In this document: positions 1 through 64,000 of the stretch, in pieces
Position numbering within the stretch: the stretch's first letter is position 1
Layout: each line of letters opens with the position of its first letter
Source of the DNA: an uncultured Gammaproteobacteria bacterium
Lineage (GTDB): Bacteria; Patescibacteriota; Microgenomatia; UBA8517
Assembly (NCBI GenBank): GCA_965231135.1
Contig: OZ246419.1
Span: forward strand, 577,488-641,487
Length of the DNA stretch: 64,000 nucleotides
Direction of reading: 5' to 3'
Made by a program: the position numbers and the translations under genes
Notes under the pieces: generated by a model
Told to the model about the DNA's origin: nothing
What the model saw: only the letters and a program-made list of their open reading frames with translations
Database searches by the model: none

Positions 1-656
1 TTCCTACAGAACAATATTTTACAGGCAACGGGACAATAAACGGATCATATTTTTTTGCCAAGAACGGATTTATAACTGTCGCACCAGACTTTTTAGGATA
101 TGGAGATTCTGATAAAGAATCAAGCAATGTCTTTGAATCGCGATTTCAAACTTATACAACTGTTATGGCAGTTCTAAAATCAGTTGGTCAAATTCCAAAC
201 TGGGATGGGAAAAATATTTTCATTTGGGCACATAGCAATGGCGGTCAGATTGCTCTAACTACTCTTGAAATCACAGGAGTAAATTATCCAACTGTTTTGT
301 GGGCTCCTGTTTCTTCCAGTTTTCCTTTTGATATTCTTTATTATAGCGACGAAGCTGATGATCAGGGAAAATCTTTAAGGAAGGAGCTTTCCACTTTTGA
401 AGATGTATATAATACTGATTTATATTCTTTAAATAATTATTTAGACAAAATAAAAGCTCCAATACAACTTGACCAAGGAACAGCTGATGATAGCGTACCA
501 GTAGATTGGAGCGATAATCTAGCTGATAATCTCAAAAAACAAGGTCTTCCTGTTGTTTATAACAAATATCCTGGTGCTGATCATATGATGACTCCGCTTT
601 GGAATACCGTTATACAGAAAGACCTTGAGTACTTCACAAAAAATTTGAAAAATTAA
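1..656 (+). CDS. alpha/beta-hydrolase fold esterase/peptidase (S9/DLH-like), 5'-partial (ORF open to the window edge)
   Basis: The reading frame stays open from position 3. It carries a nucleophile-elbow-like 'AHSNGG' and a C-terminal 'GADH' catalytic His region. Confidence 0.5.
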   Translation, partial: PTEQYFTGNGTINGSYFFAKNGFITVAPDFLGYGDSDKESSNVFESRFQTYTTVMAVLKSVGQIPNWDGKNIFIWAHSNGGQIALTTLEITGVNYPTVLWAPVSSSFPFDILYYSDEADDQGKSLRKELSTFEDVYNTDLYSLNNYLDKIKAPIQLDQGTADDSVPVDWSDNLADNLKKQGLPVVYNKYPGADHMMTPLWNTVIQKDLEYFTKNLKN

Positions 657-913
657 TTTCTGTTTTCTTGTGGTTTGGCTTCGTTAACGTTGATATTGCG
701 GCCTTTTAATGGCTGTTGATTCATAGCCTCCATAGCTTTTTGAGCTTCTTCAGCAGTCGCAAACTCAACAAATCCAAAACCTCTGCTTCTTCTTGTTTCA
801 CGATCTGTGATAACAACTGCATCTGTAACGTTTCCGTAAGCTGCAAAAGCTGATTTTAAATCATCACTTGTTACTGTGTAATCCAAATTTCCAATAAATA
901 ATTTTGTTGACAT
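653..913 (-). CDS. RRM-type RNA-binding protein
   Basis: RNP2 'LFIGNL' and RNP1 'RGFGFVEF' motifs are present. The protein is 86 aa. Confidence 0.85.
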   Translation of the reverse strand: MSTKLFIGNLDYTVTSDDLKSAFAAYGNVTDAVVITDRETRRSRGFGFVEFATAEEAQKAMEAMNQQPLKGRNINVNEAKPQENRN

Positions 914-1135
914 TTTTCCTTGCTCCTTTCTAAACCTGACTCTTTTCGAACATCTGGCATGAATATTGTATAATAAATGTTATGACTAATCAAAAAGCAC
1001 CAAAATTCGCGTCCAAATTCGGGAAACCTTTAGGGGGTTCTCTCTTTACTGGGCCAAAAAAAGAAGATAATAAAAACGCAAAACAAGTTGGAGGATTTGA
1101 CCCTGCAAGATTTAAGACACAACACAAGGGATAAA

Positions 1136-1564
1136 TTATCTTTCTTTTGAAGGAGTCCAGTGAACTCTTCTATACACTTCGCCGTCATTAAAATTTATAT
1201 CTTTTCTTTTTAATTTTAATAAATTTCTTTGCCAGAAACTTCTTTTTTCTTGAATTTTTATTTTTGCGATCTGTTCTCCTGCAATTACTTCATAAAGCGG
1301 ATCTATGTCATTAATTTGATTTTTTGAAAGCTTGTCGTATGATTCTCTGAACCATCTTTGTTCGTTTAAATGTAAATTAATTGTGTCAGGATCTATGACT
1401 TCTATATCTCCAAATAAGGTCTGCGGTTGATATCCTGAATCTAGAACCATATAAACAATATTTTCTAACTTTTCTCCGGCAGTTAATTCTCTTTCCTGTA
1501 AAACAATAGCTTCTGAATCTGGTTTTCCGTAGGAGCAGTACACTAGTTGGTCTTTGATTGGCAT
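1136..1564 (-). CDS. hypothetical protein
   Basis: The 142-aa ORF has no recognisable motif. Confidence 0.3.
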   Translation of the reverse strand: MPIKDQLVYCSYGKPDSEAIVLQERELTAGEKLENIVYMVLDSGYQPQTLFGDIEVIDPDTINLHLNEQRWFRESYDKLSKNQINDIDPLYEVIAGEQIAKIKIQEKRSFWQRNLLKLKRKDINFNDGEVYRRVHWTPSKER

Positions 1565-1603
1565 AACTTAAGTATTATATATATTTTATGATATAATTCA
1601 CGC

Positions 1604-2428
1604 ATGACAAGCACAAATATTGCAAGGACTGATGACGGGACTATTCAAATAAACTTTTCTATTCCTAAAGCTGATATTGATAAAGCACAGGAAAAAGCAG
1701 TCGAGGAATTATCAAAAGACATAACTGTAAAAGGATTTAGAAAAGGCAAAGCTCCAGTTGATAAAGCTAAAGAGAGAATTGACCCTGGAATGCTTCTTGA
1801 AAAAACTTTGGGGCAAATATTACCTGCCGCTTACACAAAAGCAATTGATGAAAACAAAATCAAACCAATAATTTATCCAAAGTTTGAAATTATGAAACAA
1901 GGAGATATCTGGGAAATTCAGGCAAAAGTTGCAGAATTACCGATAGTTGATTTGCCAGATTATAACGACATGGTTGCAGGAGCGATTCGAGCTGCATCTT
2001 TAAAGAAAGAATTAAGCAAACAAGAAAAAGAAGATGTTGTAATAAAAACTTTAATTGATTCAATAAAAGTGAAAGTTCCTAAGATTATTATTGATGAAGA
2101 AGTAAATGCTAGGCTCTCACAATTACTTGAAAGAACAGAAAAGCTTGGACTTAAACTTGAACAATATTTAGCAAGTATCGGGAAAACTGAACAAAGTCTT
2201 CGAGAGGAATATGAAAAACAGGTCGTTGATGGAATTTCCTTAGAACTTATTTTAAATAAAATGGCAGAAGTTGAAAAAATTGAAGCACCAGAATCTGAAG
2301 TAGAAACTGCAATAAAAAGCGCTGGGGTTACAGAAACTCACCAAGGACATGTTGACGAGCAAAAACAAATTGTACGAAGCGTACTTAAGCGCAGAATAGT
2401 TCTTGACCGACTTGCAAGTCTATCTTAA
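1604..2428 (+). CDS. tig: trigger factor, short form lacking the PPIase domain
   Basis: The N-terminal ribosome-binding signature 'GFRKGKAPV' is followed directly by a helical C-domain-like region. No FKBP segment is present. Confidence 0.6.
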   Translation: MTSTNIARTDDGTIQINFSIPKADIDKAQEKAVEELSKDITVKGFRKGKAPVDKAKERIDPGMLLEKTLGQILPAAYTKAIDENKIKPIIYPKFEIMKQGDIWEIQAKVAELPIVDLPDYNDMVAGAIRAASLKKELSKQEKEDVVIKTLIDSIKVKVPKIIIDEEVNARLSQLLERTEKLGLKLEQYLASIGKTEQSLREEYEKQVVDGISLELILNKMAEVEKIEAPESEVETAIKSAGVTETHQGHVDEQKQIVRSVLKRRIVLDRLASLS

Positions 2429-3068
2429 TATGGGGCAAATGGCTGACAAAACTTCAAAGCAGCAAAAAATAAAACAGATAAGGCAGGCTAACATTTTAGA
2501 AAGCCTAAAGGATCTTGGCGGAAATACTGGAAAAGCATTAGCACGCGAATCGGGAGCAATGAGCGAAGAATTTTTCAGACAACTTCTTGGAATCAAAAAG
2601 GCAAAAGTTTCTGGAGATTTGGAGCGAGGACAATCTTTTCAGCCAGGCAAAGCAATGACTGGAGAATATCAACAGGAACAAAAAGCCCAAAAACAAATAA
2701 GATTTGAAAGAAGACTTCTTGAAGAGCAAAAAGCCGAAGTCGAGAGAAAAAATAGTGAGTTGCAATTACAGCTTCATGCAATAACTAGAGAAATGCAATC
2801 TGTCGTTGAGACAACTCCAAAATTGGCAAAAGAAATACAAATCGCCCAAATAATTTCAGGAAACAAACCAGATATATATCATCTTTTGTTTTTAAATAAA
2901 ATTTTACAGTTTTTAAAAGATTTCAAGAAGAACATAGAGAATGCTTCAATCTGGTTTGCTGCACAAAATAAGCGTGCAAATAAACGAAATTTCTGGAACC
3001 AATATAAAGTGCAAAAAGGCTCAGCTTTATTAAACCCTGAAACTTATTCGCAAAGAAGTGCTGGTTAA
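2403..3068 (+). CDS. hypothetical coiled-coil protein
   Basis: The central region is rich in charged residues and Q/E/K heptad-like repeats. Confidence 0.3.
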   Translation: MTDLQVYLNMGQMADKTSKQQKIKQIRQANILESLKDLGGNTGKALARESGAMSEEFFRQLLGIKKAKVSGDLERGQSFQPGKAMTGEYQQEQKAQKQIRFERRLLEEQKAEVERKNSELQLQLHAITREMQSVVETTPKLAKEIQIAQIISGNKPDIYHLLFLNKILQFLKDFKKNIENASIWFAAQNKRANKRNFWNQYKVQKGSALLNPETYSQRSAG

Positions 3069-3235
3069 TGTATAATATTCCTAATGTTTAAGAAACTTCT
3101 CACGGCAGAGCCGCAAGCTTTGCTTATTATTAATTTGGTCGCCCTTATTACAAGGGCCTAAGTTAATGTGAGAGGGATGTAAAAGTAAAATAAAAATCAA
3201 AAAGCAAACCTTTCACACGAGAGGTTTTTTATTTT

Positions 3236-3640
3236 ATGGAAAGTTTTAATAAATACAAACCAGAAGATAATACTATAAATAAATGCGAGAACTGCCATGC
3301 TTGTTGCAAGAACATGATTATGAAGATAGAAAGTTTACAGAGAAGAAAAGCCTATCCAAATGCAATAAGATCTTCTTTTTACGGCACTCAATATTTATCC
3401 GAAAGTTGCGATGAAGGTGTTTATTATATCGAAACAAATGAATCCAGTCATACAGGTTTTGATACATTTGATGAAATTGTAATTAATGGAGACTGTCCAA
3501 ACTTGAAAGATAACGGCTGGTGTGGAATTTATAAAAGAAGACCTGATGCATGCACTTTGTTTAAAAAAGATTCTAAAGCATGCGTAGATAAAAAGTTAGA
3601 AGAATTTATACCAGATGAAACATTAAAGATTGTGAGGTGA
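3236..3640 (+). CDS. YkgJ-family putative Zn/Fe-chelating CxxCxxCC-domain protein
   Basis: The N-terminal motif is 'CENCHACC'. Confidence 0.45.
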   Translation: MESFNKYKPEDNTINKCENCHACCKNMIMKIESLQRRKAYPNAIRSSFYGTQYLSESCDEGVYYIETNESSHTGFDTFDEIVINGDCPNLKDNGWCGIYKRRPDACTLFKKDSKACVDKKLEEFIPDETLKIVR

Positions 3641-3644
3641 TAAT

Positions 3645-3836
3645 ATGACAGAAAGAGAAATAAGAACAAAAGGTTTTAATTGCGATAAGATAATGGAAGA
3701 GGTATTTGGACCAGATAAAGGTTGTGAGCCATATAGTGAAAATGTACAAAACCCAGTTGCAACAGTACAAGTACAATATCCAAGACCATTAATGCCAACA
3801 GCAAAAGGTTTGGGAGAAATGGTTAATGGAGAATAA
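3645..3836 (+). CDS. hypothetical small protein
   Basis: The 63-aa ORF follows the previous gene closely. Confidence 0.2.
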   Translation: MTEREIRTKGFNCDKIMEEVFGPDKGCEPYSENVQNPVATVQVQYPRPLMPTAKGLGEMVNGE

Positions 3837-3876
3837 GTAGATATGGATAGGTGGGTGATATATAATACACCTATCC

Positions 3877-3950
3877 GGGCGGTTAGCTCAGTTGGCTAGA
3901 GCGCTTTCTTGACGTGAAAGAGGTCGGGGGTTCGAGCCCCTCATCGCCCA
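3877..3950 (+). tRNA. tRNA-Val (anticodon GAC)
   Basis: The sequence folds as a cloverleaf: acceptor GGGCGGT/ATCGCCC, D-stem GCTC/GAGC, anticodon stem CTTTC/GAAAG with loop TTGACGT, T-arm GGGGG-TTCGAGC-CCCTC, and discriminator A. No CCA is encoded. Confidence 0.85.
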
Positions 3951-3951
3951 C
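3902..3951 (+). repeat. attL: 50-bp direct repeat (3' part of tRNA-Val), identical to 11087..11136
   Basis: An exact 50/50 match, 'cgctttcttgacgtgaaagaggtcgggggttcgagcccctcatcgcccac', appears at both sites. Confidence 0.85.
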
Positions 3952-3975
3952 TTGTATTTATGAAAAGTCGTTGCT

Positions 3976-5052
3976 GTGACAACGGCAGTCCGCTACAGAC
4001 GGCATAACGCTCAGGTGGTAACTCTCGGGAAGTTAGAAGCAATCCCTTGGGTTGCTATGGCTAACTTACAAGGTAAACATTTAGAAATCATATTAACTAA
4101 GTATCTTCAATGGTGCAAAATTGAACGTGGTCTTGCAAAGCAAACAGTTGCTGGGAAAAAACAGACTCTTGGCCATTTTTTGAAATATCTTGACGGCGAA
4201 AAATTGACGTTGAAGACTTCCAAAGATTATATGTATCATTTAAGTTCCGATTTGGGTTGGTCGGCAAATGGAATCAGAAGTGACTTTAATTCAAAAGTTA
4301 AACCATTTATTCATTGGCTTTTTGAAACAAAATATATAAAGATTGATTGGTCCAAAAAGATTAAGGTTCCCAAAGCACAACCAAAACAATATCCAGTAGT
4401 AAGTTTCGAAGAGCTAGATAAAACCATCTTCGCTGGAACCTCATTCACAGAAAAGGACTGTAAGCTTGCTAAAGAACGAAGGCTGGAAAACAGGGAAGCC
4501 TTACTCTTCGAAGCCAGAACAGGTTTAAGAATCGGGGCAATTATTGGACTCAAGAAAGAAGATGTCAATCTCAACTCTATCCCAGCAACTTTTAATGTTT
4601 ACAGTAAAGGTAAATTTCATACTGGCATAGTTCCTCCCGACTTAATTGAAATGATGAAAAGAAGATGTGTTGGCCCTGGAAAAGTTTTCAATGTTTATGG
4701 CGGCAGTCTTAATCACTATATAAGAAGAGGTTGCGAGAAGTTGGGAATATCAAATGATTTCCATTTCCATACCATGCGGCACAGTTTTGCCACAAGTTTA
4801 TTAAATAACGGGACAGATATTAGTATGGTAAGCAAAATCCTGGGTCATAGCAGTATTGGCATCACCGCAGACATTTATAGCCATTATTCCGTGCAAGACA
4901 AAGCCAGGGTTATTAATTCAATTCCTACAGTAAGAAAGTCTCTATCCACAGAGGAAAGGGCAAAAATAGTTATAGAAAAACTACAAAAAGACTTTGGTAT
5001 TATCAAATACACAAGAAAAGGTGAAAAACTAACAATTAATATCAAAATATAA
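3976..5052 (+). CDS. int: tyrosine recombinase / phage-type integrase
   Basis: The C-terminal catalytic signature is 'HTMRHSFATSLL...ILGHSSIGITADIYSHY'. The track begins at a GTG at 3976. An ATG at about 4054 is an alternative start. Confidence 0.85.
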   Translation: MTTAVRYRRHNAQVVTLGKLEAIPWVAMANLQGKHLEIILTKYLQWCKIERGLAKQTVAGKKQTLGHFLKYLDGEKLTLKTSKDYMYHLSSDLGWSANGIRSDFNSKVKPFIHWLFETKYIKIDWSKKIKVPKAQPKQYPVVSFEELDKTIFAGTSFTEKDCKLAKERRLENREALLFEARTGLRIGAIIGLKKEDVNLNSIPATFNVYSKGKFHTGIVPPDLIEMMKRRCVGPGKVFNVYGGSLNHYIRRGCEKLGISNDFHFHTMRHSFATSLLNNGTDISMVSKILGHSSIGITADIYSHYSVQDKARVINSIPTVRKSLSTEERAKIVIEKLQKDFGIIKYTRKGEKLTINIKI

Positions 5053-6798
5053 TTAGGAATAGTATTTTTGTAAGTCTCTCATCGGATCGTTATCTAAATC
5101 TGGGCCGACAGGTAACTTCTTCTTCCTAAGCAATTTAAGGGCATGTTTTAGATATTTCTTCTCAACAATTAATTCATGATTGGTTTTAGAAATTGCAAAA
5201 AAATCATGACTATCTAATGTCACTTCCTTTCTAGCTAGTTTTAAAAAAAGTTCAATTCTCGGAACAATAACTATTCTTTCCATAAACACCTTATCAGATT
5301 TATATGCATTTTCTAACCAATCTAATAAGTGTTGATGCACTGGCAATGCAGCAGCACCTGGAACAATCATGACGTTCGAAGGAGAAAAAAGTACAGCCTT
5401 ACGATCTTTAGATATACGAAAATGTAACATCTTGAATCTTTTTCCTTTGGAATCGTTTTCAGCGTTAGTCCAAAACTGAAAAATAGTAAGTGCTGGAAGA
5501 GGTTTGCCACTTCCTTTCTCAAAATTTATAACAATGCTATGTATTCCTGTTAAACCGAGAGCTACTTTCTTATCTGCATAATTTTCAAGGTTGATTAAAA
5601 TATAAATCGAATCAACGACTGCCTTTATTCTATCAATCTTATCAATTAAGTAGTCCACTTTATAAATTTTCCCTGAAGATTTTATTTTGATTACTTCCCT
5701 TTTCATGTCAATCAAATAATCATTATGGCCAGAAGTACTATTTCTCAACCCTGCATCATAAGCCATTCTTATTTTTCGCTTAAGAATAAGATCAGGGCAA
5801 TCATCAATTATCTTTTTGATCATTAAACCTTTCTTGTTTCCAATTTTTAAACCATTGTATTTTTTGCCAGCAAAAGGATTTAACATAAAAGATCCACCGT
5901 TACAAATATTTATAATGTTGTAAATTATATTAAGAACCTCGCTAATCTCAAAATAAGCTTGGTAAGCATCTAAGGCTATTTGGTAACTTCTCTTTTCAAC
6001 TTCCTTAACATCATTCATCCTCAACCTTTCCACAGGTACGAAACCACCGGTAATTCGCCTATAAGCCTCCTCTGATCGTAAATTATCTGATTCTTGTATT
6101 TTATTTAGTCCTATTTCTACCGATTCGAATAAAGTAGTGTAAGTTTTATCTTCGAAAAACATTTTGAGTGCTTTCTTGTATTCAGAAGGATTAACTTTCT
6201 CAGCCCGCTCAAATAAATTGTTAAATGCACTTACATAAGGTACTTTATATTTCTTTCTTTTATTTACAGAAGTAGATGAACGATACTCATTAAGAAATAG
6301 CATATATTGCAGTCGCCACAGTCCGTAGTCAAAACTATAAAAACTATCTGTAGGCAATAATCCAGCACCTAACTTATAAGCCTGAGCTGGATTTTCAATT
6401 AACAACTTACTAATCATGTTGGTTCTATTTCTAATTTGAGAATTAATCGAAGATATTGAGTTTACAAAACCTTCTTTATGCCAGCATTCAGCAAGAGGTC
6501 TTTTTAGATGCAAAAGTTTTGATCTCTTCACATACTGTCTAGTTAACATCACAAGCGCACCACACGTACACCTGTGCAGTTGTATACTCGAAGAATCATC
6601 ACTAAGAGCTTTCTCTACGCTCAACCAGAAACTACCAGCATATGGCAAACTCTTATAAACACCTTCCAGATAGCGAATATCCAACTGGTCTAGTTCCCTA
6701 ACTCTAGTTTCCGACTTCATAACATGATTATATTCGTTGTGTAAAGATATTTTAAAAAAGACATCTCTTAGGATGAATAATCCCCTGACTGTTTCCAC
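5053..6798 (-). CDS. large hypothetical protein, island cargo of unknown function
   Basis: The 581-aa ORF has no recognisable motif. The start may be the internal Met at about 6720. Confidence 0.4.
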   Translation of the reverse strand: METVRGLFILRDVFFKISLHNEYNHVMKSETRVRELDQLDIRYLEGVYKSLPYAGSFWLSVEKALSDDSSSIQLHRCTCGALVMLTRQYVKRSKLLHLKRPLAECWHKEGFVNSISSINSQIRNRTNMISKLLIENPAQAYKLGAGLLPTDSFYSFDYGLWRLQYMLFLNEYRSSTSVNKRKKYKVPYVSAFNNLFERAEKVNPSEYKKALKMFFEDKTYTTLFESVEIGLNKIQESDNLRSEEAYRRITGGFVPVERLRMNDVKEVEKRSYQIALDAYQAYFEISEVLNIIYNIINICNGGSFMLNPFAGKKYNGLKIGNKKGLMIKKIIDDCPDLILKRKIRMAYDAGLRNSTSGHNDYLIDMKREVIKIKSSGKIYKVDYLIDKIDRIKAVVDSIYILINLENYADKKVALGLTGIHSIVINFEKGSGKPLPALTIFQFWTNAENDSKGKRFKMLHFRISKDRKAVLFSPSNVMIVPGAAALPVHQHLLDWLENAYKSDKVFMERIVIVPRIELFLKLARKEVTLDSHDFFAISKTNHELIVEKKYLKHALKLLRKKKLPVGPDLDNDPMRDLQKYYS

Positions 6799-6995
6799 AA
6801 ATGAGCACGACCTTCACCTTTTACTCTAGGCATGATGTCACGAAGAGGAGTCTTACGATCTGTCAACTTGACGATCTCAGCTTCCAAGTCTTGACGTGCC
6901 AATAAAGAATTAGGAATAGGACCTGCAAAGCCACCTACGTCCACGTTCTTAGCAAAAAGATTCAATACTGCTTCTGGATCAATTGGATTGTTCAT
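6768..6995 (-). CDS. hypothetical small protein in a locally GC-richer segment
   Basis: The 75-aa ORF is noticeably more GC-rich than its flanks. No motif was recognised. Confidence 0.2.
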   Translation of the reverse strand: MNNPIDPEAVLNLFAKNVDVGGFAGPIPNSLLARQDLEAEIVKLTDRKTPLRDIMPRVKGEGRAHLWKQSGDYSS

Positions 6996-7007
6996 TAAAA
7001 TTGTTGT

Positions 7008-7036
7008 TTGACAAAGCCTGTAGTAAAGAATATATT
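7008..7036 (+). promoter_or_regulatory. sigma70-like promoter for the precursor operon
   Basis: TTGACA (7008-7013), a 17-nt spacer, then TATATT (7031-7036). An SD 'aaggtga' lies 8 nt before the ATG at 7072. Confidence 0.45.
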
Positions 7037-7071
7037 CTTTTTACATATTAATATGAGAGAAGGTGATTTAA

Positions 7072-7269
7072 ATGAGTAGAGAAGAAAGAAATCTAATAGA
7101 TGCATTACCACAACAAAATATTGGCGTTGCCATTAAAGGCCAGGATTGTGAACAAAGCTGTGGAAGTTGTAATAGCTGTGCCTGTGGAGACAATAGCTGT
7201 GGAAGTTGTTCATCGTGTGCTGATTGTGGATGCAATTGTTCAAATAGAGAAGGCAATATAACTAAATAG
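7072..7269 (+). CDS. RiPP precursor peptide (LAP/TOMM type), Cys/Ser/Gly-rich core
   Basis: The 65-aa peptide has a leader 'MSREERNLIDALPQQNIGVAIKGQD' and a core 'CEQSCGSCNSCACGDNSCGSCSSCADCGCNCS...'. It sits immediately upstream of the YcaO and SagB-like genes. Confidence 0.75.
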   Translation: MSREERNLIDALPQQNIGVAIKGQDCEQSCGSCNSCACGDNSCGSCSSCADCGCNCSNREGNITK

Positions 7270-7317
7270 TTATTTTTCAAGCAGTTTGCTATACTTTGGT
7301 GGTTTTTAAGCGTGTAA

Positions 7318-8625
7318 ATGAAAAATAATACCGTCAATACCATCAAAGAAATAGCATCTGCTTTACAGGATATTAAATTAGTTGAATCTTTTCAAAGAAC
7401 TCGTTTGCATTATGACGAGCCTAAGTTTTGGTTTTATTCTACAATCATAAACGATAAATATTTAAAGCACCAAGGGCAGCATTTTAGTTCTAATTCTTCT
7501 GGAGTATCTTTTTTTTCTCAAAATAAAGCCGTACTTAAATCACTATTTGAAGCGTTGGAAAGATATAGCAACTTTGCTTTCTTTAAAAAAGATATAGATT
7601 TCGTTGGAAGATTTGTTGATATCAAAACTAATGCAATTAATCCCGAATCCTTCTCGTATTTTTCGGAAAAACAATTAAATAATCCAGAATATAAAAAATT
7701 TAAAATAAACGATAAATCTAGATTTGATTGGACAAAGGTTAAATTATTAACCGACGGTAAGGAATATCTTGTACCCTGCCAGACAATATATCTTTCCTAC
7801 AAATTAATTAAGGGAGAGCCTACATTTTATCCTTCGATTAGTACAGGCGTAGCTGCTCATTCTGATTTGGACTCTGCAATTTTAGGAGGTATTTATGAGG
7901 TAATAGAGAGAGATTCTTTTATGATTTATTATTTAAATAAATTAAAACCAAAAAAATACAATTTAAAATCTTCTAAGAACAAAAAAATTCGCTCTCTGGC
8001 GGAAATTACCGAAAGATATCATATGGAATTATATTGTCTTGATATAACTACAGATTTAGGAATACCGACTGTGGCTTCCATTTTAATCGATCGATCGGGA
8101 TTAAGTAAGGCAGTTTCTGTAGGGTTAAAATCAAATTTAAATGTTGAAAAAGCTATCATTGGTTCAATTAACGAGGCCTACCATACAAGAAGTTGGATAA
8201 GAGAAGCATATATTCAAAATCCAACAAATATTACAGAAAAAGAGTTGCTTGAAAGTTCTAGTATGAAAAATAGAGGATTGCTTTGGTATAAACCTGAATC
8301 AATTTCTCATATTAACTTTTTAATTAAAGCGTTGAGATCTGAAGTTATTACCTTAAAAAATAATAATTTATCTGTAAAGGAACAAATCAGATATTTAAAT
8401 GACAGTTTAAATAAAGCTGGTTATAAAATTTATTATAAAGATATTACTCCTGAATATTTCAAAAATATCCATTTCAAAGCAGTAAAAGTAATAATACCTG
8501 GCATGCAACCATTATACTTAGAAGAAAAATTCGCACTTCGTGGAGGTAATAGATTGCACGCTGTTCCCGTTAAGTTGGGGTATAAAAATATTAGATTAAA
8601 CACCTACCCACATCCGTTTTTATGA
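7318..8625 (+). CDS. YcaO-domain cyclodehydratase (TOMM D protein)
   Basis: The YcaO ATP-binding motif is 'STGVAAHSDLDSAILGGIYEVIERD'. The C-terminus carries a Pro-rich 'YPHPFL' motif. Confidence 0.85.
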   Translation: MKNNTVNTIKEIASALQDIKLVESFQRTRLHYDEPKFWFYSTIINDKYLKHQGQHFSSNSSGVSFFSQNKAVLKSLFEALERYSNFAFFKKDIDFVGRFVDIKTNAINPESFSYFSEKQLNNPEYKKFKINDKSRFDWTKVKLLTDGKEYLVPCQTIYLSYKLIKGEPTFYPSISTGVAAHSDLDSAILGGIYEVIERDSFMIYYLNKLKPKKYNLKSSKNKKIRSLAEITERYHMELYCLDITTDLGIPTVASILIDRSGLSKAVSVGLKSNLNVEKAIIGSINEAYHTRSWIREAYIQNPTNITEKELLESSSMKNRGLLWYKPESISHINFLIKALRSEVITLKNNNLSVKEQIRYLNDSLNKAGYKIYYKDITPEYFKNIHFKAVKVIIPGMQPLYLEEKFALRGGNRLHAVPVKLGYKNIRLNTYPHPFL

Positions 8626-9392
8626 AAAACGATAAAACAATAAACATACTTAAAAAGCTAGAGCTTTCATCTTCAATAAAATTTAATAATAGTATTAAGA
8701 TAAAGAATTTTAGTAAAACAAAAACTTCATATAGTGCTTGGCCTGAGCAGTGGAAGAAGGTTTATTACAAAGCATATCCTAAATTTCCTCAAGTTTTGTT
8801 ACCTGATCCAGCAAGAGCACGCTGGAGCTTAGATGATGCATTGATTAAACGAAAATCTCAAAGAGAATTTACAAAAAAAGATATAAAAATCCAAGATCTC
8901 TCTACTTTGCTGTATTTTTCAAGCGGTTTAAAAGAACTTTTGTTTAAAGGATCTGGAGAAAGAAGGTTTTATCCTTCTGCAGGAGCTAGGTATCCTTTAG
9001 AAATTTATCCAGTCATTTTTAATGCGGAAAGCATTAAACCTGCAATTTATCATTATCATGTTAAAAGTCATTCTTTAGAAGAAATATATAGCAATAGTTT
9101 TGTAGCGCAAATAATTAAGCAGTTTAATCAACCATGGATACGTAAGTCTTCAATGTTAATTGTTGTTTCAGCTGTTTTTGAAAGGACTGATAACAAATAC
9201 GGAGATAGGGGGCTAAGACATATATTTACCGAATATGGTCATTATGCTCAAAATATTTACCTGATTTCACAAGAGCTAGGCCTTGGTTCATGTTCTATAG
9301 GCGGATTTATTGACGATGGATTGAACAAATTATTGGATTTTGACCCAATAGATGAAAGTGTAATTGGTGTTATTGCAATAGGAACTTTATAG
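8622..9392 (+). CDS. SagB-type dehydrogenase (azoline oxidase, TOMM B protein; nitroreductase fold)
   Basis: Signature motifs 'KRKSQREF', 'PSAGARYPLEIY' and 'YHYHVKSHSL' are present. An ATGA overlap links it to the ycaO gene. Confidence 0.85.
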   Translation: MKNDKTINILKKLELSSSIKFNNSIKIKNFSKTKTSYSAWPEQWKKVYYKAYPKFPQVLLPDPARARWSLDDALIKRKSQREFTKKDIKIQDLSTLLYFSSGLKELLFKGSGERRFYPSAGARYPLEIYPVIFNAESIKPAIYHYHVKSHSLEEIYSNSFVAQIIKQFNQPWIRKSSMLIVVSAVFERTDNKYGDRGLRHIFTEYGHYAQNIYLISQELGLGSCSIGGFIDDGLNKLLDFDPIDESVIGVIAIGTL

Positions 9393-9405
9393 TATAATTC
9401 TTTAG

Positions 9406-10059
9406 ATGTTTTTATTTCTTGTTAGACATGCAGAAGCTGACGGTGTAAAGGATCGTTGGCAAGCTCCAAATTCAAAGTTAAGTAAATTAGGTGAACAACA
9501 GGCAGGAGCTTTGGCTAATCAGCTTAAGTCATTCAAGATAGATCAAATATTCTCTAGTGATTTAGAAAGATCTACTCAAACAGCAGATATTATTTCCAAA
9601 AAAATCGGAGTAGAAACTAGCATCTTAGATTATATTTGTGAAAGACAGCAGTTAGATGAAATGTATGGAGCACAAAGAGAAAGTAATATATCAAAAAAAT
9701 ATATTGAAGAATCTCGCCATAATTTCAATAATCTTGATTGGAAATTTGAAGATAAGGAAGAATCTGTACGTGAGGTTATAAATCGCACTATGGAATTAAC
9801 CTCATTTTTAACGAAAAACTTCCAAGGTAAAAGAGTAGCAATTGTTTCGCATGATTTATTTATTAGATGTTTAATCAGTAGAATTTTGTTAGGTAAGGAT
9901 TATTCTGACACACAAATGGCTAGGAGCATTAACACATTAACCATAGACAATACTGGTTTGTCGTTATTAATCCATAGTAGTCAGTTCCAAATGTGGAAAA
10001 TTAATTACATCAATAATTATTCGCACTTTAAAGACATAAGAATAAATAACCGTCAATAA
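9406..10059 (+). CDS. histidine phosphatase family protein (PGAM-like)
   Basis: The N-terminal catalytic motif is 'LVRHAEA' of the RHG family. It is the last gene of the cluster operon. Confidence 0.65.
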   Translation: MFLFLVRHAEADGVKDRWQAPNSKLSKLGEQQAGALANQLKSFKIDQIFSSDLERSTQTADIISKKIGVETSILDYICERQQLDEMYGAQRESNISKKYIEESRHNFNNLDWKFEDKEESVREVINRTMELTSFLTKNFQGKRVAIVSHDLFIRCLISRILLGKDYSDTQMARSINTLTIDNTGLSLLIHSSQFQMWKINYINNYSHFKDIRINNRQ

Positions 10060-10997
10060 TTTTTCCAAACTTCTTCATTATCAACATATTTTAAAACTTT
10101 GCCGTGTGTCTCCTTTGCTGTTGATAAATAAGGACTACTGTTCCTGTAAAAATAAGTTAAAGCTCTTGAAGATATGAAAAGCAAATAGAAGGCGAGGTTC
10201 GACCTTTCAGATTCAGATAATCTTTCTCCTGAGAGGTACCCGTTTAAGAAAGTTGAAAAGTCATCTTTTGGTCTATCAGTTCGAATCTGGTGAAATAAAT
10301 AGTATCCAATATCATTTAACCATGTTTCCTCTGTCCACTCTCCAAAATCTATTAATACTGGAATATTTTCCTCGGTAACAATAACCTGGCCATCATGTAA
10401 ATCATTGTGGTTAAAAGTTGGCTGTGTTTCGTTGCAAAACTGCTCCATTAAATCTCTAAAGCTTTTAATTAGTGCATAAGATTTACTGTCAATATTAATT
10501 TCTTCAAGACCAACTCGTGACCAATTAAAAATATATTTATCATAGTAAGCAAATGAATTTCTACCTGTTGCTTTCCAACTATCACCAGTAACCTGCGCTG
10601 TATTATGCATTATTCTGATTTGATTGCCTAATTTATCCTTAATCCCTGGATTTGGATTAAAATACAAACTTTTTCCATGAATACGTGTTGATACCAGTGC
10701 TAGATGATCTTGATTGTAATTAACAAGTGCAATAGGTGAAGGTGTTGCAATACCTGTAGAATGTGCCGTATTTAAACCTCTCCACTCATGTTCAGCTTGA
10801 TTCTTACGTGCAGTCTTTTTAATTACAACATCCATACCAGATTGTGTTCTAGCATAGATAATTTCACCGCCAGTAAACGGTATTTTATTTTTTTCAGTAA
10901 TTTCAAGATCAATTGAACTTGCATATTTTTCAAGTGAGCTTTGGACAGTTGCAAAATGTTCTGTAGACATACAAATGATTATATCAATGCATATCAA
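10053..10997 (-). CDS. aminoglycoside phosphotransferase / protein-kinase-like fold phosphotransferase
   Basis: The catalytic loop 'HNDLHDGQVIV' (HxDxxxxN) and a DFG-like 'LIDFGEW' are present. Confidence 0.6.
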   Translation of the reverse strand: MICIDIIICMSTEHFATVQSSLEKYASSIDLEITEKNKIPFTGGEIIYARTQSGMDVVIKKTARKNQAEHEWRGLNTAHSTGIATPSPIALVNYNQDHLALVSTRIHGKSLYFNPNPGIKDKLGNQIRIMHNTAQVTGDSWKATGRNSFAYYDKYIFNWSRVGLEEINIDSKSYALIKSFRDLMEQFCNETQPTFNHNDLHDGQVIVTEENIPVLIDFGEWTEETWLNDIGYYLFHQIRTDRPKDDFSTFLNGYLSGERLSESERSNLAFYLLFISSRALTYFYRNSSPYLSTAKETHGKVLKYVDNEEVWKNY

Positions 10998-11086
10998 ATA
11001 AGAGGATTTATTTATAATTTTGAAAAATATATTTTTAATAATATAATGTTTTTGGGAATTGCTCTAAATTTAGAGGTCCACTTTAA

Positions 11087-11136
11087 CGCTTTCTTGACGT
11101 GAAAGAGGTCGGGGGTTCGAGCCCCTCATCGCCCAC
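11087..11136 (+). repeat. attR: 50-bp direct repeat (partial tRNA-Val 3' end)
   Basis: It is identical to 3902..3951. No 5' half of a tRNA is present here. Confidence 0.85.
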
Positions 11137-11149
11137 AAATAGCTTTAAA

Positions 11150-11455
11150 ATGGCAAATAAACTAAAATCTCCTTTTCCGAAATATGTCTACGAAAGGAAC
11201 TCGGAAATTTATAAATTAATGGCGAACCCCAAAAGACTTGAAATTTTAAATATTATAAAAAACACCGAAGCTAGCGTTGATCAGCTTTCTGAAATAATTG
11301 GTATACGAAAAGCAAATACTTCTCAACATCTTTCTATCTTAAGACATTTGAGAATAGTAAACGTCAGGAAGGAAGGAAAAAATTCTTATTACAAGCTAGT
11401 AAACCCAGAACTTATCGCTCCGTGTGCCATATTGATGAAACTCTGGAATAAATAG
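11150..11455 (+). CDS. ArsR/SmtB-family transcriptional regulator
   Basis: The wHTH region is 'LEILNIIKNTEASVDQLSEIIGIRKANTSQHLSILRHLRIV'. The track ORF begins at 11099 inside the att repeat. The ATG at 11150 is the more likely start. Confidence 0.6.
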   Translation: MANKLKSPFPKYVYERNSEIYKLMANPKRLEILNIIKNTEASVDQLSEIIGIRKANTSQHLSILRHLRIVNVRKEGKNSYYKLVNPELIAPCAILMKLWNK

Positions 11456-11516
11456 CCTCTTGATTTTTTTAGAAGGAAATGTTGATAATGAATTATGGTT
11501 TCTTATGTTCGAAACT

Positions 11517-13679
11517 ATGAAATATAAACTGGTAGGGATCTTTATATTAGTATTGTTATTTTTTATTATTGGCGTTAAGAGTAGCTTTGCGGCAACTTAT
11601 TATGTTTCTCCAAGTGGAAACGATTCGTACGGCGGATCCTTGGCAAGTCCGTGGAAAACATTAACCCATGCTGCAAACATTGCAGTTTCTGGAGATATTG
11701 TTTATATAAGGACGGGGACTTATCATGAGGTATTAGCGCCGATAGTAAGCGGAGCCCAATCTTCACCTATTACTTTTAAAGCATATCAAGGTGAGACACC
11801 AATTATTAGCGGTGTAAATTCCGGAGGCAGTCCGCCAAACGTAACCGGGCTTGCAACAGGGATTAATCTTGCAAACAAAAGCTATATTGTTGTTGATGGA
11901 TTAATTGTACGAGATGTTTATGACCATTGGGCAGATTTAACTAATGCAAACAATAATACACTTCAGAACATGACATTTACTTTTTCAACTCAATACGGAA
12001 CGGGGAATTGGCAGGGAATATTAATGGACGGATCAAGCTTTAATAAGATCTTAAATTCAACAATCGAGAAATGGGGCTGTCCACAAGATGTTTATAACTG
12101 CGGAGGTGATGCTATAAATATGAAAGGTGGAGCCTATAATAATTTAATACAGGGAAATACTTTTGGCAGTGCGATGCATGCAGAAGTACAAATTCAATCC
12201 GGGCATGATAATATAATTCGTCAAAATACTTTTACAAACGATATTGAAAAAGATTTGGAGATTACCGATAGAGTACAAAACACAACTTACCATAATTTAA
12301 TAGAATTAAACACTTTTAGACAAGCTGGCTGGAACAACGAAAATCACGGAGGAATGCATATTCAAATGGCGTCTTCGCGAAATATTATACGAAATAACAT
12401 ATTTACAGATTCAAGCGGAGAAGCGATGAATTGTGAAGTTTGGAGCGATTCAGGAGATATTGTTTATGATTGCGCCAACAACCGGGTTTATAACAATACT
12501 ATTGTCCATACAATGATTGATCCGGGAGGGTATCCAAATGGAGCAGGCGGTTCAAACCAAAACTGGATACCTGGGGGGCTCTATATTGATAATTTTGGCT
12601 ATGGTATGTATCCGATTACGGGGAATGTTTTTAAAAATAATATTTTTTATGATAACCAACCTAACACAGGTATTGATCCTGGGGATGATCAAATTTGGAT
12701 CTTGGATTCCAAGATCTCTCTTGATTCTAATCTTTTTCAAGGGAATATATTCTTTCATCAGAATGCATCTGACCATACTATACATGTCCAAGGGGTTATT
12801 AGCGGAACTGCAATAGAAGCAAATAATAATTTGTCCGGTAATTTTTCAGGAAATTTAGCAACAGCTCCGACTTTTATCACTTATGCTCCTGCTACAATTC
12901 CAGAAACTTATGATTTGCATTTGAGATCAGGGAGCGCTGGCATAGATCAAGGAGCCAACTTAACACAGACTACGGCCTCAGGGAACGGAACTGCAATTTC
13001 TGTTGCAGATGCAAGTTATTTTCAAGATGGATATCTGGGTATGATAACAGCAGACAGTATTCGTGTGGGCAACTCTGCTGCTATTATTTCTTCAGTTGAT
13101 TTAGTTAATAATATTATTAACGTTGATAGATCGCTCAGTTGGCAAAGCGGAGATGCTGTTAACTTGTTATATGCAGGAAGTGCTCCTGATATTGGAGTAT
13201 ACGAATATGGGACGATCACTATTTATCCTGCAGATCAACCAAGTGGCAATGATAATCCTACGCAAAATAATAGTTCAACTTCCTCAATTACTAGTAGTGC
13301 TAATAGTAATTATTGCAGCGACACAAAGCCTGCAAAAAAGGTGGATCTTTTTGAAATAGATCGAGCTGGATCAACAGCTATTTTATATTTTACTCCAAGC
13401 GACAAGAACACAAGGCGATATAATGTAATATTTGGTTTTAAGGAAAATGACGAACGATTCGGAGGAATTGGTATTTATTCACAAAATAATAACGAAGGTG
13501 TACAAAATATAAAAATAGACCATTTAGACCGTAATACATCTTATTCGTTTAAAATTATACCAATAAACGGCTGCGCATTTGGGGAATGGTCAAACTGGCT
13601 TACCACAAAAGGTTCTCAAAACAGTTCAGGAATTTTATGGAAAACATATAAATATTTGAGGAAAATTTTGAAAACTTAG
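11517..13679 (+). CDS. secreted right-handed beta-helix (pectate-lyase fold) protein with a C-terminal Fn3-like region
   Basis: A signal peptide 'MKYKLVGIFILVLLFFIIGVKSSFA' is followed by 'TYYVSPSGNDSYGGSLASPWKTL'. Repeated 'N-x-I/F' beta-helix rungs follow. Confidence 0.55.
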   Translation: MKYKLVGIFILVLLFFIIGVKSSFAATYYVSPSGNDSYGGSLASPWKTLTHAANIAVSGDIVYIRTGTYHEVLAPIVSGAQSSPITFKAYQGETPIISGVNSGGSPPNVTGLATGINLANKSYIVVDGLIVRDVYDHWADLTNANNNTLQNMTFTFSTQYGTGNWQGILMDGSSFNKILNSTIEKWGCPQDVYNCGGDAINMKGGAYNNLIQGNTFGSAMHAEVQIQSGHDNIIRQNTFTNDIEKDLEITDRVQNTTYHNLIELNTFRQAGWNNENHGGMHIQMASSRNIIRNNIFTDSSGEAMNCEVWSDSGDIVYDCANNRVYNNTIVHTMIDPGGYPNGAGGSNQNWIPGGLYIDNFGYGMYPITGNVFKNNIFYDNQPNTGIDPGDDQIWILDSKISLDSNLFQGNIFFHQNASDHTIHVQGVISGTAIEANNNLSGNFSGNLATAPTFITYAPATIPETYDLHLRSGSAGIDQGANLTQTTASGNGTAISVADASYFQDGYLGMITADSIRVGNSAAIISSVDLVNNIINVDRSLSWQSGDAVNLLYAGSAPDIGVYEYGTITIYPADQPSGNDNPTQNNSSTSSITSSANSNYCSDTKPAKKVDLFEIDRAGSTAILYFTPSDKNTRRYNVIFGFKENDERFGGIGIYSQNNNEGVQNIKIDHLDRNTSYSFKIIPINGCAFGEWSNWLTTKGSQNSSGILWKTYKYLRKILKT

Positions 13680-13718
13680 ATCTTACTTTTTCTTCTGTTT
13701 TAAGGTAAAATTCATCTC

Positions 13719-14696
13719 ATGGATAGAAAGTCCCTTATTATTGGTGTAATTATTGTTATCGCTCTTGCTATTGGTGGAGTTTTTTTAGTGAAATCTAAAA
13801 AGATTAATAACCAAAACGTTTTATCTGCTCAAACTTCTACAACTACCGACCCAAACCAAATGCCAATTCTTGAAATTTTCTCAGGAAATGTTTTCATCAA
13901 ACAAAATGGTGCAAGCGATTTTGTCAGTGCTACAGATCAGGAAAAAGTAAATGTTGGAGATGTTATAAAAACAGATGCAACAGGGAGAGCACAAGTACTT
14001 TATCCAACGCACAGCGTAACTCGTATTGATTTTAATAGTGAAATGACTATTGAAAATTACACTACAACTCCTAGCGTTACAAAAGTAAAGGTTGATCAAG
14101 GAAATATCTGGAGCAGAGTTGCTAAACTTTTTGGAAGTAGTGACTCAAACGATACAGAAAATGATACTTTAGTTGCATCAGTGCGCGGAACTTCTTATGG
14201 ACTTGGAAGCGATACAAACGGAAATACAATTGTTGAAATTATTAAATCTCACGTTTATGTGGAGTGCAATGCTGATGCAAGCAAAAATATTGATCTACAA
14301 ACAAATAATAAATTGATTACAAACTGTCTTAGTAAACTTTCTTCTGTAAAATTGACAAACAGCGATTTAAATAGTGACTGGGTAAAATTTAATGAAGATC
14401 AAGATAAAATTTTGGATCAACGATTTCCAGAAAGTTTTGATGATGAACCAAGCCCAACTCCAACACCTAAGCCAACTTTAAAACCAACAGCTAAGCCTAC
14501 TGCTTCTCCAACTCCTATTACAACACAAGCGCCAACTAGCTCACCAACAAATACTCCGACTCCAACGCCAACACCGACTTACACTCCAAGAAAAACATCT
14601 ACACCGATTCCTACTCCAACACCAACTTACTTTATTGATTACCCAATTTATTATCCTATCTATACTCCCTCGCCAACACCACCGGTGATAAAATAA
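13719..14696 (+). CDS. membrane-anchored FecR-domain protein with a Pro/Thr-rich C-terminal tail
   Basis: An N-terminal TM helix is followed by a FecR-like region and a PTPTPKPT low-complexity C-terminus. Confidence 0.45.
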   Translation: MDRKSLIIGVIIVIALAIGGVFLVKSKKINNQNVLSAQTSTTTDPNQMPILEIFSGNVFIKQNGASDFVSATDQEKVNVGDVIKTDATGRAQVLYPTHSVTRIDFNSEMTIENYTTTPSVTKVKVDQGNIWSRVAKLFGSSDSNDTENDTLVASVRGTSYGLGSDTNGNTIVEIIKSHVYVECNADASKNIDLQTNNKLITNCLSKLSSVKLTNSDLNSDWVKFNEDQDKILDQRFPESFDDEPSPTPTPKPTLKPTAKPTASPTPITTQAPTSSPTNTPTPTPTPTYTPRKTSTPIPTPTPTYFIDYPIYYPIYTPSPTPPVIK

Positions 14697-14699
14697 GTT

Positions 14700-16556
14700 A
14701 TGAAAAATTTTAGAGGATTAATAATTGGTTTAGTTATTTTTATTTTATTATCTTTCCTTTTCGTTTTTGGTTTTTTTGGTACCTGGCAAAATAAATTAAG
14801 CGATACTTTATTTACACAAAAATCTGCACCAAACAATATTGTAATTGTTGCAATTGATGATGCGTCAATTAATCAAATTGGGAGATTTCCATGGGACAGA
14901 AGCGTTTATGCAAATTTACTTAATAAATTAAATAAAGACGCAGTAAAACCTCAAGTAATTGGAATTGACATAACTTTTTCAGAAACTTCAAACCCAAAAT
15001 CTGATGGCGATTTTGCAACTGCTTTGAAAAATTACAGTAATACAAAAATTGTTTTATCAAGCGAAACAAACGGCGTCAATATTTTATCTCCAATCAATGA
15101 ATTAAAAAATGTAAGTGCGACAGGCTATGCAAATACAATTGCTGACTCCGACGGCGTTGTCAGAAAAATTCCAGAAAGCGAAATTGATGGGATAAAAAGT
15201 TTTGCAACAGAAATTTCAGGTAAAAGTGAAAATGGAAATATTAATTTTATAGGAAACAATAATAGTTTCACAACTTATTCTTTTAATGATATTTTGGATG
15301 GAAAAATTAGCGATAAAAACTTAAACAACAAGATAGTTTTGATTGGTTCTACTGCAGTTGATCTTCATGACGACCAAATTGTCCCAACATCTCCAGCTAT
15401 GAACGGGGTCGAAATTCAGGCAAATATTATAAATACAATTCTAACAAATGGCGCTAAGAATAATGAATCAAAATTAATAACTTTATTTACATTACTAATT
15501 ATTTGCCTTGTTGCATCAATTATTTTTATTAATTTATCTCCAGTTGTTGTTTTTATATCAGGAATTTTAATGATAGTAATATATGCAGTTTATGTAATAT
15601 TTTCTTTTGATAACGGGACGATTCGTAATATTGTTTTTCCAATTTTTGCAATAATTATTTCATGTATTGCTGATACGATTTATAAATATTTAACAGAAAG
15701 CCGTCAGCGAAAATTTCTTAAACAAACTTTTGGATTTTATTTATCAAAATCAGTTTTGGAACATCTTATTCAAAATCCACATAAAATAAAACTTGGAGGA
15801 GAAAGCAAGGAACTTACAGTTTTATTTTCTGATATTGCTTCATTTACTAGTATTAGTGAAAAATTAACGCCAACTGATTTGGCAAAATTATTAAATAGCT
15901 ATTTAACCAAAATGACAAATGTGATTTTTGAAAACAGGGGAGTCTTGGATAAATATATCGGGGATGCCATTATGGCGTTTTGGGGAGCTCCAGAAATTGA
16001 GAAAGACCATGCATATTTGGCCTGTGTTACGGCACTTGCAATGCAGGAAGAAATAAAGAAAAATTTTGATTTTAGTGCTCGAGTCGGAATCAATACCGGA
16101 GAAATGGTTGTGGGGAATATGGGAAGCGAGCAAAGATTTGATTATTCGCTTTTGGGAGATAATGTAAATTTAGGAAGTAGACTTGAAGGAATAAATAAAT
16201 ATTATGGAACTAAAATTTGTATTAGTGAGAATACTTACAAAAAAGTTGAGGGAAGAGTAGTAGCAAGAAAACTCGATGATGTTGCAGTAAAAGGAAAGTC
16301 AAAAGGAGTAAGTATTTACGAACTACGGGCACTTGGAGAACCAAAGGAAAAAGAGAAAATATTCTTAGAAGAATTTGAAGAAGCAAGAAAAATTTATGAA
16401 AAAGGTGACTTTAAAAAAGCGTTGACTGCATTTAAGGTTTTGGTTAAAAAATATTCAGAAGACGGGCCAATTTTAATGTATATAGAACGAATTAAAGAAT
16501 TGATTGCAAATCCCCCAAGCGAATGGGATGGAGTATATCATGCAACCGCAAAGTGA
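14700..16556 (+). CDS. CHASE2 sensor domain-containing class III adenylate/guanylate cyclase
   Basis: The extracytoplasmic CHASE2-like N-half is followed by TM helices. The cyclase core contains 'LTVLFSDIASFTS', 'VGINTGEMVVGNMGS' and 'YSLLGDNVNLGSRLE'. Confidence 0.8.
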   Translation: MKNFRGLIIGLVIFILLSFLFVFGFFGTWQNKLSDTLFTQKSAPNNIVIVAIDDASINQIGRFPWDRSVYANLLNKLNKDAVKPQVIGIDITFSETSNPKSDGDFATALKNYSNTKIVLSSETNGVNILSPINELKNVSATGYANTIADSDGVVRKIPESEIDGIKSFATEISGKSENGNINFIGNNNSFTTYSFNDILDGKISDKNLNNKIVLIGSTAVDLHDDQIVPTSPAMNGVEIQANIINTILTNGAKNNESKLITLFTLLIICLVASIIFINLSPVVVFISGILMIVIYAVYVIFSFDNGTIRNIVFPIFAIIISCIADTIYKYLTESRQRKFLKQTFGFYLSKSVLEHLIQNPHKIKLGGESKELTVLFSDIASFTSISEKLTPTDLAKLLNSYLTKMTNVIFENRGVLDKYIGDAIMAFWGAPEIEKDHAYLACVTALAMQEEIKKNFDFSARVGINTGEMVVGNMGSEQRFDYSLLGDNVNLGSRLEGINKYYGTKICISENTYKKVEGRVVARKLDDVAVKGKSKGVSIYELRALGEPKEKEKIFLEEFEEARKIYEKGDFKKALTAFKVLVKKYSEDGPILMYIERIKELIANPPSEWDGVYHATAK

Positions 16557-16595
16557 TTTAAGAATATTTTCAGATTCATTATTTAAAATTTTCTC

Positions 16596-17132
16596 GTGAA
16601 TAGAAATATTATTTATATAATAATTATTTTATTAGTTTTATTTGGTGGGTATTTATTTTTTAAAAACCAAAATGATTCTTCATACAACGTAATTCATACT
16701 AATCAAAAACATACCCCTTTACCAAGTTTTCCGGCAGAAACAAATATCGTTTCAACTCCAGAACCAATTAATATTACGACAAATAGTGAAAATAAAATTC
16801 AAGATAATTCAAATTCAATCAGTTGTAATTATGTAACTCCGGCAGGTCCTGATATGCAGGGTACTGCAAAAATAAATTATAGCTGGGTTAATTCTAAAAC
16901 CAGTTTATGCGATAGTGTAAACGGCGGAAGTAATAATTTACTTATTAATAATCAAAATTTAAACGGAAGCGATATTTATAATGCAAACTGGATTTCGTTA
17001 AATACTTCTTATCAGTTTAATTTATTTAATGATTTAAATTGTAACGGGCAAATTATTGAAAGCTGCAATATTAATCAACCGTCTCCAACAACTGCTCCCA
17101 ATACCGGCGGACAAAAAAGTTTTGGAAGATGA
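16596..17132 (+). CDS. hypothetical secreted/membrane-anchored protein
   Basis: An N-terminal TM helix is followed by an N/S-rich region. Confidence 0.3.
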   Translation: MNRNIIYIIIILLVLFGGYLFFKNQNDSSYNVIHTNQKHTPLPSFPAETNIVSTPEPINITTNSENKIQDNSNSISCNYVTPAGPDMQGTAKINYSWVNSKTSLCDSVNGGSNNLLINNQNLNGSDIYNANWISLNTSYQFNLFNDLNCNGQIIESCNINQPSPTTAPNTGGQKSFGR

Positions 17133-17657
17133 TTAATTTAAATTGTCTATATGGGAAAAAATGTCTTCTTCGTAACCTGGTAAACACCAATTTGAATCTT
17201 TTTCCTGTAAATATTTTTTGACTTTATTGATATTTATAAATTTTACTTCATCAACTTCGTCTTCCTCACTTTTAAGATCATCAATATTTCCGTCCCATTT
17301 AAAAGTGAAAATACCGCGATATTCTTTAAATTTGTCCGCTTTATAAATTTTTACAAGATCCAGATCTTTTGGCAAAACTGAAAGACCTGTTTCTTCTGAC
17401 AATTCTCTTGCAGCTCCAATAAAATAATTTTCATCTTCATGGCCGACGTGGCCGCCAGCATAGGATTCCCACATTCCTGGGGAGATGTCTTTTTTCATAG
17501 AGCGTTTTTGGCAAAGGATTTGATTTTTATTATTTAAAATCCAGACATGAACAGTACGACGCCAAAGCCCGTCTTTAAAAACTTTTTTCCTTGGTTGTGG
17601 TTTTTGAGGAGTATCAAACTCATCAACAACATACAATAATTCTTGATTATTTATCAT
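17133..17657 (-). CDS. NUDIX hydrolase (IPP-isomerase-like)
   Basis: The Nudix box is 'GGHVGHEDENYFIGAARELSEETGL'. Confidence 0.75.
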   Translation of the reverse strand: MINNQELLYVVDEFDTPQKPQPRKKVFKDGLWRRTVHVWILNNKNQILCQKRSMKKDISPGMWESYAGGHVGHEDENYFIGAARELSEETGLSVLPKDLDLVKIYKADKFKEYRGIFTFKWDGNIDDLKSEEDEVDEVKFININKVKKYLQEKDSNWCLPGYEEDIFSHIDNLN

Positions 17658-17785
17658 AAATTCTTAAATATAACTTGTAGTTAATTATTTCCGGTTCTAA
17701 ATGTAGTATCCGGTTGGTTTCATGCCAGAAACCTTTAATTTATTTAACTAAAACAGTATAGCTCATGATACAATAGCTTGTCAAT

Positions 17786-17807
17786 GGGCCTGTCGTTCAA
17801 TGGTAAG
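17786..17807 (+). repeat. 22-nt duplicate of the tRNA-Ala 5' end (partial tRNA remnant)
   Basis: 'gggcctgtcgttcaatggta' is identical to 17838..17859. No T-arm follows. Confidence 0.5.
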
Positions 17808-17837
17808 CAAAGCTTGCGCATTGCCAACAGTCCTTTA

Positions 17838-17908
17838 GGGCCTGTCGTTCAATGGTAGGACACCTGGCTGGCAGTCAGGGAACTGGGGTTCGATTCCCCA
17901 TGGGTCCA
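17838..17908 (+). tRNA. tRNA-Ala (anticodon GGC)
   Basis: The 71-nt sequence folds as a cloverleaf: acceptor with a G3:U70 pair, anticodon loop CTGGCAG, T-arm TGGGG-TTCGATT-CCCCA, and discriminator A. Confidence 0.7.
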
Positions 17909-17945
17909 CACTTGTAATATAAAATATTTTTTATATAATTCATTT

Positions 17946-18221
17946 ATGTCTTGTGAAACAAAACTATTTACAAATGCACTTGAGTTTGAACAATTTAAGA
18001 GTTCGCGGAATTTAAACAATGAAAATTTTATTGCTGAAGTAAAAGAAGCAAGAGAAAGACATCAGAAATTACTAGCGCTTGGTTTTGAAAGCAGAAAAGC
18101 AAACAGAAACTTAACCAATGCAATGTCTTATAGAGAATCTTATGATTTACAATTTAGGAATCAAAGAAAAATTTGGTCAATTGATTTTGAACAACAAAAA
18201 GGATTAAGAAATCTCGCATAA
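17946..18221 (+). CDS. hypothetical protein
   Basis: The ORF is 91 aa. Confidence 0.3.
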   Translation: MSCETKLFTNALEFEQFKSSRNLNNENFIAEVKEARERHQKLLALGFESRKANRNLTNAMSYRESYDLQFRNQRKIWSIDFEQQKGLRNLA

Positions 18222-18224
18222 CTG

Positions 18225-18253
18225 TTGACAATTACTCATAAGAGTTGGATAAT
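18225..18253 (+). promoter_or_regulatory. sigma70-like promoter upstream of thrS
   Basis: TTGACA (18225-18230), a 17-nt spacer, then GATAAT (18248-18253). Confidence 0.5.
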
Positions 18254-18259
18254 AAATTA

Positions 18260-18379
18260 TCTTAGAGCAGCGATTTGGACTCACCAACCAATGAGTTTTA
18301 GGATAGCAAAAGAGCAGCAAGTGAAGTGGAACCACGATATCTTCTTTAGATTCGTCTTCATAAAATATATAATATTTGT
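18260..18379 (+). promoter_or_regulatory. putative T-box leader (Thr specifier) for thrS
   Basis: A hairpin actca-CCAACCAA-tgagt exposes an ACC codon at 18279-18296. A T-box-like 'AAGTGAAGTGGAACCACG' lies at 18319-18336, against the consensus AAnnnGGGUGGnACCGCG. Confidence 0.4.
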
Positions 18380-19645
18380 ATGAATAAGACGAAAAAAATA
18401 ATTGAACCAAAACAAGAGCAATCTTTTGATCATAAAGTTTTAGGAAAAGAATTAGATTTATTTACTTTTTCTGAAGTTGTTGGCAAAGGATTGCCTCTTT
18501 GGACTCCAAAAGGAGCTTCAATAAGGCGTGAACTTGAGAGATTTATTGTTGATGAAGAAATAAAACGAGGGTACCAGCACGTTTATACTCCAGATATTGC
18601 AAACTTAGGGCTTTATAAAAAGAGCGGGCATTATCCGTATTATAAAGATTCAATGTATGCGCCAATTGTAATTGATGATGAAGAATATATGCTTCGCCCT
18701 ATGACTTGCCCACATCATTTTGAGCTTTATTTAAGCAGACCAAGAAGCTATCGAGAGTTGCCAATGAGAATTGCAGAGATTTCAAAACTTTATAGATATG
18801 AGCAGTCAGGAGAATTAATGGGACTTCAGCGAGTGCGAAGTTTTTGTTTGTCTGATGCACATATAATTACTCAAAAAGAAAATGCGATGGATGAAATTGA
18901 AAAAGTATTGGATTTAATTGATTATGTAACTAATATACTTGGTCTGGTTAAATATAAAGACTATAAATATAGACTTTCTTTAGGGGATAGAAATGATTCA
19001 CAAAAATATTTTAAAGACGATAAAGCATGGGATGATGCAGAAGAAATATTAAGAAAGGCATTAAAATCTCGCAAAATAGAATTTACAGAAGCAGAAAAAG
19101 AAGCCGCGTTTTATGGACCAAAAATTGATATTCAAATGGTTAATGCAAACGGAAAAGAAGATACAGCAATTACAGTGCAATATGATTTTGTAATGCCAAA
19201 GCGATTTGACTTAACTTTTATAAACGAAAAAGGCGAAAAGGAGGAAGCAGTGGTGGTGCACCGATCAAGTATTGGAGCAATTGAGAGAACAATTGCGTTC
19301 TTGATTGAGAAATACAAGGGTGCATTTCCTCTTTGGCTTAGCCCTGTACAAGTTAAAATCTTGCCACTTACAGAGCGAAATGTAGATTATGCTAAGAAAA
19401 TTTATGAGGAACTGATGGAGAATAAAATTAGAGTGGAAATTGATGATAGAAATGAAACTCTTGGAGCGAAAATTCGCGATGCGCAGAAAGAAAAGGTAAA
19501 TTATATGGTAATTGTTGGCGACCGAGACGAGAAAGTAAAAGTAATTTCCGTGCGTACACGCGGCGAAAAAGACCTTGGACAAATGAAATTAGACGAATTT
19601 TTGAGTAAAATAAGACAAGAAATTGAAACTAAGAGCCTAAACTGA
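18380..19645 (+). CDS. thrS: threonyl-tRNA synthetase, short form (catalytic core plus anticodon-binding domain only)
   Basis: A class II core and a C-terminal anticodon-binding domain are present. The 421-aa protein lacks the N-terminal TGS/editing domains. Confidence 0.9.
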   Translation: MNKTKKIIEPKQEQSFDHKVLGKELDLFTFSEVVGKGLPLWTPKGASIRRELERFIVDEEIKRGYQHVYTPDIANLGLYKKSGHYPYYKDSMYAPIVIDDEEYMLRPMTCPHHFELYLSRPRSYRELPMRIAEISKLYRYEQSGELMGLQRVRSFCLSDAHIITQKENAMDEIEKVLDLIDYVTNILGLVKYKDYKYRLSLGDRNDSQKYFKDDKAWDDAEEILRKALKSRKIEFTEAEKEAAFYGPKIDIQMVNANGKEDTAITVQYDFVMPKRFDLTFINEKGEKEEAVVVHRSSIGAIERTIAFLIEKYKGAFPLWLSPVQVKILPLTERNVDYAKKIYEELMENKIRVEIDDRNETLGAKIRDAQKEKVNYMVIVGDRDEKVKVISVRTRGEKDLGQMKLDEFLSKIRQEIETKSLN

Positions 19646-19662
19646 TATAATTCTCTATAGAT

Positions 19663-20262
19663 TTGAAGAAAACTAATCTGTATTTTAAATCAAACGAGCA
19701 AATACACGCTGCCGAGCTTCGTGTACTTACAGTTGATAACAAACAGATTGGAGTAATAAGCCGGGACGAAGCTTTGAAAAAAGCAAGGGAAGAGAATTTA
19801 GATTTGATTCTTATTGCGGAAAGCGCAAATCCGCCAGTTGCTAAAATTGCCGATCTTGGTAAATTTATTTATCAAGAAGAGAAAAAGCTTAAAAAAAGCA
19901 AAGCAAAAGTAAGCGACTTGAAAGAAATCAGATTTTCGCCATTTATTGGAGAAGCTGATTATACGACAAGAGTCAAAAGAGTTAAAGAGTTTTTGGAGGA
20001 TAGAGATAAGGTAAAACTAACCGTTGTTTTTTTGGGGCGCCAGATGAACAGCAAAAGTTTTGGATACGGACTATTAGATAAGATTGTAAAGGAACTTGGG
20101 GATACGATACATATTGATAGCGAGCCGAAATTTTTGGGAAGATATTTATCAATGATAATATCGCCGACAGGAAAAAAGAGTAAGGAATTTGTCGATAATA
20201 TTAACAGAAAGGAATCGCATGCCGAAACAGAAAACAAGGAAATCAGTAACAAAGAGATTTAA
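19663..20262 (+). CDS. infC: translation initiation factor IF-3
   Basis: 'LRVLTVDNKQIGVISRDEALKKAREENLDLILIAESANPPVAKI' matches IF-3. The start is non-AUG: TTG at 19663 or ATA at 19657. Confidence 0.85.
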   Translation: MKKTNLYFKSNEQIHAAELRVLTVDNKQIGVISRDEALKKAREENLDLILIAESANPPVAKIADLGKFIYQEEKKLKKSKAKVSDLKEIRFSPFIGEADYTTRVKRVKEFLEDRDKVKLTVVFLGRQMNSKSFGYGLLDKIVKELGDTIHIDSEPKFLGRYLSMIISPTGKKSKEFVDNINRKESHAETENKEISNKEI

Positions 20263-20425
20263 AATTACAAAAAACGGGAAAGTAATGTTCCGTCATAACT
20301 TTTCCAGACATTTGCGTATCAAAAAATCTCGTGCAAAGAAACGAGCAGCAAAAAGACCAGCTGTAATGACAAGTTATTATGCAAAGAAAATAAGAAAGTC
20401 GCTTGGAGTAACTTTAACAAAATAA
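20219..20425 (+). CDS. rpmI: 50S ribosomal protein L35
   Basis: The protein begins 'MPKQKTRKSVTKRFKITKNGKV'. Its start at 20219 overlaps the infC 3' end. Confidence 0.85.
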   Translation: MPKQKTRKSVTKRFKITKNGKVMFRHNFSRHLRIKKSRAKKRAAKRPAVMTSYYAKKIRKSLGVTLTK

Positions 20426-20426
20426 T

Positions 20427-20765
20427 ATGGCACGTATTAAATCAAAAGCACAAGTAAAACACAGGAAACTTCGAAAATTAACGAAAGGTTATGGAACTGT
20501 AAGACATAAAAGAATTGCAGCAATGAATGCAGCAGTTTTGCATGCAGGACAATATGCATTTGCAGGACGCAAACTTCGAAAAAGAGATTTAAGAGCTCTT
20601 TGGATAATAAGGCTCAATGCAGCAGTCAGAGAACATGGACTTTCATATTCTAAATTTATAGCAGGACTTCATAAAAACAAAGTTGAAGTTGATCGAAAAA
20701 TATTATCTGATATTGCAATTAAAGATCCAGAAAGCTTTAAACAAATAGTTGCCGCAGTAAAGTAA
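20427..20765 (+). CDS. rplT: 50S ribosomal protein L20
   Basis: The protein begins 'MARIKSKAQVKHRKLRKLTKGYGTVRHKRIAA'. Confidence 0.9.
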   Translation: MARIKSKAQVKHRKLRKLTKGYGTVRHKRIAAMNAAVLHAGQYAFAGRKLRKRDLRALWIIRLNAAVREHGLSYSKFIAGLHKNKVEVDRKILSDIAIKDPESFKQIVAAVK

Positions 20766-20792
20766 ACAGAAGTTTGACTTTCGCGACAACGA

Positions 20793-20817
20793 TAACCCGC
20801 AAACAAGCGGGTTTTTT
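20793..20817 (+). terminator. Rho-independent terminator after rplT
   Basis: The stem aacccgc/gcgggtt with an aaacaa loop is followed by T6. Confidence 0.7.
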
Positions 20818-20926
20818 AATGGAAAAATGATAAATTAAAAAATTATAAAACTAAATATTTATATACAACTAAAAAAGTTTTTGATGAACTTGAAAATCAC
20901 AAAATAGATTATGGACAATTGCAATT

Positions 20927-21331
20927 ATGAATAATAACGGAGGAATTGTTGATGAAAGCATTGATTCAGTTTCTAAACATAATTTTAAAATAATTGATAA
21001 ATATTCTATAAATATTGAGCAGTGTTTACTTGGAAAAGTTGATGTTAAATTAGAAGATATAAAATTTATTATGTCTCATCCACAAGGATTTGAACAATGC
21101 AAAAATAGTTTAAATAAAAAGTTTTTAAGTATTAAAAAGATTGTTGGGAAAAATAAAGAAATTGATCCGGCATATTTAGCGAAAGAACTATCAGAGAATA
21201 AATTAAATAAATATATTGCAATAATTGGGAACAGAAGACTGGCTGAAATTTATAATTTGCAAATTTTGCAAAGAAATTTACAAGATATTACAAACAATTG
21301 GACAACTTTTTTATTAGTGTCAAAAGTTTGA
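20927..21331 (+). pseudogene. prephenate dehydratase (PDT) domain fragment, probable gene remnant
   Basis: 'SHPQGFEQC' matches the PDT motif 'SHPQALAQC'. Only about 134 aa are present, with no N-terminal half and no ACT domain. Confidence 0.4.
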
Positions 21332-21343
21332 TAGAATAAACTC

Positions 21344-22366
21344 ATGAAAGACGAAATTATTAATTTAAAAAATCAGGCATTAGGGAGAATTACAGATGCT
21401 TCAAATTTGGAAGACTTGGAAGAAATAAGAATAGATTTTTTAGGAAGAAATGGACAATTAAATAAATTTTTTAAAGAGATTGCAAATCTTGATGAAAACC
21501 AAAAGAAAGAAGTTGGATTTGTAATTAACGAATCGAAAAGAACTGTTGAAGAATTTATAAACGAGAAAAAAGCGCATTTTAAAGAATCTACAAAAAAAAT
21601 ATTTGATGAAACAATTCCAGGAGAGTTGCCGCCAATAGGCCACATTCATCTAGTAACTCAGGCGATTAATGAAATAAGTAATGTATTTGAAAAGATAGGT
21701 TTCATTCGACAAAGATACCCAGAAGTAGAATGGGACTGGTATGGATTTGGTGCATTAAATTTTCCCGAGAATCATCCTGCGCGCGACGATTGGGAAACTT
21801 TTTTTATGGATACAAATCCTGATGTAAAATTTGGACCGATGATTTTAACGCCACATACTTCAAGCGGGCAAATACGAGAAATGGAAAGAACTAAACCGCC
21901 GATAAGAATGATTAATATTGCAAAATGCTACAGAAGACAACTGGATAATAGACATTTAACAATGTTTCATCAGTTTGAAGGATTAGTCGTTGATGAAAAT
22001 ATAACTTTAGTAAATTTAAAAGGAACACTTGATTACTTTGCAACCGCGTTTTTCGGAGAAAAACGACGAACTCGTTTAAGACCTTATCATTTTCAGTTTA
22101 CAGAGCCAAGTTTTGAAGTAGATATTACTTGTGGAATTTGTAACGGCAAAGGTTGTAAATTTTGTAAAGAAGGATGGCTTGAACTTGGAGGAGCTGGAAT
22201 GGTTCATCCAAACGTTTTAAGAGCTGGAGGAATTGATAGCAAAAAATATTCTGGGTTTGCATTTGGGTGGGGAGTGGAGAGAACTTTTATGATGAAAGAA
22301 AATATGAATTTTGACGATATAAGAACTTTATATAGCAGTGATGTGAGAGTTTTACAACAATTTTAA
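21344..22366 (+). CDS. pheS: phenylalanyl-tRNA synthetase alpha subunit
   Basis: The class II core contains 'FQFTEPSFEVDI' and 'GWGVERTFMMKEN', with a Cys4 insertion. Confidence 0.9.
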   Translation: MKDEIINLKNQALGRITDASNLEDLEEIRIDFLGRNGQLNKFFKEIANLDENQKKEVGFVINESKRTVEEFINEKKAHFKESTKKIFDETIPGELPPIGHIHLVTQAINEISNVFEKIGFIRQRYPEVEWDWYGFGALNFPENHPARDDWETFFMDTNPDVKFGPMILTPHTSSGQIREMERTKPPIRMINIAKCYRRQLDNRHLTMFHQFEGLVVDENITLVNLKGTLDYFATAFFGEKRRTRLRPYHFQFTEPSFEVDITCGICNGKGCKFCKEGWLELGGAGMVHPNVLRAGGIDSKKYSGFAFGWGVERTFMMKENMNFDDIRTLYSSDVRVLQQF

Positions 22367-22369
22367 TTT

Positions 22370-24295
22370 ATGGATATTAAAATATCACACAACTGGTTAA
22401 AAGAATATTTACAGACTAATGCAAGTGTAAAAGAAATTGGAGATAAACTTGCTTTATCAGGGCCTTCTGTAGAAAAAATAGAGAAAGTAAAAAACGACTA
22501 TATTTATGATACTGAAGTAACTGCAAACAGAGTTGATTGTATGTCTATTCTTGGAATTGCAAGAGAAGCATCAGCAATTTTGCCTAATGCAAAATTAAAA
22601 AGAGAAAAAAATAAGCAAAGCTTGCACGGCTACGCCGGTAAAAATACGAAAGATTTATTAAAAATTAAAATAGACCCTAAATTTGTAAATAGAGTAATGG
22701 CTGTAGTGATGGAGGTAAAAATAGGGAAGTCACCACAAATTATTAAAGACAGATTAGAAAGTGCTGATATGCGATCTTTAAACAATTTAGTTGATGTAAC
22801 AAATTATGTAATGCAAGAAATAGGACATCCAACTCATGTTTTTGATTTTGATTTAATTCCAGATGGAATTCTGAATTTCAGATTATCTCAAAAAGGAGAA
22901 ACAATAATAACTCTTGACGATAGAACTTATGAGCTTTTAGGAGATGATATTGTCATCGAAGATATAAATAGAAATATTATTGATTTACCAGGAATAATGG
23001 GAACAAAAAATTCTGTTGTAAATAATAATACAAAAAGAATTATATTTTTTATTGATAATATTGATAAGCAAAAATTACGAAAAACATCCACAAGACTTGG
23101 AATTCGAACAAATGCTGCGATATTAAACGAAAAAGGAGTCGATCCTGAGCTTGCAGCAATTGCATTTGAAAAAGGAATCGAGCTTTATAAAAAGATAGCT
23201 GATGCAAAAACAATTAGTAGGATTTATGACATATACCCAAGAATTTATAAACAGAAACTTGTGAAGCTTAACCACAGCTTCATAGAAAAGAAAATTGGTA
23301 TTAAAATTCCAAACAAAAAGGTTGTAGAAATTTTAGAAAAGCTTGGATTTGAAGTTAAAGTTAAGGGAAACGAAGTAAGCAAAGCTTGTGACGATTACGT
23401 CATAAAAGTCCCTTCATGGCGAGCAAATGATGTAACAATTCCTGAGGATATTGTTGAAGAAGTTGCCAGAATTTATGGATATTATAATTTGCCAAGCGAA
23501 ATAATGAGCGGAAAACTCCCTGCACCAATAACTAATACAGATTTTGATTTTGTGAATAAAATTAAGGAGATTTTAAAATCTCACGGAGGATTTGAAATTT
23601 ATACAAATTCTTTGGTTTCAAAAGAGATGGCAGGAGAAACTGCACTTAAATTAAAAAATCCGCTTGGAGGAGATGCAGAATATTTAAGAACCAGTTTAAA
23701 ACCTTCTTTAATAAACGCTGTCAAAGAAAACAAAAAATTTTATCACGAAACGACAAATTCGGCTTATTTATTTGAAGTTGCAAACGTTTACTTAAGAAAA
23801 GACCCTTCGGCTGCGCTCAGGGTGACAGCTTTGCCAAAAGAGAACATGACTCTCGCTGCCATTTTTGCAAATTATGAATATCGAAAAGCAAAAGGAATAG
23901 TTGAAGCATTATATAAAGAACTTCATATTAACGAAAAATTTAATCTAGAAATTTTAAATGATACAGAGTTTTATTTTGAAATAGATATTGAAACTTTGAA
24001 GAAAAACTATAAAGATTTTGCAAAGTTTGTACCGATTTCAAAATATCCAAGCCAAATTGAAGACGTTACTTTTGAATTTTTAAGTAATGTGAAGGTTGGA
24101 GAAATAATTGGCGAAATTAAAAAAGTGGAGAATGTTGAAAATGTAGAATTGAAAGAAATTTACAAAAATAATTTTACATTTCGAATTTGGTATCATGATA
24201 ACGAAAAAACTTTGAGCGACGCGGATGTAAATAAAATAAGAGAGAAAATTATTTGGGAAGTGAATAGTAAATTTGGTGGGAGTGTTAAGAATTAA
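22370..24295 (+). CDS. pheT: phenylalanyl-tRNA synthetase beta subunit (short form)
   Basis: B3/4 and B5 domains and a C-terminal anticodon-binding-like region are present. It lies 4 nt after pheS. At 641 aa it lacks the N-terminal tRNA-binding domain. Confidence 0.85.
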   Translation: MDIKISHNWLKEYLQTNASVKEIGDKLALSGPSVEKIEKVKNDYIYDTEVTANRVDCMSILGIAREASAILPNAKLKREKNKQSLHGYAGKNTKDLLKIKIDPKFVNRVMAVVMEVKIGKSPQIIKDRLESADMRSLNNLVDVTNYVMQEIGHPTHVFDFDLIPDGILNFRLSQKGETIITLDDRTYELLGDDIVIEDINRNIIDLPGIMGTKNSVVNNNTKRIIFFIDNIDKQKLRKTSTRLGIRTNAAILNEKGVDPELAAIAFEKGIELYKKIADAKTISRIYDIYPRIYKQKLVKLNHSFIEKKIGIKIPNKKVVEILEKLGFEVKVKGNEVSKACDDYVIKVPSWRANDVTIPEDIVEEVARIYGYYNLPSEIMSGKLPAPITNTDFDFVNKIKEILKSHGGFEIYTNSLVSKEMAGETALKLKNPLGGDAEYLRTSLKPSLINAVKENKKFYHETTNSAYLFEVANVYLRKDPSAALRVTALPKENMTLAAIFANYEYRKAKGIVEALYKELHINEKFNLEILNDTEFYFEIDIETLKKNYKDFAKFVPISKYPSQIEDVTFEFLSNVKVGEIIGEIKKVENVENVELKEIYKNNFTFRIWYHDNEKTLSDADVNKIREKIIWEVNSKFGGSVKN

Positions 24296-24714
24296 TTTTT
24301 AAAATCTGTTTGTATAAGAGGCGATATTTCGTCTCGTATGTTAGGTAACGATAAACTTACAGACGCAGACATATCTTCACTTAAGCTATCTAAATAAGTA
24401 CTAAGTTCATCTCTCCTTTCCTCGGAAGTAATATCTCCGACTGCGTTTAAAAGCCAAAATGTCTTCGCTATATCAACTACCTCTATTTTTTTGTCGTTGG
24501 TAGATAATAATTCTGATAAGGTTTGGGCCAATTTTAATCTTGCTATTTCTAACTTAGTATAAGGTTTTTCTTTTGATAATTTTAATCCAGCAGATAGACC
24601 ACTGGAGTTTTGCATATTCTGAAAATAACGTCTAATTTTCTCTGGAAGCCTATCACTTTTCTGGGTAAGAAGTTCGTCAAAATCTGAATTGCCGATTTGT
24701 GTATCTGGCGTCAT
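24292..24714 (-). CDS. hypothetical protein
   Basis: The 140-aa ORF has no motif. Confidence 0.3.
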   Translation of the reverse strand: MTPDTQIGNSDFDELLTQKSDRLPEKIRRYFQNMQNSSGLSAGLKLSKEKPYTKLEIARLKLAQTLSELLSTNDKKIEVVDIAKTFWLLNAVGDITSEERRDELSTYLDSLSEDMSASVSLSLPNIRDEISPLIQTDFKN

Positions 24715-24744
24715 TAACTGATGTATTATATCACTTTGTCAAGA

Positions 24745-27408
24745 TTAAGGAGTAGGAACTGGAGTAGGAGAAGGGGAAGGAGTTGGCTGGGACCAGGATT
24801 GTCCAACGCCAACTGAGATAGTTCGATCAGATTGATTTCCATTTTGGTCTTTGGCAACTGCACGAAGAGTGTGAATGCCATTTGAAATTCCATTTGCTTG
24901 ATATTGATATGGCAAATTATTAACAGTGCCAACTTGCGTCCCGTCTATGTAAAAGTCAACTTCAGTAATTGTACTTGACGACTGCGCATTAACTGAAATT
25001 GTAAAATTATTTCCCAGCATTCCATCCTGATCATGAGGAGAACTAAAATCAACATTAACAGGGTTCCCAGAACCACAATATGTTGTTGGTGGATGATAGC
25101 GATTATCATTTTGAGTATTAAGCCAATTTAAGATTCCCTCCTGCCATTTATTTTCTCCTCCTGGAGCTGCTGTTGGATCTTCTTCTTTAAAGACAAAGTA
25201 TTCCTGATTATTGTAATCGTTTGCTGCAATATTTGACGGAGTTGCTAATTTTCCGTCTTCTTTACAAACTTTAAGATTAACATGAACTGGGTCTGGACCT
25301 TGAGGCTGTGTACCTTTTATAAAATATTCACTACGGCTTTGGAATCCATCATGGGCCTGATAGCCAGAAACTGTATCTACATCTTCTTTAACAATGTTTG
25401 GCGGAGGATTAAATGTGACTTTTGGCTTTCCAGCTAGAGCTTGCTGAATAATTTGATTCCAAATCGGCGCTGCACCTGTAATACCTGATGCGACAGAAAG
25501 CATAGGCGAATTATCATTATTTCCCACCCAAACTCCAGCAAGAGCTTCGCTGTTTCCGCCAACTGTCCAATTATCTCTTTTATCGTTTGTGGTTCCTGTT
25601 TTTACAGCAACATCAAGGCCTGGAACCAAGAGAGAAGAGTTAGCGCCAAATTCAGGAGTTCTTGCAACATTGTCAGATAAAATATCGTCAATCAAAAAAG
25701 CCTGCTCGGCAGTTATAACAGAATTTCCTTTTTGAGGATTGTTTTGTTCCAAAATATTTCCCTTAGCGTCAGTAATTTTCAGGATGGAAATAGGATTCAC
25801 TCTGTAACCGCCATTCATAAAAATAGAATAACCGTCTGCAAGATCAAGAAGTGTAACTTCTCCTCCTCCAAGAGTAACTGAGAGGCCAAGACGGTTTAAA
25901 TTATCCTGAGTCGGCGCAAGTTCTGGAATACCCGCATCATAAGCAGTCTGCAACATATCTTTTATGCCAACCATTGCAAGAACTTTGACAGCTGGAACAT
26001 TTCTGGAATTTGCAAGAGCATAACGAAGCTGAATTGGGCCAACAAATTTTCCGTCATAATTTACTGGCACATAATCGGGGTTATTGGCGCCGCCTGGGAA
26101 TGAAGTTTGTACATCCATGACCATGGTTGCCGGAGTGTAGCCTTTTTTAAACGCTGTGACATAAGTAAAAGGCTTAATTGAAGAACCAGGCTGACGCAGA
26201 GCTACGGCAACATTATATTGACCATCATAATCTTTGGCATTGAAATCTTTACTTCCAACCATTGCAAGAATTTCGCCTGTTTGAGGATTTAAAACTACAG
26301 CGGCGCCGTTTGTAATATGGTCACTTTCAACTTTTGCAATTTCATCTGTTACTATTTGCTGGACTTTATCCTGCAGATCCAAATCAAGAGTTGTTGTTAC
26401 AGTTAAGCCTCCTCCTTGAAGAGCACCAGCGCCATATTTATCTTCAATTTCTTTTTCGACATATTGGACAAAATGAGGAGCTTTGAAACTGGCTCCCGGG
26501 TTTTGAAAAGGAAGAGAGGCAATTTGATTGTCTGCTTCTTTTTCCTGATCGCTTGTTATATAGCCATTCGCCTGCATTTGCCGAAGAACATCTTGAGTGC
26601 GGGCAGTATATGCTGCAACGCTTCCGGTGTATGGAGAATAATAAGTTGGGCTTTGAGGAAGCCCGGCCAGGAAAGCACATTCAACAAGATTTAAATTTTT
26701 TGCAGGAATTCCAAAATACATTTCGCTTGCTGCTTCAATTCCCAAAGCAGTTCCTCCATAAGGAATTTGATTAAGATACATTTGCAGAATTTGATCTTTG
26801 GAGAAATTAGCATTAACTTCAATTGTTAAAATAACTTCTTTAAACTTACGAACTACAGTTCTATCCTGTGTTAATAAACTATTTTTAACTAATTGTTGTG
26901 TAAGAGTTGACCCTCCAGCTAATTGGCCGCGGAAAACGGTATTAAAAAGACCGCGGGCAATTCCGATTAAATCAAATCCGTTATTTTTGTAAAAATTTTT
27001 ATCTTCGATCGAGATTACACCTTCGCGAAGATACTGCGGCATATCGCTAAAATCGATTGGGATATTGTTTTCGTTTTGATAAACATCATATAAAACTTTT
27101 CCATTTCTGTCTGTAATTTTGGTTGAGAAACCAGATTCTTTAACAACTTTTGTAGGAGAAGGAAGCTCGCGAGCAATTAAAGGAAAACTAATTAAAACTC
27201 CCAAAATTCCAACTATTACAACTATAAAACTTATTTTTGCAATTTTTGCAATTAACTTTGCGCGTTCTGTTGGATCTTCTGGAAGATGTGGTAAAAAGGG
27301 AAATCTTTTTCTGACGATTTGTCTTCTTCGGGTTTGAGAATAATCATTCCACATGAATTTCATTATATCAGATGTATATTTTTGAGAACAATCAATCTTA
27401 TAGTACAA
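24745..27408 (-). CDS. class A penicillin-binding protein (glycosyltransferase GT51 plus transpeptidase) with a C-terminal extension
   Basis: The GT51 motif is 'GGSTLTQQLVKN'. The transpeptidase motifs are 'SSIKPF' (SxxK) and 'KTGTTND' (KTG). The tail is Pro-rich. Confidence 0.9.
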   Translation of the reverse strand: MYYKIDCSQKYTSDIMKFMWNDYSQTRRRQIVRKRFPFLPHLPEDPTERAKLIAKIAKISFIVVIVGILGVLISFPLIARELPSPTKVVKESGFSTKITDRNGKVLYDVYQNENNIPIDFSDMPQYLREGVISIEDKNFYKNNGFDLIGIARGLFNTVFRGQLAGGSTLTQQLVKNSLLTQDRTVVRKFKEVILTIEVNANFSKDQILQMYLNQIPYGGTALGIEAASEMYFGIPAKNLNLVECAFLAGLPQSPTYYSPYTGSVAAYTARTQDVLRQMQANGYITSDQEKEADNQIASLPFQNPGASFKAPHFVQYVEKEIEDKYGAGALQGGGLTVTTTLDLDLQDKVQQIVTDEIAKVESDHITNGAAVVLNPQTGEILAMVGSKDFNAKDYDGQYNVAVALRQPGSSIKPFTYVTAFKKGYTPATMVMDVQTSFPGGANNPDYVPVNYDGKFVGPIQLRYALANSRNVPAVKVLAMVGIKDMLQTAYDAGIPELAPTQDNLNRLGLSVTLGGGEVTLLDLADGYSIFMNGGYRVNPISILKITDAKGNILEQNNPQKGNSVITAEQAFLIDDILSDNVARTPEFGANSSLLVPGLDVAVKTGTTNDKRDNWTVGGNSEALAGVWVGNNDNSPMLSVASGITGAAPIWNQIIQQALAGKPKVTFNPPPNIVKEDVDTVSGYQAHDGFQSRSEYFIKGTQPQGPDPVHVNLKVCKEDGKLATPSNIAANDYNNQEYFVFKEEDPTAAPGGENKWQEGILNWLNTQNDNRYHPPTTYCGSGNPVNVDFSSPHDQDGMLGNNFTISVNAQSSSTITEVDFYIDGTQVGTVNNLPYQYQANGISNGIHTLRAVAKDQNGNQSDRTISVGVGQSWSQPTPSPSPTPVPTP

Positions 27409-27818
27409 TATGTGGTGACTGAAAGAACTTTTGGCGAAACATTTGGTCGTATTGCTGTCGGATTTTTGTTAGCATCTACACTGTCAATATGACAAAGCTA
27501 CTTTAGCACTATCTCCCGACGGGACAAAACCTGCTATCATCAGCGAGGTAAACGGACACAGTATTTTATATTTTGATGGTAAACCATTTTGGTCACCTGA
27601 TAGCAACAAAATCGTTATTAAAGAACAAATTCAATTACCTGGAAATTCAATGCTCATTGTGTTTGGTATAGACGATAGAAGTGAACAAAACACTCTTTCT
27701 CATCATGAAGATTTAAAAATCAGTATATGGAAATTAAATGGTGAACTAATTCTCCAAACTCCAGATACAAATATCTCTATTGATTTAAAATAAACATTTT
27801 ATTTGATAAAATAGATTC

Positions 27819-28985
27819 ATGAATATTGACGAAGTATTAACAAGGGGAGTAACAAATATAATTCCAAACAAACAAAAGTTGGAGGAGTTACTAAAATCTG
27901 ATAAGAAATTAAATATTTATTTTGGTGCAGATCCAACCGCAACACATTTACATATCGGTAATGCTGTAGGACTGCGAAAACTTCAGCAATTTGTAGAACT
28001 AGGGCATAACGTTAAATTTTTAATTGGAGACTTTACAGCGTTAATTGGCGATACATCAGACAAAGATACAGAACGGCCTGTTTTGACTTATGAACAAATA
28101 CAGCAGAATTTTAAAGATTATAAAAGGCAGGCTGAAAAGATATTGGATTTTTCAAAAGTAAACGTAGTTTTTAATAGCGAATGGCTTAAAAAACTTTCCT
28201 TTGAAGATATTATTAAACTTTGCCAGCATTTTTCTTTTGGAGAATTTGCAAGCCGGGAACTTGTTGCCAAACGCCTTAAAGAAGGGAAAAAAGTTGGACT
28301 TCATGAAGCACTTTATCCAGTTATGCAAGGCTATGACAGCTGGCATCTTAATACTGATATCCAACTTGGCGGAGCAGACCAAACTTTTAATATGCAGGCG
28401 GGAAGAATTTTACAAAGAGATTTGCGAGAAAAAGAAAGTTTTATTCTTGTGACAGGATATTTGGAAGGAACTGATGGGCGCAAAATGAGCAAATCCTGGG
28501 GAAATGCGATATGGATTGATGATAATCCATATGAAATGTACGGAAAGGTTATGAGTGTTCGCGATGATTTAATTGTTACATATTTAACACTTGCTACAAA
28601 TTTAGCCGATGAGAAAATTGAAGAAAAGAAAAAAAGACTTGCAGATAATGAAAATCCATCTGTAATTAAAAAAGAATTAGCTTTTCAAATTGTAAAAGAA
28701 TTGCATAGTGAAAAAGATGCAAAGGAAGCACAAGAAAAATTTGAAAAGACTTTTCAAAAAAAAGAGCCAGACTACGGAACACCTTTACCAAACCAAGGAA
28801 CAGTTATACAAACAATTGCGCCTTTTACCTCACTTTCAAGTATGTCAGAGGCAAAACGAATGATTAACGCAGGAGCAATTGAAATAAACGGTGAAGTTGT
28901 TAATAACGGAAATTACGAAACAAAAATTGGAGATAAAATTAAAATTGGTAAAAAAGTTTTTGGAACTGTTGTAGATAAAATTTAA
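27819..28985 (+). CDS. tyrS: tyrosyl-tRNA synthetase
   Basis: The HIGH motif 'THLHIGN' and the 'KMSKS' motif are present, with a C-terminal S4-like domain. Confidence 0.9.
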   Translation: MNIDEVLTRGVTNIIPNKQKLEELLKSDKKLNIYFGADPTATHLHIGNAVGLRKLQQFVELGHNVKFLIGDFTALIGDTSDKDTERPVLTYEQIQQNFKDYKRQAEKILDFSKVNVVFNSEWLKKLSFEDIIKLCQHFSFGEFASRELVAKRLKEGKKVGLHEALYPVMQGYDSWHLNTDIQLGGADQTFNMQAGRILQRDLREKESFILVTGYLEGTDGRKMSKSWGNAIWIDDNPYEMYGKVMSVRDDLIVTYLTLATNLADEKIEEKKKRLADNENPSVIKKELAFQIVKELHSEKDAKEAQEKFEKTFQKKEPDYGTPLPNQGTVIQTIAPFTSLSSMSEAKRMINAGAIEINGEVVNNGNYETKIGDKIKIGKKVFGTVVDKI

Positions 28986-29143
28986 TATGGATGATTACAA
29001 AGAATACAAATTAAAAAAGAAAAAACGAAAGAAAATTGTTGTAATTTTAGTTTTAATTGCTGGAATTGGACTTTTATTGACTTCATTCCTTCCATACTTG
29101 CCTTATTTGTTTTTAAGATGAGGCTGTTATAGAATAGCTCAAA

Positions 29144-29491
29144 ATGCTTGAGTCTCTAAAGGTAACCGAAATTTTGAGAAAAGAATTTTCATATAATTCA
29201 GAAGTTCCTACTGGCGCTATGAGATTATTAGTTGATGGTCAATATTTGGAAGCATTGGGCGAACTTTTACAACAACCAGAATATCAGGGATTAAGAATGG
29301 AAATACTAGCGGAACCAGGTCAACAATTTCTTCATGGAAATTTTATTTCTGTCGTTATCGATAAAGAAAAAAATAAAGGTTATAAATATATACAGATTCG
29401 CACAACCAAAGAAACTGGAGAGAAACACAATGACACTGATGCCTTGTATATAATATTCAGCAAAATAGATGCAAAACTGAAAAGAAAGTAA
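29144..29491 (+). CDS. hypothetical protein
   Basis: The ORF is 115 aa. Confidence 0.3.
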   Translation: MLESLKVTEILRKEFSYNSEVPTGAMRLLVDGQYLEALGELLQQPEYQGLRMEILAEPGQQFLHGNFISVVIDKEKNKGYKYIQIRTTKETGEKHNDTDALYIIFSKIDAKLKRK

Positions 29492-29518
29492 TTAGGCAAA
29501 GCTTGTTATAATGACTTC

Positions 29519-31501
29519 ATGGATTTAAGAACTGTAAAAGTTGATGAACTTCCTCTTGTTGGTCCTCAATATGCCAAAAAACTCGAGAAGCTTGGAATTT
29601 ACAATTTATGGGATTTGATGCATCATGTCCCTTTTAGATTTCTTGATTTTTCAAAAAGTAGTGCTATTTATAATTTACAAATTGGAGAAACTGCAACTAT
29701 TAAAGGTACTGTTACTAGCTTTGTAAATCAATACACAAAAAAAGGGAAGCCGATGCAGATAGTTACAATTGCTGATGATACAGGAAAAGTAAATGCAATT
29801 TGGTTTAATCAAATTTATCTAGCGAGAACTTTTAAAAAGGGAACAAAAGTAGCGATTGCCGGAGAATTAAATTTTATGGGACGAAACAAAGCAATTGTTG
29901 CTCCAGAATATGAAATTTTAAATGAAGAGGGAAATCAAATTCATACCGGAGGATTAATACCAATTTATAGTGAAACGGCGGGGATTTCTTCAAAATGGCT
30001 AAGGAGACGTATTCATGATGTATGGGAAAAATATGAAAATGATTTGCAAGAATTTTTACCTCAAAATGTTTTAGAAAAATATAATTTAATAGATTTTAAA
30101 ATAGCAGTTGCAAACGTTCATTTCCCAAAAAGTTTAGAAGAGTTTGAAAAAGGGAAAAATAGACTTGCATTTAATGAATTACTTTCGCTTCATAGTGTAA
30201 ATATGGCACGCAAAAAAGAATGGGAAGAAAACAAAATTAAAAAGGTATTAAAAATAAATAAAAATGAAATAAATAAGTTTATTAAAAATTTACCTTTTAA
30301 ATTAACCACTTCACAACAAACAGTAATCGATGAAATTTTAGATGATTTACAAAAAAATATTCCAATGAACCGTTTACTTGAAGGAGATGTTGGTAGCGGA
30401 AAAACAGTTGTTGCTGCAATTGGAATTTATGCAACTTATCTTAATAAAAGAAAAAGTGTTTTGATGGCGCCAACACAAATACTTGCTAATCAACATTTTA
30501 ATACTTTAAAAAGTTTATTTAAAAATACTGAAATCAAAGTCGGGCTTTGGACAGGAAGCGAAAAGACTGCGGAAGAATTTGACGTACTCATCGGGACACA
30601 TGCACTTCTTAATGCTAAAAATAAAATGAGATCTGTAAGTTTTATTGTTATTGATGAACAGCATAAATTTGGAGTAAAACAGAGAGAAAAATTAAATAAC
30701 AAAAGTACTTCTACAAAAGTAGCTCATATATTAACAATGACCGCAACTCCAATCCCAAGGACTGTTGCCTTAACTTTTTTTGGAGATTTATCTTTGTCAG
30801 TCTTAAATGAGTTGCCAAAAGGAAGACAAAAAATTGTAACCTGGGTTGTACCAAAAAACAAGCGAGGTAGCGGATTTAAATGGATTAAAACACAAATTAA
30901 AAATGAAAATATACAAGCATTTGTGGTTTGCCCGCTTATTGACGAAAGCGAAAATTTAATAGAAGTGAGCAAAGCTCGTCCCTTCGGGATAAAAGCTGCA
31001 AATAAAGAATATGAATACTTACAAAAAATGTTTCCAGATTTAAGGATTGGCTTACTTCACGGACGAATGAAGAATCGCGAAAAAGATGAAGCAATTAATG
31101 ATTTTAAAGCTGGGAAAATAAATATTTTGGTAGCAACTCCCGTTGTAGAAGTTGGTATAGATATCCCTAATGCAACAATTATGGTAATTGAGGCAGCTGA
31201 CAGATTTGGACTGGCAAGCCTTCATCAACTTCGCGGACGTGTTGGGAGAGGACAACTAAAATCATATTGCTTATTAATGAGCGAGAATGAAAGCGAAAAA
31301 TCTGGAATTAGACTAAATGCAATGACAAAAACTTCCTCAGGATTTGAACTTGCAGAGCTTGATTTGGCGCTTCGAGGCCCTGGAGAAATTTACGGAAACA
31401 AACAAAGCGGAATACCAGAACTTAAAATTGCAGATTGGAATAATTTACAAATGATCAAAGATGCAAGAGAAGTTGCAGAATTGACGCAATCTAGGCTATA
31501 A
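29519..31501 (+). CDS. recG: ATP-dependent DNA helicase RecG
   Basis: An N-terminal wedge/OB region is followed by the Walker A 'GDVGSGKTVVAA' and an SF2 helicase core. Confidence 0.9.
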   Translation: MDLRTVKVDELPLVGPQYAKKLEKLGIYNLWDLMHHVPFRFLDFSKSSAIYNLQIGETATIKGTVTSFVNQYTKKGKPMQIVTIADDTGKVNAIWFNQIYLARTFKKGTKVAIAGELNFMGRNKAIVAPEYEILNEEGNQIHTGGLIPIYSETAGISSKWLRRRIHDVWEKYENDLQEFLPQNVLEKYNLIDFKIAVANVHFPKSLEEFEKGKNRLAFNELLSLHSVNMARKKEWEENKIKKVLKINKNEINKFIKNLPFKLTTSQQTVIDEILDDLQKNIPMNRLLEGDVGSGKTVVAAIGIYATYLNKRKSVLMAPTQILANQHFNTLKSLFKNTEIKVGLWTGSEKTAEEFDVLIGTHALLNAKNKMRSVSFIVIDEQHKFGVKQREKLNNKSTSTKVAHILTMTATPIPRTVALTFFGDLSLSVLNELPKGRQKIVTWVVPKNKRGSGFKWIKTQIKNENIQAFVVCPLIDESENLIEVSKARPFGIKAANKEYEYLQKMFPDLRIGLLHGRMKNREKDEAINDFKAGKINILVATPVVEVGIDIPNATIMVIEAADRFGLASLHQLRGRVGRGQLKSYCLLMSENESEKSGIRLNAMTKTSSGFELAELDLALRGPGEIYGNKQSGIPELKIADWNNLQMIKDAREVAELTQSRL

Positions 31502-31510
31502 TTGCCTTAT

Positions 31511-31669
31511 ATGACACCGTTACCAAAGAAAAAGCACACAAGAAGCAGAAGCAACCAACGAAGACACAATGCTTATAAAGTTACATTACCATCTTTGGTG
31601 AAATGTAAAAATTGCGGGAAATTAAAATACCCACATAAAGTTTGTCCACATTGTGGAAGTAAAGCTTAA
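31511..31669 (+). CDS. rpmF: 50S ribosomal protein L32
   Basis: The 52-aa ORF reads 'MTPLPKKKHTRSRSNQRRHNAYKVTLPSLVKCKNCGKLKYPHKVCPHCGSKA' with a CxxC...CxxC zinc ribbon. It is absent from the ORF track because it is short. Confidence 0.8.
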   Translation: MTPLPKKKHTRSRSNQRRHNAYKVTLPSLVKCKNCGKLKYPHKVCPHCGSKA

Positions 31670-31672
31670 TAG

Positions 31673-32023
31673 ATGAAAACTGCGTCTGATCCGAGGCATA
31701 AACTACGTAGAAAAGTTATAAAAGAACTTTTTGCAAATGAATTTCATAGTCAGGATTCTTCGGAAACAACTAAAAGAATTTTACAAAATATTGATGCAAT
31801 TGATTTAAAAATTACTGTTGCTGCTCCTGAATGGCCAATTTCTAAAATAAATAGAGTAGATCTAGCTGTTTTGCAGCTTGCAGTTTGGGAAATTATGGAC
31901 GGCAAAGCTCCTGAGAAAGTAATTGTTGATGAGGCGATAGAACTTGCAAAAGAGTACGGATCCGAAAGTTCACCCGGGTTTGTAAACGGAGTACTGGGAA
32001 CAATCTTGAAAAATGGTAAATAA
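31673..32023 (+). CDS. nusB: transcription antitermination factor NusB
   Basis: 'RVDLAVLQLAVWEI...AIELAKEYGSESSPGFVNGVL' matches NusB. Confidence 0.8.
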   Translation: MKTASDPRHKLRRKVIKELFANEFHSQDSSETTKRILQNIDAIDLKITVAAPEWPISKINRVDLAVLQLAVWEIMDGKAPEKVIVDEAIELAKEYGSESSPGFVNGVLGTILKNGK

Positions 32024-32684
32024 TTCTGAGGAAATTAAAATCTTATTTAAAAATAAAAGCTTATTTGAGCAGGCCTTGACCCATAAATCTGTCCTTAACG
32101 AAAACCCTGAAGTCCACGAATCAAACGAAAGACTGGAATTTTTAGGTGATGCGATTTTGGAATATGTTGTCACTGATTATTTATATAAAAAACTTCCAGA
32201 TAAAAGTGAAGGGTATCTGACAGCACTTCGAGCAAATATTGTAAATACTGTGAATTTGGCTAGATTTGCACGAAAAATAAACATAGGAGAAAAAATTTAT
32301 TTTTCAAAAGGAGAAGAGGAAAGTGCAAAAGACAAAGATAGCATCTTGGCAGATACAATTGAAGCAATTATTGGCGCAATTTATATTGATCAGGGATTAA
32401 AAATTGCCAATAAGTTTATTTTGGACAATATTTTGTTTGATCTGGATCAGAAACTTGAAGAACCATTAAAAGACGCGAAAAGCACGTTGCAAGAAATACT
32501 TCAGGCACAAAAGAAAGCAATTCCAAAATATAAAACAATAAAAATAACAGGCCCAGATCACGAAAAAGAATTCACAGTAGGAGTCATTGTCGACGGCAAA
32601 GAGATGGGAAGAGGAACTGGCAAAAATAAAAATAAAGCAGAGCAAAAAGCAGCTCAAGTTGCTTTGGAGGCATTAAAAGTTTAA
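32013..32684 (+). CDS. rnc: ribonuclease III
   Basis: The catalytic motif 'ERLEFLGDAILE' is followed by a C-terminal dsRBD. Confidence 0.9.
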   Translation: MVNNSEEIKILFKNKSLFEQALTHKSVLNENPEVHESNERLEFLGDAILEYVVTDYLYKKLPDKSEGYLTALRANIVNTVNLARFARKINIGEKIYFSKGEEESAKDKDSILADTIEAIIGAIYIDQGLKIANKFILDNILFDLDQKLEEPLKDAKSTLQEILQAQKKAIPKYKTIKITGPDHEKEFTVGVIVDGKEMGRGTGKNKNKAEQKAAQVALEALKV

Positions 32685-32694
32685 AATACAGCTT

Positions 32695-32913
32695 ATGGTA
32701 CAAATACGCCTTGCAAGAATTAAAACAAAAGGAGAACCTTTTTACAGAGTTGTTGTTGTTGATAGTAAAAAATCAACTCAAGCAGCTCCTCAAGAAGTCC
32801 TTGGATTTTGGAACAAAAGAGAAGGAAAAAAAGAAATAGACAAAAAAGCAATTGAAGCTTGGGTGAAAAAAGGAGCACAAGTAACTCCAGCAGTCGAAAA
32901 ATTAATAGCATAA
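32695..32913 (+). CDS. rpsP: 30S ribosomal protein S16
   Basis: The protein begins 'MVQIRLARIKTKGEPFYRVVVVDS'. Confidence 0.9.
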   Translation: MVQIRLARIKTKGEPFYRVVVVDSKKSTQAAPQEVLGFWNKREGKKEIDKKAIEAWVKKGAQVTPAVEKLIA

Positions 32914-32925
32914 GCATAACTTATT

Positions 32926-33159
32926 ATGATTGATTTACTTAAATTTTTAATCTCAAAAATTACCGGAAGTGAAGATTTTACCGTAACCGAAACTACAGAC
33001 GAAAGGGGAGAAGTTTTTGAAGTAAAAGCAGATCCAGCGATAATTGGACTTATTATTGGTAAAGAGGGAAAGACGATTAAAAATATAAGAAGAATTGCCT
33101 CAATAAAAGGAGTTTTTGATAAGAAAAGCGTCAATATTAAAGTTATTGAAAAGGATTAA
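32926..33159 (+). CDS. KH-domain RNA-binding protein (YlqC/UPF0109-like)
   Basis: The KH motif 'IIGKEGKTIKNIRRI' is present. The gene follows rpsP, as in many bacteria. Confidence 0.7.
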   Translation: MIDLLKFLISKITGSEDFTVTETTDERGEVFEVKADPAIIGLIIGKEGKTIKNIRRIASIKGVFDKKSVNIKVIEKD

Positions 33160-33817
33160 TTTTTCCTGTAGGCGAAGCTGAGGAGCTTGAAGTAATAGGA
33201 CTTACAATATTAGGAGTTATCGCAGCTAAGGTCTTTTGCTCGTCAGATGTGAGCATCTCGATTGGTTTATCAATTTGAGGTAATGTGGCAGGAAGAGGAG
33301 CCCAAAAAGAGAAAACGGTGGCAGTTAAGCTATAAACACTTTGAGAATTATCAATTTTTATCTCTCCAAAATGGATTAGCGGCGTTGAATTTTTAATATT
33401 ATTTATAAATGAAACAATTGAAGAATAATCTCCACTCACCTCAAAATCAATTTGTGATGAATTTACTCCTTGTTTTGCTGAATCAGGAAGATTGGTTGCC
33501 TGGATATTAACAATCAATAAATTGAGATTATTTGCTTGCGATTGAATTAATGAGATAGCTGGAAAAATAGAATTTGAAGAAGGCAGGGCGAGCAAGGCAA
33601 TTTGAGATTCATGGGTAGTAGTTTCATTTACAGAGCTAAGAGAATTGAGTTTTTGTTGCAGGGTTTTAAGTGAGTTATTTTCTGAATTTAAATTATTATT
33701 TAAACGATTCATGTTATCGAAAATGATTTTTCCAGAAATTAAAAATAATACAACTAAAATGATTAAGACAAGGATTGGTCCTGCTAAAAGTTTAAGATCT
33801 TTATCTAGGTTTTTCAT
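33143..33817 (-). CDS. pilO: type IV pilus assembly protein PilO-like
   Basis: An N-terminal TM helix is followed by a coiled coil. The gene lies downstream of pilM and pilN. Confidence 0.55.
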   Translation of the reverse strand: MKNLDKDLKLLAGPILVLIILVVLFLISGKIIFDNMNRLNNNLNSENNSLKTLQQKLNSLSSVNETTTHESQIALLALPSSNSIFPAISLIQSQANNLNLLIVNIQATNLPDSAKQGVNSSQIDFEVSGDYSSIVSFINNIKNSTPLIHFGEIKIDNSQSVYSLTATVFSFWAPLPATLPQIDKPIEMLTSDEQKTLAAITPNIVSPITSSSSASPTGKINPFQ

Positions 33818-33820
33818 GAT

Positions 33821-34345
33821 TTATAAAAAGGTAAATCTAATTGTGTAACCACTTTCCGGAAAAAAATTAAAGTCACTTATTGTTAAGCCCTTTAAAGAAA
33901 TGTTTGTAGAAAGAGAACTTAAAAAAGTTGCCATACCTATAGAGTCTGCACTTATCACGGAAAAGGTGTTTCCGACTGCGCCTGCTGTAATATTTTTAAC
34001 TGAAACGTTTGTCGGCAGACTTGCTAAGACTATGCTTGCTGATGAAAAATTATCGTAAATTTGAGAGTCAGAATTAACTATTTGGATTTTATCTGCACGA
34101 TCTTTCAATACAAAAAGAGTATTTTCTGTGTTTTGTAAAGCTTTTATTTTTTGTGTAACAACAGTTTCCTCGTTTACAGTACTTTGCACTCTAGTTGTAA
34201 AAAAAAGAAGAACTATGGTTCCCAGTAAACTAGCGAAAAGGAAAATACTAAAAAAAATAATGATTATTTTTTTAAGATTCGTTGATGCTTTTGCGCTTCC
34301 ACGGCTTGGCGAAAGGTCAAGTGGCAAGAGATTTATTTCCGACAT
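33821..34345 (-). CDS. pilN: type IV pilus assembly protein PilN-like
   Basis: The N-terminal 'INLLPLD' motif is followed by a TM helix. Confidence 0.6.
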   Translation of the reverse strand: MSEINLLPLDLSPSRGSAKASTNLKKIIIIFFSIFLFASLLGTIVLLFFTTRVQSTVNEETVVTQKIKALQNTENTLFVLKDRADKIQIVNSDSQIYDNFSSASIVLASLPTNVSVKNITAGAVGNTFSVISADSIGMATFLSSLSTNISLKGLTISDFNFFPESGYTIRFTFL

Positions 34346-34346
34346 A

Positions 34347-35363
34347 TCATCCTTCCTTTAAAGCGAGCCCTACAGCTACAGAATAAAGAGGTGCATATGG
34401 ATTTAGACTTTGTTTCGTATTTTCATCGACAACCAGTTTGCTAAACGGATTTGCAATAACAACTTCGCTGCCAATTAATTTTGTGAGAGTTGTATTAATT
34501 TCTGGCAATCCAGCTGTCCCTCCTGAAATTTCTATTAAACTTGGCTGCTCTTCTCCTTCATCTGTTTGGTAAAAATGTACTGCCTTAGAAATGTTTTCAG
34601 TAATGATTCTAAAAACAGGAGAGATAGCGTTTGCAACTTTTCCTTCAAGCTGAGAAGGACTCAGTCCATAAGTTTTTTTATATTCATCAGCCTGTGAGGT
34701 ATTGACCCCAAAATTCTGAGCAACGGCTCTTGTAAAAGCATCTCCTGCTGTAGGAATTGTTCGGGTAAAAACAAGTTTTTCATTTTTAATGATACCAAGG
34801 TTAGTGGATTTTGCACCGAGATCTAGAATAACAATTGTCTGACCAGGAACACTAAGTGCTCTGGTAAGCGCAAGTAATTCTGTTTCTACTCCCACCACAG
34901 TAAGTCCCGCCATTCCTAGAAGTTTGATGTATTTTTCAACTAATGCACGAGGTGCAGCGACTACCAACACGGAAACGAAGGGCGGTTGGGCATTTTCTTT
35001 GCGTTCTAAAACAACATGCTGGAAAATTGCTTCTTTGATCGGTATGGGAATAATCTCTTCTGCTTGCCATTTTACAGCAGAGGCAATTTCTTGATCTGTA
35101 AGAATGGGAAATTTAATGCTTCGAGTAAAAACAAGAGATTCAGGAAGAGAAATATTTACTTGTTTGGATGAAATTTTACTTGCTGCAAATAATCTTTTAA
35201 TTGTATCTGCAACGGTAACATATTCAGAGTTACTCTGAATTCTATCGATGCTTAAATCTTTGACACCAATAATACCAGCAGACTTAAGAACCGGCCTGCC
35301 TCCTTCCGACTTTATTTCAACCGCTTTTATTGTTACTGAACCAATGTCTAATCCTACGCTCAT
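34347..35363 (-). CDS. pilM: type IV pilus assembly ATPase-fold protein PilM
   Basis: The actin-like N-terminus is 'VGLDIGSVTIKAVEI'. Confidence 0.85.
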   Translation of the reverse strand: MSVGLDIGSVTIKAVEIKSEGGRPVLKSAGIIGVKDLSIDRIQSNSEYVTVADTIKRLFAASKISSKQVNISLPESLVFTRSIKFPILTDQEIASAVKWQAEEIIPIPIKEAIFQHVVLERKENAQPPFVSVLVVAAPRALVEKYIKLLGMAGLTVVGVETELLALTRALSVPGQTIVILDLGAKSTNLGIIKNEKLVFTRTIPTAGDAFTRAVAQNFGVNTSQADEYKKTYGLSPSQLEGKVANAISPVFRIITENISKAVHFYQTDEGEEQPSLIEISGGTAGLPEINTTLTKLIGSEVVIANPFSKLVVDENTKQSLNPYAPLYSVAVGLALKEG

Positions 35364-35367
35364 AATT

Positions 35368-36249
35368 TTATTTTGTTAATGAATTTGGCGAAAAAATTGC
35401 CGCGTCAAAAATTGACGGAATTCCGCCATATGCTTTTTCGACTTGAACTTTTCTTGTTGAACTGTCAACTGTACCTGTTGAATCTACCGTAAAGCCTTGT
35501 GCGGGCAGTGCGGTGTCTGTTTGAATAGCGATAGGCTGAGCATTATTATTATAAAGCATTTTTACTGTAATAAATTGGGGGCCATTACTTGCACTGTAAG
35601 TAGAATTAAAAGTTGCGTTTAAATCAAAACCTTCTAAATATTTAAAGGATGTTGTCCCAATTGTACAAGGGCAAGGATAGGTCGTTCCTGAGCCGTTATA
35701 AAAATTAGTTAATCGTCTTGTAGTATTTGGATCATAAATATTTTTAGCCACTCTAGCTGTGGAATAATCTCCTGGAGTTGCCAGATAATAAACTGTAACT
35801 TCTAAAGCGGGGGCTGTAGATGAGTTTGCATCAGTTGTTGCATCGTTAGGATTACCCCAAAGAATATTAAAATAACGACCCGTGTAACAAGGATTATTTG
35901 CATCGCATACTGTTATGCCGCTATCTGAGTGGGAAACAAGCCAAAAAATAGCTGAATCCTGAGGATAAATATTTGTAGGATAGATAAAAGCGGTGGCCCC
36001 AGCAGCAAGAGAAGTCACGTTTGAAGTAAAAGATGCACCGCCATTTAAATTACCTGTGCTTGCGGAATTTGTTACCAAGGATTCTTGGACACCTGATTCG
36101 GCAGCAGAAAGGGCGCGGATTGATTGTGATTCATCCGTACCAATTTTAATATCCGAAGTTGAAGCGGCAATAATAGATAAAACTACAGTAAGAACAACTG
36201 ACATGCTAAGAAGAACAATTAAAATAGCTTGGCCGGCTTCTCTCTTCAT
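35368..36249 (-). CDS. PilX-N-terminal-domain minor pilin-like protein
   Basis: 'AGQAILIVLLSMSVVLTVVLSIIAASTSDIKIGTDESQSIRALSAAESGV' resembles the PilX N-terminal domain. Confidence 0.45.
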   Translation of the reverse strand: MKREAGQAILIVLLSMSVVLTVVLSIIAASTSDIKIGTDESQSIRALSAAESGVQESLVTNSASTGNLNGGASFTSNVTSLAAGATAFIYPTNIYPQDSAIFWLVSHSDSGITVCDANNPCYTGRYFNILWGNPNDATTDANSSTAPALEVTVYYLATPGDYSTARVAKNIYDPNTTRRLTNFYNGSGTTYPCPCTIGTTSFKYLEGFDLNATFNSTYSASNGPQFITVKMLYNNNAQPIAIQTDTALPAQGFTVDSTGTVDSSTRKVQVEKAYGGIPSIFDAAIFSPNSLTK

Positions 36250-36285
36250 ATCTAAATCTAGTCTATCAATAAAATTTAACCTACG

Positions 36286-36780
36286 TCAATAACTTCTAAG
36301 AGTTATTTGGGTAGTTTCTGTAATTGGGGCGTTTTGGCCTTTTATATCGCTTGCTGTGATATTAATTAAGACTGAAGGCGGGGAGTTTGTGGTACCGTTC
36401 GTGCAGGTGAAAGAACAAGAACTTATAGAAATAGAGCCAGAAGTTAAACTTGCAGATGATGATGCAATATTGGAAACCTGGCCGTTTGAATTAATATCAT
36501 TGCAGCTAAAAGTAACAGGGTTTAAATTCTGGTCTATAAAACTTATTTGTGTTGCTGGTGCACCATTACATGTACTTGTTATTGATTGCGCGCCACGTAT
36601 TTGTCTCTCCATTGAACCTATAGCATAATCTAAATTCTGGCGCACAGAAGAAATTGCCGCTGATTTTGATGTGCCCTTTAAGGTGGAAATTACCGTTTCT
36701 GATACAACAATAGCAAGAACAGAGAAAACAATAATCACAACCATCATTTCGATTAATGTATAACCTTTATTTTTTTTCAT
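36286..36780 (-). CDS. type IV pilin / pseudopilin (prepilin-type N-terminal cleavage/methylation domain)
   Basis: The class III signal peptide is 'MKKNKG|YTLIEMMVVIIVFSVLA'. Confidence 0.75.
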   Translation of the reverse strand: MKKNKGYTLIEMMVVIIVFSVLAIVVSETVISTLKGTSKSAAISSVRQNLDYAIGSMERQIRGAQSITSTCNGAPATQISFIDQNLNPVTFSCNDINSNGQVSNIASSSASLTSGSISISSCSFTCTNGTTNSPPSVLINITASDIKGQNAPITETTQITLRSY

Positions 36781-37956
36781 TTAGTTTCCTGGATTATTAT
36801 ATAAGTATTGGACCTGTGCTGACGAGAGAGCATAATTAAAAATGTGTATATCGTCAAGCGTGCCTTTAAAATAACGTGTCGGAAAACTTGACCAACCAGC
36901 AATTTGTAATGCCACCCCGCTCGTTGAAGAAATAGAAGCATTACTTCCTGTACAAGTTCCTGCTGACTGTGGAGATCCATTGATATAAACGCTTCTTGTG
37001 GCACCGCTTTTGACAATAACTAATTGCTGCCAGGCACCTGCTGTCAGACTAAAAGGATTACTTGACCAGCATTGAAAGCCAGAAGAATTTTTCCAGCCAA
37101 AACTATAGTTAAGACCTGAGCCAGTTTGTTCGATACCAAAGCCGTTTCCAGAAGACTCTTTGCGTAAAATATCACTATTTACTGTCTGGGAAGAAGATGG
37201 ATTAATCCACAAGGAAATGCTTAAATCTCCTGTTAAATTAAGTATTCCAGAATCGGAAACAGAGACATATTGATTTGTTCCATTAAAATTAATCGCGCCG
37301 TTTGAAATACCAGTTGTCCAGGTTGGAGTATTTATTAATGATCCTGTATTTCCGTTTCCGCTGCTATCGCTTACGGTTGTTCCCGAGCCTTCGTTAAATT
37401 TCCAATATGCGATTGGAGCAGGAATGGGGGTTGCGGTTGGTGAAGGGCTCGGTAAAGAAGTCGGAGAGGAGGTAGGAACGGCAGCAAAAGTAGTTTGATT
37501 ATTAGAAAAAACAACAGTTACAGGCACAGTGTGTTTTCCTTGAGCATCTGACCAAGTGGTAGAAACTTCAGCTGTAATTGTGCTGTTGGTGTTTACAGTA
37601 AAGGATGCAGATCTTGTAAAAACTGTTCCAGAAATTAAACTTGAAGAATCACAGGTTCCAGCTTTTTGCCAGTATAGAGAATCAAGACACCAAATTGAAG
37701 AAGTTGTATGTCCAACAAAAGCCGTCCAATTAGCATCGCGTTCTGATTGCAACCATTCTATTGCTTGTTGAGTAAAGCGAGAGGCTTCTGTTTGGTTTCT
37801 AGAGAAGACCGAGGCACGAATTGAAACAGCAGCTAAACTAACAATTGCAATAAGCACCAAAGAGATTAAAGCCATAGCAACAACGACCTCAAAAAAAGAT
37901 TGGCCTTTATCCAGAGGGGACAAACTGTGTTTATTGTATGCTTCCATTTGATCCAA
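36781..37956 (-). CDS. minor pilin with a C-terminal LamG/concanavalin-like lectin domain (TTG start)
   Basis: The prepilin-like 'KG|QSFFEVVVAMALISLVL' is followed, in the C-terminal half, by 'GTLDDIHIFNYALSSAQVQYLY', which is typical of LamG domains. Confidence 0.55.
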   Translation of the reverse strand: MDQMEAYNKHSLSPLDKGQSFFEVVVAMALISLVLIAIVSLAAVSIRASVFSRNQTEASRFTQQAIEWLQSERDANWTAFVGHTTSSIWCLDSLYWQKAGTCDSSSLISGTVFTRSASFTVNTNSTITAEVSTTWSDAQGKHTVPVTVVFSNNQTTFAAVPTSSPTSLPSPSPTATPIPAPIAYWKFNEGSGTTVSDSSGNGNTGSLINTPTWTTGISNGAINFNGTNQYVSVSDSGILNLTGDLSISLWINPSSSQTVNSDILRKESSGNGFGIEQTGSGLNYSFGWKNSSGFQCWSSNPFSLTAGAWQQLVIVKSGATRSVYINGSPQSAGTCTGSNASISSTSGVALQIAGWSSFPTRYFKGTLDDIHIFNYALSSAQVQYLYNNPGN

Positions 37957-38395
37957 TAGTAATTGTTTTGGCGTTTCCAGTTGATGCTTGTGTAATAACT
38001 ATAGAAGCAGAGTTTCCATCTGGAATATTCGTTCCCTGAGCAAGAGTTTTAAAAATAAGAGGATTAGGAATTGGTGTGTTTAAAGAAATATCACTGGGCA
38101 TATTAACATCCTTTATCTGTATAATGCCGCCGCTGCAGACAGCATCTGTTTCATATTCTGTAGCGCTTATAAAATTGAATTGATAACCATTTAAAGTACC
38201 AGTGCAGGTTGTTGGTTTGTTGCCAGCGATTGCTGCTTCTTGAATAGAACGCAAATCTGTTTGGATGAAAGTTATTGTTTGTAATAAGGCCTGCTGTTTG
38301 GAATAATCCTGAAAAGTAGTAAAGCCGACAGTAAACAAAATGGTCATCACTACAATGACGACTAGAAGTTCAATTAAAGTGTAACCTGCTCTCAT
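37931..38395 (-). CDS. type IV pilin / pseudopilin
   Basis: The class III signal peptide is 'MRAG|YTLIELLVVIVVMTILF'. Confidence 0.75.
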   Translation of the reverse strand: MRAGYTLIELLVVIVVMTILFTVGFTTFQDYSKQQALLQTITFIQTDLRSIQEAAIAGNKPTTCTGTLNGYQFNFISATEYETDAVCSGGIIQIKDVNMPSDISLNTPIPNPLIFKTLAQGTNIPDGNSASIVITQASTGNAKTITIGSNGSIQ

Positions 38396-38853
38396 GGGTT
38401 TGTAACTTCATAATAGCATGTACTTGAACCACAATTTGTTGTCGCTCCTGCTCCGCTGCCACATGTAACAGCCATGGAATTGTCAGTTACTTCTAAAGTA
38501 GAGCAAATATCATATGTTGTGCCGTCAGACCAATAAACATATGAACTTTCGCTATTTGGATCCTGAGGGACAAGAGTCATGTATTTATTTGTCGAAAGAC
38601 AATTTGCAGTCGAACCATCACCGGTTAAAGTGCTTCCAAAATTCATAGATGTCGGATAAACATTACAGTCTGCTTTGTATGTTTCGATTGCACTTTGAAT
38701 TGCTGAAAGATCTGTTTTCCTCCTTGCATCTCTGCTTCGTTTAATGTTTATGGTTGAAGTATTAACAAAAAAGGCAGTAAGAATCCCAATAATTGACACA
38801 ACGATTAGAAGTTCTATTAAAGTAAAACCTTTAGTGTGTTTTATTTTTAGCAT
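38392..38853 (-). CDS. type IV pilin / pseudopilin
   Basis: The class III signal peptide is 'MLKIKHTKG|FTLIELLIVVSIIGIL'. Confidence 0.75.
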   Translation of the reverse strand: MLKIKHTKGFTLIELLIVVSIIGILTAFFVNTSTINIKRSRDARRKTDLSAIQSAIETYKADCNVYPTSMNFGSTLTGDGSTANCLSTNKYMTLVPQDPNSESSYVYWSDGTTYDICSTLEVTDNSMAVTCGSGAGATTNCGSSTCYYEVTNP

Positions 38854-39283
38854 CTAATTCATTTTCATACTCTTGCAAAGTTTTATCAAGAGGGACATTA
38901 GAAGCTGAAATACCATAATTGCAAATAAAGTTGCCGCATTTTAGGCTTAAGTTGTGAATTGTCTGATTATATTCAGCCTCGTCGGTGCGCTCCAGACTGG
39001 CATAGAGTTGATAAAACTTTCCGTCTGTAAAATATGAATAAGAATAGCCTAAGGGAGTTCCCGGATCCTTGGGAGCATTGGGAAGACCAGATAAACTTGG
39101 AGGGTAAATACTATTTGTATCTTTATAGCTTTCAAGCATTTTAGAAATATCGCTTAAATCATTTTCGCGTTCGTTGTCACGACCGCGGGCGTTTGCAACA
39201 CCAAAATTAAAATATGATAAAACGAAAATCACAGATAATATAATAATGACTACAATACTTTCAGTTTTATTAAAAAATTTCAT
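38831..39283 (-). CDS. pseudopilin-like hypothetical protein (non-canonical N-terminus)
   Basis: A hydrophobic N-terminus lacks the G-x4-E motif. 'ARGRDNERENDLSDISKMLESYK' resembles the conserved pseudopilin helix. Confidence 0.35.
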   Translation of the reverse strand: MKFFNKTESIVVIIILSVIFVLSYFNFGVANARGRDNERENDLSDISKMLESYKDTNSIYPPSLSGLPNAPKDPGTPLGYSYSYFTDGKFYQLYASLERTDEAEYNQTIHNLSLKCGNFICNYGISASNVPLDKTLQEYENELDAKNKTH

Positions 39284-39996
39284 AGACCAATTAATTTTAT
39301 AAAATAATCACCAAAAAATAAAACCATAGCTATTCCAAAGATTAAAAACGGACCAAAAGCAATTCTCTGGCGTAATTTTGCTTTTTTAATAATAATCAAA
39401 AAAAGACCAAGTACCGCCCCAATTAAAAAAGAAAAGAAAAGCCAAACTAAGAAAAACTTAAGACCAACAAGCAAACCAATCAAAAGCGCAAGCTTAACAT
39501 CTCCCAAACCCATACCTTTTCCATGCGTAATTAAACTAATCATTAATAAAATTAATGCAGATAAAAAACTGGCTAATAAATTAGGATAGAGAAACGAGCT
39601 TGTGAATATTAATTTACAAACCGCAATCAAAATTCCCCCAAAAACTAATTCATCAGGGATAATTTGATTTTCAAAATCAATTACAAAAATAGCAATTAGA
39701 ATACTTGCAAGTATTAGATTAAAAATATTTAGGCCGACAAAAATAAAAATAATTCCTGTCGCAAGCTCAATTAAAGGTTCACGACGAGAAATGTGACTGC
39801 TGCAATCTCTACATTTTCCCTGTAAAAGGACATACGAAATAAGAGGAATGTTGTCATACCAATTGATTTGAGCTTTACATGAAGGACAAAAAGATCTTCC
39901 TTTTATTATACTAATTCTTCTTGGGAGCCTGTATGTGAGCGCTCCCAAGAAAGAACCGATTATCAAACCAAACACTAACAAACCAATGGTTATCAT
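39280..39996 (-). CDS. pilD: prepilin peptidase PilD (A24 family)
   Basis: The Zn-binding 'CPSCKAQI...CRDCSSHI' motifs and multiple TM helices are present. The likely start is the ATG at 39994-39996, which overlaps the pilin stop as TAATG. The track ORF extends to 40110 through a TTG. Confidence 0.85.
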   Translation of the reverse strand: MITIGLLVFGLIIGSFLGALTYRLPRRISIIKGRSFCPSCKAQINWYDNIPLISYVLLQGKCRDCSSHISRREPLIELATGIIFIFVGLNIFNLILASILIAIFVIDFENQIIPDELVFGGILIAVCKLIFTSSFLYPNLLASFLSALILLMISLITHGKGMGLGDVKLALLIGLLVGLKFFLVWLFFSFLIGAVLGLFLIIIKKAKLRQRIAFGPFLIFGIAMVLFFGDYFIKLIGL

Positions 39997-40517
39997 TAGA
40001 ATGTGAAAGTTGGCGATAAACCAATGGCAGCTTCTGTTGCTGCACAAACCCCACCTGCTCTTCCAAGCGATGTGGAATATACATAGTATGCAGATGTTCC
40101 AGTGCCACAATTGCTGCTGTTTGATAATGCCTCAGTCTTGGCATAAACAATAGCTCCTGTTCCTGCTGTTACCTGATAACACCATGTGCTATTAATTACG
40201 TTTGTTGTGCAAGCTGAAGTTCCACCGCTATAAGCAACTGCAGAGGGAATCGCTGTAAGCTCTCCAGCTGCAACTAGTTGATTTGGCGATGCTGTCCACT
40301 GGGCTACTGTTGGGAAAGTATTACTATGGCTTTCAGCATAAGTAAGTAAAGCATCTCCCATTTGAGTAACAGAGTCTAATCTTCCTGCATCACGTGTCTT
40401 TGCAAGCTGCTGCAAAGGATTTATGGAAACAATAACGACTGCTGCTAAAACTCCAAGAACTGCGATAACTACCAAAAGTTCTATTAATGTAAAACCTTTT
40501 TTTATTAACGTGTTAAT
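39996..40517 (-). CDS. pilA: type IV major pilin (apparent ATT start)
   Basis: Extending the track ORF upstream gives a canonical '(M)NTLIKKG|FTLIELLVVIAVLGVLAAV'. The only start 9 nt downstream of the strong SD GGAGG is ATT (40515-40517). An in-frame TGA lies at 40524-40526. Confidence 0.65.
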   Translation of the reverse strand: MNTLIKKGFTLIELLVVIAVLGVLAAVVIVSINPLQQLAKTRDAGRLDSVTQMGDALLTYAESHSNTFPTVAQWTASPNQLVAAGELTAIPSAVAYSGGTSACTTNVINSTWCYQVTAGTGAIVYAKTEALSNSSNCGTGTSAYYVYSTSLGRAGGVCAATEAAIGLSPTFTF

Positions 40518-40557
40518 TTTTAATCACCTCCTTCATTTATAATTCAGTATGAAATAT

Positions 40558-41763
40558 TTAAAACGAATTAGTCAAGTTGTATATTGGCAAGATTATAGAA
40601 ACAACCAAAAAACCAACTCCTACTCCTAAAATAATCATTACTATCGGTTCTATCGCTGCAGTTAATGTTTTTACTTTTTGATCTGATTCTGTTTCAAAAA
40701 CCTGGGCTAATTTGGAAAGAACTTCATCGATTTTTCCAGACTCTTCGCCAACTGCAATCATTTGAGAAAAAAGATAGGGAAAAGCTTCGGGATGCTTTGC
40801 AAATGCATAGGCAATAGGGAAGCCTTTTTCAACTTGAGAAGAAGCATCTGTTAATGCGTCTTTTATAATTACATTTCCAATTGCTCCAGCTGTGACTTGC
40901 ATACCTTCAATGATTGGAACTCCAGCTCCAACCATTAAAGCTAGAGTTCTTGCAAGATCTGTAAGCATGACTTTTTGCTGAAGATCTCCGATTATTGGTA
41001 TTTTAAAAATAAGTTCATCAATTTTATGTCGACCTTCGCTTGTTTTTGAATAAGAATTAAAAAAGAGAAAACCGCCAACCATAAGACCAATAATAATAAA
41101 CCAAAAACGAACGAAGAAATTGGAAATGCCAATAACGATTTGAGTTGGTAAAGGAAGTGTTGCATTAAATTGCGAATATAAATCAAGAAGCTTAGGGATA
41201 ACAAAGATCATCATAATAAAAGTTACAATTACCATACCAACGATAATAATTATTGGATAAATAAGAGCGCCGATTACTTTTCCTCTAAATTCCTGGGATT
41301 TTTCAAGATTATCGGCAATACGAACTAAGACTTTATCCAAAACTCCTCCGGTTTCTCCAGCTTTCAAGAGAGCCACATATGTTGGAGAGAAAACTTTAGG
41401 ATGTTTGTCAAAAGCTGTAGATAAAGATTCACCGTTTTCAACATCACTTAAAATTTTTGAGATTACAGGTTCAAAATTGGGCTGGGCCTGCAATTTTAAA
41501 ATATTTAAACTTTCTGTTACCGGAAGTCCTGCATTTATCATTGTTGCAAATTGTCTGGTAAAACCTGCGACATCATTTAATGTAATTCTGTTTTTGTATA
41601 ATGTAAAAATTCCAATAATTCCGGTTTCTTTTGGAGTTATGCTTAAAACTGTAAATCCCTTTGCACGAACAAGTTTTGCTGCAGCATCCGCAGTTGATGC
41701 CTCAACTTCTCCTGATATAATTTTCCCATCTTTAGCTTTTGCTTTGTAGATAAATCTTTTCAT
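40558..41763 (-). CDS. pilC: type IV pilus platform protein PilC (GspF family)
   Basis: Two GspF-type domains with three TM segments are present. The N-terminus is 'YKAKAKDGKIISGEVEAS'. Confidence 0.85.
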   Translation of the reverse strand: MKRFIYKAKAKDGKIISGEVEASTADAAAKLVRAKGFTVLSITPKETGIIGIFTLYKNRITLNDVAGFTRQFATMINAGLPVTESLNILKLQAQPNFEPVISKILSDVENGESLSTAFDKHPKVFSPTYVALLKAGETGGVLDKVLVRIADNLEKSQEFRGKVIGALIYPIIIIVGMVIVTFIMMIFVIPKLLDLYSQFNATLPLPTQIVIGISNFFVRFWFIIIGLMVGGFLFFNSYSKTSEGRHKIDELIFKIPIIGDLQQKVMLTDLARTLALMVGAGVPIIEGMQVTAGAIGNVIIKDALTDASSQVEKGFPIAYAFAKHPEAFPYLFSQMIAVGEESGKIDEVLSKLAQVFETESDQKVKTLTAAIEPIVMIILGVGVGFLVVSIILPIYNLTNSF

Positions 41764-42815
41764 GATCGCATTAATCTGGCAAGCTCTTCAGGTTCTGTTG
41801 AATAATTTGTAGCTACTTCTGCCGTTATTTTTCCTTCTTTAACCATTGAAGCAAGAGAACTTTCTAAGGTATACATTCCCTGATTTCCGGAGGTTTGAAT
41901 TACAGATCTTATCTGATGAGTCTTGCCTTCGCGAATTGCAGTTTTAATGGCGTTACTTGCAGTCATAACCTCGGTTGCAACAATTCTCCCCCCAGAAATT
42001 GCCGGCATAAGACGTTGGGAAACAACAGCAGCTAAGACATTTGATAGCTGCAAACGCACCTGATCTTGCTGTTCGTCAGGAAAAACATCAACAATACGGT
42101 CAACTGTTTCTGCCGCACTATTTGTATGAAGGGTTGCAAAAACTAAATGGCCAGTTTCTGCAATTGTTAGCGCTGCAGCAATTGTTTCATAATCGCGCAT
42201 TTCACCAATCAAAACAACATTTGGATCTTCACGAAGGACACTTCGAAGCGCAATACTCCAAGAATGAGTATCTTCGTGCATTTCGCGCTGGCTAATAATT
42301 GATTTGACTGAATTAAATATAAATTCAACCGGATCTTCTATGGTTACAATATGCACAGAGCGAGTTTTATTGATTTCATTTATAACTGATGCAAGAGTGG
42401 TAGATTTACCATGACCAGTTGGGCCTGTAATAAGCACAAATCCTTGGCGCATATTTACAAACTCATTCATTATTTTTGGCAATTTTAATTCATCGAGAGA
42501 GGGGATAATAAGAGGAATTTTACGAAAAGCTACACCCCAGGTGCCCTTTTGAGTATAGGCGTTAACACGAAAACGAGCCTTCTCTGAGAATGAAATAGAA
42601 AAATCAATTTCTTTGTTTGTAGCAAGAGACTCTAATTGATTGCTATTTAAAAGTTCTTTTAAATAAGTTTCCATTATCTCGGGAGTTAATATTTGTTCGT
42701 TTGGAACCGGAATTAATTCTTCATCAATGCGGAGAGTCGGTGCAATTCCCACAACTATATGAAGATCTGAAGCGTTTCTGTCGACTGTGAGTTGCAATAA
42801 ATCTCTAATTGTCAT
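41760..42815 (-). CDS. pilT: twitching motility ATPase PilT
   Basis: The Walker A is 'GPTGHGKSTT'. The protein has PilT-size (351 aa) and AIRNLIRE-like 'AIKTAIREGK'. Confidence 0.85.
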   Translation of the reverse strand: MTIRDLLQLTVDRNASDLHIVVGIAPTLRIDEELIPVPNEQILTPEIMETYLKELLNSNQLESLATNKEIDFSISFSEKARFRVNAYTQKGTWGVAFRKIPLIIPSLDELKLPKIMNEFVNMRQGFVLITGPTGHGKSTTLASVINEINKTRSVHIVTIEDPVEFIFNSVKSIISQREMHEDTHSWSIALRSVLREDPNVVLIGEMRDYETIAAALTIAETGHLVFATLHTNSAAETVDRIVDVFPDEQQDQVRLQLSNVLAAVVSQRLMPAISGGRIVATEVMTASNAIKTAIREGKTHQIRSVIQTSGNQGMYTLESSLASMVKEGKITAEVATNYSTEPEELARLMRS

Positions 42816-42830
42816 ATTTTAATCATAATA

Positions 42831-44570
42831 TTATTCTTGCGCGACACGCAACACCTCTTCAACAGTCGTGGTGCCATCAAGAACTTTCAAAAAACCATCT
42901 TGCTCAAGGGTAATCATACCTTCGTTTTTAGCTTCAACTGCAATTTGCCCAGCAGGAGCCCGCTCTAAAATTAATCTGGAAATTTTTTCTGTGACTGGCA
43001 AAACTTCATAAATTCCTACACGGCCTAAATATCCAGAATTATTGTTTTCAGGTGATGGCGTGCCTTTAAAAAATTTAACAGGATTTGATTTGGGCTGGTA
43101 AAGCGTCCCAAGTCCGTCTTTCACTTGCTGCAAAACCTTTAGGTCCGGATCGTAAGCAACTTTGCCGTTTTCGTCAATTTTACGCAACACACGTTGGGCA
43201 ACAATAGCAGTAATAGAAGAAGTGATTAAAAACGGCTCCGCGCCCATATCAAGAAGGCGAGGAAGTGCTCCTGCGGCATCATTTGTATGAAGCGTTGCAA
43301 AAACTAAATGGCCAGTAAGCGATGCTTGGATCGCAAGATCTGCAGTTTCGCGGTCGCGAATTTCTCCGACAAGAATTACGTTTGGATCTTGACGTAAAAA
43401 CGCGCGTAATCCCGAGGCAAATGTCAAACCCACATCGGGATTAATTTGCACCTGATTGACTCCTGCGATTTTATATTCAATCGGGTCTTCAAGCGTCATG
43501 ATGTTAATTTTCGGCGTATTAATGCGCTGAATAATTGAATAGAGGGTGGTTGTTTTACCAGAACCAGTCGGACCGCAAATTAAAATAATTCCATGCGGGC
43601 GAAGAATGGCATCTTCAAGATTTTTTAAGGCATGGCCCCTTAGCCCCAATTCAGGAAGGTCGGGAATACCTCCTGTTTTTTTGAGAAGTCGCATAACTAC
43701 CTTTTCTCCCCAGGCAGTAGGGAGTGTAGAGACACGAAGATCAACTTCTTCATTATTACCGCTTCGAAAATTGAAGCGACCGTCCTGAGGGATTCTTTTT
43801 TCAATAATTTTCATTCCTGCCAAAATTTTTATTTTGGAGAGGAGTGGCTCCTGGAGACGCTTCGGAATAGTTAATTTTTCTTGTAAAATACCGTCAATGC
43901 GGTAGCGAACGCGAACTGCTTTTTCTTCAGGCTCAATGTGAATATCGCTTGCACGAGAACGCACTGCAAAATCTAAAATATCGCTTACAATTTCTCCGAT
44001 TTTCTCGCCTCTTACAAAATTCCCTGCTGCTTCTTGTTTAGCATCCAGAGTTTTCACTCCTTCTTGACTGACGTCTTCAAGAGCCTCAGTTACTTTTTGT
44101 GAAAGCGAAGCTTCATAACGAGTCTTTGTGAACTCATCAATTTTACTTGCATCTGCTGCCTGGGGGCGTACATGTAAATTAGTTTTTTGCTCAATAAATT
44201 CAATTGCAGAAAGGTCTAGTGGGTCTGCCATCGCAAGAGTGAGTTCATTTTTGGTGCGGTCGACGTTTACTGGAAATACACGAAATCTTTGAGCGATATC
44301 TGAAGTGACAAACGATAATGCATCGGGGCTTATAGGAATAGTATCAAGATCTAAATAAGGGACATTAAAAAAAGTTGCTTTTGCTTTTGTTAATGCAGTT
44401 TCAGTTACTAAATTTTGTTCTTTTATTAAATCTTCAGGGTCTTTGCCTGTCTGCACCTGGGCCATTTTGATTCGGTCTCCAATTACTGAATTTAAAGCAC
44501 CTTGGGAAACAAGAATATCGACAAGATTCTGATTATCATCAATACCATTAGCAATTGGTAGGGCAGCCAT
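42831..44570 (-). CDS. pilB: type IV pilus assembly ATPase PilB (GspE family)
   Basis: An N-terminal GspII_E-like domain is followed by the Walker A 'GPTGSGKTTT' and an Asp box. Confidence 0.85.
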   Translation of the reverse strand: MAALPIANGIDDNQNLVDILVSQGALNSVIGDRIKMAQVQTGKDPEDLIKEQNLVTETALTKAKATFFNVPYLDLDTIPISPDALSFVTSDIAQRFRVFPVNVDRTKNELTLAMADPLDLSAIEFIEQKTNLHVRPQAADASKIDEFTKTRYEASLSQKVTEALEDVSQEGVKTLDAKQEAAGNFVRGEKIGEIVSDILDFAVRSRASDIHIEPEEKAVRVRYRIDGILQEKLTIPKRLQEPLLSKIKILAGMKIIEKRIPQDGRFNFRSGNNEEVDLRVSTLPTAWGEKVVMRLLKKTGGIPDLPELGLRGHALKNLEDAILRPHGIILICGPTGSGKTTTLYSIIQRINTPKINIMTLEDPIEYKIAGVNQVQINPDVGLTFASGLRAFLRQDPNVILVGEIRDRETADLAIQASLTGHLVFATLHTNDAAGALPRLLDMGAEPFLITSSITAIVAQRVLRKIDENGKVAYDPDLKVLQQVKDGLGTLYQPKSNPVKFFKGTPSPENNNSGYLGRVGIYEVLPVTEKISRLILERAPAGQIAVEAKNEGMITLEQDGFLKVLDGTTTVEEVLRVAQE

Positions 44571-44671
44571 GATTCATTATGACAAGTCAAACTTCGGCTT
44601 GCAATATCTGTTATAATTAATTAGAGAGGAAATGTTAAAGAGATTACTTAACTATTTGTTTTTCAATTTTT

Positions 44672-44727
44672 CCCTTTCCACGGAAAGGGTAGGAAGTCAT
44701 CCCGCTATCGCTAGCGGGATTTTTTTT
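44672..44727 (+). terminator. orphan intrinsic-terminator-like tandem hairpins in the pilB/44804 divergent intergenic region
   Basis: Hairpin 1 is ccctttc-cacg-gaaaggg. Hairpin 2 is tcccgcta-tcgc-tagcggga, followed by T8 at 44720-44727. Confidence 0.45.
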
Positions 44728-44803
44728 GATAAAAATTTGACTTTCTACGTAGATGGAATATACTATGGGACAGGAATTGCTATAAGCTCTTGTATTTGAT
44801 ACA

Positions 44804-46798
44804 GTGAGTTTTATGGCAGATAAACAAGATAGAATGTCAGAAAGAATAAAAAATATCACAAGAGGAGCATTAGCTTTTGGTACAGCTATGTTTGTGGGAG
44901 CACGAGTAGTTCAAGGTCAACAAAACTCTCAGATAGAAAATACGATGGGTCCACAAAAAAACAGTTTAACGACCGCGGCTGTAGATAAGGACCAAAGCCA
45001 TATTAGACGAGTAACACCTCCGCCAACAAATTTTGATACACAATTTGGGCAGCTACCTAAAAGAGTTCCTGAATTTACGGTTCCAACAGATCCAGCAGCA
45101 TTTGAGACGAGTTATTTACAAAGTACACTAGCTAACATTGATCCTTCACAGATTAACTTTGGAGATCCTACAATTCAAGATTTACTGGCTCAGGATGCCT
45201 CAACGATCATGGAGGATAATAGCAAAATTATCCAAACTATCGCTGCAACAGAACCTAAGGATAAAGTTGGCAAATTTACAATTTCTTTAGAAGTAGGTTC
45301 TATTTCGGGAAGTAATCTCGTAGGCGGAATTATTCATGAAATTCATCCTGATAATACAGATACATATTATGTTTACGATTCAACAGATGGCTTGGTTATT
45401 CCGGTTAGTTTAGCTCCGGGATTGAAGTTAGAAATGTTTATCAGAAACGAGGCGAGTGGTTTTCAGAGACCAGTCGTTGGGGTTCGAGATCCAAAATCAG
45501 GTGGGATCTGGGTCCTGACCGAAGATCCACTGAACCAAGGTACATCGTTTGCGTTAGAAAAGGCTAGCGATTTTACTTCCACTTACGGAATAAGAGATAA
45601 AAGTGGCTGGGCTCAAGGAGTAGTTAATACTTCTGCAAACTTAAGACCTGATAGTAATACTAATTCTCAACCCTTAGCTGTTTTGCCTGAAGCAACAGAA
45701 GTGGTTATAACGGGACAAGTAACAGGTAGCGATCAGCAACCTTGGTACCAAGTAAGCGTAAATGGTAAAAACGGCTTTATAAAGGCAGATTTGGTAAAAG
45801 AAGGATCATTTAATGCAAATTCATTAAGAACTGTTTTTGTTGATAATAATGGAATATATCAATTTGACAGTAATAATAATCTCGTAATTACTAAATTAAG
45901 TGCTCCTGAAGCAAATGTAAACACTTTTTTTAACTTTGATGCAGTTAGATCAACTCTAAATTCAGCTGAGCTTGCCACAATGAATAGTGTAATGGAATCT
46001 TATCCAGGAAGAAATACTGATCAAATGGTTAAAGATGCACAAACTTTAGGAATAACTAATATTACCTGGAACAAAGACAACTTATGTTTCCAAGGACAAG
46101 ACCAACAAGGTCATGTACTTTGTTACTTTGGACATACACAACCAACAAGTGCAGAGAATGGAAGTTGGTCATATGCAGCTACTCCAATACAATCTTCGGA
46201 TTACAAAGAGGGAGTAAGTGGACTAAAGATTAGTTTTTTCACTGCAGTTGGCTCACAAAGAAACAATAACTCTTTTTATTTTGATTGGAACAGCGCTTAT
46301 CTCAGCCAACCTGGTACCGATACCCTTTTGAATGGAACAATTCAATCCATAAAAAAAGATACCGGGATAGATGTTACGGGAAAACATATTATTAACGTAA
46401 ACTACCCTGGCGAAACTACAAGTGCAGTTTTAACGAAAAACGACGCACAAAAGCTAGGTTCTTTTGACATTGTACTGCCAGACACTCTAACTGCGGGTAA
46501 GCAAAATTTTGGCGATGTTATTTTGATAAGATCCGTCGAGAATCCTAATGAAGGTAAACAAGACACGTATCCAGGCGCTGCAGACTGGCTATTCGGAGCT
46601 ACTGCATTTAATATAATGAATGCTCCTTTTGCAGGACAAGTAGCACCAATAACAACGGGTACATTAAATGAAATTAATAATTCGCTCAATAAATACCAAG
46701 CTATTGGAAATGATATATACAATAATTATTTACAAGCCAGTAATCTTCCTGGAGCAATATTTATAATTAAAAACATCTCCAGTAATTCAAATTCCTAA
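44804..46798 (+). CDS. large secreted hypothetical protein with an SH3b-like domain
   Basis: An N-terminal signal anchor is present. The SH3b-like segment is 'PWYQVSVNGKNGFIKADLV'. Confidence 0.4.
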   Translation: MSFMADKQDRMSERIKNITRGALAFGTAMFVGARVVQGQQNSQIENTMGPQKNSLTTAAVDKDQSHIRRVTPPPTNFDTQFGQLPKRVPEFTVPTDPAAFETSYLQSTLANIDPSQINFGDPTIQDLLAQDASTIMEDNSKIIQTIAATEPKDKVGKFTISLEVGSISGSNLVGGIIHEIHPDNTDTYYVYDSTDGLVIPVSLAPGLKLEMFIRNEASGFQRPVVGVRDPKSGGIWVLTEDPLNQGTSFALEKASDFTSTYGIRDKSGWAQGVVNTSANLRPDSNTNSQPLAVLPEATEVVITGQVTGSDQQPWYQVSVNGKNGFIKADLVKEGSFNANSLRTVFVDNNGIYQFDSNNNLVITKLSAPEANVNTFFNFDAVRSTLNSAELATMNSVMESYPGRNTDQMVKDAQTLGITNITWNKDNLCFQGQDQQGHVLCYFGHTQPTSAENGSWSYAATPIQSSDYKEGVSGLKISFFTAVGSQRNNNSFYFDWNSAYLSQPGTDTLLNGTIQSIKKDTGIDVTGKHIINVNYPGETTSAVLTKNDAQKLGSFDIVLPDTLTAGKQNFGDVILIRSVENPNEGKQDTYPGAADWLFGATAFNIMNAPFAGQVAPITTGTLNEINNSLNKYQAIGNDIYNNYLQASNLPGAIFIIKNISSNSNS

Positions 46799-46855
46799 CC
46801 ACAATCCTCTTTACATTCTTTTTAAGATAATCTAATCTGAAGTAATTGGGATTTT

Positions 46856-47455
46856 ATGGATTTTTTAAAGCAAAATAAGTTATTGGTAGGTATTTTATTT
46901 TTGGCAATATTATTTTTTTGTATTCTCGGAGGAATTGTGTTTTATCTTTCTCACAATTCAGCAACTACTGTTTCAGTACAAACAAAGAGTTTTCAAAGTG
47001 GGGGATTAACAGTTAATAATAATTCCGGTTTTAATCTAAGTAAGTTTGACAGTCAAACTGCAACTTCTTTAAAAAATGACGGTATAAAAACTTTACAATT
47101 TCAGTTTACTTCAGTTCCAACTGCTATAGTGACCCATATTAACGACAGTGCTGGAAACTCATTACCATATGTTGGCTATAATCTCGTTCAAAATGGATCA
47201 GAAATGACAGTTACTCTATATGTTAATACTGATACCGCTGAGAAATTAAATAAAACTCAAAAAGACCTGGAATTCGATGCCTTACAACAGTTTTTCGTGG
47301 GACTTGAGTATTACCAGGAAAATTTAGCAAGCAACAATACTGCCCCTCAAGGCGATCAGGGAAGTCTTATTACCCAGCATTTTACCGAGGCAGGGAATAA
47401 AGCAAATATGTTAGTTAATAATGGTAGTGTGCCATTTAATATTAGTTTCAATTAA
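46856..47455 (+). CDS. membrane-anchored hypothetical protein
   Basis: The N-terminal TM helix is 'LLVGILFLAILFFCILGGIVFYL'. Confidence 0.3.
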   Translation: MDFLKQNKLLVGILFLAILFFCILGGIVFYLSHNSATTVSVQTKSFQSGGLTVNNNSGFNLSKFDSQTATSLKNDGIKTLQFQFTSVPTAIVTHINDSAGNSLPYVGYNLVQNGSEMTVTLYVNTDTAEKLNKTQKDLEFDALQQFFVGLEYYQENLASNNTAPQGDQGSLITQHFTEAGNKANMLVNNGSVPFNISFN

Positions 47456-47457
47456 AA

Positions 47458-49464
47458 ATGAGAAAACTGTTATTTTTTATAATTTTAAGTTTAGGGATAT
47501 CAATATTGTTTGGAAATGTTCAAAGTATTTCAGCGCAAACTTGTACGGGAGATGTGACCTGTTGTAATGATTACGAGCCAACGCCAAAGTTTTGCAACAG
47601 TAATAATCCTTGTAATGGTGCTCCTGGATGTGTCCAATGTACTGGCTATGCCTGTTTCGGAACAAATTCATTGGGTTGTAGTTTTGCAGGCGGGGCATGT
47701 GGACATACTGCTTGTGGTGGTCCAGTGATGGGAGGCTCCTGTGTTTACACTCCTCCTGTTAATAGTTATACGTGTAATGTCTGCAATAACAATTCATGTA
47801 TTCAGGTAACACAACAACAAGCTTGTTCGTCTGCTGAAAACTGCAGCAATTGCGGAGGAGGAAGCGGAGGAGGTTCTGGAGGAAGTTGTAGCGGAGGATC
47901 AAATCCTGAGTGCCGTACTGATATATCAAACTGTGGTCAGATTGGAAAAGTTGGAGGATCGGGGTCGTGTTCTAATGGAGGGCTTTGCTGTGTCGAGCCT
48001 TCTGGAGGAGGCGGAGCGGCCTGCAATGTTTATAGTGTAAACGGTATATCAGACAGCTCAACACCAATTGTTCTTTATCAAAATAGAATTTCAAATCTTA
48101 GCATAGATAAAGACGGAGGGAATTCTGGATCAAGCGATCCACAAGCAGGTCTTGCTGTTCTTCCAACAAGCTTTGTAGTCACTCCTCCTGCCAAACAAGG
48201 ACAAGGTCTTCAAGGAGTCCCAAGTCCAACTATTATTGATAACCTTTTGCAGGTAATGAGTGCTAATCCGCAAAATTTATGTTGTCTTTATGGTAGAAAT
48301 TATGCAAATGTATCTGTATACGGCCTTAATCCTGGAACAACAACAATGAATGTTGTTCTTTATCTTTCTCATTACAGTTCAGGGACTTCAGGAGATGTAT
48401 GCAACAAATATTTTACAATACAAGTTAATCCGCCACAGTGTGACATAAGCCTTTCGCCTTCATTTAATACGATTAGCATTGGGCAAACGATACCTGTTAC
48501 AGCATCAGTTGACTCAAATGATAGCTCGCCGATTACAGGTGTGGCTTTTTCAACTACAAACGGAAGAATCACAGCAACACCAACCAGCGATGCAGCAAGC
48601 CCGTATTTGACAAACATTACAGGGATAAGTACCGGGACTGTACAGTTCACTGCCACCGCAACAACACAAAACGGAGGATCCTGTACAGTTTATAGCCCAA
48701 CAATAACAGTTAATAATTATTTGCCTGGATGGTGGCAAACCACTGGGGGAGATGCAGTTTCCAAAGGAAGCTTATCTTCTCTTGTCCCAACAAGTAATGT
48801 ATTTAGCAAAGATGGTGTTGGAGGTTTTCCGGGAAACGTGATTTACGGAGCGACGACAAACCTAACAGCTATTAATACTTCGAGCAAGAACTGGAAAGGA
48901 AATTCTGTTTATGGAGGAAAAACATATAATTCTGCAGCATTTTTAAACAATCTTCCATCAAATCTTATCTTGAATACCTTGCCAGTTGTTTCAGGCCAGT
49001 CTGATTTTGACTCAGGGACCGCAAGCCCTGATGGATATTATTACTATACTGTTAATAGCGGGAGTTTGACGATTAATGGCAACTTAACGGTTGCAGGAAA
49101 TAAAAAGATTGTTGTTTTTGTAAAAGGCGGGAGTTTAAATATTAATGGGAACATTATAATCCAGACAGCGGGAAGCGGGTTTTTTATGACAGTTGTTTCA
49201 GGAAATACAAATGTAAATGCGACGACTACAACTCTTAATGGAATTTTTGAAACAGATGGGGGCTTTAATACGGGAAGCGGGAATACCCAGCTTGTTGTTA
49301 AAGGAAGTGTTGCAGCTTGGGGCAGTGTTACTTTGCAACGAGATTTACAGTCGGCAAACTCTACAACAGCAGGAGAAAGTTTTGTATTTGACCCAACCTT
49401 AAGTCTCCTTTTCCCTCCAAGCTTGGCGCAAAATTCAATTTCCTGGAAGGAATTAGTTCCTTGA
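47458..49464 (+). CDS. secreted cysteine-rich protein with a Gly/Ser linker and beta-rich C-terminal region
   Basis: A signal peptide is followed by a Cys-rich N-domain with more than 30 Cys, 'GGGSGGGSGGS', and a Thr/Asn-rich beta region. Confidence 0.35.
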   Translation: MRKLLFFIILSLGISILFGNVQSISAQTCTGDVTCCNDYEPTPKFCNSNNPCNGAPGCVQCTGYACFGTNSLGCSFAGGACGHTACGGPVMGGSCVYTPPVNSYTCNVCNNNSCIQVTQQQACSSAENCSNCGGGSGGGSGGSCSGGSNPECRTDISNCGQIGKVGGSGSCSNGGLCCVEPSGGGGAACNVYSVNGISDSSTPIVLYQNRISNLSIDKDGGNSGSSDPQAGLAVLPTSFVVTPPAKQGQGLQGVPSPTIIDNLLQVMSANPQNLCCLYGRNYANVSVYGLNPGTTTMNVVLYLSHYSSGTSGDVCNKYFTIQVNPPQCDISLSPSFNTISIGQTIPVTASVDSNDSSPITGVAFSTTNGRITATPTSDAASPYLTNITGISTGTVQFTATATTQNGGSCTVYSPTITVNNYLPGWWQTTGGDAVSKGSLSSLVPTSNVFSKDGVGGFPGNVIYGATTNLTAINTSSKNWKGNSVYGGKTYNSAAFLNNLPSNLILNTLPVVSGQSDFDSGTASPDGYYYYTVNSGSLTINGNLTVAGNKKIVVFVKGGSLNINGNIIIQTAGSGFFMTVVSGNTNVNATTTTLNGIFETDGGFNTGSGNTQLVVKGSVAAWGSVTLQRDLQSANSTTAGESFVFDPTLSLLFPPSLAQNSISWKELVP

Positions 49465-49586
49465 CTTCTTGTATAATTTTTGTGTGGCAACGATAAATGT
49501 TTCCATACCAAACAAACTAAAAAGAAGCGCAGCAGTTGATTGATCGAGGCTTTTTTGTTTCATTTAGTGATCTTGTGAGACATTCT

Positions 49587-49715
49587 ATGAGGGAAACTGT
49601 GAAGAAAAATAGATATGATTTGATGGCTGAAATTGCCAAAGAGGAATATAAACAGGGAAGAGGGGCTGTTTTAAGAACCCAGAAAGATATCGATGATTTT
49701 TTTAAAAATCTTTGA
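49587..49715 (+). CDS. putative antitoxin (small, precedes a RelE/ParE-like toxin)
   Basis: The 42-aa ORF 'MRETVKKNRYDLMAEIAKEEYKQGRGAVLRTQKDIDDFFKNL' lies 4 nt upstream of the toxin frame. An upstream GTG start at 49575 is possible. Confidence 0.4.
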   Translation: MRETVKKNRYDLMAEIAKEEYKQGRGAVLRTQKDIDDFFKNL

Positions 49716-49719
49716 ATAG

Positions 49720-49980
49720 ATATATAAAATATTTTTTACTGATGATTTTAAACAGCAAGTAAAAAAGTTTTCAAGTAAAGATAAGGGGTTAGAAAAGCAG
49801 ATCCATAAAACCATCAAACTAGCTGCGCCGGATATAATTTATCCTTCACTTCGTCTCCACAAGTTAGAAGGAGAAAACAACTGGTCAATTTCAGTAAACA
49901 GAAGTATAAGAATAATTGTCAGCATTGACCGTGGTATTATTTATTGTTTGGAAATTGGTACGCATGATGATGTATATTAA
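49720..49980 (+). CDS. RelE/ParE-family toxin (no canonical start codon; ATA at 49720)
   Basis: The frame encodes '(I)YKIFFTDDFKQQVKKF...LRLHKLEGENNWSISVNRSIRIIVSIDRGIIYCLEIGTHDDVY'. This fits RelE/ParE C-terminal conservation. The frame opens after a TAG at 49717-49719 and contains no ATG, GTG or TTG. Confidence 0.45.
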   Translation: MYKIFFTDDFKQQVKKFSSKDKGLEKQIHKTIKLAAPDIIYPSLRLHKLEGENNWSISVNRSIRIIVSIDRGIIYCLEIGTHDDVY

Positions 49981-49983
49981 TTT

Positions 49984-50559
49984 ATGCACGCATATTTAAT
50001 AATTGGAGATTCTTCAGATTTTATTAATAGTTTTGAAGGGAGAAAAATTAATTTCGTAATTAATAAAATTGCTGATGTTCGCGAATTAAAAGCCACAACA
50101 AAATTAAAACTGACAGAAAAAACTGTCATTGTTTTAGAACGGTTTGATGAAGCAACCGCAGAAGCACAAAATGCATTTTTAAAATCGCTTGAAGAGCCTC
50201 AGATTAATCTAACTTACGTTTTAACTGCACAAAATATTCTAAACATTCTGCCAACAATTGTTTCAAGATGTGAAGTAAAAGAATTTGAAAGTTCTGGTCC
50301 AAATTTTTCTGAAGAAGAGAAAGAAAAGATGGAAAATTTTATTAAAGCAAACGATGGTCAAAAAATAAAACAAGTTAGTTTGATAAATAAAAGAGAAGAG
50401 GCGATAGAGTTTATTAGAAATTTAATTTTTTCTGCAAGCGAAAGTAAAATAGAAAGTTACAAATTGATTGATGAAGCAAATAAAACTTTAAACGCTTTAG
50501 AAAAAAATGGAAATGTACAACTTCAATTAACTAACTTTGTTGTAAATTCCAGAATTTAG
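49984..50559 (+). CDS. holB: DNA polymerase III delta' subunit-like clamp-loader protein (short)
   Basis: The motifs 'FLKSLEEP' and 'IVSRC' (the SRC motif) are present. The protein is 191 aa. Confidence 0.5.
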   Translation: MHAYLIIGDSSDFINSFEGRKINFVINKIADVRELKATTKLKLTEKTVIVLERFDEATAEAQNAFLKSLEEPQINLTYVLTAQNILNILPTIVSRCEVKEFESSGPNFSEEEKEKMENFIKANDGQKIKQVSLINKREEAIEFIRNLIFSASESKIESYKLIDEANKTLNALEKNGNVQLQLTNFVVNSRI

Positions 50560-52258
50560 AATATAAACTGTCTTTTCTTGCCAGCAGATTTTTGTGAGAA
50601 TCACGCTCGACAATTCTTCCTTTTTCCATAACGATAATTTCATCTGCTTTCATAATGGTTGAAAGACGGTGAGCTATAATAATTGTTGTTTTACCTTTGG
50701 CTGCCTTCCAAAAAGCATCTTGAATTAATTTTTCACTTTCGCTATCCAATTGGCTTGTTGCTTCGTCAAATATAATAATATCTGGATTACTTAAAATCAT
50801 TCTTGCAATTGCAAGGCGCTGTTTTTGCCCGCCAGACAATTTCACTCCGCGCTCTCCAACCTCGGTTTTATATTTTTCTGGGAGACTATTAATAAACCCG
50901 TCAATATGAGCAATTTTTGCTGCCCTTTCGACTTCGTTCAGGGTCGTAGACTTTTCGGCTCCGTATTCAATATTGTATCGAATAGTATTATTAAAAAGAA
51001 TTGGCTCTTGGGGAACAACTCCCATAAAAGATCTCAAATTGCTTTTTGTAAAATCTTTTATATTTATTCCATCAATTGTAATTTTTCCATTTGTTGGATC
51101 ATAAAAACGCATTAATAATCGCACTAAAGTTGTTTTGCCAACTCCAGACCTACCAACAAAAGCAATTGATTTTCCAGCTGGGATTTTCAAATTAATATTT
51201 TTGACCGCACTTCCACGGCTTGATTTATATGCAAAGGAAATATTTTTAAAATTAATATCGCCTTTGACGTGATCTAATATTGTTGCATTTGCGGGATCTT
51301 TAATTTGAACTTCTTCGTCGAGAATATCTAAATATTTTTTAATATCTGCATAACCTTGAGAAATTTGCCTGATGCTATAAACCATATTAAATAATTGAGG
51401 AAAAAATAACGAAACAGCTGAAATAATTAATACAAAATCTGAAAGGCCAATTGTTTTTCCAGAAACCAAATTAAAAGACATAAAAAGTACAAGAAAGACG
51501 CCGAGATTAATTAAATTTCCAAGAGCTGTATCAATGTATCGATAGGTTACAAAATATTTCCAGATTATTTTTTTCCAATCAGATAATTCTTTATCTAATC
51601 TATTTTGCTCCCAGTCTTCTTTTGCAAAAAGTTTGACAGTTTCATAATTAATTAAATTATCTGTAATTATTCCTGAGATTTCATCTTCTTTGTCATTAAC
51701 TGCCTTTCTTCTTTTAATATTTAATGGCAAAAGGGTTTTGGTAATAATTAAAGTAATAATTGCCGAGACAATAAAAATAACAATTATTCTGTAATCAATT
51801 CTCAAAAAATACCAAACTAAAATAACAAAGCCGACAATAACAGGATAAACTCGGGAATAAAATCTATCATATAAATCCCAAAAGGCATTTTCTCCTCGTT
51901 TAAAAGCACTGATTAAAGAACCAGTATTTCTTTGAGTGTGGTAAGCGAAATCTAAATCCTGAATTTGTTTGAAAACATCAAGTTTTAGTTTTTTTACTCC
52001 ATCAACTGCTGAGATATCTCCGGAAAAGTTTTTGATGTTGCCAAAAATATTTCCGACAATCATTATAGCTAAATATAAAAATAAAAGACTAAGAACTCCG
52101 TTTAAATTATTGGCTTGTATTTTATCAATAAAAAGTTTGGAAAAATAAGGAGTCGAGAAATCAATAACAACCGAAATCGTTGTTGTGACAATAAACAAAA
52201 TAAACCAGAATTTTCTGATCATTAAATATTCATGATATTTTTTAAGTGTTTTATACAT
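50531..52258 (-). CDS. ABC exporter, fused permease/ATPase (MsbA/type I exporter-like)
   Basis: Six TM helices are followed by an NBD with the Walker A 'GRSGVGKTT', the signature 'LSGGQKQRLAIAR' and the Walker B 'IIIFDEATS'. Confidence 0.85.
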   Translation of the reverse strand: MYKTLKKYHEYLMIRKFWFILFIVTTTISVVIDFSTPYFSKLFIDKIQANNLNGVLSLLFLYLAIMIVGNIFGNIKNFSGDISAVDGVKKLKLDVFKQIQDLDFAYHTQRNTGSLISAFKRGENAFWDLYDRFYSRVYPVIVGFVILVWYFLRIDYRIIVIFIVSAIITLIITKTLLPLNIKRRKAVNDKEDEISGIITDNLINYETVKLFAKEDWEQNRLDKELSDWKKIIWKYFVTYRYIDTALGNLINLGVFLVLFMSFNLVSGKTIGLSDFVLIISAVSLFFPQLFNMVYSIRQISQGYADIKKYLDILDEEVQIKDPANATILDHVKGDINFKNISFAYKSSRGSAVKNINLKIPAGKSIAFVGRSGVGKTTLVRLLMRFYDPTNGKITIDGINIKDFTKSNLRSFMGVVPQEPILFNNTIRYNIEYGAEKSTTLNEVERAAKIAHIDGFINSLPEKYKTEVGERGVKLSGGQKQRLAIARMILSNPDIIIFDEATSQLDSESEKLIQDAFWKAAKGKTTIIIAHRLSTIMKADEIIVMEKGRIVERDSHKNLLARKDSLYSKFWNLQQS

Positions 52259-52376
52259 AGAAATTTTAGGGACGCAAAAAAGCGCTGTCTAAAAAACGGG
52301 ATAGATTTATTATATACTTGAGGGAAGAAAAAGTGAATATTTAGCTTGCTATTAGCTTCGAAACAGGTTAGAATGA

Positions 52377-54335
<1,959 letters not shown>

Positions 54336-54385
54336 TCTAACTTTATTTATAAGCGAAGCTTGTAACATTCTGTTATAATACTTAT

Positions 54386-54922
54386 ATGAATTTACTTCAT
54401 GACATACCAGCTGGAGATCCAAAGACTACCGTAAATGTAATCATTGAAATCCCAATTGGAAGCGGAATTAAATATGAGTACGATAAAGATTTGCAAGTAA
54501 TTAGAGCTGATAGGTTTTTATATACAGCTTTTAAATATCCATTCAATTATGGTTTTATCCCAGGCACTTGGAGCGAAGACGAAGATCCACTTGATATTAT
54601 TGTTGTTTCCTCTGAAGCAGTTACCACTGGTACATTAATAGAATGTAAAGTTATCGGAATGCTTGCAACAGAAGATGAAGAAGGGAAGGACGCAAAGTTG
54701 CTTGCAGTTCCTAAGGGAAAGGTTGACCCAGTTTATAAAAGTGTAGAGAAAATTGATGATTTACCGGAAAGTTTGGTTAATAAAATTAAGCATTTTTATG
54801 AAAATTATAAATCCATAGAACCTGGAAAATGGGTTAAAGTGACTGGATGGAAAACAAGAGAAGAAGCGCAAGAAGAAATTGAAAAAGGAATTCAAAGATA
54901 TAAAAAAGAATTTAAGAAGTGA
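54386..54922 (+). CDS. ppa: inorganic pyrophosphatase (family I)
   Basis: The motifs 'DPLDIIVVS' and 'EYDKD' are present. Confidence 0.9.
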
Positions 54923-55403
54923 TAATTTTATTTATCTTCAAAATTGTATTGTAATTTCTGATTGTTAGGCTTTTATAAAATTTTAATTTAATTAAATCTT
55001 TGAAACTGCTTTTTGTAAGTCCATCTAATTTTGTTGTCAGATATAGCCAATTTTTACCAGCGTCGAGATAATCTATATTTTCTTTTAATTTGATTTCTTT
55101 TGCTAAATCTTTTGGACTTAAATCATCCATAACAAAAGCTACATATTTTCTTAAATCATTTTCTTTCCAGGAATTTGGTGCATTTTCTATTACGTTATTT
55201 AATTCTTTTTCTGAAATAATAAAAGATTTATAGGGAATTTTAGAAAAATATTTCCTGTCTCCTTCAAAAATTACATTGCCGCTATTGATGTAAGTTTGGA
55301 CGTTTGTAAATCCGAGATCTTCAAAAATTTTTTTAAGGTCTGACATTTTGATAAGAGAATTGCCGCCAACATTAACTCCACGAAGAAAAGCTATATATTT
55401 CAT
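54912..55403 (-). CDS. DUF1697-family protein
   Basis: The N-terminal signature is '[44 protein letters not shown]'. Confidence 0.6.
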
Positions 55404-55786
55404 TCTTGATTTACTGAAGATTCGACAGTTGTTTTTGAATAAGAAGTGGAAGTTGATGATGAGGAAGAATTGCTATTTACATGAACATCTGCACTGCCAT
55501 TTCCTTCAACACTAACGTTTACGTTTGTTGAGCCATTGTTGTTTGATACTTTAACATCTGAATTGCCATCTTTTTGCTCAAAAGTTCCATTATCAGGGAG
55601 TGTTGTGGAAGTTGCATTTGGAATTGGAGTATCTGAGGGCTCTGGGGTGGGAGAATCAGTTGGCGTTGGAGTAGGTGACTCTAAAACAGTTGGTGTTGGA
55701 GTTGGATTGTCTAAATTTTGTACAACAGGAACCGCAAAAATTCCAAGCACTGCAATAGCTATAACTGTTATTAATTGAGTTCCCAT
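55400..55786 (-). CDS. secreted Pro/Thr-rich hypothetical protein
   Basis: An N-terminal TM or signal sequence is followed by PTPTPT low-complexity sequence. Confidence 0.3.
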
Positions 55787-56511
55787 GTGACTGTAACTGA
55801 CTTACTCATTGTAGTTGTTCCTGGCTGAATCGGAGCTGGGACAGAACTAGCTGACTGATCTTTAGTTGCAAATAATGGCGATATGGGAGAAGATGTCCCA
55901 TCTTCGTTTAAGGTGATTATTTTTCCAAGAGTTTGGCCTGAAGCTTTGGCGATGTTTTGTGCTTTTGTTTTGGCATCTGCTACAGCTTTGGTTAGTAGAT
56001 CACTATCAGTGTTTGTATTTTGATCAACTGATAAATTTGGACCATATACATTGGTTGCTCCTGAATTATTTAATAAATCAGTAAGGCTTGAAGCTTTTGA
56101 GACATCACGTAGAGTTATAGAAATCGAATTGCTTGCTGTCCAGTCGTTATTATTTGTTTGCTGTGGTGGAACTGGATAGATCAAAGTTTGAGCTTGGTTT
56201 TGATAAGTATTTACACTTTGAGTCGTAATATCGGCATCGGCAATACCAAAATTTTTAAGAGCTGCAAGTAATGCAGTCATTTGGGTATTAACTTTATTTA
56301 CAGCAGTTTGTTTATCTGCATTAGTTGCTGTAACTGTAGCATTAAAAGTTGCAACTTGATTAGTTACATCTTCCTGAGCTGTTCCAGTTACTGTAATAGT
56401 TCCAGCCGGTTGTATAGAAATTTTTCCCCAATTAATTCTAGAGATTGGTAGAAAGTTTGCAGCTAAAACTAAAACAATTAACGTTCCTAGAGCAAAAAAA
56501 ATATTTTTCAT
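55771..56511 (-). CDS. SIMPL-domain (DUF541) periplasmic protein
   Basis: The size, signal peptide and an Ala/Thr-rich pattern with 'ALLAALKNFGIADADITTQ' are SIMPL-like. Confidence 0.45.
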   Translation of the reverse strand: MKNIFFALGTLIVLVLAANFLPISRINWGKISIQPAGTITVTGTAQEDVTNQVATFNATVTATNADKQTAVNKVNTQMTALLAALKNFGIADADITTQSVNTYQNQAQTLIYPVPPQQTNNNDWTASNSISITLRDVSKASSLTDLLNNSGATNVYGPNLSVDQNTNTDSDLLTKAVADAKTKAQNIAKASGQTLGKIITLNEDGTSSPISPLFATKDQSASSVPAPIQPGTTTMSKSVTVTWELN

Positions 56512-56762
56512 GATATGGCTTTATACCTGGGCATTGTAGAAATATCTGCGTTAATGTTTTTAATTTCGTCTTTAATATAGTGGACTTCGACTGTTAAAGT
56601 ATCAACTTTATTTTCAAGTTTTTTGAATTCTTCTTTAGTTGGAACATTATCAAACATTTTTTGCATTCCAGTAACTATTGCATCAGTAGCTTGTTGGACG
56701 ATATCAGTCACAATTTCTCGCACATCGTCTTTTGTGGCATAGTTAGGTTTTTTATTTGTCAT
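56508..56762 (-). CDS. hypothetical protein
   Basis: The ORF is 84 aa. Confidence 0.25.
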   Translation of the reverse strand: MTNKKPNYATKDDVREIVTDIVQQATDAIVTGMQKMFDNVPTKEEFKKLENKVDTLTVEVHYIKDEIKNINADISTMPRYKAIS

Positions 56763-56789
56763 AATTCATAATATCACAAGTTTACAAAT

Positions 56790-56810
56790 ATTTTGTGATA
56801 TAATATCTGT
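56790..56810 (+). promoter_or_regulatory. extended -10 promoter (TGaTATAAT) upstream of typA; 21-nt motif identical to 58672..58692
   Basis: The motif is 'attttgtgatataatatctgt'. A hairpin plus T6 at 56814-56836 lies in the leader. Confidence 0.45.
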
Positions 56811-56837
56811 ATATCCGCTGAAAGGGCGGGTTTTTTA

Positions 56838-58643
56838 ATGGATATTAGAAATATTGCTATTATTGCTCACGTTGATCACGGAAAAACAACTTTGGTCGAT
56901 GCAATGCTTCGCCAATCTCACACTAAAATCAAAAAAGAGATTGAACAGGCAGGGCTTATTATGGATAATAATGAACTTGAACGAGAACGGGGAATTACCA
57001 TTTTTTCCAAAAATGCCTCAGTTACTTATAAAGATACAAAAATAAATATTATTGATACACCAGGGCACGCTGATTTCGGAGGAGAAGTAGAACGCGTGCT
57101 TAAAATGGCAGACGGAGTATTGCTTCTTATTGATGCAAAAGACGGACCAATGCCGCAAACCAGATTCGTTTTGAAGAATGCACTTAAATTGGGACTAAAA
57201 ATCATTGTTGTTGTTAATAAAATTGATATTCCAGAAGCACGACCTGATTGGGTTTTGGGAAAAACATTTGATTTATTTTTAGAGCTTGGAGCTTCTGATG
57301 AGGCAACAAACTTTCCAATTGTTTATGCATCTGCCAAAAACGGAGTTGCAGGACTCACTCCAAACTTTTCTGAAATGAAAGATATTACTCCTCTTTTTGA
57401 AGCTATTATAAAAGAAGTCCCAGCCCCGTCCGGAGATCCAGATAAACCACTTCAGATGCTTGCAACAACTTTAAGCTATGACAGCTTTAAAGGCAGAATG
57501 GTAACAGGACGCATTTATAACGGCAGAATAAAATTTGGCCAAGATGTGATGCATATAAATCGTGAAAGAGTGCAAAAGAAATACAGAATCGTGACACTTA
57601 CCGGATTTCAAGGGCTTGAAAAAGTGGATATCAAAGAGGCAGAAGCAGGCGATATTGTCGCAGTTTCTGGAATTCCTGATATTACAATTGGAGAAACAAT
57701 AGCTGACCCGATAACTCCAATTGCGCTCCCTGTTCTTTCCATTGAAGAGCCGACAATTAAAATGACTTTTAATATAAACACTTCGCCTTTTGGAGGCAAA
57801 GAAGGAGAATTTAAAACTGGAAGCCAACTTAAAGCAAGACTTTACCGTGAGCTTGAGTCTGACGTTGCTCTTAAAGTTGAAGAAGCGGGAGGAAAATGGA
57901 TTGTATCAGGGCGAGGGGAACTTCATTTGGCAATTTTGATTGAACGCATGAGAAGAGAAGGTTATGAATTTGAAGTAGGACGCCCAACTGCGATTACAAA
58001 AACTGAAAATGGTGAAAAGATGACTCCTTGGGAAAAAGTTTATATCGAGTCACCTGATGAATATGCAGGATCGGTCATTCAAAATATGAATAAAAGACAT
58101 GCAAATATGGTTGATATGAAAAGCGAGCAGGGAATCACTTATTTAGAGTTTGATATTGCTACAAAAAATTTATTTGGAATGCGATCTGATTTATTAACAA
58201 CTACAAAAGGAAACGGAATTTTAAATAATAGTTTTATGGAATTCCGTAAAGATGACGGAGTAGTACTTGCTCGAGATCATGGAAGCTTAGTTGCCTTTGA
58301 AACTGGAATTACAAGACTTTATGGATTAATTAATGTACAGGACCGGGGAGAGCTTTTTGTCGGGCCAAATGAAAATGTTTATAAAGGCGAAGTTGTTGGG
58401 CAAAATGCTCGCGAGGAAGATATTGACGTAAATGTTTGTAAAGAAAAGAAACTTTCAAATATGAGAAGTAAGGGAGATGGGCCTCAAGGGCATTTTAACA
58501 CACCAAAGAAAATGAGTTTGGAGGAAGCATTGGAATATATTGATGATACAGAATTAGTTGAAGTGACTCCACAAAATATTCGTGTCCGAAAAATTATTTT
58601 GGACCAAGTTGAAGCAAAAAGACTTGCAAAGTTAATAAAATAA
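56838..58643 (+). CDS. typA: translational GTPase TypA/BipA
   Basis: The N-terminus is 'IRNIAIIAHVDHGKTTLVD'. The EF-G-like domain order and a size of 601 aa fit TypA. Confidence 0.9.
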   Translation: MDIRNIAIIAHVDHGKTTLVDAMLRQSHTKIKKEIEQAGLIMDNNELERERGITIFSKNASVTYKDTKINIIDTPGHADFGGEVERVLKMADGVLLLIDAKDGPMPQTRFVLKNALKLGLKIIVVVNKIDIPEARPDWVLGKTFDLFLELGASDEATNFPIVYASAKNGVAGLTPNFSEMKDITPLFEAIIKEVPAPSGDPDKPLQMLATTLSYDSFKGRMVTGRIYNGRIKFGQDVMHINRERVQKKYRIVTLTGFQGLEKVDIKEAEAGDIVAVSGIPDITIGETIADPITPIALPVLSIEEPTIKMTFNINTSPFGGKEGEFKTGSQLKARLYRELESDVALKVEEAGGKWIVSGRGELHLAILIERMRREGYEFEVGRPTAITKTENGEKMTPWEKVYIESPDEYAGSVIQNMNKRHANMVDMKSEQGITYLEFDIATKNLFGMRSDLLTTTKGNGILNNSFMEFRKDDGVVLARDHGSLVAFETGITRLYGLINVQDRGELFVGPNENVYKGEVVGQNAREEDIDVNVCKEKKLSNMRSKGDGPQGHFNTPKKMSLEEALEYIDDTELVEVTPQNIRVRKIILDQVEAKRLAKLIK

Positions 58644-58671
58644 ATTAAACTTCTAAACCCTATAGTACTTC

Positions 58672-58692
58672 ATTTTGTGATATAATATCTGT
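58672..58692 (+). promoter_or_regulatory. second copy of the extended -10 promoter motif, upstream of the 58742 ORF
   Basis: This 21-nt sequence is identical to 56790..56810. It is followed by a leader hairpin ttcaac-atttc-gttgaa and the SD 'aaaggagag'. Confidence 0.45.
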
Positions 58693-58741
58693 TCAACATT
58701 TCGTTGAATAGCACATTAACAGTTCAAAAGGAGAGAGTACC

Positions 58742-60448
58742 ATGGTTACCAAACGTGTAATTGCAATTGCAATTTTCGTTCTGCTTTTCGTAGTACAAGG
58801 AGTAGATGCGGGAGCCATCATCGCAACTGGTCCATTACCTGAGAATGGGAAACTTCAAGTTGTGTGGGGGCTAGCACCATCGGAACAATCAAGTGACGAA
58901 TGGATCGGATTGTTTTTGCAGGGTACATATCCTGGAAATCCAGTTCAACACATTTCAGTATCTGGTTCCAGCGGAGTTGTTTATATCGATCCTCCCACGA
59001 ATCCTGGAACATACAAGTTCTATCTTTTCAGTAATGGAGTGATGATACAACAAGGGAATACTACTACAATAACAGGTATTCCTCCGACAGCAACACCAGG
59101 GAACCCAAATCCGCAACCTGCAACAAACGGAACAATGCCCAGATTGGCTGGAGCACAACAACCTAATGTTCCTGGTGGTGTCAATCTTAGCGTTGTTTGT
59201 TATGACGCTAATTATCGCGACGGAGCAGTAAACATCGACAATCCTGCTGACGCAGATGGTTGGAGATGCAAAAGTGGTAATACACTAGGGACATTGGATT
59301 GGAATTTAATATGTCACAATGTCTACGGGGATGATTGGCATCCAGAAAGGATCTCAAACAATATTGATGGCTGGCGTTGTGCGCAAGGTGCAGTTGGACA
59401 ACCGCCGGTGATATATGTCACACCAACACCTAATCAAGTAAATCCTGTGGTTAGTAATAACAATTGCGGTGCTTTGGCGCCACAATTAAAAGCTGGACAA
59501 CAGGCAATGGTTACCCAAAACGGTAAGTCGTTGAATCTTCGAACCGGCCCTGGAGTTAGCAACGACCTCATTGAGGTTTTGCAACCGGGAACCATCGGAG
59601 TAGTTGTCGGCGGTCAATATCAATGCCGCGACGGCTACACTTGGTTTGAGTTGCAGTTCGGAAACGAGACTGGTTGGGTGGCAGAATCAGGGAGCGGATA
59701 CTATTGGATTACCAATAATCTGACTACCGCTCAACCGACAGCAGTTCCGCAGCCTCCCAATCCGCCAGTTCAAAATCCACTAAGCAATCCGTCGAATCCT
59801 TCGGGAAACAGCGGGAATGGAGGATCCGGAAACAGTACTGACAATGGATCTGGGGGTAATCAAAACCTTCCTTCGACAGCAGCTGGAGGAATCGATCTCT
59901 ATCAGTATTGCAAGTCGCTGGGATATGTGGACTTGAAGCTTGTAGTCGATAATATTGACGGCTGGAAATGTGTTGACTCCAACGGGCAGTTTGTTGGAAT
60001 TGATATGGATAAAGCATGTGCTTGGCAATACTACGGAGTACCATTCGACGCAGCTTTGTTCACCAATTCCAACGATGCGAGTACTTGGAAATGTTATCCA
60101 AACATTCCGTCGGGGCAGGAGCAAAGTTTTCAACGGGTAATTCAGGGTTTTCCTAATTTGCAACCCGATATTGCGTTTCGGTTAGTCACCGACTTGTCTC
60201 GAGCACAGAATGTATTGCTGTGTTCAGATGACTTTCAAGAATTGATCGGTAACGCAAGTGTTGTAGCTGGAGCTGTGGCTCATGGTGATTTGTCAGTACA
60301 GCTTCTTATGCCCGCCGGTATTTCCGATTCTTGTTCCGGAAGTTTTTCGGATCTGATGGATATTGTGGGTGCAGAATGGCCATCGATTCAATCCCAGTTA
60401 CAAAACGCCATTAACACAATTGGAGGCGTAATCGGAGACGTGGGGTAA
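58742..60448 (+). CDS. secreted repeat protein with four W-x-C repeats and an SH3b-like domain; locally higher GC
   Basis: A signal peptide is followed by the repeats 'DGWRCKSGN', 'IDGWRCAQGA', 'IDGWKCVDSNGQ' and 'STWKCYPN'. The SH3b-like segment is 'NLRTGPGVSNDLIEVLQPGTIGVV'. Confidence 0.4.
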   Translation: MVTKRVIAIAIFVLLFVVQGVDAGAIIATGPLPENGKLQVVWGLAPSEQSSDEWIGLFLQGTYPGNPVQHISVSGSSGVVYIDPPTNPGTYKFYLFSNGVMIQQGNTTTITGIPPTATPGNPNPQPATNGTMPRLAGAQQPNVPGGVNLSVVCYDANYRDGAVNIDNPADADGWRCKSGNTLGTLDWNLICHNVYGDDWHPERISNNIDGWRCAQGAVGQPPVIYVTPTPNQVNPVVSNNNCGALAPQLKAGQQAMVTQNGKSLNLRTGPGVSNDLIEVLQPGTIGVVVGGQYQCRDGYTWFELQFGNETGWVAESGSGYYWITNNLTTAQPTAVPQPPNPPVQNPLSNPSNPSGNSGNGGSGNSTDNGSGGNQNLPSTAAGGIDLYQYCKSLGYVDLKLVVDNIDGWKCVDSNGQFVGIDMDKACAWQYYGVPFDAALFTNSNDASTWKCYPNIPSGQEQSFQRVIQGFPNLQPDIAFRLVTDLSRAQNVLLCSDDFQELIGNASVVAGAVAHGDLSVQLLMPAGISDSCSGSFSDLMDIVGAEWPSIQSQLQNAINTIGGVIGDVG

Positions 60449-60662
60449 TACGGGTATCAATATATGGGGAATCCCTTTTTTGAGATTTCCCATATAATTC
60501 CTTTTTGAACTAACTGATTCGAGATTTATTAATAATATTTATTAATTTTTGCAAAGTAAAATAATTGTTAATAGATCAAAAATTGATTTTAGATAATTAA
60601 GCGGTAAGTATAAATTGTTTTATTCATAAAAGCTTGGAATATAAGCACATACTTGCCGCTTT

Positions 60663-61049
60663 TTATTGCATTTTAGGATAAAAGTACAGTACTATAGAAG
60701 GTCCGATCACAACAAGTATCGAGTTCGGCGTAAGTTTATGTTGAGCAAATAGTACGATTTGAAAAATGATTAAAGTTGCAACATATCCAATTGCACCCCA
60801 TCTCTTCATATTCCAAAAACCGTAAAGCCATATTAAATTGATTGTATACAAAATCAATAAAAGTGGATCAATTTGCTTTCCGTTTATGAAAGTAAAGATT
60901 TTCTCGATAAATCCTGAAACAAGTAATATCCCTACAACTACAATCTCGCTTGGTCTTTTTTTATTTTTATATAGTAATTTTACAAATATATCCAGCACTA
61001 CCATCACTGCAATGACTGCTATAAAAGTTCCTATTACACCGACTTGCAT
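60663..61049 (-). CDS. small integral membrane protein
   Basis: Four predicted TM helices. Confidence 0.3.
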   Translation of the reverse strand: MQVGVIGTFIAVIAVMVVLDIFVKLLYKNKKRPSEIVVVGILLVSGFIEKIFTFINGKQIDPLLLILYTINLIWLYGFWNMKRWGAIGYVATLIIFQIVLFAQHKLTPNSILVVIGPSIVLYFYPKMQ

Positions 61050-61085
61050 ATTAATATAATAACAAAATTAATAATATAAAAATAT

Positions 61086-61634
61086 TCAGTTATTAAAATT
61101 TACGAAAGAAAATATTAAATTTATTTTAATTTGATTAAAAATATTCTCCAGTATGTTTTGCGGATTATTTGTCCAAAGAAATGTGTAAACTGTATTTTTA
61201 AAATAAAGGATTAAAAGTTTTTCATATCCAGCTGTAGTATATCCATCAAGTAAATATGCATCTAATCCATGGAATTTTATTATGCTTTTTTCTGTTAGTC
61301 CGTGAACCGCCTGTAGATATACTATGTCTTGGCTATTAACACAGGTTTCTAAACTATTTTTACACCCTCTATCAGTCTCGGTTGTATCAATTGTTAAATT
61401 AAAGTCGTTATTTCCACTATTCACATTTAACTCTCCGAAGTTTTCAACGCTAGGTGTGTACAAAACAGAATCCGACTGTGGATACTTGATTGATATTTCG
61501 TTACTGGGAAATCTAAATGTTTTCCATGTTTGCATCCACAAAAAGACTCCTATCCCAACAATTAGAATTAAACCAAGAGTTGTTCCAACAACTATTGATA
61601 ATATTTTCTTCCAGTTCTTTTTAAGCTTTTTCAT
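61086..61634 (-). CDS. membrane-anchored hypothetical protein
   Basis: The N-terminal TM helix is 'ILSIVVGTTLGLILIVGIGVFLW'. Confidence 0.3.
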   Translation of the reverse strand: MKKLKKNWKKILSIVVGTTLGLILIVGIGVFLWMQTWKTFRFPSNEISIKYPQSDSVLYTPSVENFGELNVNSGNNDFNLTIDTTETDRGCKNSLETCVNSQDIVYLQAVHGLTEKSIIKFHGLDAYLLDGYTTAGYEKLLILYFKNTVYTFLWTNNPQNILENIFNQIKINLIFSFVNFNN

Positions 61635-61641
61635 ATGAATA

Positions 61642-63387
61642 TTATACCACCTCTTTAGCTTTTTTGCCCCATCTTTCGCGGGAAACTTTGATTATTTTTT
61701 CTTTATTTCCGTTTACTAAACTTGGCAATGGCAACGTAGTTGCCAGGAATGGCCTTTCGCTGTGGCCATCGATCATCATCCTTAGGGCTATCTGATAATT
61801 TTGCATATTAATTAAATTGTCCTGGGTAAAAACGTTGGCAAATTCACTAGCTAAAATTCTTGCATCGCTTGCTCCTGCAGAGAAGGCAATTAAAGTCCCG
61901 GCATTTCCTAAAATTGCTTTTTGGACTTGAGGAGGAATTTGGTCGATATATTGATTAGCAAGCATTAAATTTAGATGATATTTGCGGGCTTCAGAGAGAA
62001 TTTTGATAAAAGAATCTGTGGCAAAATTTTGAAATTCATCAACATACAGATAAAAATCTTTTCTTTCGTTTTCATTTATATTTACGCGCTTCATCGCTGC
62101 AAGCTGAAGCTTAGTGATAAGCATTGCTCCAAGAAGTTTTCCATTATCTTCGCCGATTTTTCCTTGAGAAAGATTGGCAATAAGAATTTTTCCTGATTCG
62201 ATTACTTCTTCCAAATTAATGGTGCTTTTGGGCTTATCTATGACATTACGAAGAAGGGGAGAGGTAACAAACTGGCCAATTTTATTAAGAATAGGAAAAA
62301 CAACTTCTTTTTGAAGATTGGGCGGTAAATTTTCAAATTCATTTTCCCAGAAACTTTTTAAAACTTTGTCGTTTAGGTTTTGAGTAATTTCTAACCTAAA
62401 ATTTCTATCTGTTAATATTCTTGGGACATCTGCTAAAGTAGCGTCTGGGACTTCAGTCAAAGTTAAAAGTGCATTTCTTAAAACATATTCCAAACGCGGA
62501 CCCCAGAATTGTCCAAAGATTTTGCTGAAAATGGCGATAATTCCGGAAACAACAAACTCTGCTTCGTCTTTATCGGTAACCTCCAAAGGATTAATAGAAA
62601 TAGGAAATTCTCGGTCTGCCGGGTTTAAATAAATGACATCATTAATGCGAGAAGCGGGAATGTGATTTAATAAAATATCTGCCAAATCTCCATGCGGATC
62701 AATGACGGCAATTCCTTTACCTTTTCGAATATCATCAATTGCAAGATTGGCAATAAGAGTTGATTTGCCTGTACCTGTTTTTCCGATTGCCCAAATGTGG
62801 CGGCGACGGTCGTCATCTTTTATCCCAAAAACTGTTTCTTTATTTTTAAATGTAGTTTTAGCAAAGAAATTTACATTTTCTGTTGGCAAATTTAGAGGCG
62901 GGTCAGACAAAATTTCTGTGCCCCAGGAAAGGCCAGAAGTTTTAACTAAATTGGAAGGCAAATGCCAGAGAGTTGCCAATTCTTTGATATTTAAAATCGA
63001 AAAACTTGATAATTTTAAGAAATTTTTAGTAACAAAAGAATTTCCATCGGCGCGAGTAAAAACGCTAAATGAATCAATTAAAGAACTTAAAAGAGTTTTG
63101 TTATTTGATGAAATTTGAATTTTTACTTGAAAGGCCGGGCTTTCAGTTTTATTAAAAATTGGAGTCTTGTTTGTTTCTGGGTTATCGGCAATATATTTTT
63201 GAGCTTTGGCGACCCATGAGTCGCCTGTGCTTTTTAATTCATATTTAATTTCAGCAGTGTCTTTGTCTGAGGCTTTGGATAAAAGAGTTAAAAGAGTTGC
63301 AAGAGAATCAGATTCTTTGAAATCTGCGAAAATTTTAATAGGATAATAACTGCCGTATTTTAAAATTAAATTTTTCTTAAACTGCAA
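61642..63387 (-). CDS. P-loop NTPase of the TraD/VirD4/HerA-like (type IV secretion coupling protein-like) family
   Basis: The Walker A is 'AIGKTGTGKSTLIANL' and the Walker B-like is 'LYVDEFQNFAT'. The 88-aa ORF at 63366..63632 may be its N-terminal part. Confidence 0.4.
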   Translation of the reverse strand: MQFKKNLILKYGSYYPIKIFADFKESDSLATLLTLLSKASDKDTAEIKYELKSTGDSWVAKAQKYIADNPETNKTPIFNKTESPAFQVKIQISSNNKTLLSSLIDSFSVFTRADGNSFVTKNFLKLSSFSILNIKELATLWHLPSNLVKTSGLSWGTEILSDPPLNLPTENVNFFAKTTFKNKETVFGIKDDDRRRHIWAIGKTGTGKSTLIANLAIDDIRKGKGIAVIDPHGDLADILLNHIPASRINDVIYLNPADREFPISINPLEVTDKDEAEFVVSGIIAIFSKIFGQFWGPRLEYVLRNALLTLTEVPDATLADVPRILTDRNFRLEITQNLNDKVLKSFWENEFENLPPNLQKEVVFPILNKIGQFVTSPLLRNVIDKPKSTINLEEVIESGKILIANLSQGKIGEDNGKLLGAMLITKLQLAAMKRVNINENERKDFYLYVDEFQNFATDSFIKILSEARKYHLNLMLANQYIDQIPPQVQKAILGNAGTLIAFSAGASDARILASEFANVFTQDNLINMQNYQIALRMMIDGHSERPFLATTLPLPSLVNGNKEKIIKVSRERWGKKAKEVV

Positions 63388-63632
63388 AGACTCCTGATGT
63401 TTAGTTTTTCGACTGTAATTGTTGGGTAGGCTGAAAAAAGAGATGACTCTACAAAATCTGACTGGCTTTTATGACAGACAATTTTAAAATTTATTTGTTT
63501 ACTGGCGAGAAAAATAATTAAAGAAATGGGGGATTTGGTCGAAAGAATTGATGAAAGAAAAGTAAGCGCTGCATCAGGCGTGATTTCAGTATTTCTGGGA
63601 AGTTTTAGATTATAAACTACAGATTCAGCCAT
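63366..63632 (-). CDS. small ORF, possibly the N-terminal fragment of the downstream ATPase (frameshift?)
   Basis: The hydrophobic 88-aa ORF overlaps the ATPase start by 22 nt. Confidence 0.2.
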   Translation of the reverse strand: MAESVVYNLKLPRNTEITPDAALTFLSSILSTKSPISLIIFLASKQINFKIVCHKSQSDFVESSLFSAYPTITVEKLNIRSLCSLRKI

Positions 63633-63667
63633 GATAATGATTCATTATATAGTATAATATTTATTAT

Positions 63668-64000
63668 ATGTTTATTTTTAGAAGCATTAAAAGATTTTTG
63701 GTTGGGTGTTTATTAATTGTGGTCATCCTAATTATTTTAGGATTAATTTTTAGCGGAGTAATTATTAAAAAAGTAATAACTGGAGCAATTCAGCAAAAAA
63801 CTGGAGTTTCTGTAAATGTGGATAATAATAACAAGAGCTTGACTTATACAGATCCAAAAACTGGGCAAACCCTTTCAATTGGCAATAATAAAATTCCAGA
63901 TAACTTTCCTAAGGATTTTCCTATATATCCAGGCAGCAGCGTCACTACATCGCTTTCTGGAAATCAAAACGGACAAGGGAACGGATACTGGCTTACTTTA
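63668..64000 (+). CDS. hypothetical membrane-anchored protein, 3'-partial at the window end
   Basis: An ATG at 63668 opens 'MFIFRSIKRFLVGCLLIVVILIILGLIFSG...'. The frame has no stop before the window end. Confidence 0.3.
   Translation, partial: MFIFRSIKRFLVGCLLIVVILIILGLIFSGVIIKKVITGAIQQKTGVSVNVDNNNKSLTYTDPKTGQTLSIGNNKIPDNFPKDFPIYPGSSVTTSLSGNQNGQGNGYWLTL

Follow-up and report, generated by a model that had tools for sequence, protein, structure and literature searches.

A strain-variable island at tRNA-Val(GAC) of an ultra-small Patescibacteria bacterium, carrying a predicted azol(in)e-type peptide module and probably inserted by its own integrase

Introduction

In P4-like islands, mycobacteriophage L5 and the pSAM2-type elements of actinomycetes the integrase gene is situated beside an attachment site (att). 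Elements that target tRNA genes carry an identity block of about 45–60 bp that begins at the anticodon stem-loop and reaches the tRNA 3′ terminus. One end of the inserted element then has a remade, intact tRNA, and the opposite end a 3′ fragment. This arrangement is reportedly described by Reiter 1989 and Williams 2002.

The genomes of Patescibacteria (CPR) are tiny, and the cells are believed to live attached to those of a host. It is not understood why azole-peptide clusters are retained in many of these bacteria, nor how the patchy distribution of the clusters arises. Sharrar et al. 2020 report LAP clusters from 93 CPR genomes, 110 in all, and in 89 of these clusters YcaO has a nitroreductase beside it (PMC7298704); genomic islands have already been documented in Patescibacteria (PMC12455944). 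Against this background the view taken in an initial annotation of the present DNA, that a mobilisable antibiotic-like RiPP cluster in a reduced, CPR-like genome would be unusual, needs correction: an LAP-type cluster in a CPR genome is not in itself unusual.

Results

An island bounded by copies of the 3′ end of a tRNA gene

Details of the locus, which lies in a 64-kb window (the whole stretch of DNA analysed), are given in Table 1. The two core copies are identical at 50 of 50 positions, and the window has no other exact repeat of at least 28 nt; by our own estimate, chance alone would produce ∼1 × 10^-21 exact 50-mer pairs in a sequence of 64 kb. The Rfam RF00005 match to the tRNA (60.6 bits) covers 3877–3950, which fits the earlier description of the repeat as 49 nt of tRNA plus one base. 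Neither ARAGORN nor Rfam called a tRNA at the second copy and the 5′ half of the tRNA is absent ahead of it, as that description also held. The island extends from 3952 to 11136 (7185 bp) and consists of 7135 bp of unique DNA (3952–11086) plus the attR core. Its GC content is 32.9% (35.1% in the rest of the window) and its tetranucleotide distance falls inside the window's range: in composition the island is indistinct from its host, and the comparison with the flanks that had been suggested is uninformative.

Table 1. Coordinates of features in and around the island.
Feature	Position	Strand	Remarks
tRNA-Val(GAC), intact	3877–3951	+	ARAGORN; its 3′ 50 nt are the attL core copy
attL core, 50-nt direct repeat	3902–3951	+	starts 2 nt ahead of the anticodon stem and reaches the tRNA 3′ terminus
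Tyrosine integrase, 358 aa	3976–5052	+	PF00589, phrog_1
Orphan protein, 555 aa	5053–6720	-	mechanical ORF to 6798 (581 aa); 555 aa probably the true length
75-aa ORF	6768–6995	-	gene call in NCBI and Logan assemblies
Promoter-like site TTGACA-17-TATATT	7008–7036	+	11/12 match; joint-best score in region
Precursor peptide, 65 aa	7072–7269	+	leader MSREERxL..ALPQQN; Cys-Xaa-Xaa-rich core DCEQSCGSCNSCACGDNSCGSCSSCADCGCNC
YcaO cyclodehydratase, TOMM SagD-type D protein	7318–8625	+	PF02624, TIGR03604; no fused E1-like/RRE
SagB-type FMN dehydrogenase (azoline oxidase)	8622–9392	+	TIGR03605
Histidine phosphatase (branch 1)	9406–10059	+	PF00300, 106 bits; RHA and SHD motifs invariant
APH-family phosphotransferase (kinase)	10053–10970	-	PF01636, 42.8 bits; convergent with the operon
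attR core, displaced tRNA-Val 3′ fragment without 5′ half	11087–11136	+	
ArsR/SmtB regulator, host gene just beyond the island	11150–11455	+	PF01022, NF033788

A five-gene peptide module

The main cargo of the island is a conserved module of ∼3.95 kb (7008–10970) encoding the precursor, YcaO, SagB, the histidine phosphatase and the APH-type kinase; these genes, together with the orphan ORF, had all been named in the initial annotation and all were found. The promoter-like site lies precisely where, on the left, the DNA conserved with related modules begins. The precursor has the two parts of an LAP precursor, a leader and a Cys/Ser/Thr-rich core: its last 40 residues include 11 Cys and 8 Ser. 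It matches no NCBIfam precursor model. Membership of the heterocycloanthracin family was considered and rejected: the Cys-Xaa-Xaa periodicity is present, but there is no match to an NCBIfam precursor model and the cyclodehydratase is not fused.

The YcaO protein (435 aa, with the YcaO domain at 68–397) scores 202 bits against PF02624 and 259.5 bits against TIGR03604 (cut-off 219.25), and aligns only to residues ∼420–781, the YcaO domains, of TruD, LynD and MusD. SagB scores 141.7 bits against TIGR03605 (cut-off 78.4) and matches the PDB sequences 3EO7, CyaGox and McbC. A SagD-type YcaO and a SagB-type dehydrogenase, the enzymes of an LAP/TOMM cluster, are thus both present.

The pathway had been described as complete-looking, which by the canonical LAP/TOMM definition it is not. 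No E1-like (SagC/McbB) or Ocin-ThiF-like partner and no RRE was found in the island, although the N-terminal ∼90 aa of SagB may hold a cryptic RRE; the partner is likewise missing from the conserved module of every relative, and Pfam and NCBIfam identified neither a leader peptidase nor an exporter in the island. With these components missing, azole formation, release and export stay predictions from sequence.

The module in other genomes

The module occurs in at least four other MAGs, with YcaO identities of 61–72% and a different context each time (all three relative loci with gene annotation have unrelated surroundings). The order small ORF, YcaO, SagB, His_Phos_1 and convergent APH is found in GCA_040961665.1, GCA_036381415.1, GCA_964583685.1 and DATKVU01. 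A genome scan also revealed pairs of YcaO and nitroreductase/SagB in MAGs labelled Levybacteria and in other Patescibacteria.

The phosphatase is syntenic in the four loci L010, L011, L013 and L016 (56–71% identity) and the kinase in all close relatives (55–62%). In an alignment of five genomes the catalytic motifs of both enzymes are invariant, including FNHNDLHDGQ and IDFG of the kinase. Because the two genes are conserved in every close relative examined we consider them part of the pathway, and not the miscellaneous cargo for which they had been taken.

Orthologues of the precursor in the same four loci keep both the leader and the core motif DCxQSCGxCxxCACGxxSCGSCSSCAxCGC. Across the subfamily the precursor measures 65–75 aa and its Cys-Xaa-Xaa core is almost invariant. 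Such strong conservation of a core peptide is unlike that of typical diversifying bacteriocins. More distant CPR clusters have Cys-rich, acidic cores as well.

Nucleotide homology with L010 and L011 is limited to 7008–10962, beginning precisely at 7008. In L011 (GCA_036381415.1) TTGACA...TATATT is likewise present. Here the module stands alone between exact 27-nt direct repeats, with no recombinase inside, and the repeat is a copy of the 3′-terminal stretch of a protein-coding gene. This is a further site-specific insertion of the module, independent of the first, so that two are seen in all: one at tRNA-Val in the present genome, the other at that gene's 3′ end in GCA_036381415.1.

The remaining cargo is of a different kind. 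The initial annotation had recognised the gene for an orphan protein correctly, but its length of 581 aa is probably too great. The 555-aa product has no match in Pfam, PHROG, NCBIfam, PADLOC or PDB sequences and 54 relatives among 1.84 × 10^9 representative proteins. Its confident AF2 model (pLDDT 91.4) found no structural match. Its homologues adjoin a serine recombinase or sit in an accessory island; it is accessory cargo outside the RiPP module. The 75-aa ORF, a singleton 90% cluster, falls in no family apart from a weak match to phrog_13692 (E 3.7e-4), and has no match in phages or in related loci.

These observations bear on whether the island has a composite history, in which an independently mobile RiPP cassette landed in an older islet made up of the integrase and the 555-aa gene. 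Homology with relatives ends sharply at 7008 and ∼10962; the integrase gene, the 555-aa gene and the 75-aa ORF were never beside the module in the other genomes examined; the L011 module is recombinase-free between its repeats; and other recombinases accompany the homologues of the 555-aa protein. All of this is as a nested cassette would have it. However, within the island the module has neither repeats nor a recombinase at its edges, and the empty site (see below) means that the whole 7.2 kb was gained or lost as one unit. We consider a nested origin somewhat unlikely.

The nature of the product can also be questioned. A conserved thiazole/thiol-rich peptide might serve the physiology of its producer (metal binding, redox or a cofactor-like role), with kinase and phosphatase regulating it instead of tailoring or detoxifying it, rather than act as an antibiotic. 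The core and all of its Cys positions are almost invariant even though the YcaOs are only 61–72% identical, the module has no exporter, immunity pump or protease, and distant clusters share the acidic, Cys-rich character of the core. Against this, the patchy distribution, the strain-variable island and the unrelated contexts form a pattern typical of accessory, conflict-type genes, and to our knowledge all characterised systems combining YcaO and SagB make bioactive peptides. Bioactive products of such systems are covered in the available portions of PMC4603692 and PMC7298704. A physiological role of this kind appears unlikely to us.

An empty site in a related strain

Evidence that the island is gained or lost as a unit comes from a Logan contig of run SRR12170518 (L093), a single 1066-bp k=31 contig from a low-coverage run that was judged at contig level. 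It joins 3877–3951 to 11137–12127, that is, it contains the complete tRNA-Val followed directly by the ArsR gene: the very arrangement that the initial annotation had proposed as the mark of an empty site. It differs from the predicted empty site by six mismatches in 1066 nt (99.4% identity), runs through the 50-nt core unbroken and has no indel at the junction. Because of the six SNPs we assign it to another strain than the MAG; this one k=31 contig thus presents a precise, unoccupied attB in a related genome. In principle, a genome that has the island could also yield such a path, from the tRNA 5′ half through the core to ArsR, were the k-mers of both inner junctions lost.

Three further runs (SRR12170510, -14 and -16) contain the island. 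In these the left-flank contigs stop at 3931, the right-flank contigs start at 11107 and the island is recovered as a contig of its own, exactly 3922–11116; these four breaks are those expected of k=31 assemblies when a 50-nt core occurs twice. Identity to the window is 100% for the island contig, for the two right-flank contigs and for the left-flank contigs of SRR12170510 and -14; the left-flank contig of SRR12170516 differs at 8 of 2024 positions. Since independent assemblies reproduce the junctions, the repeat is no artefact of assembly. Some members of a natural population have the island and others, ∼99.4% identical to them, lack it; the insertion or excision is therefore recent. The polymorphism could stem from one past event.

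The integrase and the class of element

The integrase ORF, which the initial annotation had placed immediately downstream of the intact tRNA, begins 25 nt past it and is full length. It scores 75.4 bits against PF00589 (cut-off 27.1) and 126 bits against the phrog_1 integrase, and its translation contains the motifs TGLRIG, SKGKFH, HTMRH, LGHSS and IYSHY. The enzyme is a phage-type tyrosine recombinase in which the R-K-H-R-H/W-Y catalytic residues are all represented. Identity to phage integrases is 25–29% across 70–85% of its length. Together with a direct repeat made up of the target tRNA's 3′ portion, an integrase gene beside one att and the empty site in a sibling strain, this bears out the attL(tRNA)–int...attR layout first proposed.

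Prophage, ICE and AICE were each considered as the class of element and rejected: no virion, replication or conjugative-transfer genes were found in the island with Pfam or PHROG. The integrase is its only functionally annotated PHROG match, in accord with the earlier observation that phage structural genes are not among the cargo; the island has no match in viral contigs, and none of its genes matches HTH_17 or another Xis-type family in Pfam or PHROG. The element is best called a minimal islet. No excised circle was seen, and with a core of 50 nt the attP junction is beyond the reach of k=31 assemblies.

It could be argued that the island is a fixed fossil, inserted once and since deprived of excision, and that the empty-site contig is an artefact of the assembly path. 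The lack of a recognisable excisionase and of transfer or replication genes (Pfam, PHROG) would suit a fossil, as would a composition indistinguishable from that of the host and an empty site that is a single 1066-bp k=31 contig. Yet attR, though free of selection, is still identical to the tRNA at 50 of 50 positions, the integrase ORF is intact with every catalytic motif in place, and L093, with its six SNPs relative to the MAG, belongs to another strain and lacks the branch seen in the three other runs. A fossil is improbable. Almost no credence attaches to an artefactual or chimeric repeat, or to a housekeeping XerC/D recombinase that works on a dif-like site (both foreseen in the initial annotation as grounds for doubt): MAG contigs can be chimeric at repeats and the top NCBIfam matches by E-value are the XerD, XerA and XerC models, but both inner and both outer junctions recur in independent Logan assemblies, the XerD (TIGR02225) and XerC (TIGR02224) scores of 94.2 and 85.7 bits lie far under the equivalog cut-offs of 329.6 and 335.15, and the repeat is a tRNA 3′ segment and not a dif palindrome.

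Discussion

Taken together, the above analyses make it very probable that the locus is a small integrative island at tRNA-Val(GAC) of a Patescibacteria bacterium, inserted by its own integrase and carrying an azol(in)e-type RiPP module as cargo. The island's tyrosine integrase would have inserted 3952–11136 by site-specific recombination into the tRNA gene. The attP of the element presumably included the tRNA sequence that starts at the anticodon stem and runs through to the 3′ terminus; the intact tRNA would therefore have been rebuilt at attL and the displaced 50-nt 3′ fragment left at attR. In tRNA-targeting integrases the anticodon loop, between the two inverted arms of its stem, is the usual position of strand exchange, and on the basis of that general literature exchange is likely to have occurred there in the present case. 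Given that replication, transfer and virion genes are missing, movement between cells would probably need a helper or DNA uptake.

The segment 7008–10970, with its promoter-like site, appears to be a self-contained module for a linear azol(in)e-type RiPP. Judging from family membership and conserved synteny, the SagD-type YcaO would cyclodehydrate Cys, and possibly Ser, of the precursor to azolines, which the SagB-type FMN dehydrogenase would oxidise to azoles. Most probably the APH-type kinase adds a phosphate to the peptide and the histidine phosphatase removes it, a step that could constitute either maturation or reversible self-protection. The 555-aa protein and the 75-aa ORF would be separate cargo.

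A bolder reading can be put forward tentatively, as less likely than not: that the module defines an undescribed, CPR-specific subclass of azole peptides, made by a YcaO that acts on a conserved Cys-Xaa-Xaa peptide without an E1/RRE partner and with a dedicated kinase/phosphatase phosphorylation step for maturation or self-protection that is not known from LAPs, and spread among these episymbionts on minimal site-specific integrative elements; and that the 555-aa protein has a fold not seen before.

The locus provides a base-pair-precise case in which a 7.2-kb, integrase-driven unit with an azole-peptide cluster has been gained or lost between strains that are 99.4% identical, and the horizontal spread of RiPP clusters among CPR thereby becomes directly testable. 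A cassette of ∼4 kb with a promoter-like site is compact enough for heterologous expression. It bears on whether YcaO makes azolines without the canonical E1/RRE partner, and on the role of a kinase and phosphatase pair in an LAP pathway.

Comparison with known systems

The island shares with P4-like, L5 and pSAM2-type elements both the layout of integrase and att and the tRNA 3′ identity block. It differs in being only 7.2 kb long, without Xis, replication, transfer or virion genes, and in the low identity of its integrase to those of phages.

Heterocycloanthracin clusters encode a fused cyclodehydratase; the YcaO described here is stand-alone, the leader is unrelated, and kinase and phosphatase are additional. 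A single fused cyclodehydratase is also reported, in the available text of Cox et al. 2015, for thiopeptide clusters with D proteins that fall together with heterocycloanthracin (PMC4603692). Features in common with heterocycloanthracin/sonorensin of the Bacillus cereus group, so far as the accessible parts of Haft 2009 (PMC2674419) and Cox et al. describe them, are the repeated Cys-Xaa-Xaa core, the SagB-type dehydrogenase and YcaO.

The nearest solved structures by sequence are the azoline-forming cyanobactin heterocyclases TruD, LynD and MusD, to which the alignment spans the whole YcaO domain. These proteins are about 780 aa long and their N-terminal ∼410 residues, which we take to be the E1-like/RRE domain that binds the leader, have no counterpart in the 435-aa YcaO.

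The trifolitoxin (tfx) cluster of Rhizobium, as described in the available part of bioRxiv 10.64898/2025.12.02.691738, resembles the module in having a YcaO-like enzyme (TfxE) and FMN-dependent dehydrogenases. It also has a phosphotransferase, TfxG, with a role that is still unclear according to that text; the parallel with the APH kinase is one of description. The same text gives tfx an export pump and several dehydrogenases, and does not mention a histidine phosphatase. A Rhizobium locus that was examined (L059) is a different cluster, with three YcaO genes, and not tfx.

Since tRNA-integrating islands, CPR LAP clusters and CPR genomic islands are all already known, the advance is incremental and not conceptual. 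The composition of the module and the fact that a strain-variable integrative element carries it appear to be new, in that we found no report of either. The closest relatives in kind are the CPR clusters of Sharrar et al., from the same phylum-level group, for which the available text does not mention carriage on an integrase-bounded, strain-variable tRNA island (PMC7298704). The example given there has a peptidase and an 84-aa precursor, whereas the present subfamily has a conserved histidine phosphatase, an APH kinase and a 65–75-aa precursor. In both, to the extent covered by that text, YcaO lies beside a nitroreductase/SagB, no separate E1-like protein is reported, and a small Cys/Ser-rich precursor is encoded upstream.

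An island at the 3′-end of tRNA-Val

The last 50 nt of tRNA-Val(GAC) recur at 100% identity at the far end of the island, and this pair is the sole exact repeat of at least 28 nt within the 64-kb window. No 5′ tRNA half lies ahead of the second copy, whether judged from the sequence, by ARAGORN or by Rfam, and an Rfam scan of the region returned nothing besides the tRNA. This confirms the exact direct repeats, with a second copy lacking the 5′ half, that were described in the initial annotation. The repeat begins 2 nt ahead of the anticodon stem and stops where the tRNA ends, and the core therefore includes the anticodon loop together with the inverted stem arms: an arrangement that is the usual crossover geometry of tRNA-targeting tyrosine integrases.

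The translation of the island's integrase shows the catalytic motifs TGLRIG, SKGKFH, HTMRH, LGHSS and IYSHY. A housekeeping XerC/XerD resolvase is ruled out, since the protein scores 94 bits against XerD (equivalog cut-off 330) and 86 bits against XerC (cut-off 335). Phage integrases are 25-29% identical to it, covering 70-85% of its length; viral contigs gave no match to the integrase or to a 41-mer of the tRNA, and neither an excisionase nor an attP circle was seen.

Features of the tRNA-Val island, its surroundings and related loci
Feature	Position	Strand	Length	Remarks
Gene with CxxCxxCC (PF03692)	3236-3640	+	134 aa	just upstream of tRNA-Val
tRNA-Val(GAC)	3877-3951		75 nt	ARAGORN; placed by Rfam at 3877-3950
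attL core	3902-3951		50 nt	last 50 nt of tRNA-Val
Tyrosine recombinase (integrase)	3976-5052	+	358 aa	PF00589, 75 bits; phrog_1 integrase, 126 bits
555-aa gene	start 6720	-	555 aa	mechanical ORF 581 aa; start backed by homologue alignment
75-aa ORF		-	75 aa	beside the 555-aa gene
RiPP module	7008-10970			five genes, listed next
Precursor peptide		+	65 aa	MSREERNLIDALPQQNIGVAIKGQDCEQSCGSCNSCACGDNSCGSCSSCADCGCNCSNREGNITK
YcaO		+	435 aa	passes TOMM SagD model TIGR03604, 259.5 bits (cut-off 219.25)
SagB dehydrogenase		+	256 aa	TIGR03605, 141.7 bits (cut-off 78.4)
Histidine phosphatase		+	217 aa	last gene of plus-strand operon
APH-family kinase		convergent with operon	305 aa	closes gene set; followed by attR, then host ArsR gene
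attR core	11087-11136		50 nt	identical to attL core
Candidate pilus ATPase genes	41760-42815, 42831-44570	-		adjacent; 69-nt repeat at 42087-42155 and 43248-43316
Dispersed repeats, locus in GCA_964583685.1 (locus positions)	1240-1352, 4838-4950, 7480-7744, 14573-14659, 17823-18050, 18633-18757			surround the module

Occupied and empty sites among related strains

Logan assemblies use k=31, which is shorter than the 50-nt core, and an excised circle (attP) would therefore not be resolved in them. In independent assemblies of three runs (SRR12170510, -14 and -16) the contigs break exactly as expected for a 50-nt sequence present twice: left-flank contigs stop at 3931, having entered the core by 30 nt; the island forms a separate contig of 7195 bp spanning 3922-11116; and right-flank contigs begin at 11107, one of them extending for 186.5 kb. 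Identity to the window is complete for the island contig, for the two right-flank contigs and, on the left, for SRR12170510 and -14. In SRR12170516 the left-flank contig mismatches the window (1908-3931) at 8 of 2024 positions, whereas no difference is found in that run's island and right-flank contigs. At least two strains co-occur across the sample series.

An empty site was found through the 90% cluster of the ArsR protein, which contains one variant, encoded on a 1066-bp contig (L093) of run SRR12170518. This contig, a single low-coverage graph contig, has the first tRNA base as its own first base, spans the tRNA entirely and passes directly into AAATAGC, the ArsR gene and the gene after it; relative to the window it fuses 3877-3951 to 11137-12127 and carries 6 substitutions but no indel. 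The unoccupied arrangement foreseen in the initial annotation (tRNA-Val directly followed by ArsR) is thus present in a strain ∼99.4% identical to the one with the island. Because the contig passes unbranched through the core, SRR12170518 must contain no island junctions or negligibly few.

Relatives of the 134-aa protein of the left flank offered no usable route to an empty site: only a 99% variant exists among 5.8e9 proteins, which indicates that the lineage is barely sampled. That the genome is CPR-like, as first supposed, is correct, the proteins being named ‘Patescibacteria group bacterium’ by NCBI. Identical proteins assign the window to NCBI contig DASZQR010000010.1 (810,692 bp) of GCA_035549555.1.

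In JGI metagenomes the tRNA 41-mer has one match, on contig Ga0070741_10217480. All 75 nt of the tRNA-Val(GAC) there (1599-1673) are the same as in the window; the island is missing and the surroundings are unrelated, with a HIT-family gene on one side and an ORF for a small membrane protein on the other. Other organisms therefore also offer this attB sequence. A tRNA-Val common to unrelated genomes also means that metagenome graphs can break at tRNA ends, which explains Logan contig breaks at the tRNA start; the match is otherwise uninformative.

The interpretation of the region as a mobile island is strongly supported. The event was probably recent and the element is probably functional, since attR is still a perfect copy in the absence of selection and the integrase is intact. 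Composition, proposed as a further check, was compared and does not mark the island as an outlier (GC 32.9% versus 35.1%; tetranucleotide distance inside the range of the window).

The RiPP module is conserved independently of the island

A total of 314 homologues of YcaO were found in the protein collection. The nearest are 61-72% identical, and where these have a source name, two are labeled ‘Patescibacteria group bacterium’ and one ‘Clostridia bacterium’. Module loci were compared in GCA_040961665.1, GCA_036381415.1, GCA_964583685.1 and DATKVU01, with gene annotation for three. A small ORF, YcaO, SagB, His_Phos_1 and a convergent APH gene occur in the same order in all four. The neighbors of the module are unrelated in the three annotated loci, none of which has an integrase within 10 kb, and a relative of the island's integrase is absent from all four. 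Among these loci, only the island has the integrase, the 555-aa gene and the 75-aa ORF.

At the nucleotide level, the window is homologous to two of the orthologous loci (L010, and L011 of GCA_036381415.1) only within a segment that begins at 7008 and ends at 10906 or 10962. A promoter-like site that shares the top score in the region, TTGACA-17-TATATT, begins exactly at 7008, and L011 has the same hexamers. The precursors are orthologues with a common leader, MSRxERsL.EAlPQQN, and after it a nearly invariant core, DCxQSCGxCxxCACGxxSCGSCSSCAxCGC. Invariant in five genomes are FNHNDLHDGQ and IDFG of the kinase and RHA and SHD of the phosphatase. Given that gene order and these motifs are kept across genomes, the phosphatase and kinase are members of the pathway.

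In L011 (DASVCV010000001.1) the module stands alone between exact 27-nt direct repeats (9590-9616 and 13737-13763, AGTTATCTGGAGAGAAATAGCTCCATA). The final 27 nt of a 510-aa gene make up the first copy, and the base after each copy completes a stop codon (TAA, TAG). There is no recombinase between the repeats. To judge from the sequence, this same cassette seems to have been inserted here on a separate occasion, again site-specifically but with the 3′-end of a protein-coding gene as target.

The module of GCA_964583685.1 is surrounded by several families of dispersed intergenic repeats of 58-113 nt, with 2-4 copies each. On the minus strand they contain a motif that resembles GGTTCGAAACC and a T-loop, but ARAGORN calls no tRNA in them; MITEs and tRNA-derived scars are possible identities.

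Two further loci with YcaO and SagB (L018 and L026, 38-43% YcaO identity) likewise have small ORFs upstream whose products finish with an acidic, Cys-rich core (...GDGTSCAGSCGCDSADGCAECGCGRSPSSRK and ...CECDGGSCLGDCSDCGSSDCGSCEGCSGDCGGSGLKKK), which points to a wider clade of Cys-rich precursors for azole peptides. In L018 there is an APH-like gene close by.

Other genes of the island and window

A word-indexed search with the 555-aa protein found one relative only (35% identity), adjoining a serine recombinase gene; an exhaustive profile search found 54 among 1.84e9 representatives. No Pfam match was obtained for any of 30 family members, and a profile search of PDB sequences gave a chance-level match only (E 0.4). 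Residues E258, R326 and H332 (motif LRNxTSGHNDY) are invariant. Another homologue sits among XRE-type HTH, DUF5677-hydrolase, DUF5659, GIY-YIG and HTH_17 genes: an accessory or defence-island setting.

The 75-aa ORF was considered as an N-terminal fragment of a capsid gene, which was rejected as it has no phage match. Nor do it and the 581-aa ORF form one frameshifted gene: the homologue P0002 starts at the 555-aa start, and at locus L008 the upstream gene is unrelated.

Elsewhere in the window, two adjacent minus-strand genes contain a 69-nt repeat (81% identity) whose translation we take to be the His-box of PilT/PilB-type secretion ATPases; the two genes probably encode paralogous type IV pilus ATPases in tandem.

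Proposed chemistry and role

By family membership, YcaO would use ATP to activate backbone amides, so that Cys, and perhaps Ser, residues of the Cys-Xaa-Xaa core are cyclized to azolines, which the SagB flavoprotein would oxidize to azoles. The nearest solved relatives of YcaO are the cyanobactin heterocyclases TruD, LynD and MusD, and the match is confined to their YcaO halves (residues ∼420-781). Their N-terminal half, an E1-like/RRE domain that binds the leader, has no counterpart in the module's YcaO. The pathway had been described as complete-looking, which is only partly right. A separate E1-like or Ocin-ThiF-like gene is absent from the island and from every module copy examined, and the module has neither a protease nor an exporter. 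A cyclodehydratase partner encoded elsewhere in the genome is unlikely, because the module is compact and its context differs in each genome. Leader recognition might instead fall to the YcaO enzyme itself, or to a putative short N-terminal extension of SagB or YcaO.

The pairing of kinase and phosphatase suggests that the peptide is phosphorylated and dephosphorylated, which could serve as a maturation step or as reversible self-protection. Both the lack of protease and exporter and the unusual conservation of the precursor core would also suit a product that is no antibiotic and acts, for example, in metal or redox chemistry; we consider such a role rather improbable.

Comparison with known systems

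tRNA-integrating tyrosine-integrase islands are textbook elements. Genomic islands of Patescibacteria have been catalogued (PMC12455944), and LAP clusters with YcaO next to a nitroreductase have been reported from 93 CPR genomes (PMC7298704) and then from acid-mine CPR MAGs (PMC12153355). The view in the initial annotation that the cluster would be unusual for CPR is only partly right. The literature searched contains no description of the five-gene composition with kinase and phosphatase, none of the conserved precursor family, no paper combining YcaO with a histidine phosphatase and no direct evidence of such a cluster on a strain-variable integrative element. That literature has a single example of a phosphotransferase from a YcaO cluster, the trifolitoxin protein TfxG, and its function there is not yet clear (bioRxiv 10.64898/2025.12.02.691738). 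A Rhizobium tibeticum locus, tried as a trifolitoxin-like comparator for the kinases, proved to be a three-YcaO cluster without APH. In its repeated Cys-Xaa-Xaa core the island's precursor resembles the heterocycloanthracins (PMC2674419, PMC4603692); the island differs from these in that its precursor matches no NCBIfam precursor model and its cyclodehydratase is not fused.

Follow-up and report, generated by a model that had tools for sequence, protein, structure and literature searches.

Does the short Cys-rich open reading frame at 7072-7269 encode the substrate of a peptide-modifying pathway and, if so, which enzymes would read and modify it? We addressed this question in a window of 64,000 nucleotides (the whole stretch of DNA analyzed). 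The reading that we favor, with a probability of roughly 80%, is that ORF 7072-7269 is the precursor of a linear azol(in)e-containing peptide (LAP/TOMM) and that a Patescibacteria (CPR) bacterium produces this peptide with a minimal set of genes. The features of the region are as follows.

3877-3951, + strand: tRNA-Val(GAC) (ARAGORN)
3976-5052, + strand: tyrosine integrase (Pfam Phage_integrase; NCBIfam XerA/XerD-like; PHROG 1, E = 3.9e-36)
5053-6798, - strand: ORFan, 581 aa (555 aa in the annotation), unmatched in Pfam, NCBIfam and PHROG
6768-6995, - strand: hypothetical ORF of 75 aa, overlapping the 5' end of the ORFan
7008-7036, + strand: sigma-70-like promoter candidate (TTGACA, 17 nt, TATATT; 11/12 matches)
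7060-7066, + strand: Shine-Dalgarno sequence AAGGTGA, 5 nt ahead of the ATG, read from the sequence
7072-7269, + strand: predicted precursor peptide (A gene), 65 aa
7318-8625, + strand: stand-alone YcaO cyclodehydratase, 435 aa, no E1-like domain (Pfam YcaO, E = 1.5e-59)
8622-9392, + strand: SagB-type FMN dehydrogenase, predicted azoline oxidase (TIGR03605)
9406-10059, + strand: histidine-phosphatase-superfamily enzyme (Pfam His_Phos_1, E = 2.3e-30)
10053-10997, - strand: APH-fold (eukaryotic-like) kinase (Pfam APH)
11087-11136, + strand: right attachment repeat (attR) and end of the island, repeating the last 50 nt of tRNA-Val, 100% identical to 3902-3951

Composition and conservation of the Cys-rich ORF

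The translation of 7072-7269 was identical to the 65-aa peptide quoted in an earlier note on this DNA, core string included. That note had counted 14 Cys in the core; our recount gave 11, at residues 26, 30, 33, 36, 38, 43, 46, 49, 52, 54 and 56, a span of 31 residues. Besides Cys, the core (approximately residues 25-65) contains 8 Ser, 5 Gly, 5 Asn and 1 Thr; 'CGSC' occurs in it twice and 'SC' six times, and two similar half-cores, SCGSCNSCACGDN and SCGSCSSCADCGCN, can be distinguished. A DNA tandem repeat beneath these half-cores was considered and set aside, Tandem Repeats Finder having scored none. The leader (approximately residues 1-24) carries the motif R-E-R-x-L-x-D-A-L-P-Q-Q-N, and Gly23-Gln24-Asp25 stands ahead of the first Cys, as had been described. 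The calculated monoisotopic mass is 6735.72 Da for the precursor without modification and 4074.32 Da for the putative core D25-K65.

The Cys density of the precursor is far above chance. Of the 565 ORFs with 40 aa or more in the six frames, it reached the most Cys within 31 residues (11), followed by two ORFs with 9, both of which are antisense frames within long + strand ORFs. When the window was shuffled 20 times, the maximum was only 5-7. Further, Cys accounted for 0.86% of the residues in the long ORFs of the window. The 65-aa peptide matched no family in Pfam or NCBIfam at E <= 0.01; the curated RiPP precursor families of NCBIfam presumably include the heterocycloanthracin/sonorensin, NHLP and Nif11 types.

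The promoter proposed earlier at 7008-7036 proved to be the best promoter-like site within 6500-10300. However, the number of promoter-like sites in this region was not above that in shuffles, and the site alone is therefore weak promoter evidence. The Shine-Dalgarno sequence claimed upstream of the ORF was present at 7060-7066. We also considered, and rejected, that an attenuator or terminator separates the precursor from YcaO: the stretch 7240-7330 folded no better than shuffles (z = -0.99), and the sole terminator-like match sits within the YcaO ORF. The precursor would share a transcript with the genes for YcaO, SagB and the phosphatase, with 7008-7036 as the probable promoter.

A Cys-rich ORF on the same strand was found directly 5' of YcaO in 24 of the 24 distinct, closely related loci with sufficient upstream DNA. 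The homologues have the leader motif in common, and their Cys pattern is invariant. When the 29-codon core was compared across 10 loci, there were 6, 9 and 29 variable columns at codon positions 1, 2 and 3, respectively, a third-position excess that cannot separate the sense from the antisense frame because the two share wobble positions. Further, the Ser codons of the core switched between AGY and TCN across the 10 loci. Strong purifying selection acts on the precursor core.

An antisense ORF of 92 aa with a TTG start (7068-7346, minus strand) is present in the window, and the Cys-rich frame might be a by-product of this gene, particularly as the antisense frame is free of stop codons in W, L004, L019 and L022 and shares its wobble positions with the sense frame. 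Yet one to three stop codons broke the antisense frame in 16 of 20 homologous loci, whereas the Cys-rich sense ORF was present in all 20, and Ser was retained despite the switches between codon families. Further, it is the sense ORF that is preceded by a promoter-like site and a Shine-Dalgarno sequence, and the antisense product is low-complexity, rich in Gln, Leu and Pro, with no family detected. We therefore consider it extremely improbable that the antisense ORF is the real gene. The earlier note had called it less plausible and had named conservation of the antisense ORF in homologs as a ground for refuting the precursor; the stop codons show that it is not conserved.

YcaO, the dehydrogenase and the search for an E1-like/RRE partner

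The YcaO protein scored 259.5 bits against TIGR03604 (SagD type), above the NCBI curated cut-off of 219.25, and 92 bits against the thioamidation model TIGR03266, for which the cut-off is 365. Its best PDB relatives were the YcaO domains of TruD, MusD and LynD, with MJ1094 as the fourth match. The C-terminal PHPFL is invariant in the alignment and differs from the canonical PxPxP. The start of SagB overlaps the stop of YcaO by 4 nt. SagB scored 141.7 bits against TIGR03605 (cut-off 78.4), its PDB relatives were 3eo7, CyaGox, McbC and BmdC, and its sequence DNKYGDRG includes a Lys-Tyr pair, which we take to be the catalytic motif of the SagB-type dehydrogenase family. A SagB-type dehydrogenase was located beside YcaO in nearly all surveyed loci of sufficient extent.

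Of what characterizes a LAP/TOMM cluster, the locus has a SagD-type YcaO, a SagB-type dehydrogenase and an adjacent precursor with a leader and a Cys/Ser/Thr-rich core, whereas a partner with an RRE, be it fused or separate, was not found in the window. The proposal that the + strand ORF is a precursor for YcaO-dependent heterocyclization gained support accordingly, given that YcaO and SagB are encoded directly 3' of it and that homologous precursors are equally placed. In such a pathway, the conserved leader would be recognized, the stand-alone YcaO would use ATP to convert the 11 core Cys to azolines, possibly together with some of the 8 Ser and the 1 Thr, and the SagB-type flavoprotein would oxidize the azolines to azoles (-20 Da each). 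The mass would then fall by 220.3 Da with 11 thiazoles, and by up to 400.5 Da should every Ser and the Thr react too.

To our knowledge, all biochemically characterized azole-forming YcaOs that work with a SagB-type dehydrogenase have an E1-like or an Ocin-ThiF-like partner. Neither an E1-like (C protein) nor an Ocin-ThiF-like (F protein) partner was found within the 64-kb window of this 810-kb genome. The five conserved proteins had no ThiF/E1 match in Pfam or NCBIfam, and Pfam detected none in the remainder of the window. Further, an HMM built from the C proteins of distant loci, from which the YcaO halves of fused C-D proteins were excluded, matched just the 13 most distant loci and had no match within the close clade or the window itself. 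A concealed E1/RRE domain in YcaO, SagB, the kinase or the phosphatase was rejected using hhalign against the C-protein profile (probability <= 0.2%). The divergent upstream genes of 581 aa and 75 aa were rejected as C proteins as well: they are familyless and missing from all related loci, and the one homolog of the 581-aa gene adjoins a resolvase. Because no E1-like/RRE partner was detected in the window, reading of the leader would have to lie in YcaO, SagB or a host factor. YcaO and SagB were the only proteins common to all loci with the D-A leader motif. A literature search on partner-independent azole-forming YcaOs returned nothing relevant.

Among solved structures, the YcaO domain is most closely related to the cyanobactin enzymes TruD, LynD and MusD (E = 4e-30 to 3e-27), and CyaGox (ThcOx) is the second distinct PDB match of SagB, after 3eo7 (E = 8e-13). 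As in cyanobactin pathways, the two types of enzyme would yield azolines and then azoles. In contrast to the cyanobactin heterocyclases, which comprise approximately 780 aa with an N-terminal E1-like domain and an RRE, the 435-aa YcaO aligns only to their residues from approximately 405 to 770. Further, ThcOx has extra N-terminal domains, and the present locus has neither a macrocyclase nor a protease gene.

A specific kinship with microcin B17 or plantazolicin, as had been suggested, was not supported. The present locus resembles that of microcin B17 in its ribosomal precursor with G-S-C sites and its combination of a YcaO with an FMN dehydrogenase, and McbC is a detectable, distant homolog of the SagB-type dehydrogenase (E = 4.2e-9). 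However, no precursor model was matched, McbD was not among the PDB matches of YcaO at E <= 0.001, and there was no equivalent of the McbB-type E1-like/RRE subunit, nor, on the island, of the McbEF pump or the McbG pentapeptide immunity protein. The core here is rich in Cys, Ser, Asp and Asn, whereas that of microcin B17 is rich in Gly. Nothing here indicates gyrase as a target, and the earlier suggestion that the product poisons gyrase is unsupported.

The bottromycin pathway has a follower peptide, two YcaOs that form one thiazoline and one macroamidine, and no SagB-type dehydrogenase. What it shares with the present locus is a YcaO that has a ribosomal peptide as its substrate and no recognizable C protein (PMC4603692). 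Since the stand-alone YcaOs of bottromycin make an amidine and a thiazoline (PMC4603692) and others thioamidate, the YcaO here might also run another amide-activation chemistry, forming thioamides or amidines or stopping at azolines, and the product would then not be a polyazole. The lack of an E1-like partner and the fourth rank of MJ1094 among the PDB matches are consistent with this. However, the enzyme lacks the marks of a TfuA-dependent thioamidating YcaO, with no TfuA detected by Pfam in the window and a TIGR03266 score below the cut-off that contrasts with the score above the cut-off for the SagD-subfamily model. Further, the SagB-type dehydrogenase is translationally coupled to YcaO and is its nearly constant companion across loci. 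Chemistry of this other kind is thus quite unlikely.

It is also conceivable that the peptide stays unmodified, as a redox peptide or a metal binder akin to metallothionein, and that YcaO and SagB act elsewhere. Its CxxC-like spacing and acidic residues suit metal binding, an ArsR/SmtB-type regulator is encoded near the cluster (11099-11455), and no RRE partner ties the enzyme to the peptide. Yet the ArsR gene is off the island and missing from related loci, the small ORF adjoins YcaO-SagB in all 24 close loci despite unrelated flanks, and the conserved leader-like N-terminal motif is distinct from the core, all of which makes a metal binder very unlikely. A decaying, non-functional remnant would explain the lack of an E1-like partner, a peptidase and an ABC transporter on the island, the more so as more distant relatives carry M16 peptidases and ABC transporters. 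However, all five genes are intact, their catalytic residues are conserved, purifying selection on the core is strong, and the five-gene set has been retained in more than 20 loci on two kinds of integrative element. We therefore give little credence to decay.

The kinase/phosphatase pair

The phosphatase gene closes the + strand operon, and the kinase gene is convergent with it, with a 3' overlap of 7 nt. The catalytic residues R7, H8, R55, E79 and H149 of the phosphatase were invariant in 14 orthologs, and its best PDB match was the phosphoserine phosphatase 4ij5. The kinase, in which K60, E71, D199 and D217 are conserved, belongs to a family of only 38 proteins. The fold neighbors of its AF2 model (pLDDT 93.7) were YtaA, APH(9), the amicoumacin kinase, Mph and the corramycin phosphotransferase. 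The two enzymes accompany the cluster as a dedicated accessory pair, and the phosphatase was syntenic in all close loci with enough DNA except L008 and L027, which retain the precursor, YcaO and SagB without the pair. The pair was found without YcaO, SagB or a precursor in L091, and 5' of YcaO on the same strand in L029. No obvious signal peptide was found in the kinase or the phosphatase; if both targeted one site within one compartment, a futile cycle would result. Nothing relevant was found in the literature on the combination of a YcaO, an APH kinase and a histidine phosphatase.

In amicoumacin producers, phosphorylation by AmiN inactivates the product and dephosphorylation by AmiO reactivates it (Terekhov et al., 2018; PMC6156654). 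Further, stand-alone homologs of the AmiN-type kinase have been found in non-producers (PMC6156654), and the pair in L091 is likewise an orphan. The present cluster is similar to that of amicoumacin in that it contains an APH-family kinase and a phosphatase among biosynthetic genes (PMC6156654). AmiN was the best PDB sequence match of the kinase (E = 0.0015) and its third-ranked fold match, although the identity is only approximately 15% and other APH-fold kinases match equally well. In contrast, AmiO is an alkaline phosphatase and amicoumacin an NRPS-PKS product, whereas a histidine phosphatase and a predicted RiPP are encoded here. By analogy with AmiN/AmiO, the kinase and the histidine phosphatase may reversibly phosphorylate a Ser/Thr hydroxyl of the peptide as a means of self-protection or as a pro-drug switch, which we regard as a distinct possibility that falls short of probable. 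We know of no phospho-switch self-protection described previously for a LAP, and if the pair acts on the peptide, this one would be the first.

The pair might instead serve tailoring, with phosphorylation of Ser/Thr leading toward dehydroalanine or providing a transient protecting group that steers cyclization. In thioamitide pathways, APH-family kinases start Ser/Thr dehydration, and thioamitide clusters also hold a YcaO; an APH-family kinase within a RiPP cluster is what the present locus has in common with class V lanthipeptides and thioamitides. The 8 Ser of the core, the predicted co-transcription of the phosphatase with the biosynthetic genes and the position of the L029 pair upstream of YcaO on the same strand agree with tailoring. 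However, unlike class V lanthipeptide and thioamitide clusters, this one has no HopA1-like lyase, cyclase or TfuA and holds a phosphatase in the place of the lyase; among the window proteins, Pfam detected neither a lyase of the HopA1 or OspF type nor a LanC-like cyclase. Further, a histidine phosphatase restores Ser and does not eliminate phosphate, the pair of L091 occurs away from any precursor and its enzymes, and L008 and L027 lack the pair altogether. Tailoring is thus doubtful, though a reading of some weight.

For the cluster as a whole, we tentatively suggest that YcaO or YcaO-SagB reads the L-x-D-A-x-P leader and makes a dense polythiazole without a partner, that a phospho-switch on Ser confers immunity or acts as a pro-drug device, in place of the immunity by pumps or target mimics that known LAPs have, and that the set has spread among CPR bacteria via elements of 6-7 kb; this combination is possible rather than likely.

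The mobile island and related CPR clusters

The last 50 nt of the tRNA-Val gene (3902-3951) constitute the left attachment repeat. An integrase gene beside a tRNA gene, and the 3' end of that tRNA gene repeated directly at the opposite boundary, give the region the structure of a tRNA-integrated genomic island, and the peptide gene set is the cargo of this 7,185-bp tRNA-Val island. The ORFan (5053-6798), which has one homolog among 5.8e9 proteins, located beside a resolvase, was absent from every related peptide locus; it is part of the island backbone and lies outside the peptide pathway. The window has a second ORF of 581 aa (61642-63387), which is not related to the ORFan. The 75-aa ORF has a weak PHROG match (E = 3.7e-4) and lacks conservation alongside the cluster. 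On the island, we found neither a protease or exporter gene nor one for classical immunity. The ArsR/SmtB-type gene was rejected as a regulator of the cluster: its position is past attR, and related loci show no synteny for it.

LAP clusters with a YcaO and a nitroreductase were already known in CPR bacteria by genome mining. In the portions of the paper covered here, Sharrar et al. (2020, mBio; PMC7298704) describe 110 LAP clusters in 93 CPR genomes, 89 with a nitroreductase. By the description in those portions, the present locus is a CPR-type LAP cluster, being in a CPR genome, a Patescibacteria MAG, and having a YcaO beside a nitroreductase-family dehydrogenase and a small Ser/Cys-rich precursor adjoining YcaO; unlike the island here, the example published there has a peptidase (PMC7298704). 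The same portions make no mention of a kinase/phosphatase pair, an absent E1-like partner or a mobile-island setting (Sharrar et al., 2020; PMC7298704). The earlier note was also silent on the absence of an E1-like partner, on the conserved pair and on the island. The present cluster departs from textbook LAP systems in that it has no E1-like/RRE partner, contains a kinase/phosphatase pair and resides on a 7.2-kb mobile island. Literature searches yielded no product or experimental paper for any member of the precursor/YcaO clade and nothing relevant on characterized CPR RiPPs.

The genomes of CPR bacteria are tiny and their secondary metabolism is very limited, and any bioactive CPR peptide bears on the competition of these episymbionts with other cells or on their dealings with the host. 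The clade further offers a natural test of an azole-forming YcaO and SagB without an E1-like/RRE partner. If partner-free activity is true, a 65-aa substrate and two enzymes totalling 691 aa would be about the smallest known azole-installing toolkit, which would be useful for peptide engineering.

The island setting shows a route for the transfer of the cluster between CPR genomes and defines the gene set to clone. The five genes would move between genomes as a self-contained unit on small integrative elements. Their order (precursor, YcaO, SagB, phosphatase, kinase) was kept in loci down to 44-49% YcaO identity, whereas the flanks differed. In L016, the same five genes, together with a serine recombinase, are enclosed by 28-nt repeats next to a tRNA-Trp gene.

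The precursor peptide and its conservation

The peptide cluster consists of five genes, which lie downstream of a tRNA gene and an integrase gene.

3877-3951, + strand: tRNA-Val, the last 50 nt of which are repeated perfectly at 11087-11136
3976-5052, + strand: tyrosine integrase, directly after tRNA-Val
7072-7269, + strand: precursor ORF, translated as MSREERNLIDALPQQNIGVAIKGQDCEQSCGSCNSCACGDNSCGSCSSCADCGCNCSNREGNITK
7318-8625, + strand: YcaO, 435 aa, starting 48 nt downstream of the precursor (TIGR03604, 259.5 bits; cut-off 219.25)
8622-9392, + strand: SagB-family dehydrogenase, 256 aa, overlapping the YcaO stop by 4 nt (TIGR03605, 141.7 bits; cut-off 78.4)
9406-10059, + strand: histidine-phosphatase-superfamily gene
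10053-10997, - strand: APH-fold kinase gene, convergent, with a 7-nt overlap with the phosphatase 3' end

The peptide quoted in the earlier note was the exact translation of the precursor ORF. Its core had been credited with 14 Cys, but we counted 11, all inside 31 residues, besides 8 Ser. The Cys density of this ORF is far beyond chance. It was the highest among the 565 six-frame ORFs of the window, in whose long ORFs Cys makes up 0.86% of residues, and the maximum in shuffled windows (n = 20) was only 5-7 Cys per 31 residues. Two other ORFs, at 48550-48771 (-) and 58955-59284 (-), reached 9 Cys per 31 residues; each is an antisense frame within a long + strand gene (47458-49464 and 58742-60448) and is therefore probably an artefact of sense composition. 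The proposed Shine-Dalgarno sequence was found (AAGGTGA, 5 nt ahead of the precursor ATG), as was the proposed promoter at 7008-7036 (11/12 match). However, promoter-like sites in the region were not enriched over shuffles, and thus the latter match alone is weak evidence.

Among 5.8e9 proteins searched, we found four precursor homologues (58-65% identity), which share with the precursor the leader motif R-x-E-R-x-L-x-D-A-L-P-Q-Q-N; 10 of the 11 Cys were invariant. When 1.84e9 cluster representatives were searched with a profile, there were only 11 precursor matches, so the family is small. We then retrieved 93 related loci by way of YcaO, precursor and kinase. All 24 distinct loci of the close clade (loci whose YcaOs closely resemble that of the window) with enough upstream DNA had a small Cys-rich ORF directly upstream of YcaO on the same strand. 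The 29-codon core is under selection: among 10 loci, 6, 9 and 29 columns varied at codon positions 1, 2 and 3, respectively, the sense and antisense frames having wobble positions in common, and core Ser was retained across switches between the AGY and TCN codon families. The 92-aa antisense ORF that had been weighed against the precursor does exist, but the homologues do not conserve it, and we rejected it as the conserved product: stops interrupt its frame in 16 of 20 loci. Together, the sense-frame conservation and the antisense stops indicate that the + strand peptide is the conserved product.

A LAP/TOMM-type cluster lacking an E1-like partner

The core interpretation of the earlier note was right, in that the conserved precursor lies directly upstream of SagB and a YcaO that scores above the cut-off of TIGR03604, the SagD-type maturase model. 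Both enzymes had exact matches in a Patescibacteria (CPR) MAG, on a contig of 810,692 bp (YcaO, HWA51793.1; SagB, HWA51792.1). The earlier note's description of the core as microcin B17/LAP-like held for the second term only: the cluster is of the LAP/TOMM type, as are clusters that genome mining had already revealed in CPR genomes (PMC7298704), but it does not belong to the microcin B17 family. Further, the precursor matched none of the curated precursor families.

Precursor, YcaO, SagB, phosphatase and kinase (-) followed one another in this order in every close locus with enough DNA, down to approximately 44-49% YcaO identity, except in L008 and L027, where the kinase/phosphatase pair was absent; the genes flanking the module were unrelated between loci. 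In a further locus, L029, the pair lies upstream of YcaO on the same strand. Clades below approximately 40% YcaO identity were without the pair; M16 peptidases or ABC transporters were present in some of them. In L027, the pair's position is taken by a gene for a DUF2268 predicted Zn protease (8109-8792, -), convergent after SagB, and its product may be a leader peptidase. In seven loci (L004, at 3854-5617; L008, L009, L012, L023, L027 and L083), at most a few kb upstream of the cluster, we noted a recurring protein of 540-590 aa that has a membrane anchor at its N terminus and a region rich in Cys and Gly; it matched no Pfam family, and no homologue adjoins the cluster in the window.

The E1-like partner, or C protein, is a defining feature of canonical LAP cyclodehydratases, whereas the window cluster is without one. 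The C proteins that we saw were confined to the neighbourhood of the most distant YcaOs (24-31% identity), among loci L055-L088, as separate genes in 11 loci (for example L088, 3779-4888) and fused to YcaO in L081 (4834-7128) and L087. The fused proteins terminate in PHPYP. With these distant C proteins serving as an internal positive control, an HMM of them found no match in the 64-kb window or the close clade, and in profile-profile comparison with the C protein none of the four families (YcaO, SagB, phosphatase, kinase) exceeded a probability of 0.2%. No ThiF, TfuA, HopA1 or LanC domain came up when the whole window was surveyed with Pfam. Further, YcaO aligned with TruD, MusD and LynD over their YcaO halves only (residue ~405 onward), and the dehydrogenase was collinear with McbC, leaving no room for an extra domain in either protein. 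The D-A motif of the leader was retained in pair-less loci (L008, L027 and more distant groups with leaders of the DAKxF type), so the leader would have to be recognised by YcaO, SagB or a host factor.

In the pathway that we propose, the leader would be recognised without an RRE, YcaO would catalyse ATP-dependent cyclodehydration of core Cys and perhaps of Ser and Thr, SagB would carry out FMN-dependent oxidation to azoles, and the pair would operate a phospho-switch.

The mobile island and the kinase/phosphatase pair

A 7,185-bp island, integrated at tRNA-Val and bounded by perfect 50-nt direct repeats (3902-3951 and 11087-11136), carries the whole cluster as cargo. Besides the five cluster genes, the island's only contents are the integrase, a 581-aa ORFan and a 75-aa ORF. 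The sole homologue of the ORFan among 5.8e9 proteins (locus L094) adjoins a resolvase. The ORFan and the 75-aa ORF span 5053-6995 (-), with a 31-nt overlap at the ORFan 5' end. The 75-aa ORF has a weak PHROG match, and together they may represent a single mobile-element gene split by a frameshift.

The same five genes were found beside tRNA-Trp and a large serine recombinase (~580 aa) in four loci (L016, L001, L015 and L090). In L016 (3749-9938) they are flanked by a 28-nt repeat of 89% identity (3817-3844 and 9911-9938). This arrangement appears to be another type of integrative element, unrelated to the first, that carries the same cargo. The association of two unrelated recombinases with the same five genes argues that these form a single functional unit. 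Fragment copies of tRNA genes, which may be scars of integration or excision, were observed at tRNA-Ala(GGC) in the window (17838-17909; 20 nt of its 5' end recur exactly upstream, at 17786-17805) and in L016 (3585-3771; three 54-nt tandem copies of a tRNA-Trp 5' fragment).

Conserved residues were present in both the kinase (beta3 Lys K60, alphaC Glu E71, catalytic Asp D199 in HNDLHDGQ and DFG-like Asp D217) and the phosphatase (R7, H8, R55, E79 and H149). The kinase family had only 38 members among 5.8e9 proteins, all at E<=4e-61. Two of the three distant members examined lay in a full cluster; the third, on a 5.2-kb contig (L091), belongs to an orphan convergent kinase/histidine-phosphatase pair of the same family (93-1663) beside NUDIX and Ldh_2 genes, and this contig had no YcaO, SagB, precursor or Cys-rich ORF. 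The AF2 model of the kinase was confident (pLDDT 93.7). Its closest folds were YtaA, spectinomycin kinase APH(9), amicoumacin kinase AmiN, macrolide kinases and corramycin phosphotransferase, all at 12-18% identity, which indicates a generic APH fold. The phosphatase was nearest to the metal-independent phosphoserine phosphatase 4ij5 and CobC.

We found no description in the literature of a kinase/phosphatase module alongside YcaO. AmiN/AmiO of amicoumacin is a documented precedent for such a switch acting on a product: the kinase inactivates it, the phosphatase reactivates it, and stand-alone kinase homologues occur in non-producers (PMC6156654). By analogy, the pair may act in self-protection or as a pro-drug switch, to which we assign a probability of about one in three; that the two are tailoring enzymes we consider unlikely, and some other role takes up the remainder. 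Genome mining has already revealed this type of cluster, and the close sub-clade is an architectural variant of it, which is worth experimental testing.

Host genome surroundings

Just beyond the island, genes at 11460-16556 (+) encode a beta-helix protein of 739 aa, a protein with a FecR domain and a CHASE2-adenylate/guanylate cyclase, which may together make up a sensory module. In other loci these genes showed no synteny with the cluster. Type IV pilus gene clusters are typical of CPR episymbionts, and the window carries one at 33143-44570 (-), encoding PilM, PilO, several pseudopilins with N_methyl motifs, a prepilin peptidase, a T2SSF protein and two T2SSE ATPases. Near-identical CPR-type clusters were present in MAGs titled 'Clostridia bacterium' or 'uncultured Gammaproteobacteria' (L005, L006 and L010, with 33-39% GC, and L008, with 49%); these non-CPR labels may reflect mis-binning or automatic naming.

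What the first reader, a model, noticed from the sequence alone, without database searches (positions are those of the whole stretch)
7318..9392. YcaO cyclodehydratase and SagB-type dehydrogenase without a recognisable E1-like/C partner
The YcaO carries the ATP-binding motif and the C-terminal PxP-like motif. The SagB-type dehydrogenase carries 'PSAGARYPLEIY' and is translationally coupled to it by an ATGA overlap. No ThiF/E1-like or 'ocin-ThiF' docking protein or RRE is recognisable in the island. The YcaO is too short, at 435 aa, to be a C-D fusion. The 581-aa unknown protein (5053-6798) or the YcaO N-terminal 170 aa might supply leader recognition. This would be a non-canonical partner arrangement.
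Basis: inference. Interest (0 to 1): 0.6.

Follow-up and report, generated by a model that had tools for sequence, protein, structure and literature searches.

The report
Partner-less azole-peptide cassette on mobile island
A small mobile island in a Patescibacteria (CPR) genome carries a gene set for a thiazole/oxazole-modified peptide that, like its whole enzyme clade, lacks the usual leader-binding helper protein, and the 581-aa protein proposed as a substitute is an unrelated island gene.

Summary
7318-8625 is a SagD-family YcaO and 8622-9392 is a SagB-type dehydrogenase, joined by an ATGA overlap. A 65-aa precursor with 11 Cys lies just upstream (7072-7269). A perfect 50-nt direct repeat of the tRNA-Val 3' end (3902-3951 and 11087-11136) bounds a 7.2-kb integrated island, and nothing in it matches an E1-like, Ocin-ThiF, TfuA or PqqD/RRE family.

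- The 581-aa ORF (really 555 aa) is absent from about 80 related YcaO loci, and the relatives I looked up lie among mobile-element genes. It shows no profile similarity to C proteins. Its confident model (pLDDT 93) has no PDB match.
- The YcaO aligns end to end with C-dependent D proteins, so it has no room for an added RRE.

Partner absence is a clade trait. 41 of 44 loci in the window's YcaO clade (mostly CPR and DPANN) have no C gene within ±10 kb, against 1 of 32 in the canonical sister clade.

The conserved unit is precursor, YcaO, SagB, histidine phosphatase and APH-like kinase. All five genes are conserved and, where computable, under purifying selection. In other genomes the unit is inserted alone between direct repeats.

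CPR clusters with YcaO plus nitroreductase were already reported in 2020. This is a new variant of a known kind, of moderate interest.

The parts
3877..3951 (+). tRNA-Val (GAC). Its last 50 nt (3902-3951) form the left attachment repeat (attL) of the island.
   Evidence: ARAGORN; perfect 50-nt direct repeat with 11087-11136.
3976..5052 (+). Tyrosine recombinase (island integrase), 358 aa.
   Evidence: Pfam Phage_integrase 5.9e-21; PHROG 1 integrase 3.9e-36. Absent from all related YcaO loci.
5053..6720 (-). It is not part of the peptide pathway.
   Evidence: No Pfam, NCBIfam, PHROG, PADLOC or PDB sequence hit. 54 distant relatives found, and the contexts looked up are mobile-element-like. AF2 pLDDT 93.4 with no Foldseek match in PDB or BFVD. 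hhalign against C proteins 0.1%.
6768..6995 (-). 75-aa ORF upstream of the 555-aa gene. Unknown function, possibly a gene fragment.
   Evidence: Only a weak match to the N-terminal part of a 491-position PHROG profile of unknown function (E 3.7e-4). Absent from related loci.
7008..7036 (+). Promoter-like site (TTGACA-17-TATATT) ahead of the precursor gene.
   Evidence: 11 of 12 consensus match. The number of such sites in the region is not above chance, so this is only suggestive.
7072..7269 (+). Precursor peptide, 65 aa: leader MSREERNLIDALPQQN..., core with 11 Cys, 8 Ser and 1 Thr (…DCEQSCGSCNSCACGDNSCGSCSSCADCGCNCSNREGNITK).
   Evidence: Translation. Conserved precursors at the same position in L001, L002, L004, L005, L009, L010 and L013. 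dN/dS 0.13-0.17.
7318..8625 (+). SagD-family YcaO cyclodehydratase (D protein), 435 aa.
8622..9392 (+). SagB-type FMN dehydrogenase (B protein), 256 aa, coupled to the YcaO gene by an ATGA overlap.
9406..10059 (+). Histidine-phosphatase-superfamily enzyme, 217 aa, a conserved member of the cassette.
   Evidence: Pfam His_Phos_1 2.3e-30. Nearest solved relative is phosphoserine phosphatase PspA, 4IJ5. Follows SagB in 10 related loci, with identity that tracks the YcaO.
10053..10970 (-). APH-family kinase-like protein, 305 aa (the ORF runs to a TTG at 10997), convergent with the operon. A conserved member of the cassette.
   Evidence: Pfam APH 6.9e-11. HNDLHDGQ and IDFG motifs are in the sequence. 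Conserved next to the phosphatase in 11 related loci besides the window.
11087..11136 (+). Right attachment repeat (attR): a 50-nt copy of the tRNA-Val 3' end with no tRNA gene.

Best explanation
A 7.2-kb island integrated at tRNA-Val in a Patescibacteria genome (GCA_035549555.1) carries a self-contained five-gene cassette for a linear azol(in)e-containing peptide (LAP).

The 65-aa precursor has a conserved leader motif (R-x-L-x-x-A-x-P-Q-Q-N) and a core with 11 Cys. The SagD-family YcaO cyclodehydrates it with ATP to thiazolines, and possibly oxazolines. The translationally coupled SagB flavoenzyme oxidises these to azoles.

No E1-like (C), Ocin-ThiF (F) or RRE protein takes part. This YcaO belongs to a clade, mostly CPR and DPANN, in which the partner gene is absent from the locus, while the D and B proteins keep the same length and architecture as partner-dependent ones. 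The D protein, or a D-B complex, must therefore engage the leader directly and be active on its own.

The co-evolving APH-like kinase, which has its own convergent transcription unit, and the phosphoserine-phosphatase-like enzyme most likely phosphorylate and dephosphorylate a Ser or Thr of the peptide, for self-protection or activation. The integrase, the 555-aa protein and ORF75 are island backbone or cargo, not pathway components.

Shown here: gene identities, island borders, clade-wide absence of C, collinearity, conservation and purifying selection.
Inferred: partner-independent catalysis, direct leader recognition, and the roles of the kinase and phosphatase.
For: Identities.

Island borders: tRNA-Val plus a perfect 50-nt repeat 7185 nt apart, with the integrase next to the tRNA.

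No partner: Pfam and NCBIfam scans of the island ORFs. A C-protein HMM finds nothing in the window six-frame translation (best E 1.1). The upstream proteins used to build that HMM are true SagC/E1-like proteins (TIGR03603, TIGR03882 and ThiF hits).

Clade trait: in the NJ tree of 76 YcaOs, the window's clade has a C hit within ±10 kb in 3 of 44 loci. Two are adjacent (archaeal L022 and L029) and one is a remote ThiF-like gene. The canonical clade has one in 31 of 32 loci. Among loci with at least 2.5 kb on both sides the counts are 3 of 31 against 26 of 26.

No hidden domain: hhalign of C-less against C-dependent YcaOs covers 2-434 to 3-437. The SagB N-terminal segment is no longer than in canonical B proteins, with a median of 77 against 89.5 residues. 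hhalign of the YcaO family against C proteins gives 0.3%.

Functional cassette: the same five genes recur in L001, L002, L004, L005, L009, L010 and L013 in different genomic contexts. dN/dS is at most 0.2 where computable, for YcaO, APH and the precursor, and dS is saturated. Catalytic residues are invariant.

Moves as a unit: in L005 the 4.3-kb cassette is bracketed by a 241-nt repeat (97%) of the pilC 3' end, and in L010 by a 61-nt repeat.

Precedents: bottromycin YcaOs act without partners (PMC7136475 and PMC8442711). CPR clusters of YcaO plus nitroreductase plus peptidase were reported by Sharrar et al. 2020 (PMC7298704).
Against: Only 64 kb of an 810-kb contig could be read, so a C or F gene elsewhere in the genome is not excluded.

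Two archaeal members of the same YcaO clade (L022, L029) do have an adjacent C gene, so partner dependence may not have been lost uniformly.

In characterised LAP synthetases a D protein alone is orders of magnitude less active (Cox et al. 2015, PMC4603692). The known partner-less YcaOs make one ring, not about ten.

The cassette has no leader peptidase and no exporter, which is odd for a secreted antibiotic.

There is no biochemical evidence for any step.
Confidence: 0.6

Rival explanations
1. The synthetase is canonical, and its E1-like/RRE partner (C or F protein) is encoded elsewhere in the genome and acts in trans.
For: Only 64 kb of the 810,692-bp contig was readable. Two members of the same YcaO clade keep an adjacent C gene (L022 and L029). 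C proteins raise D activity by orders of magnitude in studied systems (PMC4603692).
Against: The cassette sits on a 7.2-kb integrative island. Elsewhere it is a 4.3-kb insert between repeats, so it arrives in new genomes without a partner. 41 of 44 loci of the clade lack C within ±10 kb, while 31 of 32 canonical loci have it, usually as the gene directly upstream of the YcaO or fused to it. C and D are adjacent or fused in TOMM clusters generally (PMC4603692).
Confidence: 0.15
2. The 581-aa (555-aa) protein is a new kind of leader-binding partner.
For: It lies in the same island, 350 nt from the precursor gene, has no known family and has a confident model with no known fold match.
Against: It is absent from every related YcaO locus, including the seven that keep the full five-gene cassette. 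Its homologs lie beside a serine recombinase, HTH regulators, GIY-YIG, Bro-N and dUTPase genes without a YcaO. hhalign against C proteins gives 0.1%. It is on the opposite strand, in an operon with ORF75 next to the integrase.
Confidence: 0.03
3. In this subclade the APH-like kinase or the histidine phosphatase doubles as the substrate-docking partner of the YcaO.
For: Both co-evolve tightly with the YcaO and SagB, and their identity ranks run in parallel across 10-12 loci. They are inside the 4.3-kb mobile unit.
Against: Sister C-less subclades lack both. They carry an M16 peptidase, an ABC-F protein, an HprK-like kinase or TPR proteins instead, so neither can be the general solution. Both proteins are fully taken up by their catalytic domains. 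The catalytic motifs are intact.
Confidence: 0.07
4. The YcaO performs different chemistry (backbone thioamidation or amidine formation), or the cluster is a decaying remnant that lost its C gene.
For: There is a weak match to the McrA-glycine thioamidation YcaO model (92 bits against a cut-off of 365). Partner-less YcaOs of other chemistries are known.
Against: The SagD-family model is passed above its cut-off. There is a coupled SagB-type azoline oxidase with the KY motif. The core is rich in Cys and Ser. There is no TfuA. Selection is purifying and the active sites are intact in many genomes.
Confidence: 0.06

Closest known systems
Canonical LAP/TOMM azole synthetases (microcin B17 McbBCD, streptolysin S SagBCD, Bacillus BalhBCD)
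   Same: SagD-family YcaO above the NCBIfam cut-off, with a PxP C-terminus. SagB-type FMN dehydrogenase with the KY motif. Adjacent precursor with a leader and a Cys/Ser-rich core that includes SC and CS pairs. The D protein is collinear, residue for residue, with C-dependent D proteins.
   Different: There is no E1-like C protein with an RRE in the island, the window or the clade. There is no exporter, peptidase or pentapeptide-repeat immunity gene. There are kinase and phosphatase genes instead.
CPR LAP clusters reported by Sharrar et al. 2020 (mBio, PMC7298704; Microgenomates_ANG_785)
   Same: Patescibacteria host. The precursor is next to the YcaO, and a nitroreductase follows the YcaO. 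That paper counted 110 such clusters in 93 CPR genomes, 89 of them with the nitroreductase next to the YcaO. The M16-peptidase loci found here (L006, L014, L016, L018, L019, L021, L025, L042) have the gene content that paper describes.
   Different: The window's subclade replaces the peptidase with a histidine phosphatase and an APH-like kinase and rides on an integrative island. In the passages I read, the paper did not discuss the missing C or F partner.
Stand-alone YcaOs of bottromycin biosynthesis (BotC/BmbD and BotCD/PurCD)
   Same: Azoline-forming YcaO chemistry with no partner protein (PMC7136475 and PMC8442711).
   Different: These make a single thiazoline or a macroamidine. By published accounts they are divergent YcaOs; I did not compare their sequences here. 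They have no SagB-type dehydrogenase partner. Whether the present enzyme really works alone is untested.
Streptamidine AmiB/AmiD (a cryptic E1-like partner found only by fold prediction)
   Same: A YcaO cluster in which no partner was visible to conventional domain searches (PMC8442711). This is the reason I tested unannotated neighbours by profile and fold.
   Different: Here the only unannotated neighbour, the 555-aa protein, is not conserved with the YcaO and shows no E1/RRE similarity by hhalign or Foldseek.
F-protein-dependent systems (heterocycloanthracin, thiopeptides)
   Same: The leader-binding function is separated from the D protein (PMC4603692).
   Different: There is no Ocin-ThiF-like protein: TIGR03693 and TIGR03882 give no hit in the island.

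Membership tests
TOMM / linear azol(in)e-containing peptide (LAP) gene cluster | YcaO cyclodehydratase of the azoline-forming (SagD) type | tested here: met
   TIGR03604 at 259.5 bits against a cut-off of 219.25. Invariant ExxER and ExxERD segments and a PHPF C-terminus.
TOMM / linear azol(in)e-containing peptide (LAP) gene cluster | Precursor peptide with a leader and a Cys/Ser/Thr-rich core encoded nearby | tested here: met
   65-aa ORF 7072-7269 with 11 Cys, conserved in relatives, dN/dS 0.13-0.17.
TOMM / linear azol(in)e-containing peptide (LAP) gene cluster | FMN-dependent SagB-type dehydrogenase (present in azole-forming clusters) | tested here: met
   TIGR03605 at 141.7 bits against a cut-off of 78.4. 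KY motif present. PDB relatives are CyaGox and McbC.
TOMM / linear azol(in)e-containing peptide (LAP) gene cluster | Partner protein with an RRE (E1-like C protein, CD fusion, or Ocin-ThiF-like F protein) | tested here: not met
   No Pfam or NCBIfam hit in the island. The C-protein HMM gives best E 1.1 in the window six-frame translation. hhalign of the YcaO family and of the 555-aa family against C proteins gives 0.3% and 0.1%. The rest of the genome was not searchable.
TOMM / linear azol(in)e-containing peptide (LAP) gene cluster | Azole or azoline rings actually installed on the peptide | not testable with these tools
   This needs mass spectrometry of the product.
Stand-alone (partner-independent) YcaO systems | No C, F or TfuA partner encoded with the YcaO | tested here: met
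   Island and window scans. 41 of 44 loci of the clade lack C within ±10 kb.
Stand-alone (partner-independent) YcaO systems | Catalysis demonstrated without a partner | not testable with these tools
   This needs in vitro reconstitution or co-expression.
TfuA-associated thioamide-forming YcaO | Adjacent TfuA and a thioamidation-type YcaO | tested here: not met
   No TfuA hit in the island. TIGR03266 scores 92 bits against a cut-off of 365.
tRNA-integrated genomic island | Tyrosine integrase next to a tRNA gene, with a direct repeat of the tRNA 3' end at the far border | tested here: met
   tRNA-Val 3877-3951, integrase 3976-5052, perfect 50-nt repeat at 11087-11136.
tRNA-integrated genomic island | Observed empty site or excised circle | not tested
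   A 7,195-bp Logan contig (L134) spans exactly the island. Its ends fall 30 nt into each repeat, as expected from a de Bruijn graph break, so it is not evidence of excision.

The most novel reading that the evidence does not exclude
The mostly CPR/DPANN YcaO-SagB pair is a naturally partner-independent, processive polyazole synthetase. It would be a two-enzyme minimal LAP machine whose D protein, although collinear with C-dependent ones, binds the leader and is active by itself. It travels as a 4.3-kb mobile cassette together with a kinase and phosphatase pair that controls the peptide's activity by Ser/Thr phosphorylation.
Probability: 0.4. Interest if true: 0.65.

Novelty: new variant of a known kind. 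Interest (0 to 1): 0.45.

Why it matters
How the E1-like partner activates the YcaO, and whether leader recognition through an RRE is dispensable for multi-site azole formation, are standing questions in RiPP enzymology. Genome-mining pipelines often discard partner-less YcaO clusters (PMC7136475, PMC4603692).

A natural clade of D proteins that aligns residue for residue with partner-dependent ones but has no partner gene would give a direct comparison set for finding the activating changes. It would also give a very small (about 2 kb) azole-installing module for engineering.

It also shows that episymbiotic CPR bacteria, which have tiny genomes, acquire peptide-modification cassettes on mobile elements. 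If a partner turns up elsewhere in these genomes, the finding becomes an ordinary LAP cluster.

Tried and rejected
1. A first AF2 run of the 555-aa protein with a 2-sequence alignment gave pLDDT 37 and was unusable. It was redone with 41 sequences and gave pLDDT 93.4.
3. PHROGs, PADLOC, PDB sequence and PDB profile searches of the 555-aa family found nothing.
4. The 571-aa protein upstream of the YcaO in L002 and L003 was considered as a homolog of the 581-aa ORF. BLASTP shows no similarity.
5. ORF75 was considered as a small stand-alone RRE. It has no Pfam hit, is not conserved, and gives only a weak match to the N-terminal part of a long PHROG profile.
6. ORF75 was compared with the ORF upstream of P0122 and is unrelated.
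7. A scan of viral contigs for the YcaO found only distant, partial relatives (at most 32% identity), so there is no evidence that the cassette is phage-borne.
8. The 7,195-bp Logan contig was considered as a possible excised circle and rejected, because its ends match a graph break at the repeats.
9. dS is saturated for SagB and the phosphatase, so dN/dS could not be computed for them.
10. The YcaO Chem Rev 2017 review is not held in the library. Literature searches found no characterised C-less D+B polyazole system. The library lacks most subscription papers, so this is not proof that none exists.
11. I ran no further search on C proteins. Its top-120 listing could not show whether the same genome encodes one.
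Full report
**What is at the coordinates.**
ORF 7318-8625(+) encodes a 435-aa protein. It matches Pfam YcaO at E 1.5e-59. It passes NCBIfam's SagD-family model (TIGR03604, 259.5 bits, cut-off 219.25) over residues 67-434. Against solved structures it aligns to the YcaO domains of TruD, LynD and MusD, including the L-x-E-A-x-E-R-Y and E-x-x-E-R-D segments. In an alignment of 23 family members these glutamates and the C-terminal P-H-P-F-L are invariant.

ORF 8622-9392(+) is a 256-aa SagB-type dehydrogenase (TIGR03605, 141.7 bits, cut-off 78.4). It carries 'YPSAGARYPLEIY' and the conserved K192-Y193 pair. Its nearest solved relatives are azoline oxidases: CyaGox, McbC and BmdC. The two genes overlap by ATGA.

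Directly upstream, 7072-7269(+) encodes a 65-aa precursor, MSREERNLIDALPQQNIGVAIKGQDCEQSCGSCNSCACGDNSCGSCSSCADCGCNCSNREGNITK, with 11 Cys. A good −35/−10 match lies at 7008-7036, although the number of such sites in the region is not above chance.

**The island.**
tRNA-Val lies at 3877-3951. Its last 50 nt are repeated perfectly at 11087-11136, and a tyrosine integrase gene starts 25 nt after the tRNA. This is the signature of an integrated element of about 7.2 kb.

None of them hits an E1/ThiF, SagC, Ocin-ThiF, TfuA or PqqD/RRE model at E<=0.1. The host is a Patescibacteria MAG, GCA_035549555.1, on an 810,692-bp contig.

**Comparison with relatives.**
I first looked up six neighbourhoods of YcaO homologs by exact protein. 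I then fetched 80 loci from species-representative genomes. I called ORFs, clustered the neighbours and built an NJ tree of 76 YcaOs.

The tree splits into two clades. In the upper clade a protein of about 320-390 aa usually lies directly upstream of the YcaO, or is fused to it. Six representatives hit SagC (TIGR03603), the TOMM leader-binding domain (TIGR03882) and ThiF/MoeB models, so these are true C proteins. An HMM built from 22 of them finds a C gene within ±10 kb in 31 of 32 upper-clade loci.

In the window's clade it finds one in only 3 of 44 loci. Two are adjacent genes in archaeal loci (L022, L029) and one is a remote ThiF-like gene. Restricted to loci with at least 2.5 kb on both sides, the counts are 26 of 26 against 3 of 31. 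The same HMM finds nothing in a six-frame translation of the whole 64-kb window (best E 1.1).

The lack of a partner is thus a trait of a deep clade, mostly CPR and DPANN, and not a peculiarity of this island.

**No hidden partner domain.**
A profile-profile comparison of the C-less YcaO family with 17 C-dependent D proteins aligns residues 2-434 to 3-437 (probability 100%, E 2.9e-90). The N-terminal motif Y-D-E-P-K-F has weaker counterparts in canonical D proteins. The YcaO therefore has neither an extra domain nor room for an RRE, and its 'N-terminal 170 aa' is ordinary D-protein sequence.

The SagB segment before the nitroreductase core is no longer in C-less loci (median 77 residues) than in canonical ones (89.5). 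The phosphatase and the kinase are filled by their catalytic domains. hhalign of the YcaO family against C proteins gives 0.3%.

**The 581-aa protein.**
It has no Pfam, NCBIfam, PHROG, PADLOC or PDB sequence match. The word-index search found a single homolog, on a contig with a serine recombinase and no YcaO. The exhaustive search found 54 relatives. Two further contexts show HTH regulators, a DUF5677-hydrolase, DUF5659, GIY-YIG, HTH_17, Bro-N and dUTPase genes, again without a YcaO.

tblastn finds it, the integrase and ORF75 in none of the about 80 YcaO loci. The phosphatase and kinase, in contrast, are found in 10 and 12 loci (the window included), with identities that track the YcaO.

With a 41-sequence alignment AlphaFold gives pLDDT 93.4 and pTM 0.89. 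Foldseek finds no match in PDB (best E 0.44, TM at most 0.17) or in BFVD. hhalign against C proteins gives 0.1%. It is a mobile-element-associated protein of unknown and possibly new fold, and not the YcaO's partner.

**The functional unit.**
The five genes (precursor, YcaO, SagB, phosphatase, kinase) recur in the same order in L001, L002, L004, L005, L009, L010 and L013, in unrelated genomic surroundings. In L005 the 4.3-kb unit is bracketed by a 241-nt direct repeat (97%) of the 3' end of pilC, and in L010 by a 61-nt repeat. It therefore inserts as a unit without the window's integrase or the 555-aa gene.

dN/dS is 0.06-0.20 where computable (YcaO, the kinase and the precursor), with saturated dS. 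Precursors share the leader motif R-[DNS]-L-x-x-A-x-P-[QH]-Q-N and the core …SCG.CS.CACG..SCGSCSSCA.CGC….

Sister C-less subclades follow YcaO-SagB with an M16 peptidase, an ABC-F protein, an HprK-like kinase or TPR proteins. Many have Cys-rich precursors. Only A, D and B are universal.

**How it most likely works.**
Shown: a bona fide azoline-forming YcaO, an azoline oxidase and a polycysteine precursor, all conserved and, where computable, under purifying selection, with no cis-encoded partner.

Inferred: the YcaO, probably in a complex with the translationally coupled SagB, recognises the conserved leader directly and converts up to 11 Cys, and possibly some Ser, to azoles.

For the kinase and phosphatase I propose reversible Ser/Thr phosphorylation of the peptide. 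The phosphatase's nearest solved relative is a phosphoserine phosphatase. The kinase has its own convergent transcription unit. From my own knowledge, APH-family kinases protect producers of ribosome-targeting peptide antibiotics (viomycin, capreomycin), and class V lanthipeptide and thioamitide pathways use APH-like kinases on Ser/Thr. This part is speculative, at about 0.3.

The absence of an exporter and a leader peptidase from the cassette remains unexplained.

**Rivals.**
The main rival is a partner encoded elsewhere in the genome. I could not search the other 750 kb. The mobility of the cassette and the clade-wide pattern argue against it, but L022 and L029 show that C genes do occur within the clade. 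The other rivals are weak on the evidence given in the Rival explanations section: the 555-aa protein as partner, the kinase or phosphatase as docking protein, different chemistry, and a decayed remnant.

**Comparison with what is known.**
The cluster works like a LAP/TOMM synthetase. It meets every defining feature tested except the partner protein, so I file it as a partner-less variant, not a canonical member.

Partner-independent YcaOs are established for bottromycin. Cox et al. [quoted passage not shown] Later mining studies excluded them. Sharrar et al. 2020 already reported CPR LAP clusters with YcaO, nitroreductase and peptidase, 110 clusters in 93 genomes, and in the passages I read they did not discuss the missing partner. 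I found no paper that characterises a C-less D+B polyazole system, although the library is incomplete.

**Verdict.**
The island has no partner, but the proposed substitutes are wrong. Novelty: a new variant of a known kind. Interest: 0.45.

Noticed in passing
window 5053-6720 (-); relatives P0122-P0174, loci L007, L088-L090: The 555-aa island protein belongs to a small family (54 hits in 1.8 billion representatives). Its AlphaFold model is very confident (pLDDT 93.4, pTM 0.89), yet it has no Foldseek match in PDB or BFVD and no Pfam, PHROG or PADLOC hit. The relatives looked up lie in mobile-element or phage-like contexts. In L088 and L089 the gene lies between a DUF5677-hydrolase gene and a DUF5659 gene. 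It may be a new fold or a new mobile-element function.
   Followed up: partly
L005 9486-9726 and 13777-14017; L010 9528-9588 and 13855-13915: In two related genomes the five-gene cassette is inserted at the 3' end of the pilC (T2SSF) gene. It is bracketed by direct repeats of that gene end (241 nt at 97%, and 61 nt at 84%), and no integrase lies between the repeats.
   Followed up: partly
window 7072-7269 versus 7100-7261 (L133 4783-4944): The public annotation of GCA_035549555.1 calls a 53-aa ORF in the wrong frame across the precursor gene. The gene call on the Logan contig has the 65-aa Cys-rich precursor.
   Followed up: yes
L020 12214-13773; L026 5440-7161: In two sister C-less clusters an ABC-F-type protein (two ABC_tran domains plus ABC_tran_Xtn) directly follows YcaO-SagB. 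From my own knowledge, ABC-F proteins often protect ribosomes from antibiotics. This hints that some products of this clade target the ribosome.
   Followed up: no
L024 5392-6216, L031 8953-9819, L048 8482-10001: Another C-less subclade carries HprK/ScmC-like P-loop kinase homologs next to the YcaO. Kinases of two unrelated folds therefore recur beside these clusters.
   Followed up: no
window 17786-17805 and 17838-17857: The first 20 nt of tRNA-Ala (17838-17909) are repeated exactly 52 nt upstream. This may be a remnant of another integration or a duplication.
   Followed up: no
window 7156-7170 and 7195-7209: An exact 15-nt repeat (AGCTGTGGAAGTTGT, encoding SCGSC) lies inside the precursor core. 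It suggests that the core grew by internal duplication. L004 shows a similar 39-nt triplication.
   Followed up: no
L039, L033, L064, L036, L049, L044 (Saccharibacteria, Paceibacterota and unclassified bacterial MAG loci): The C-less YcaOs of this subclade come out 482-530 aa long with my ORF caller, 40-90 aa longer than the rest. I did not check whether this is a real N-terminal extension or an over-extended start codon.
   Followed up: no
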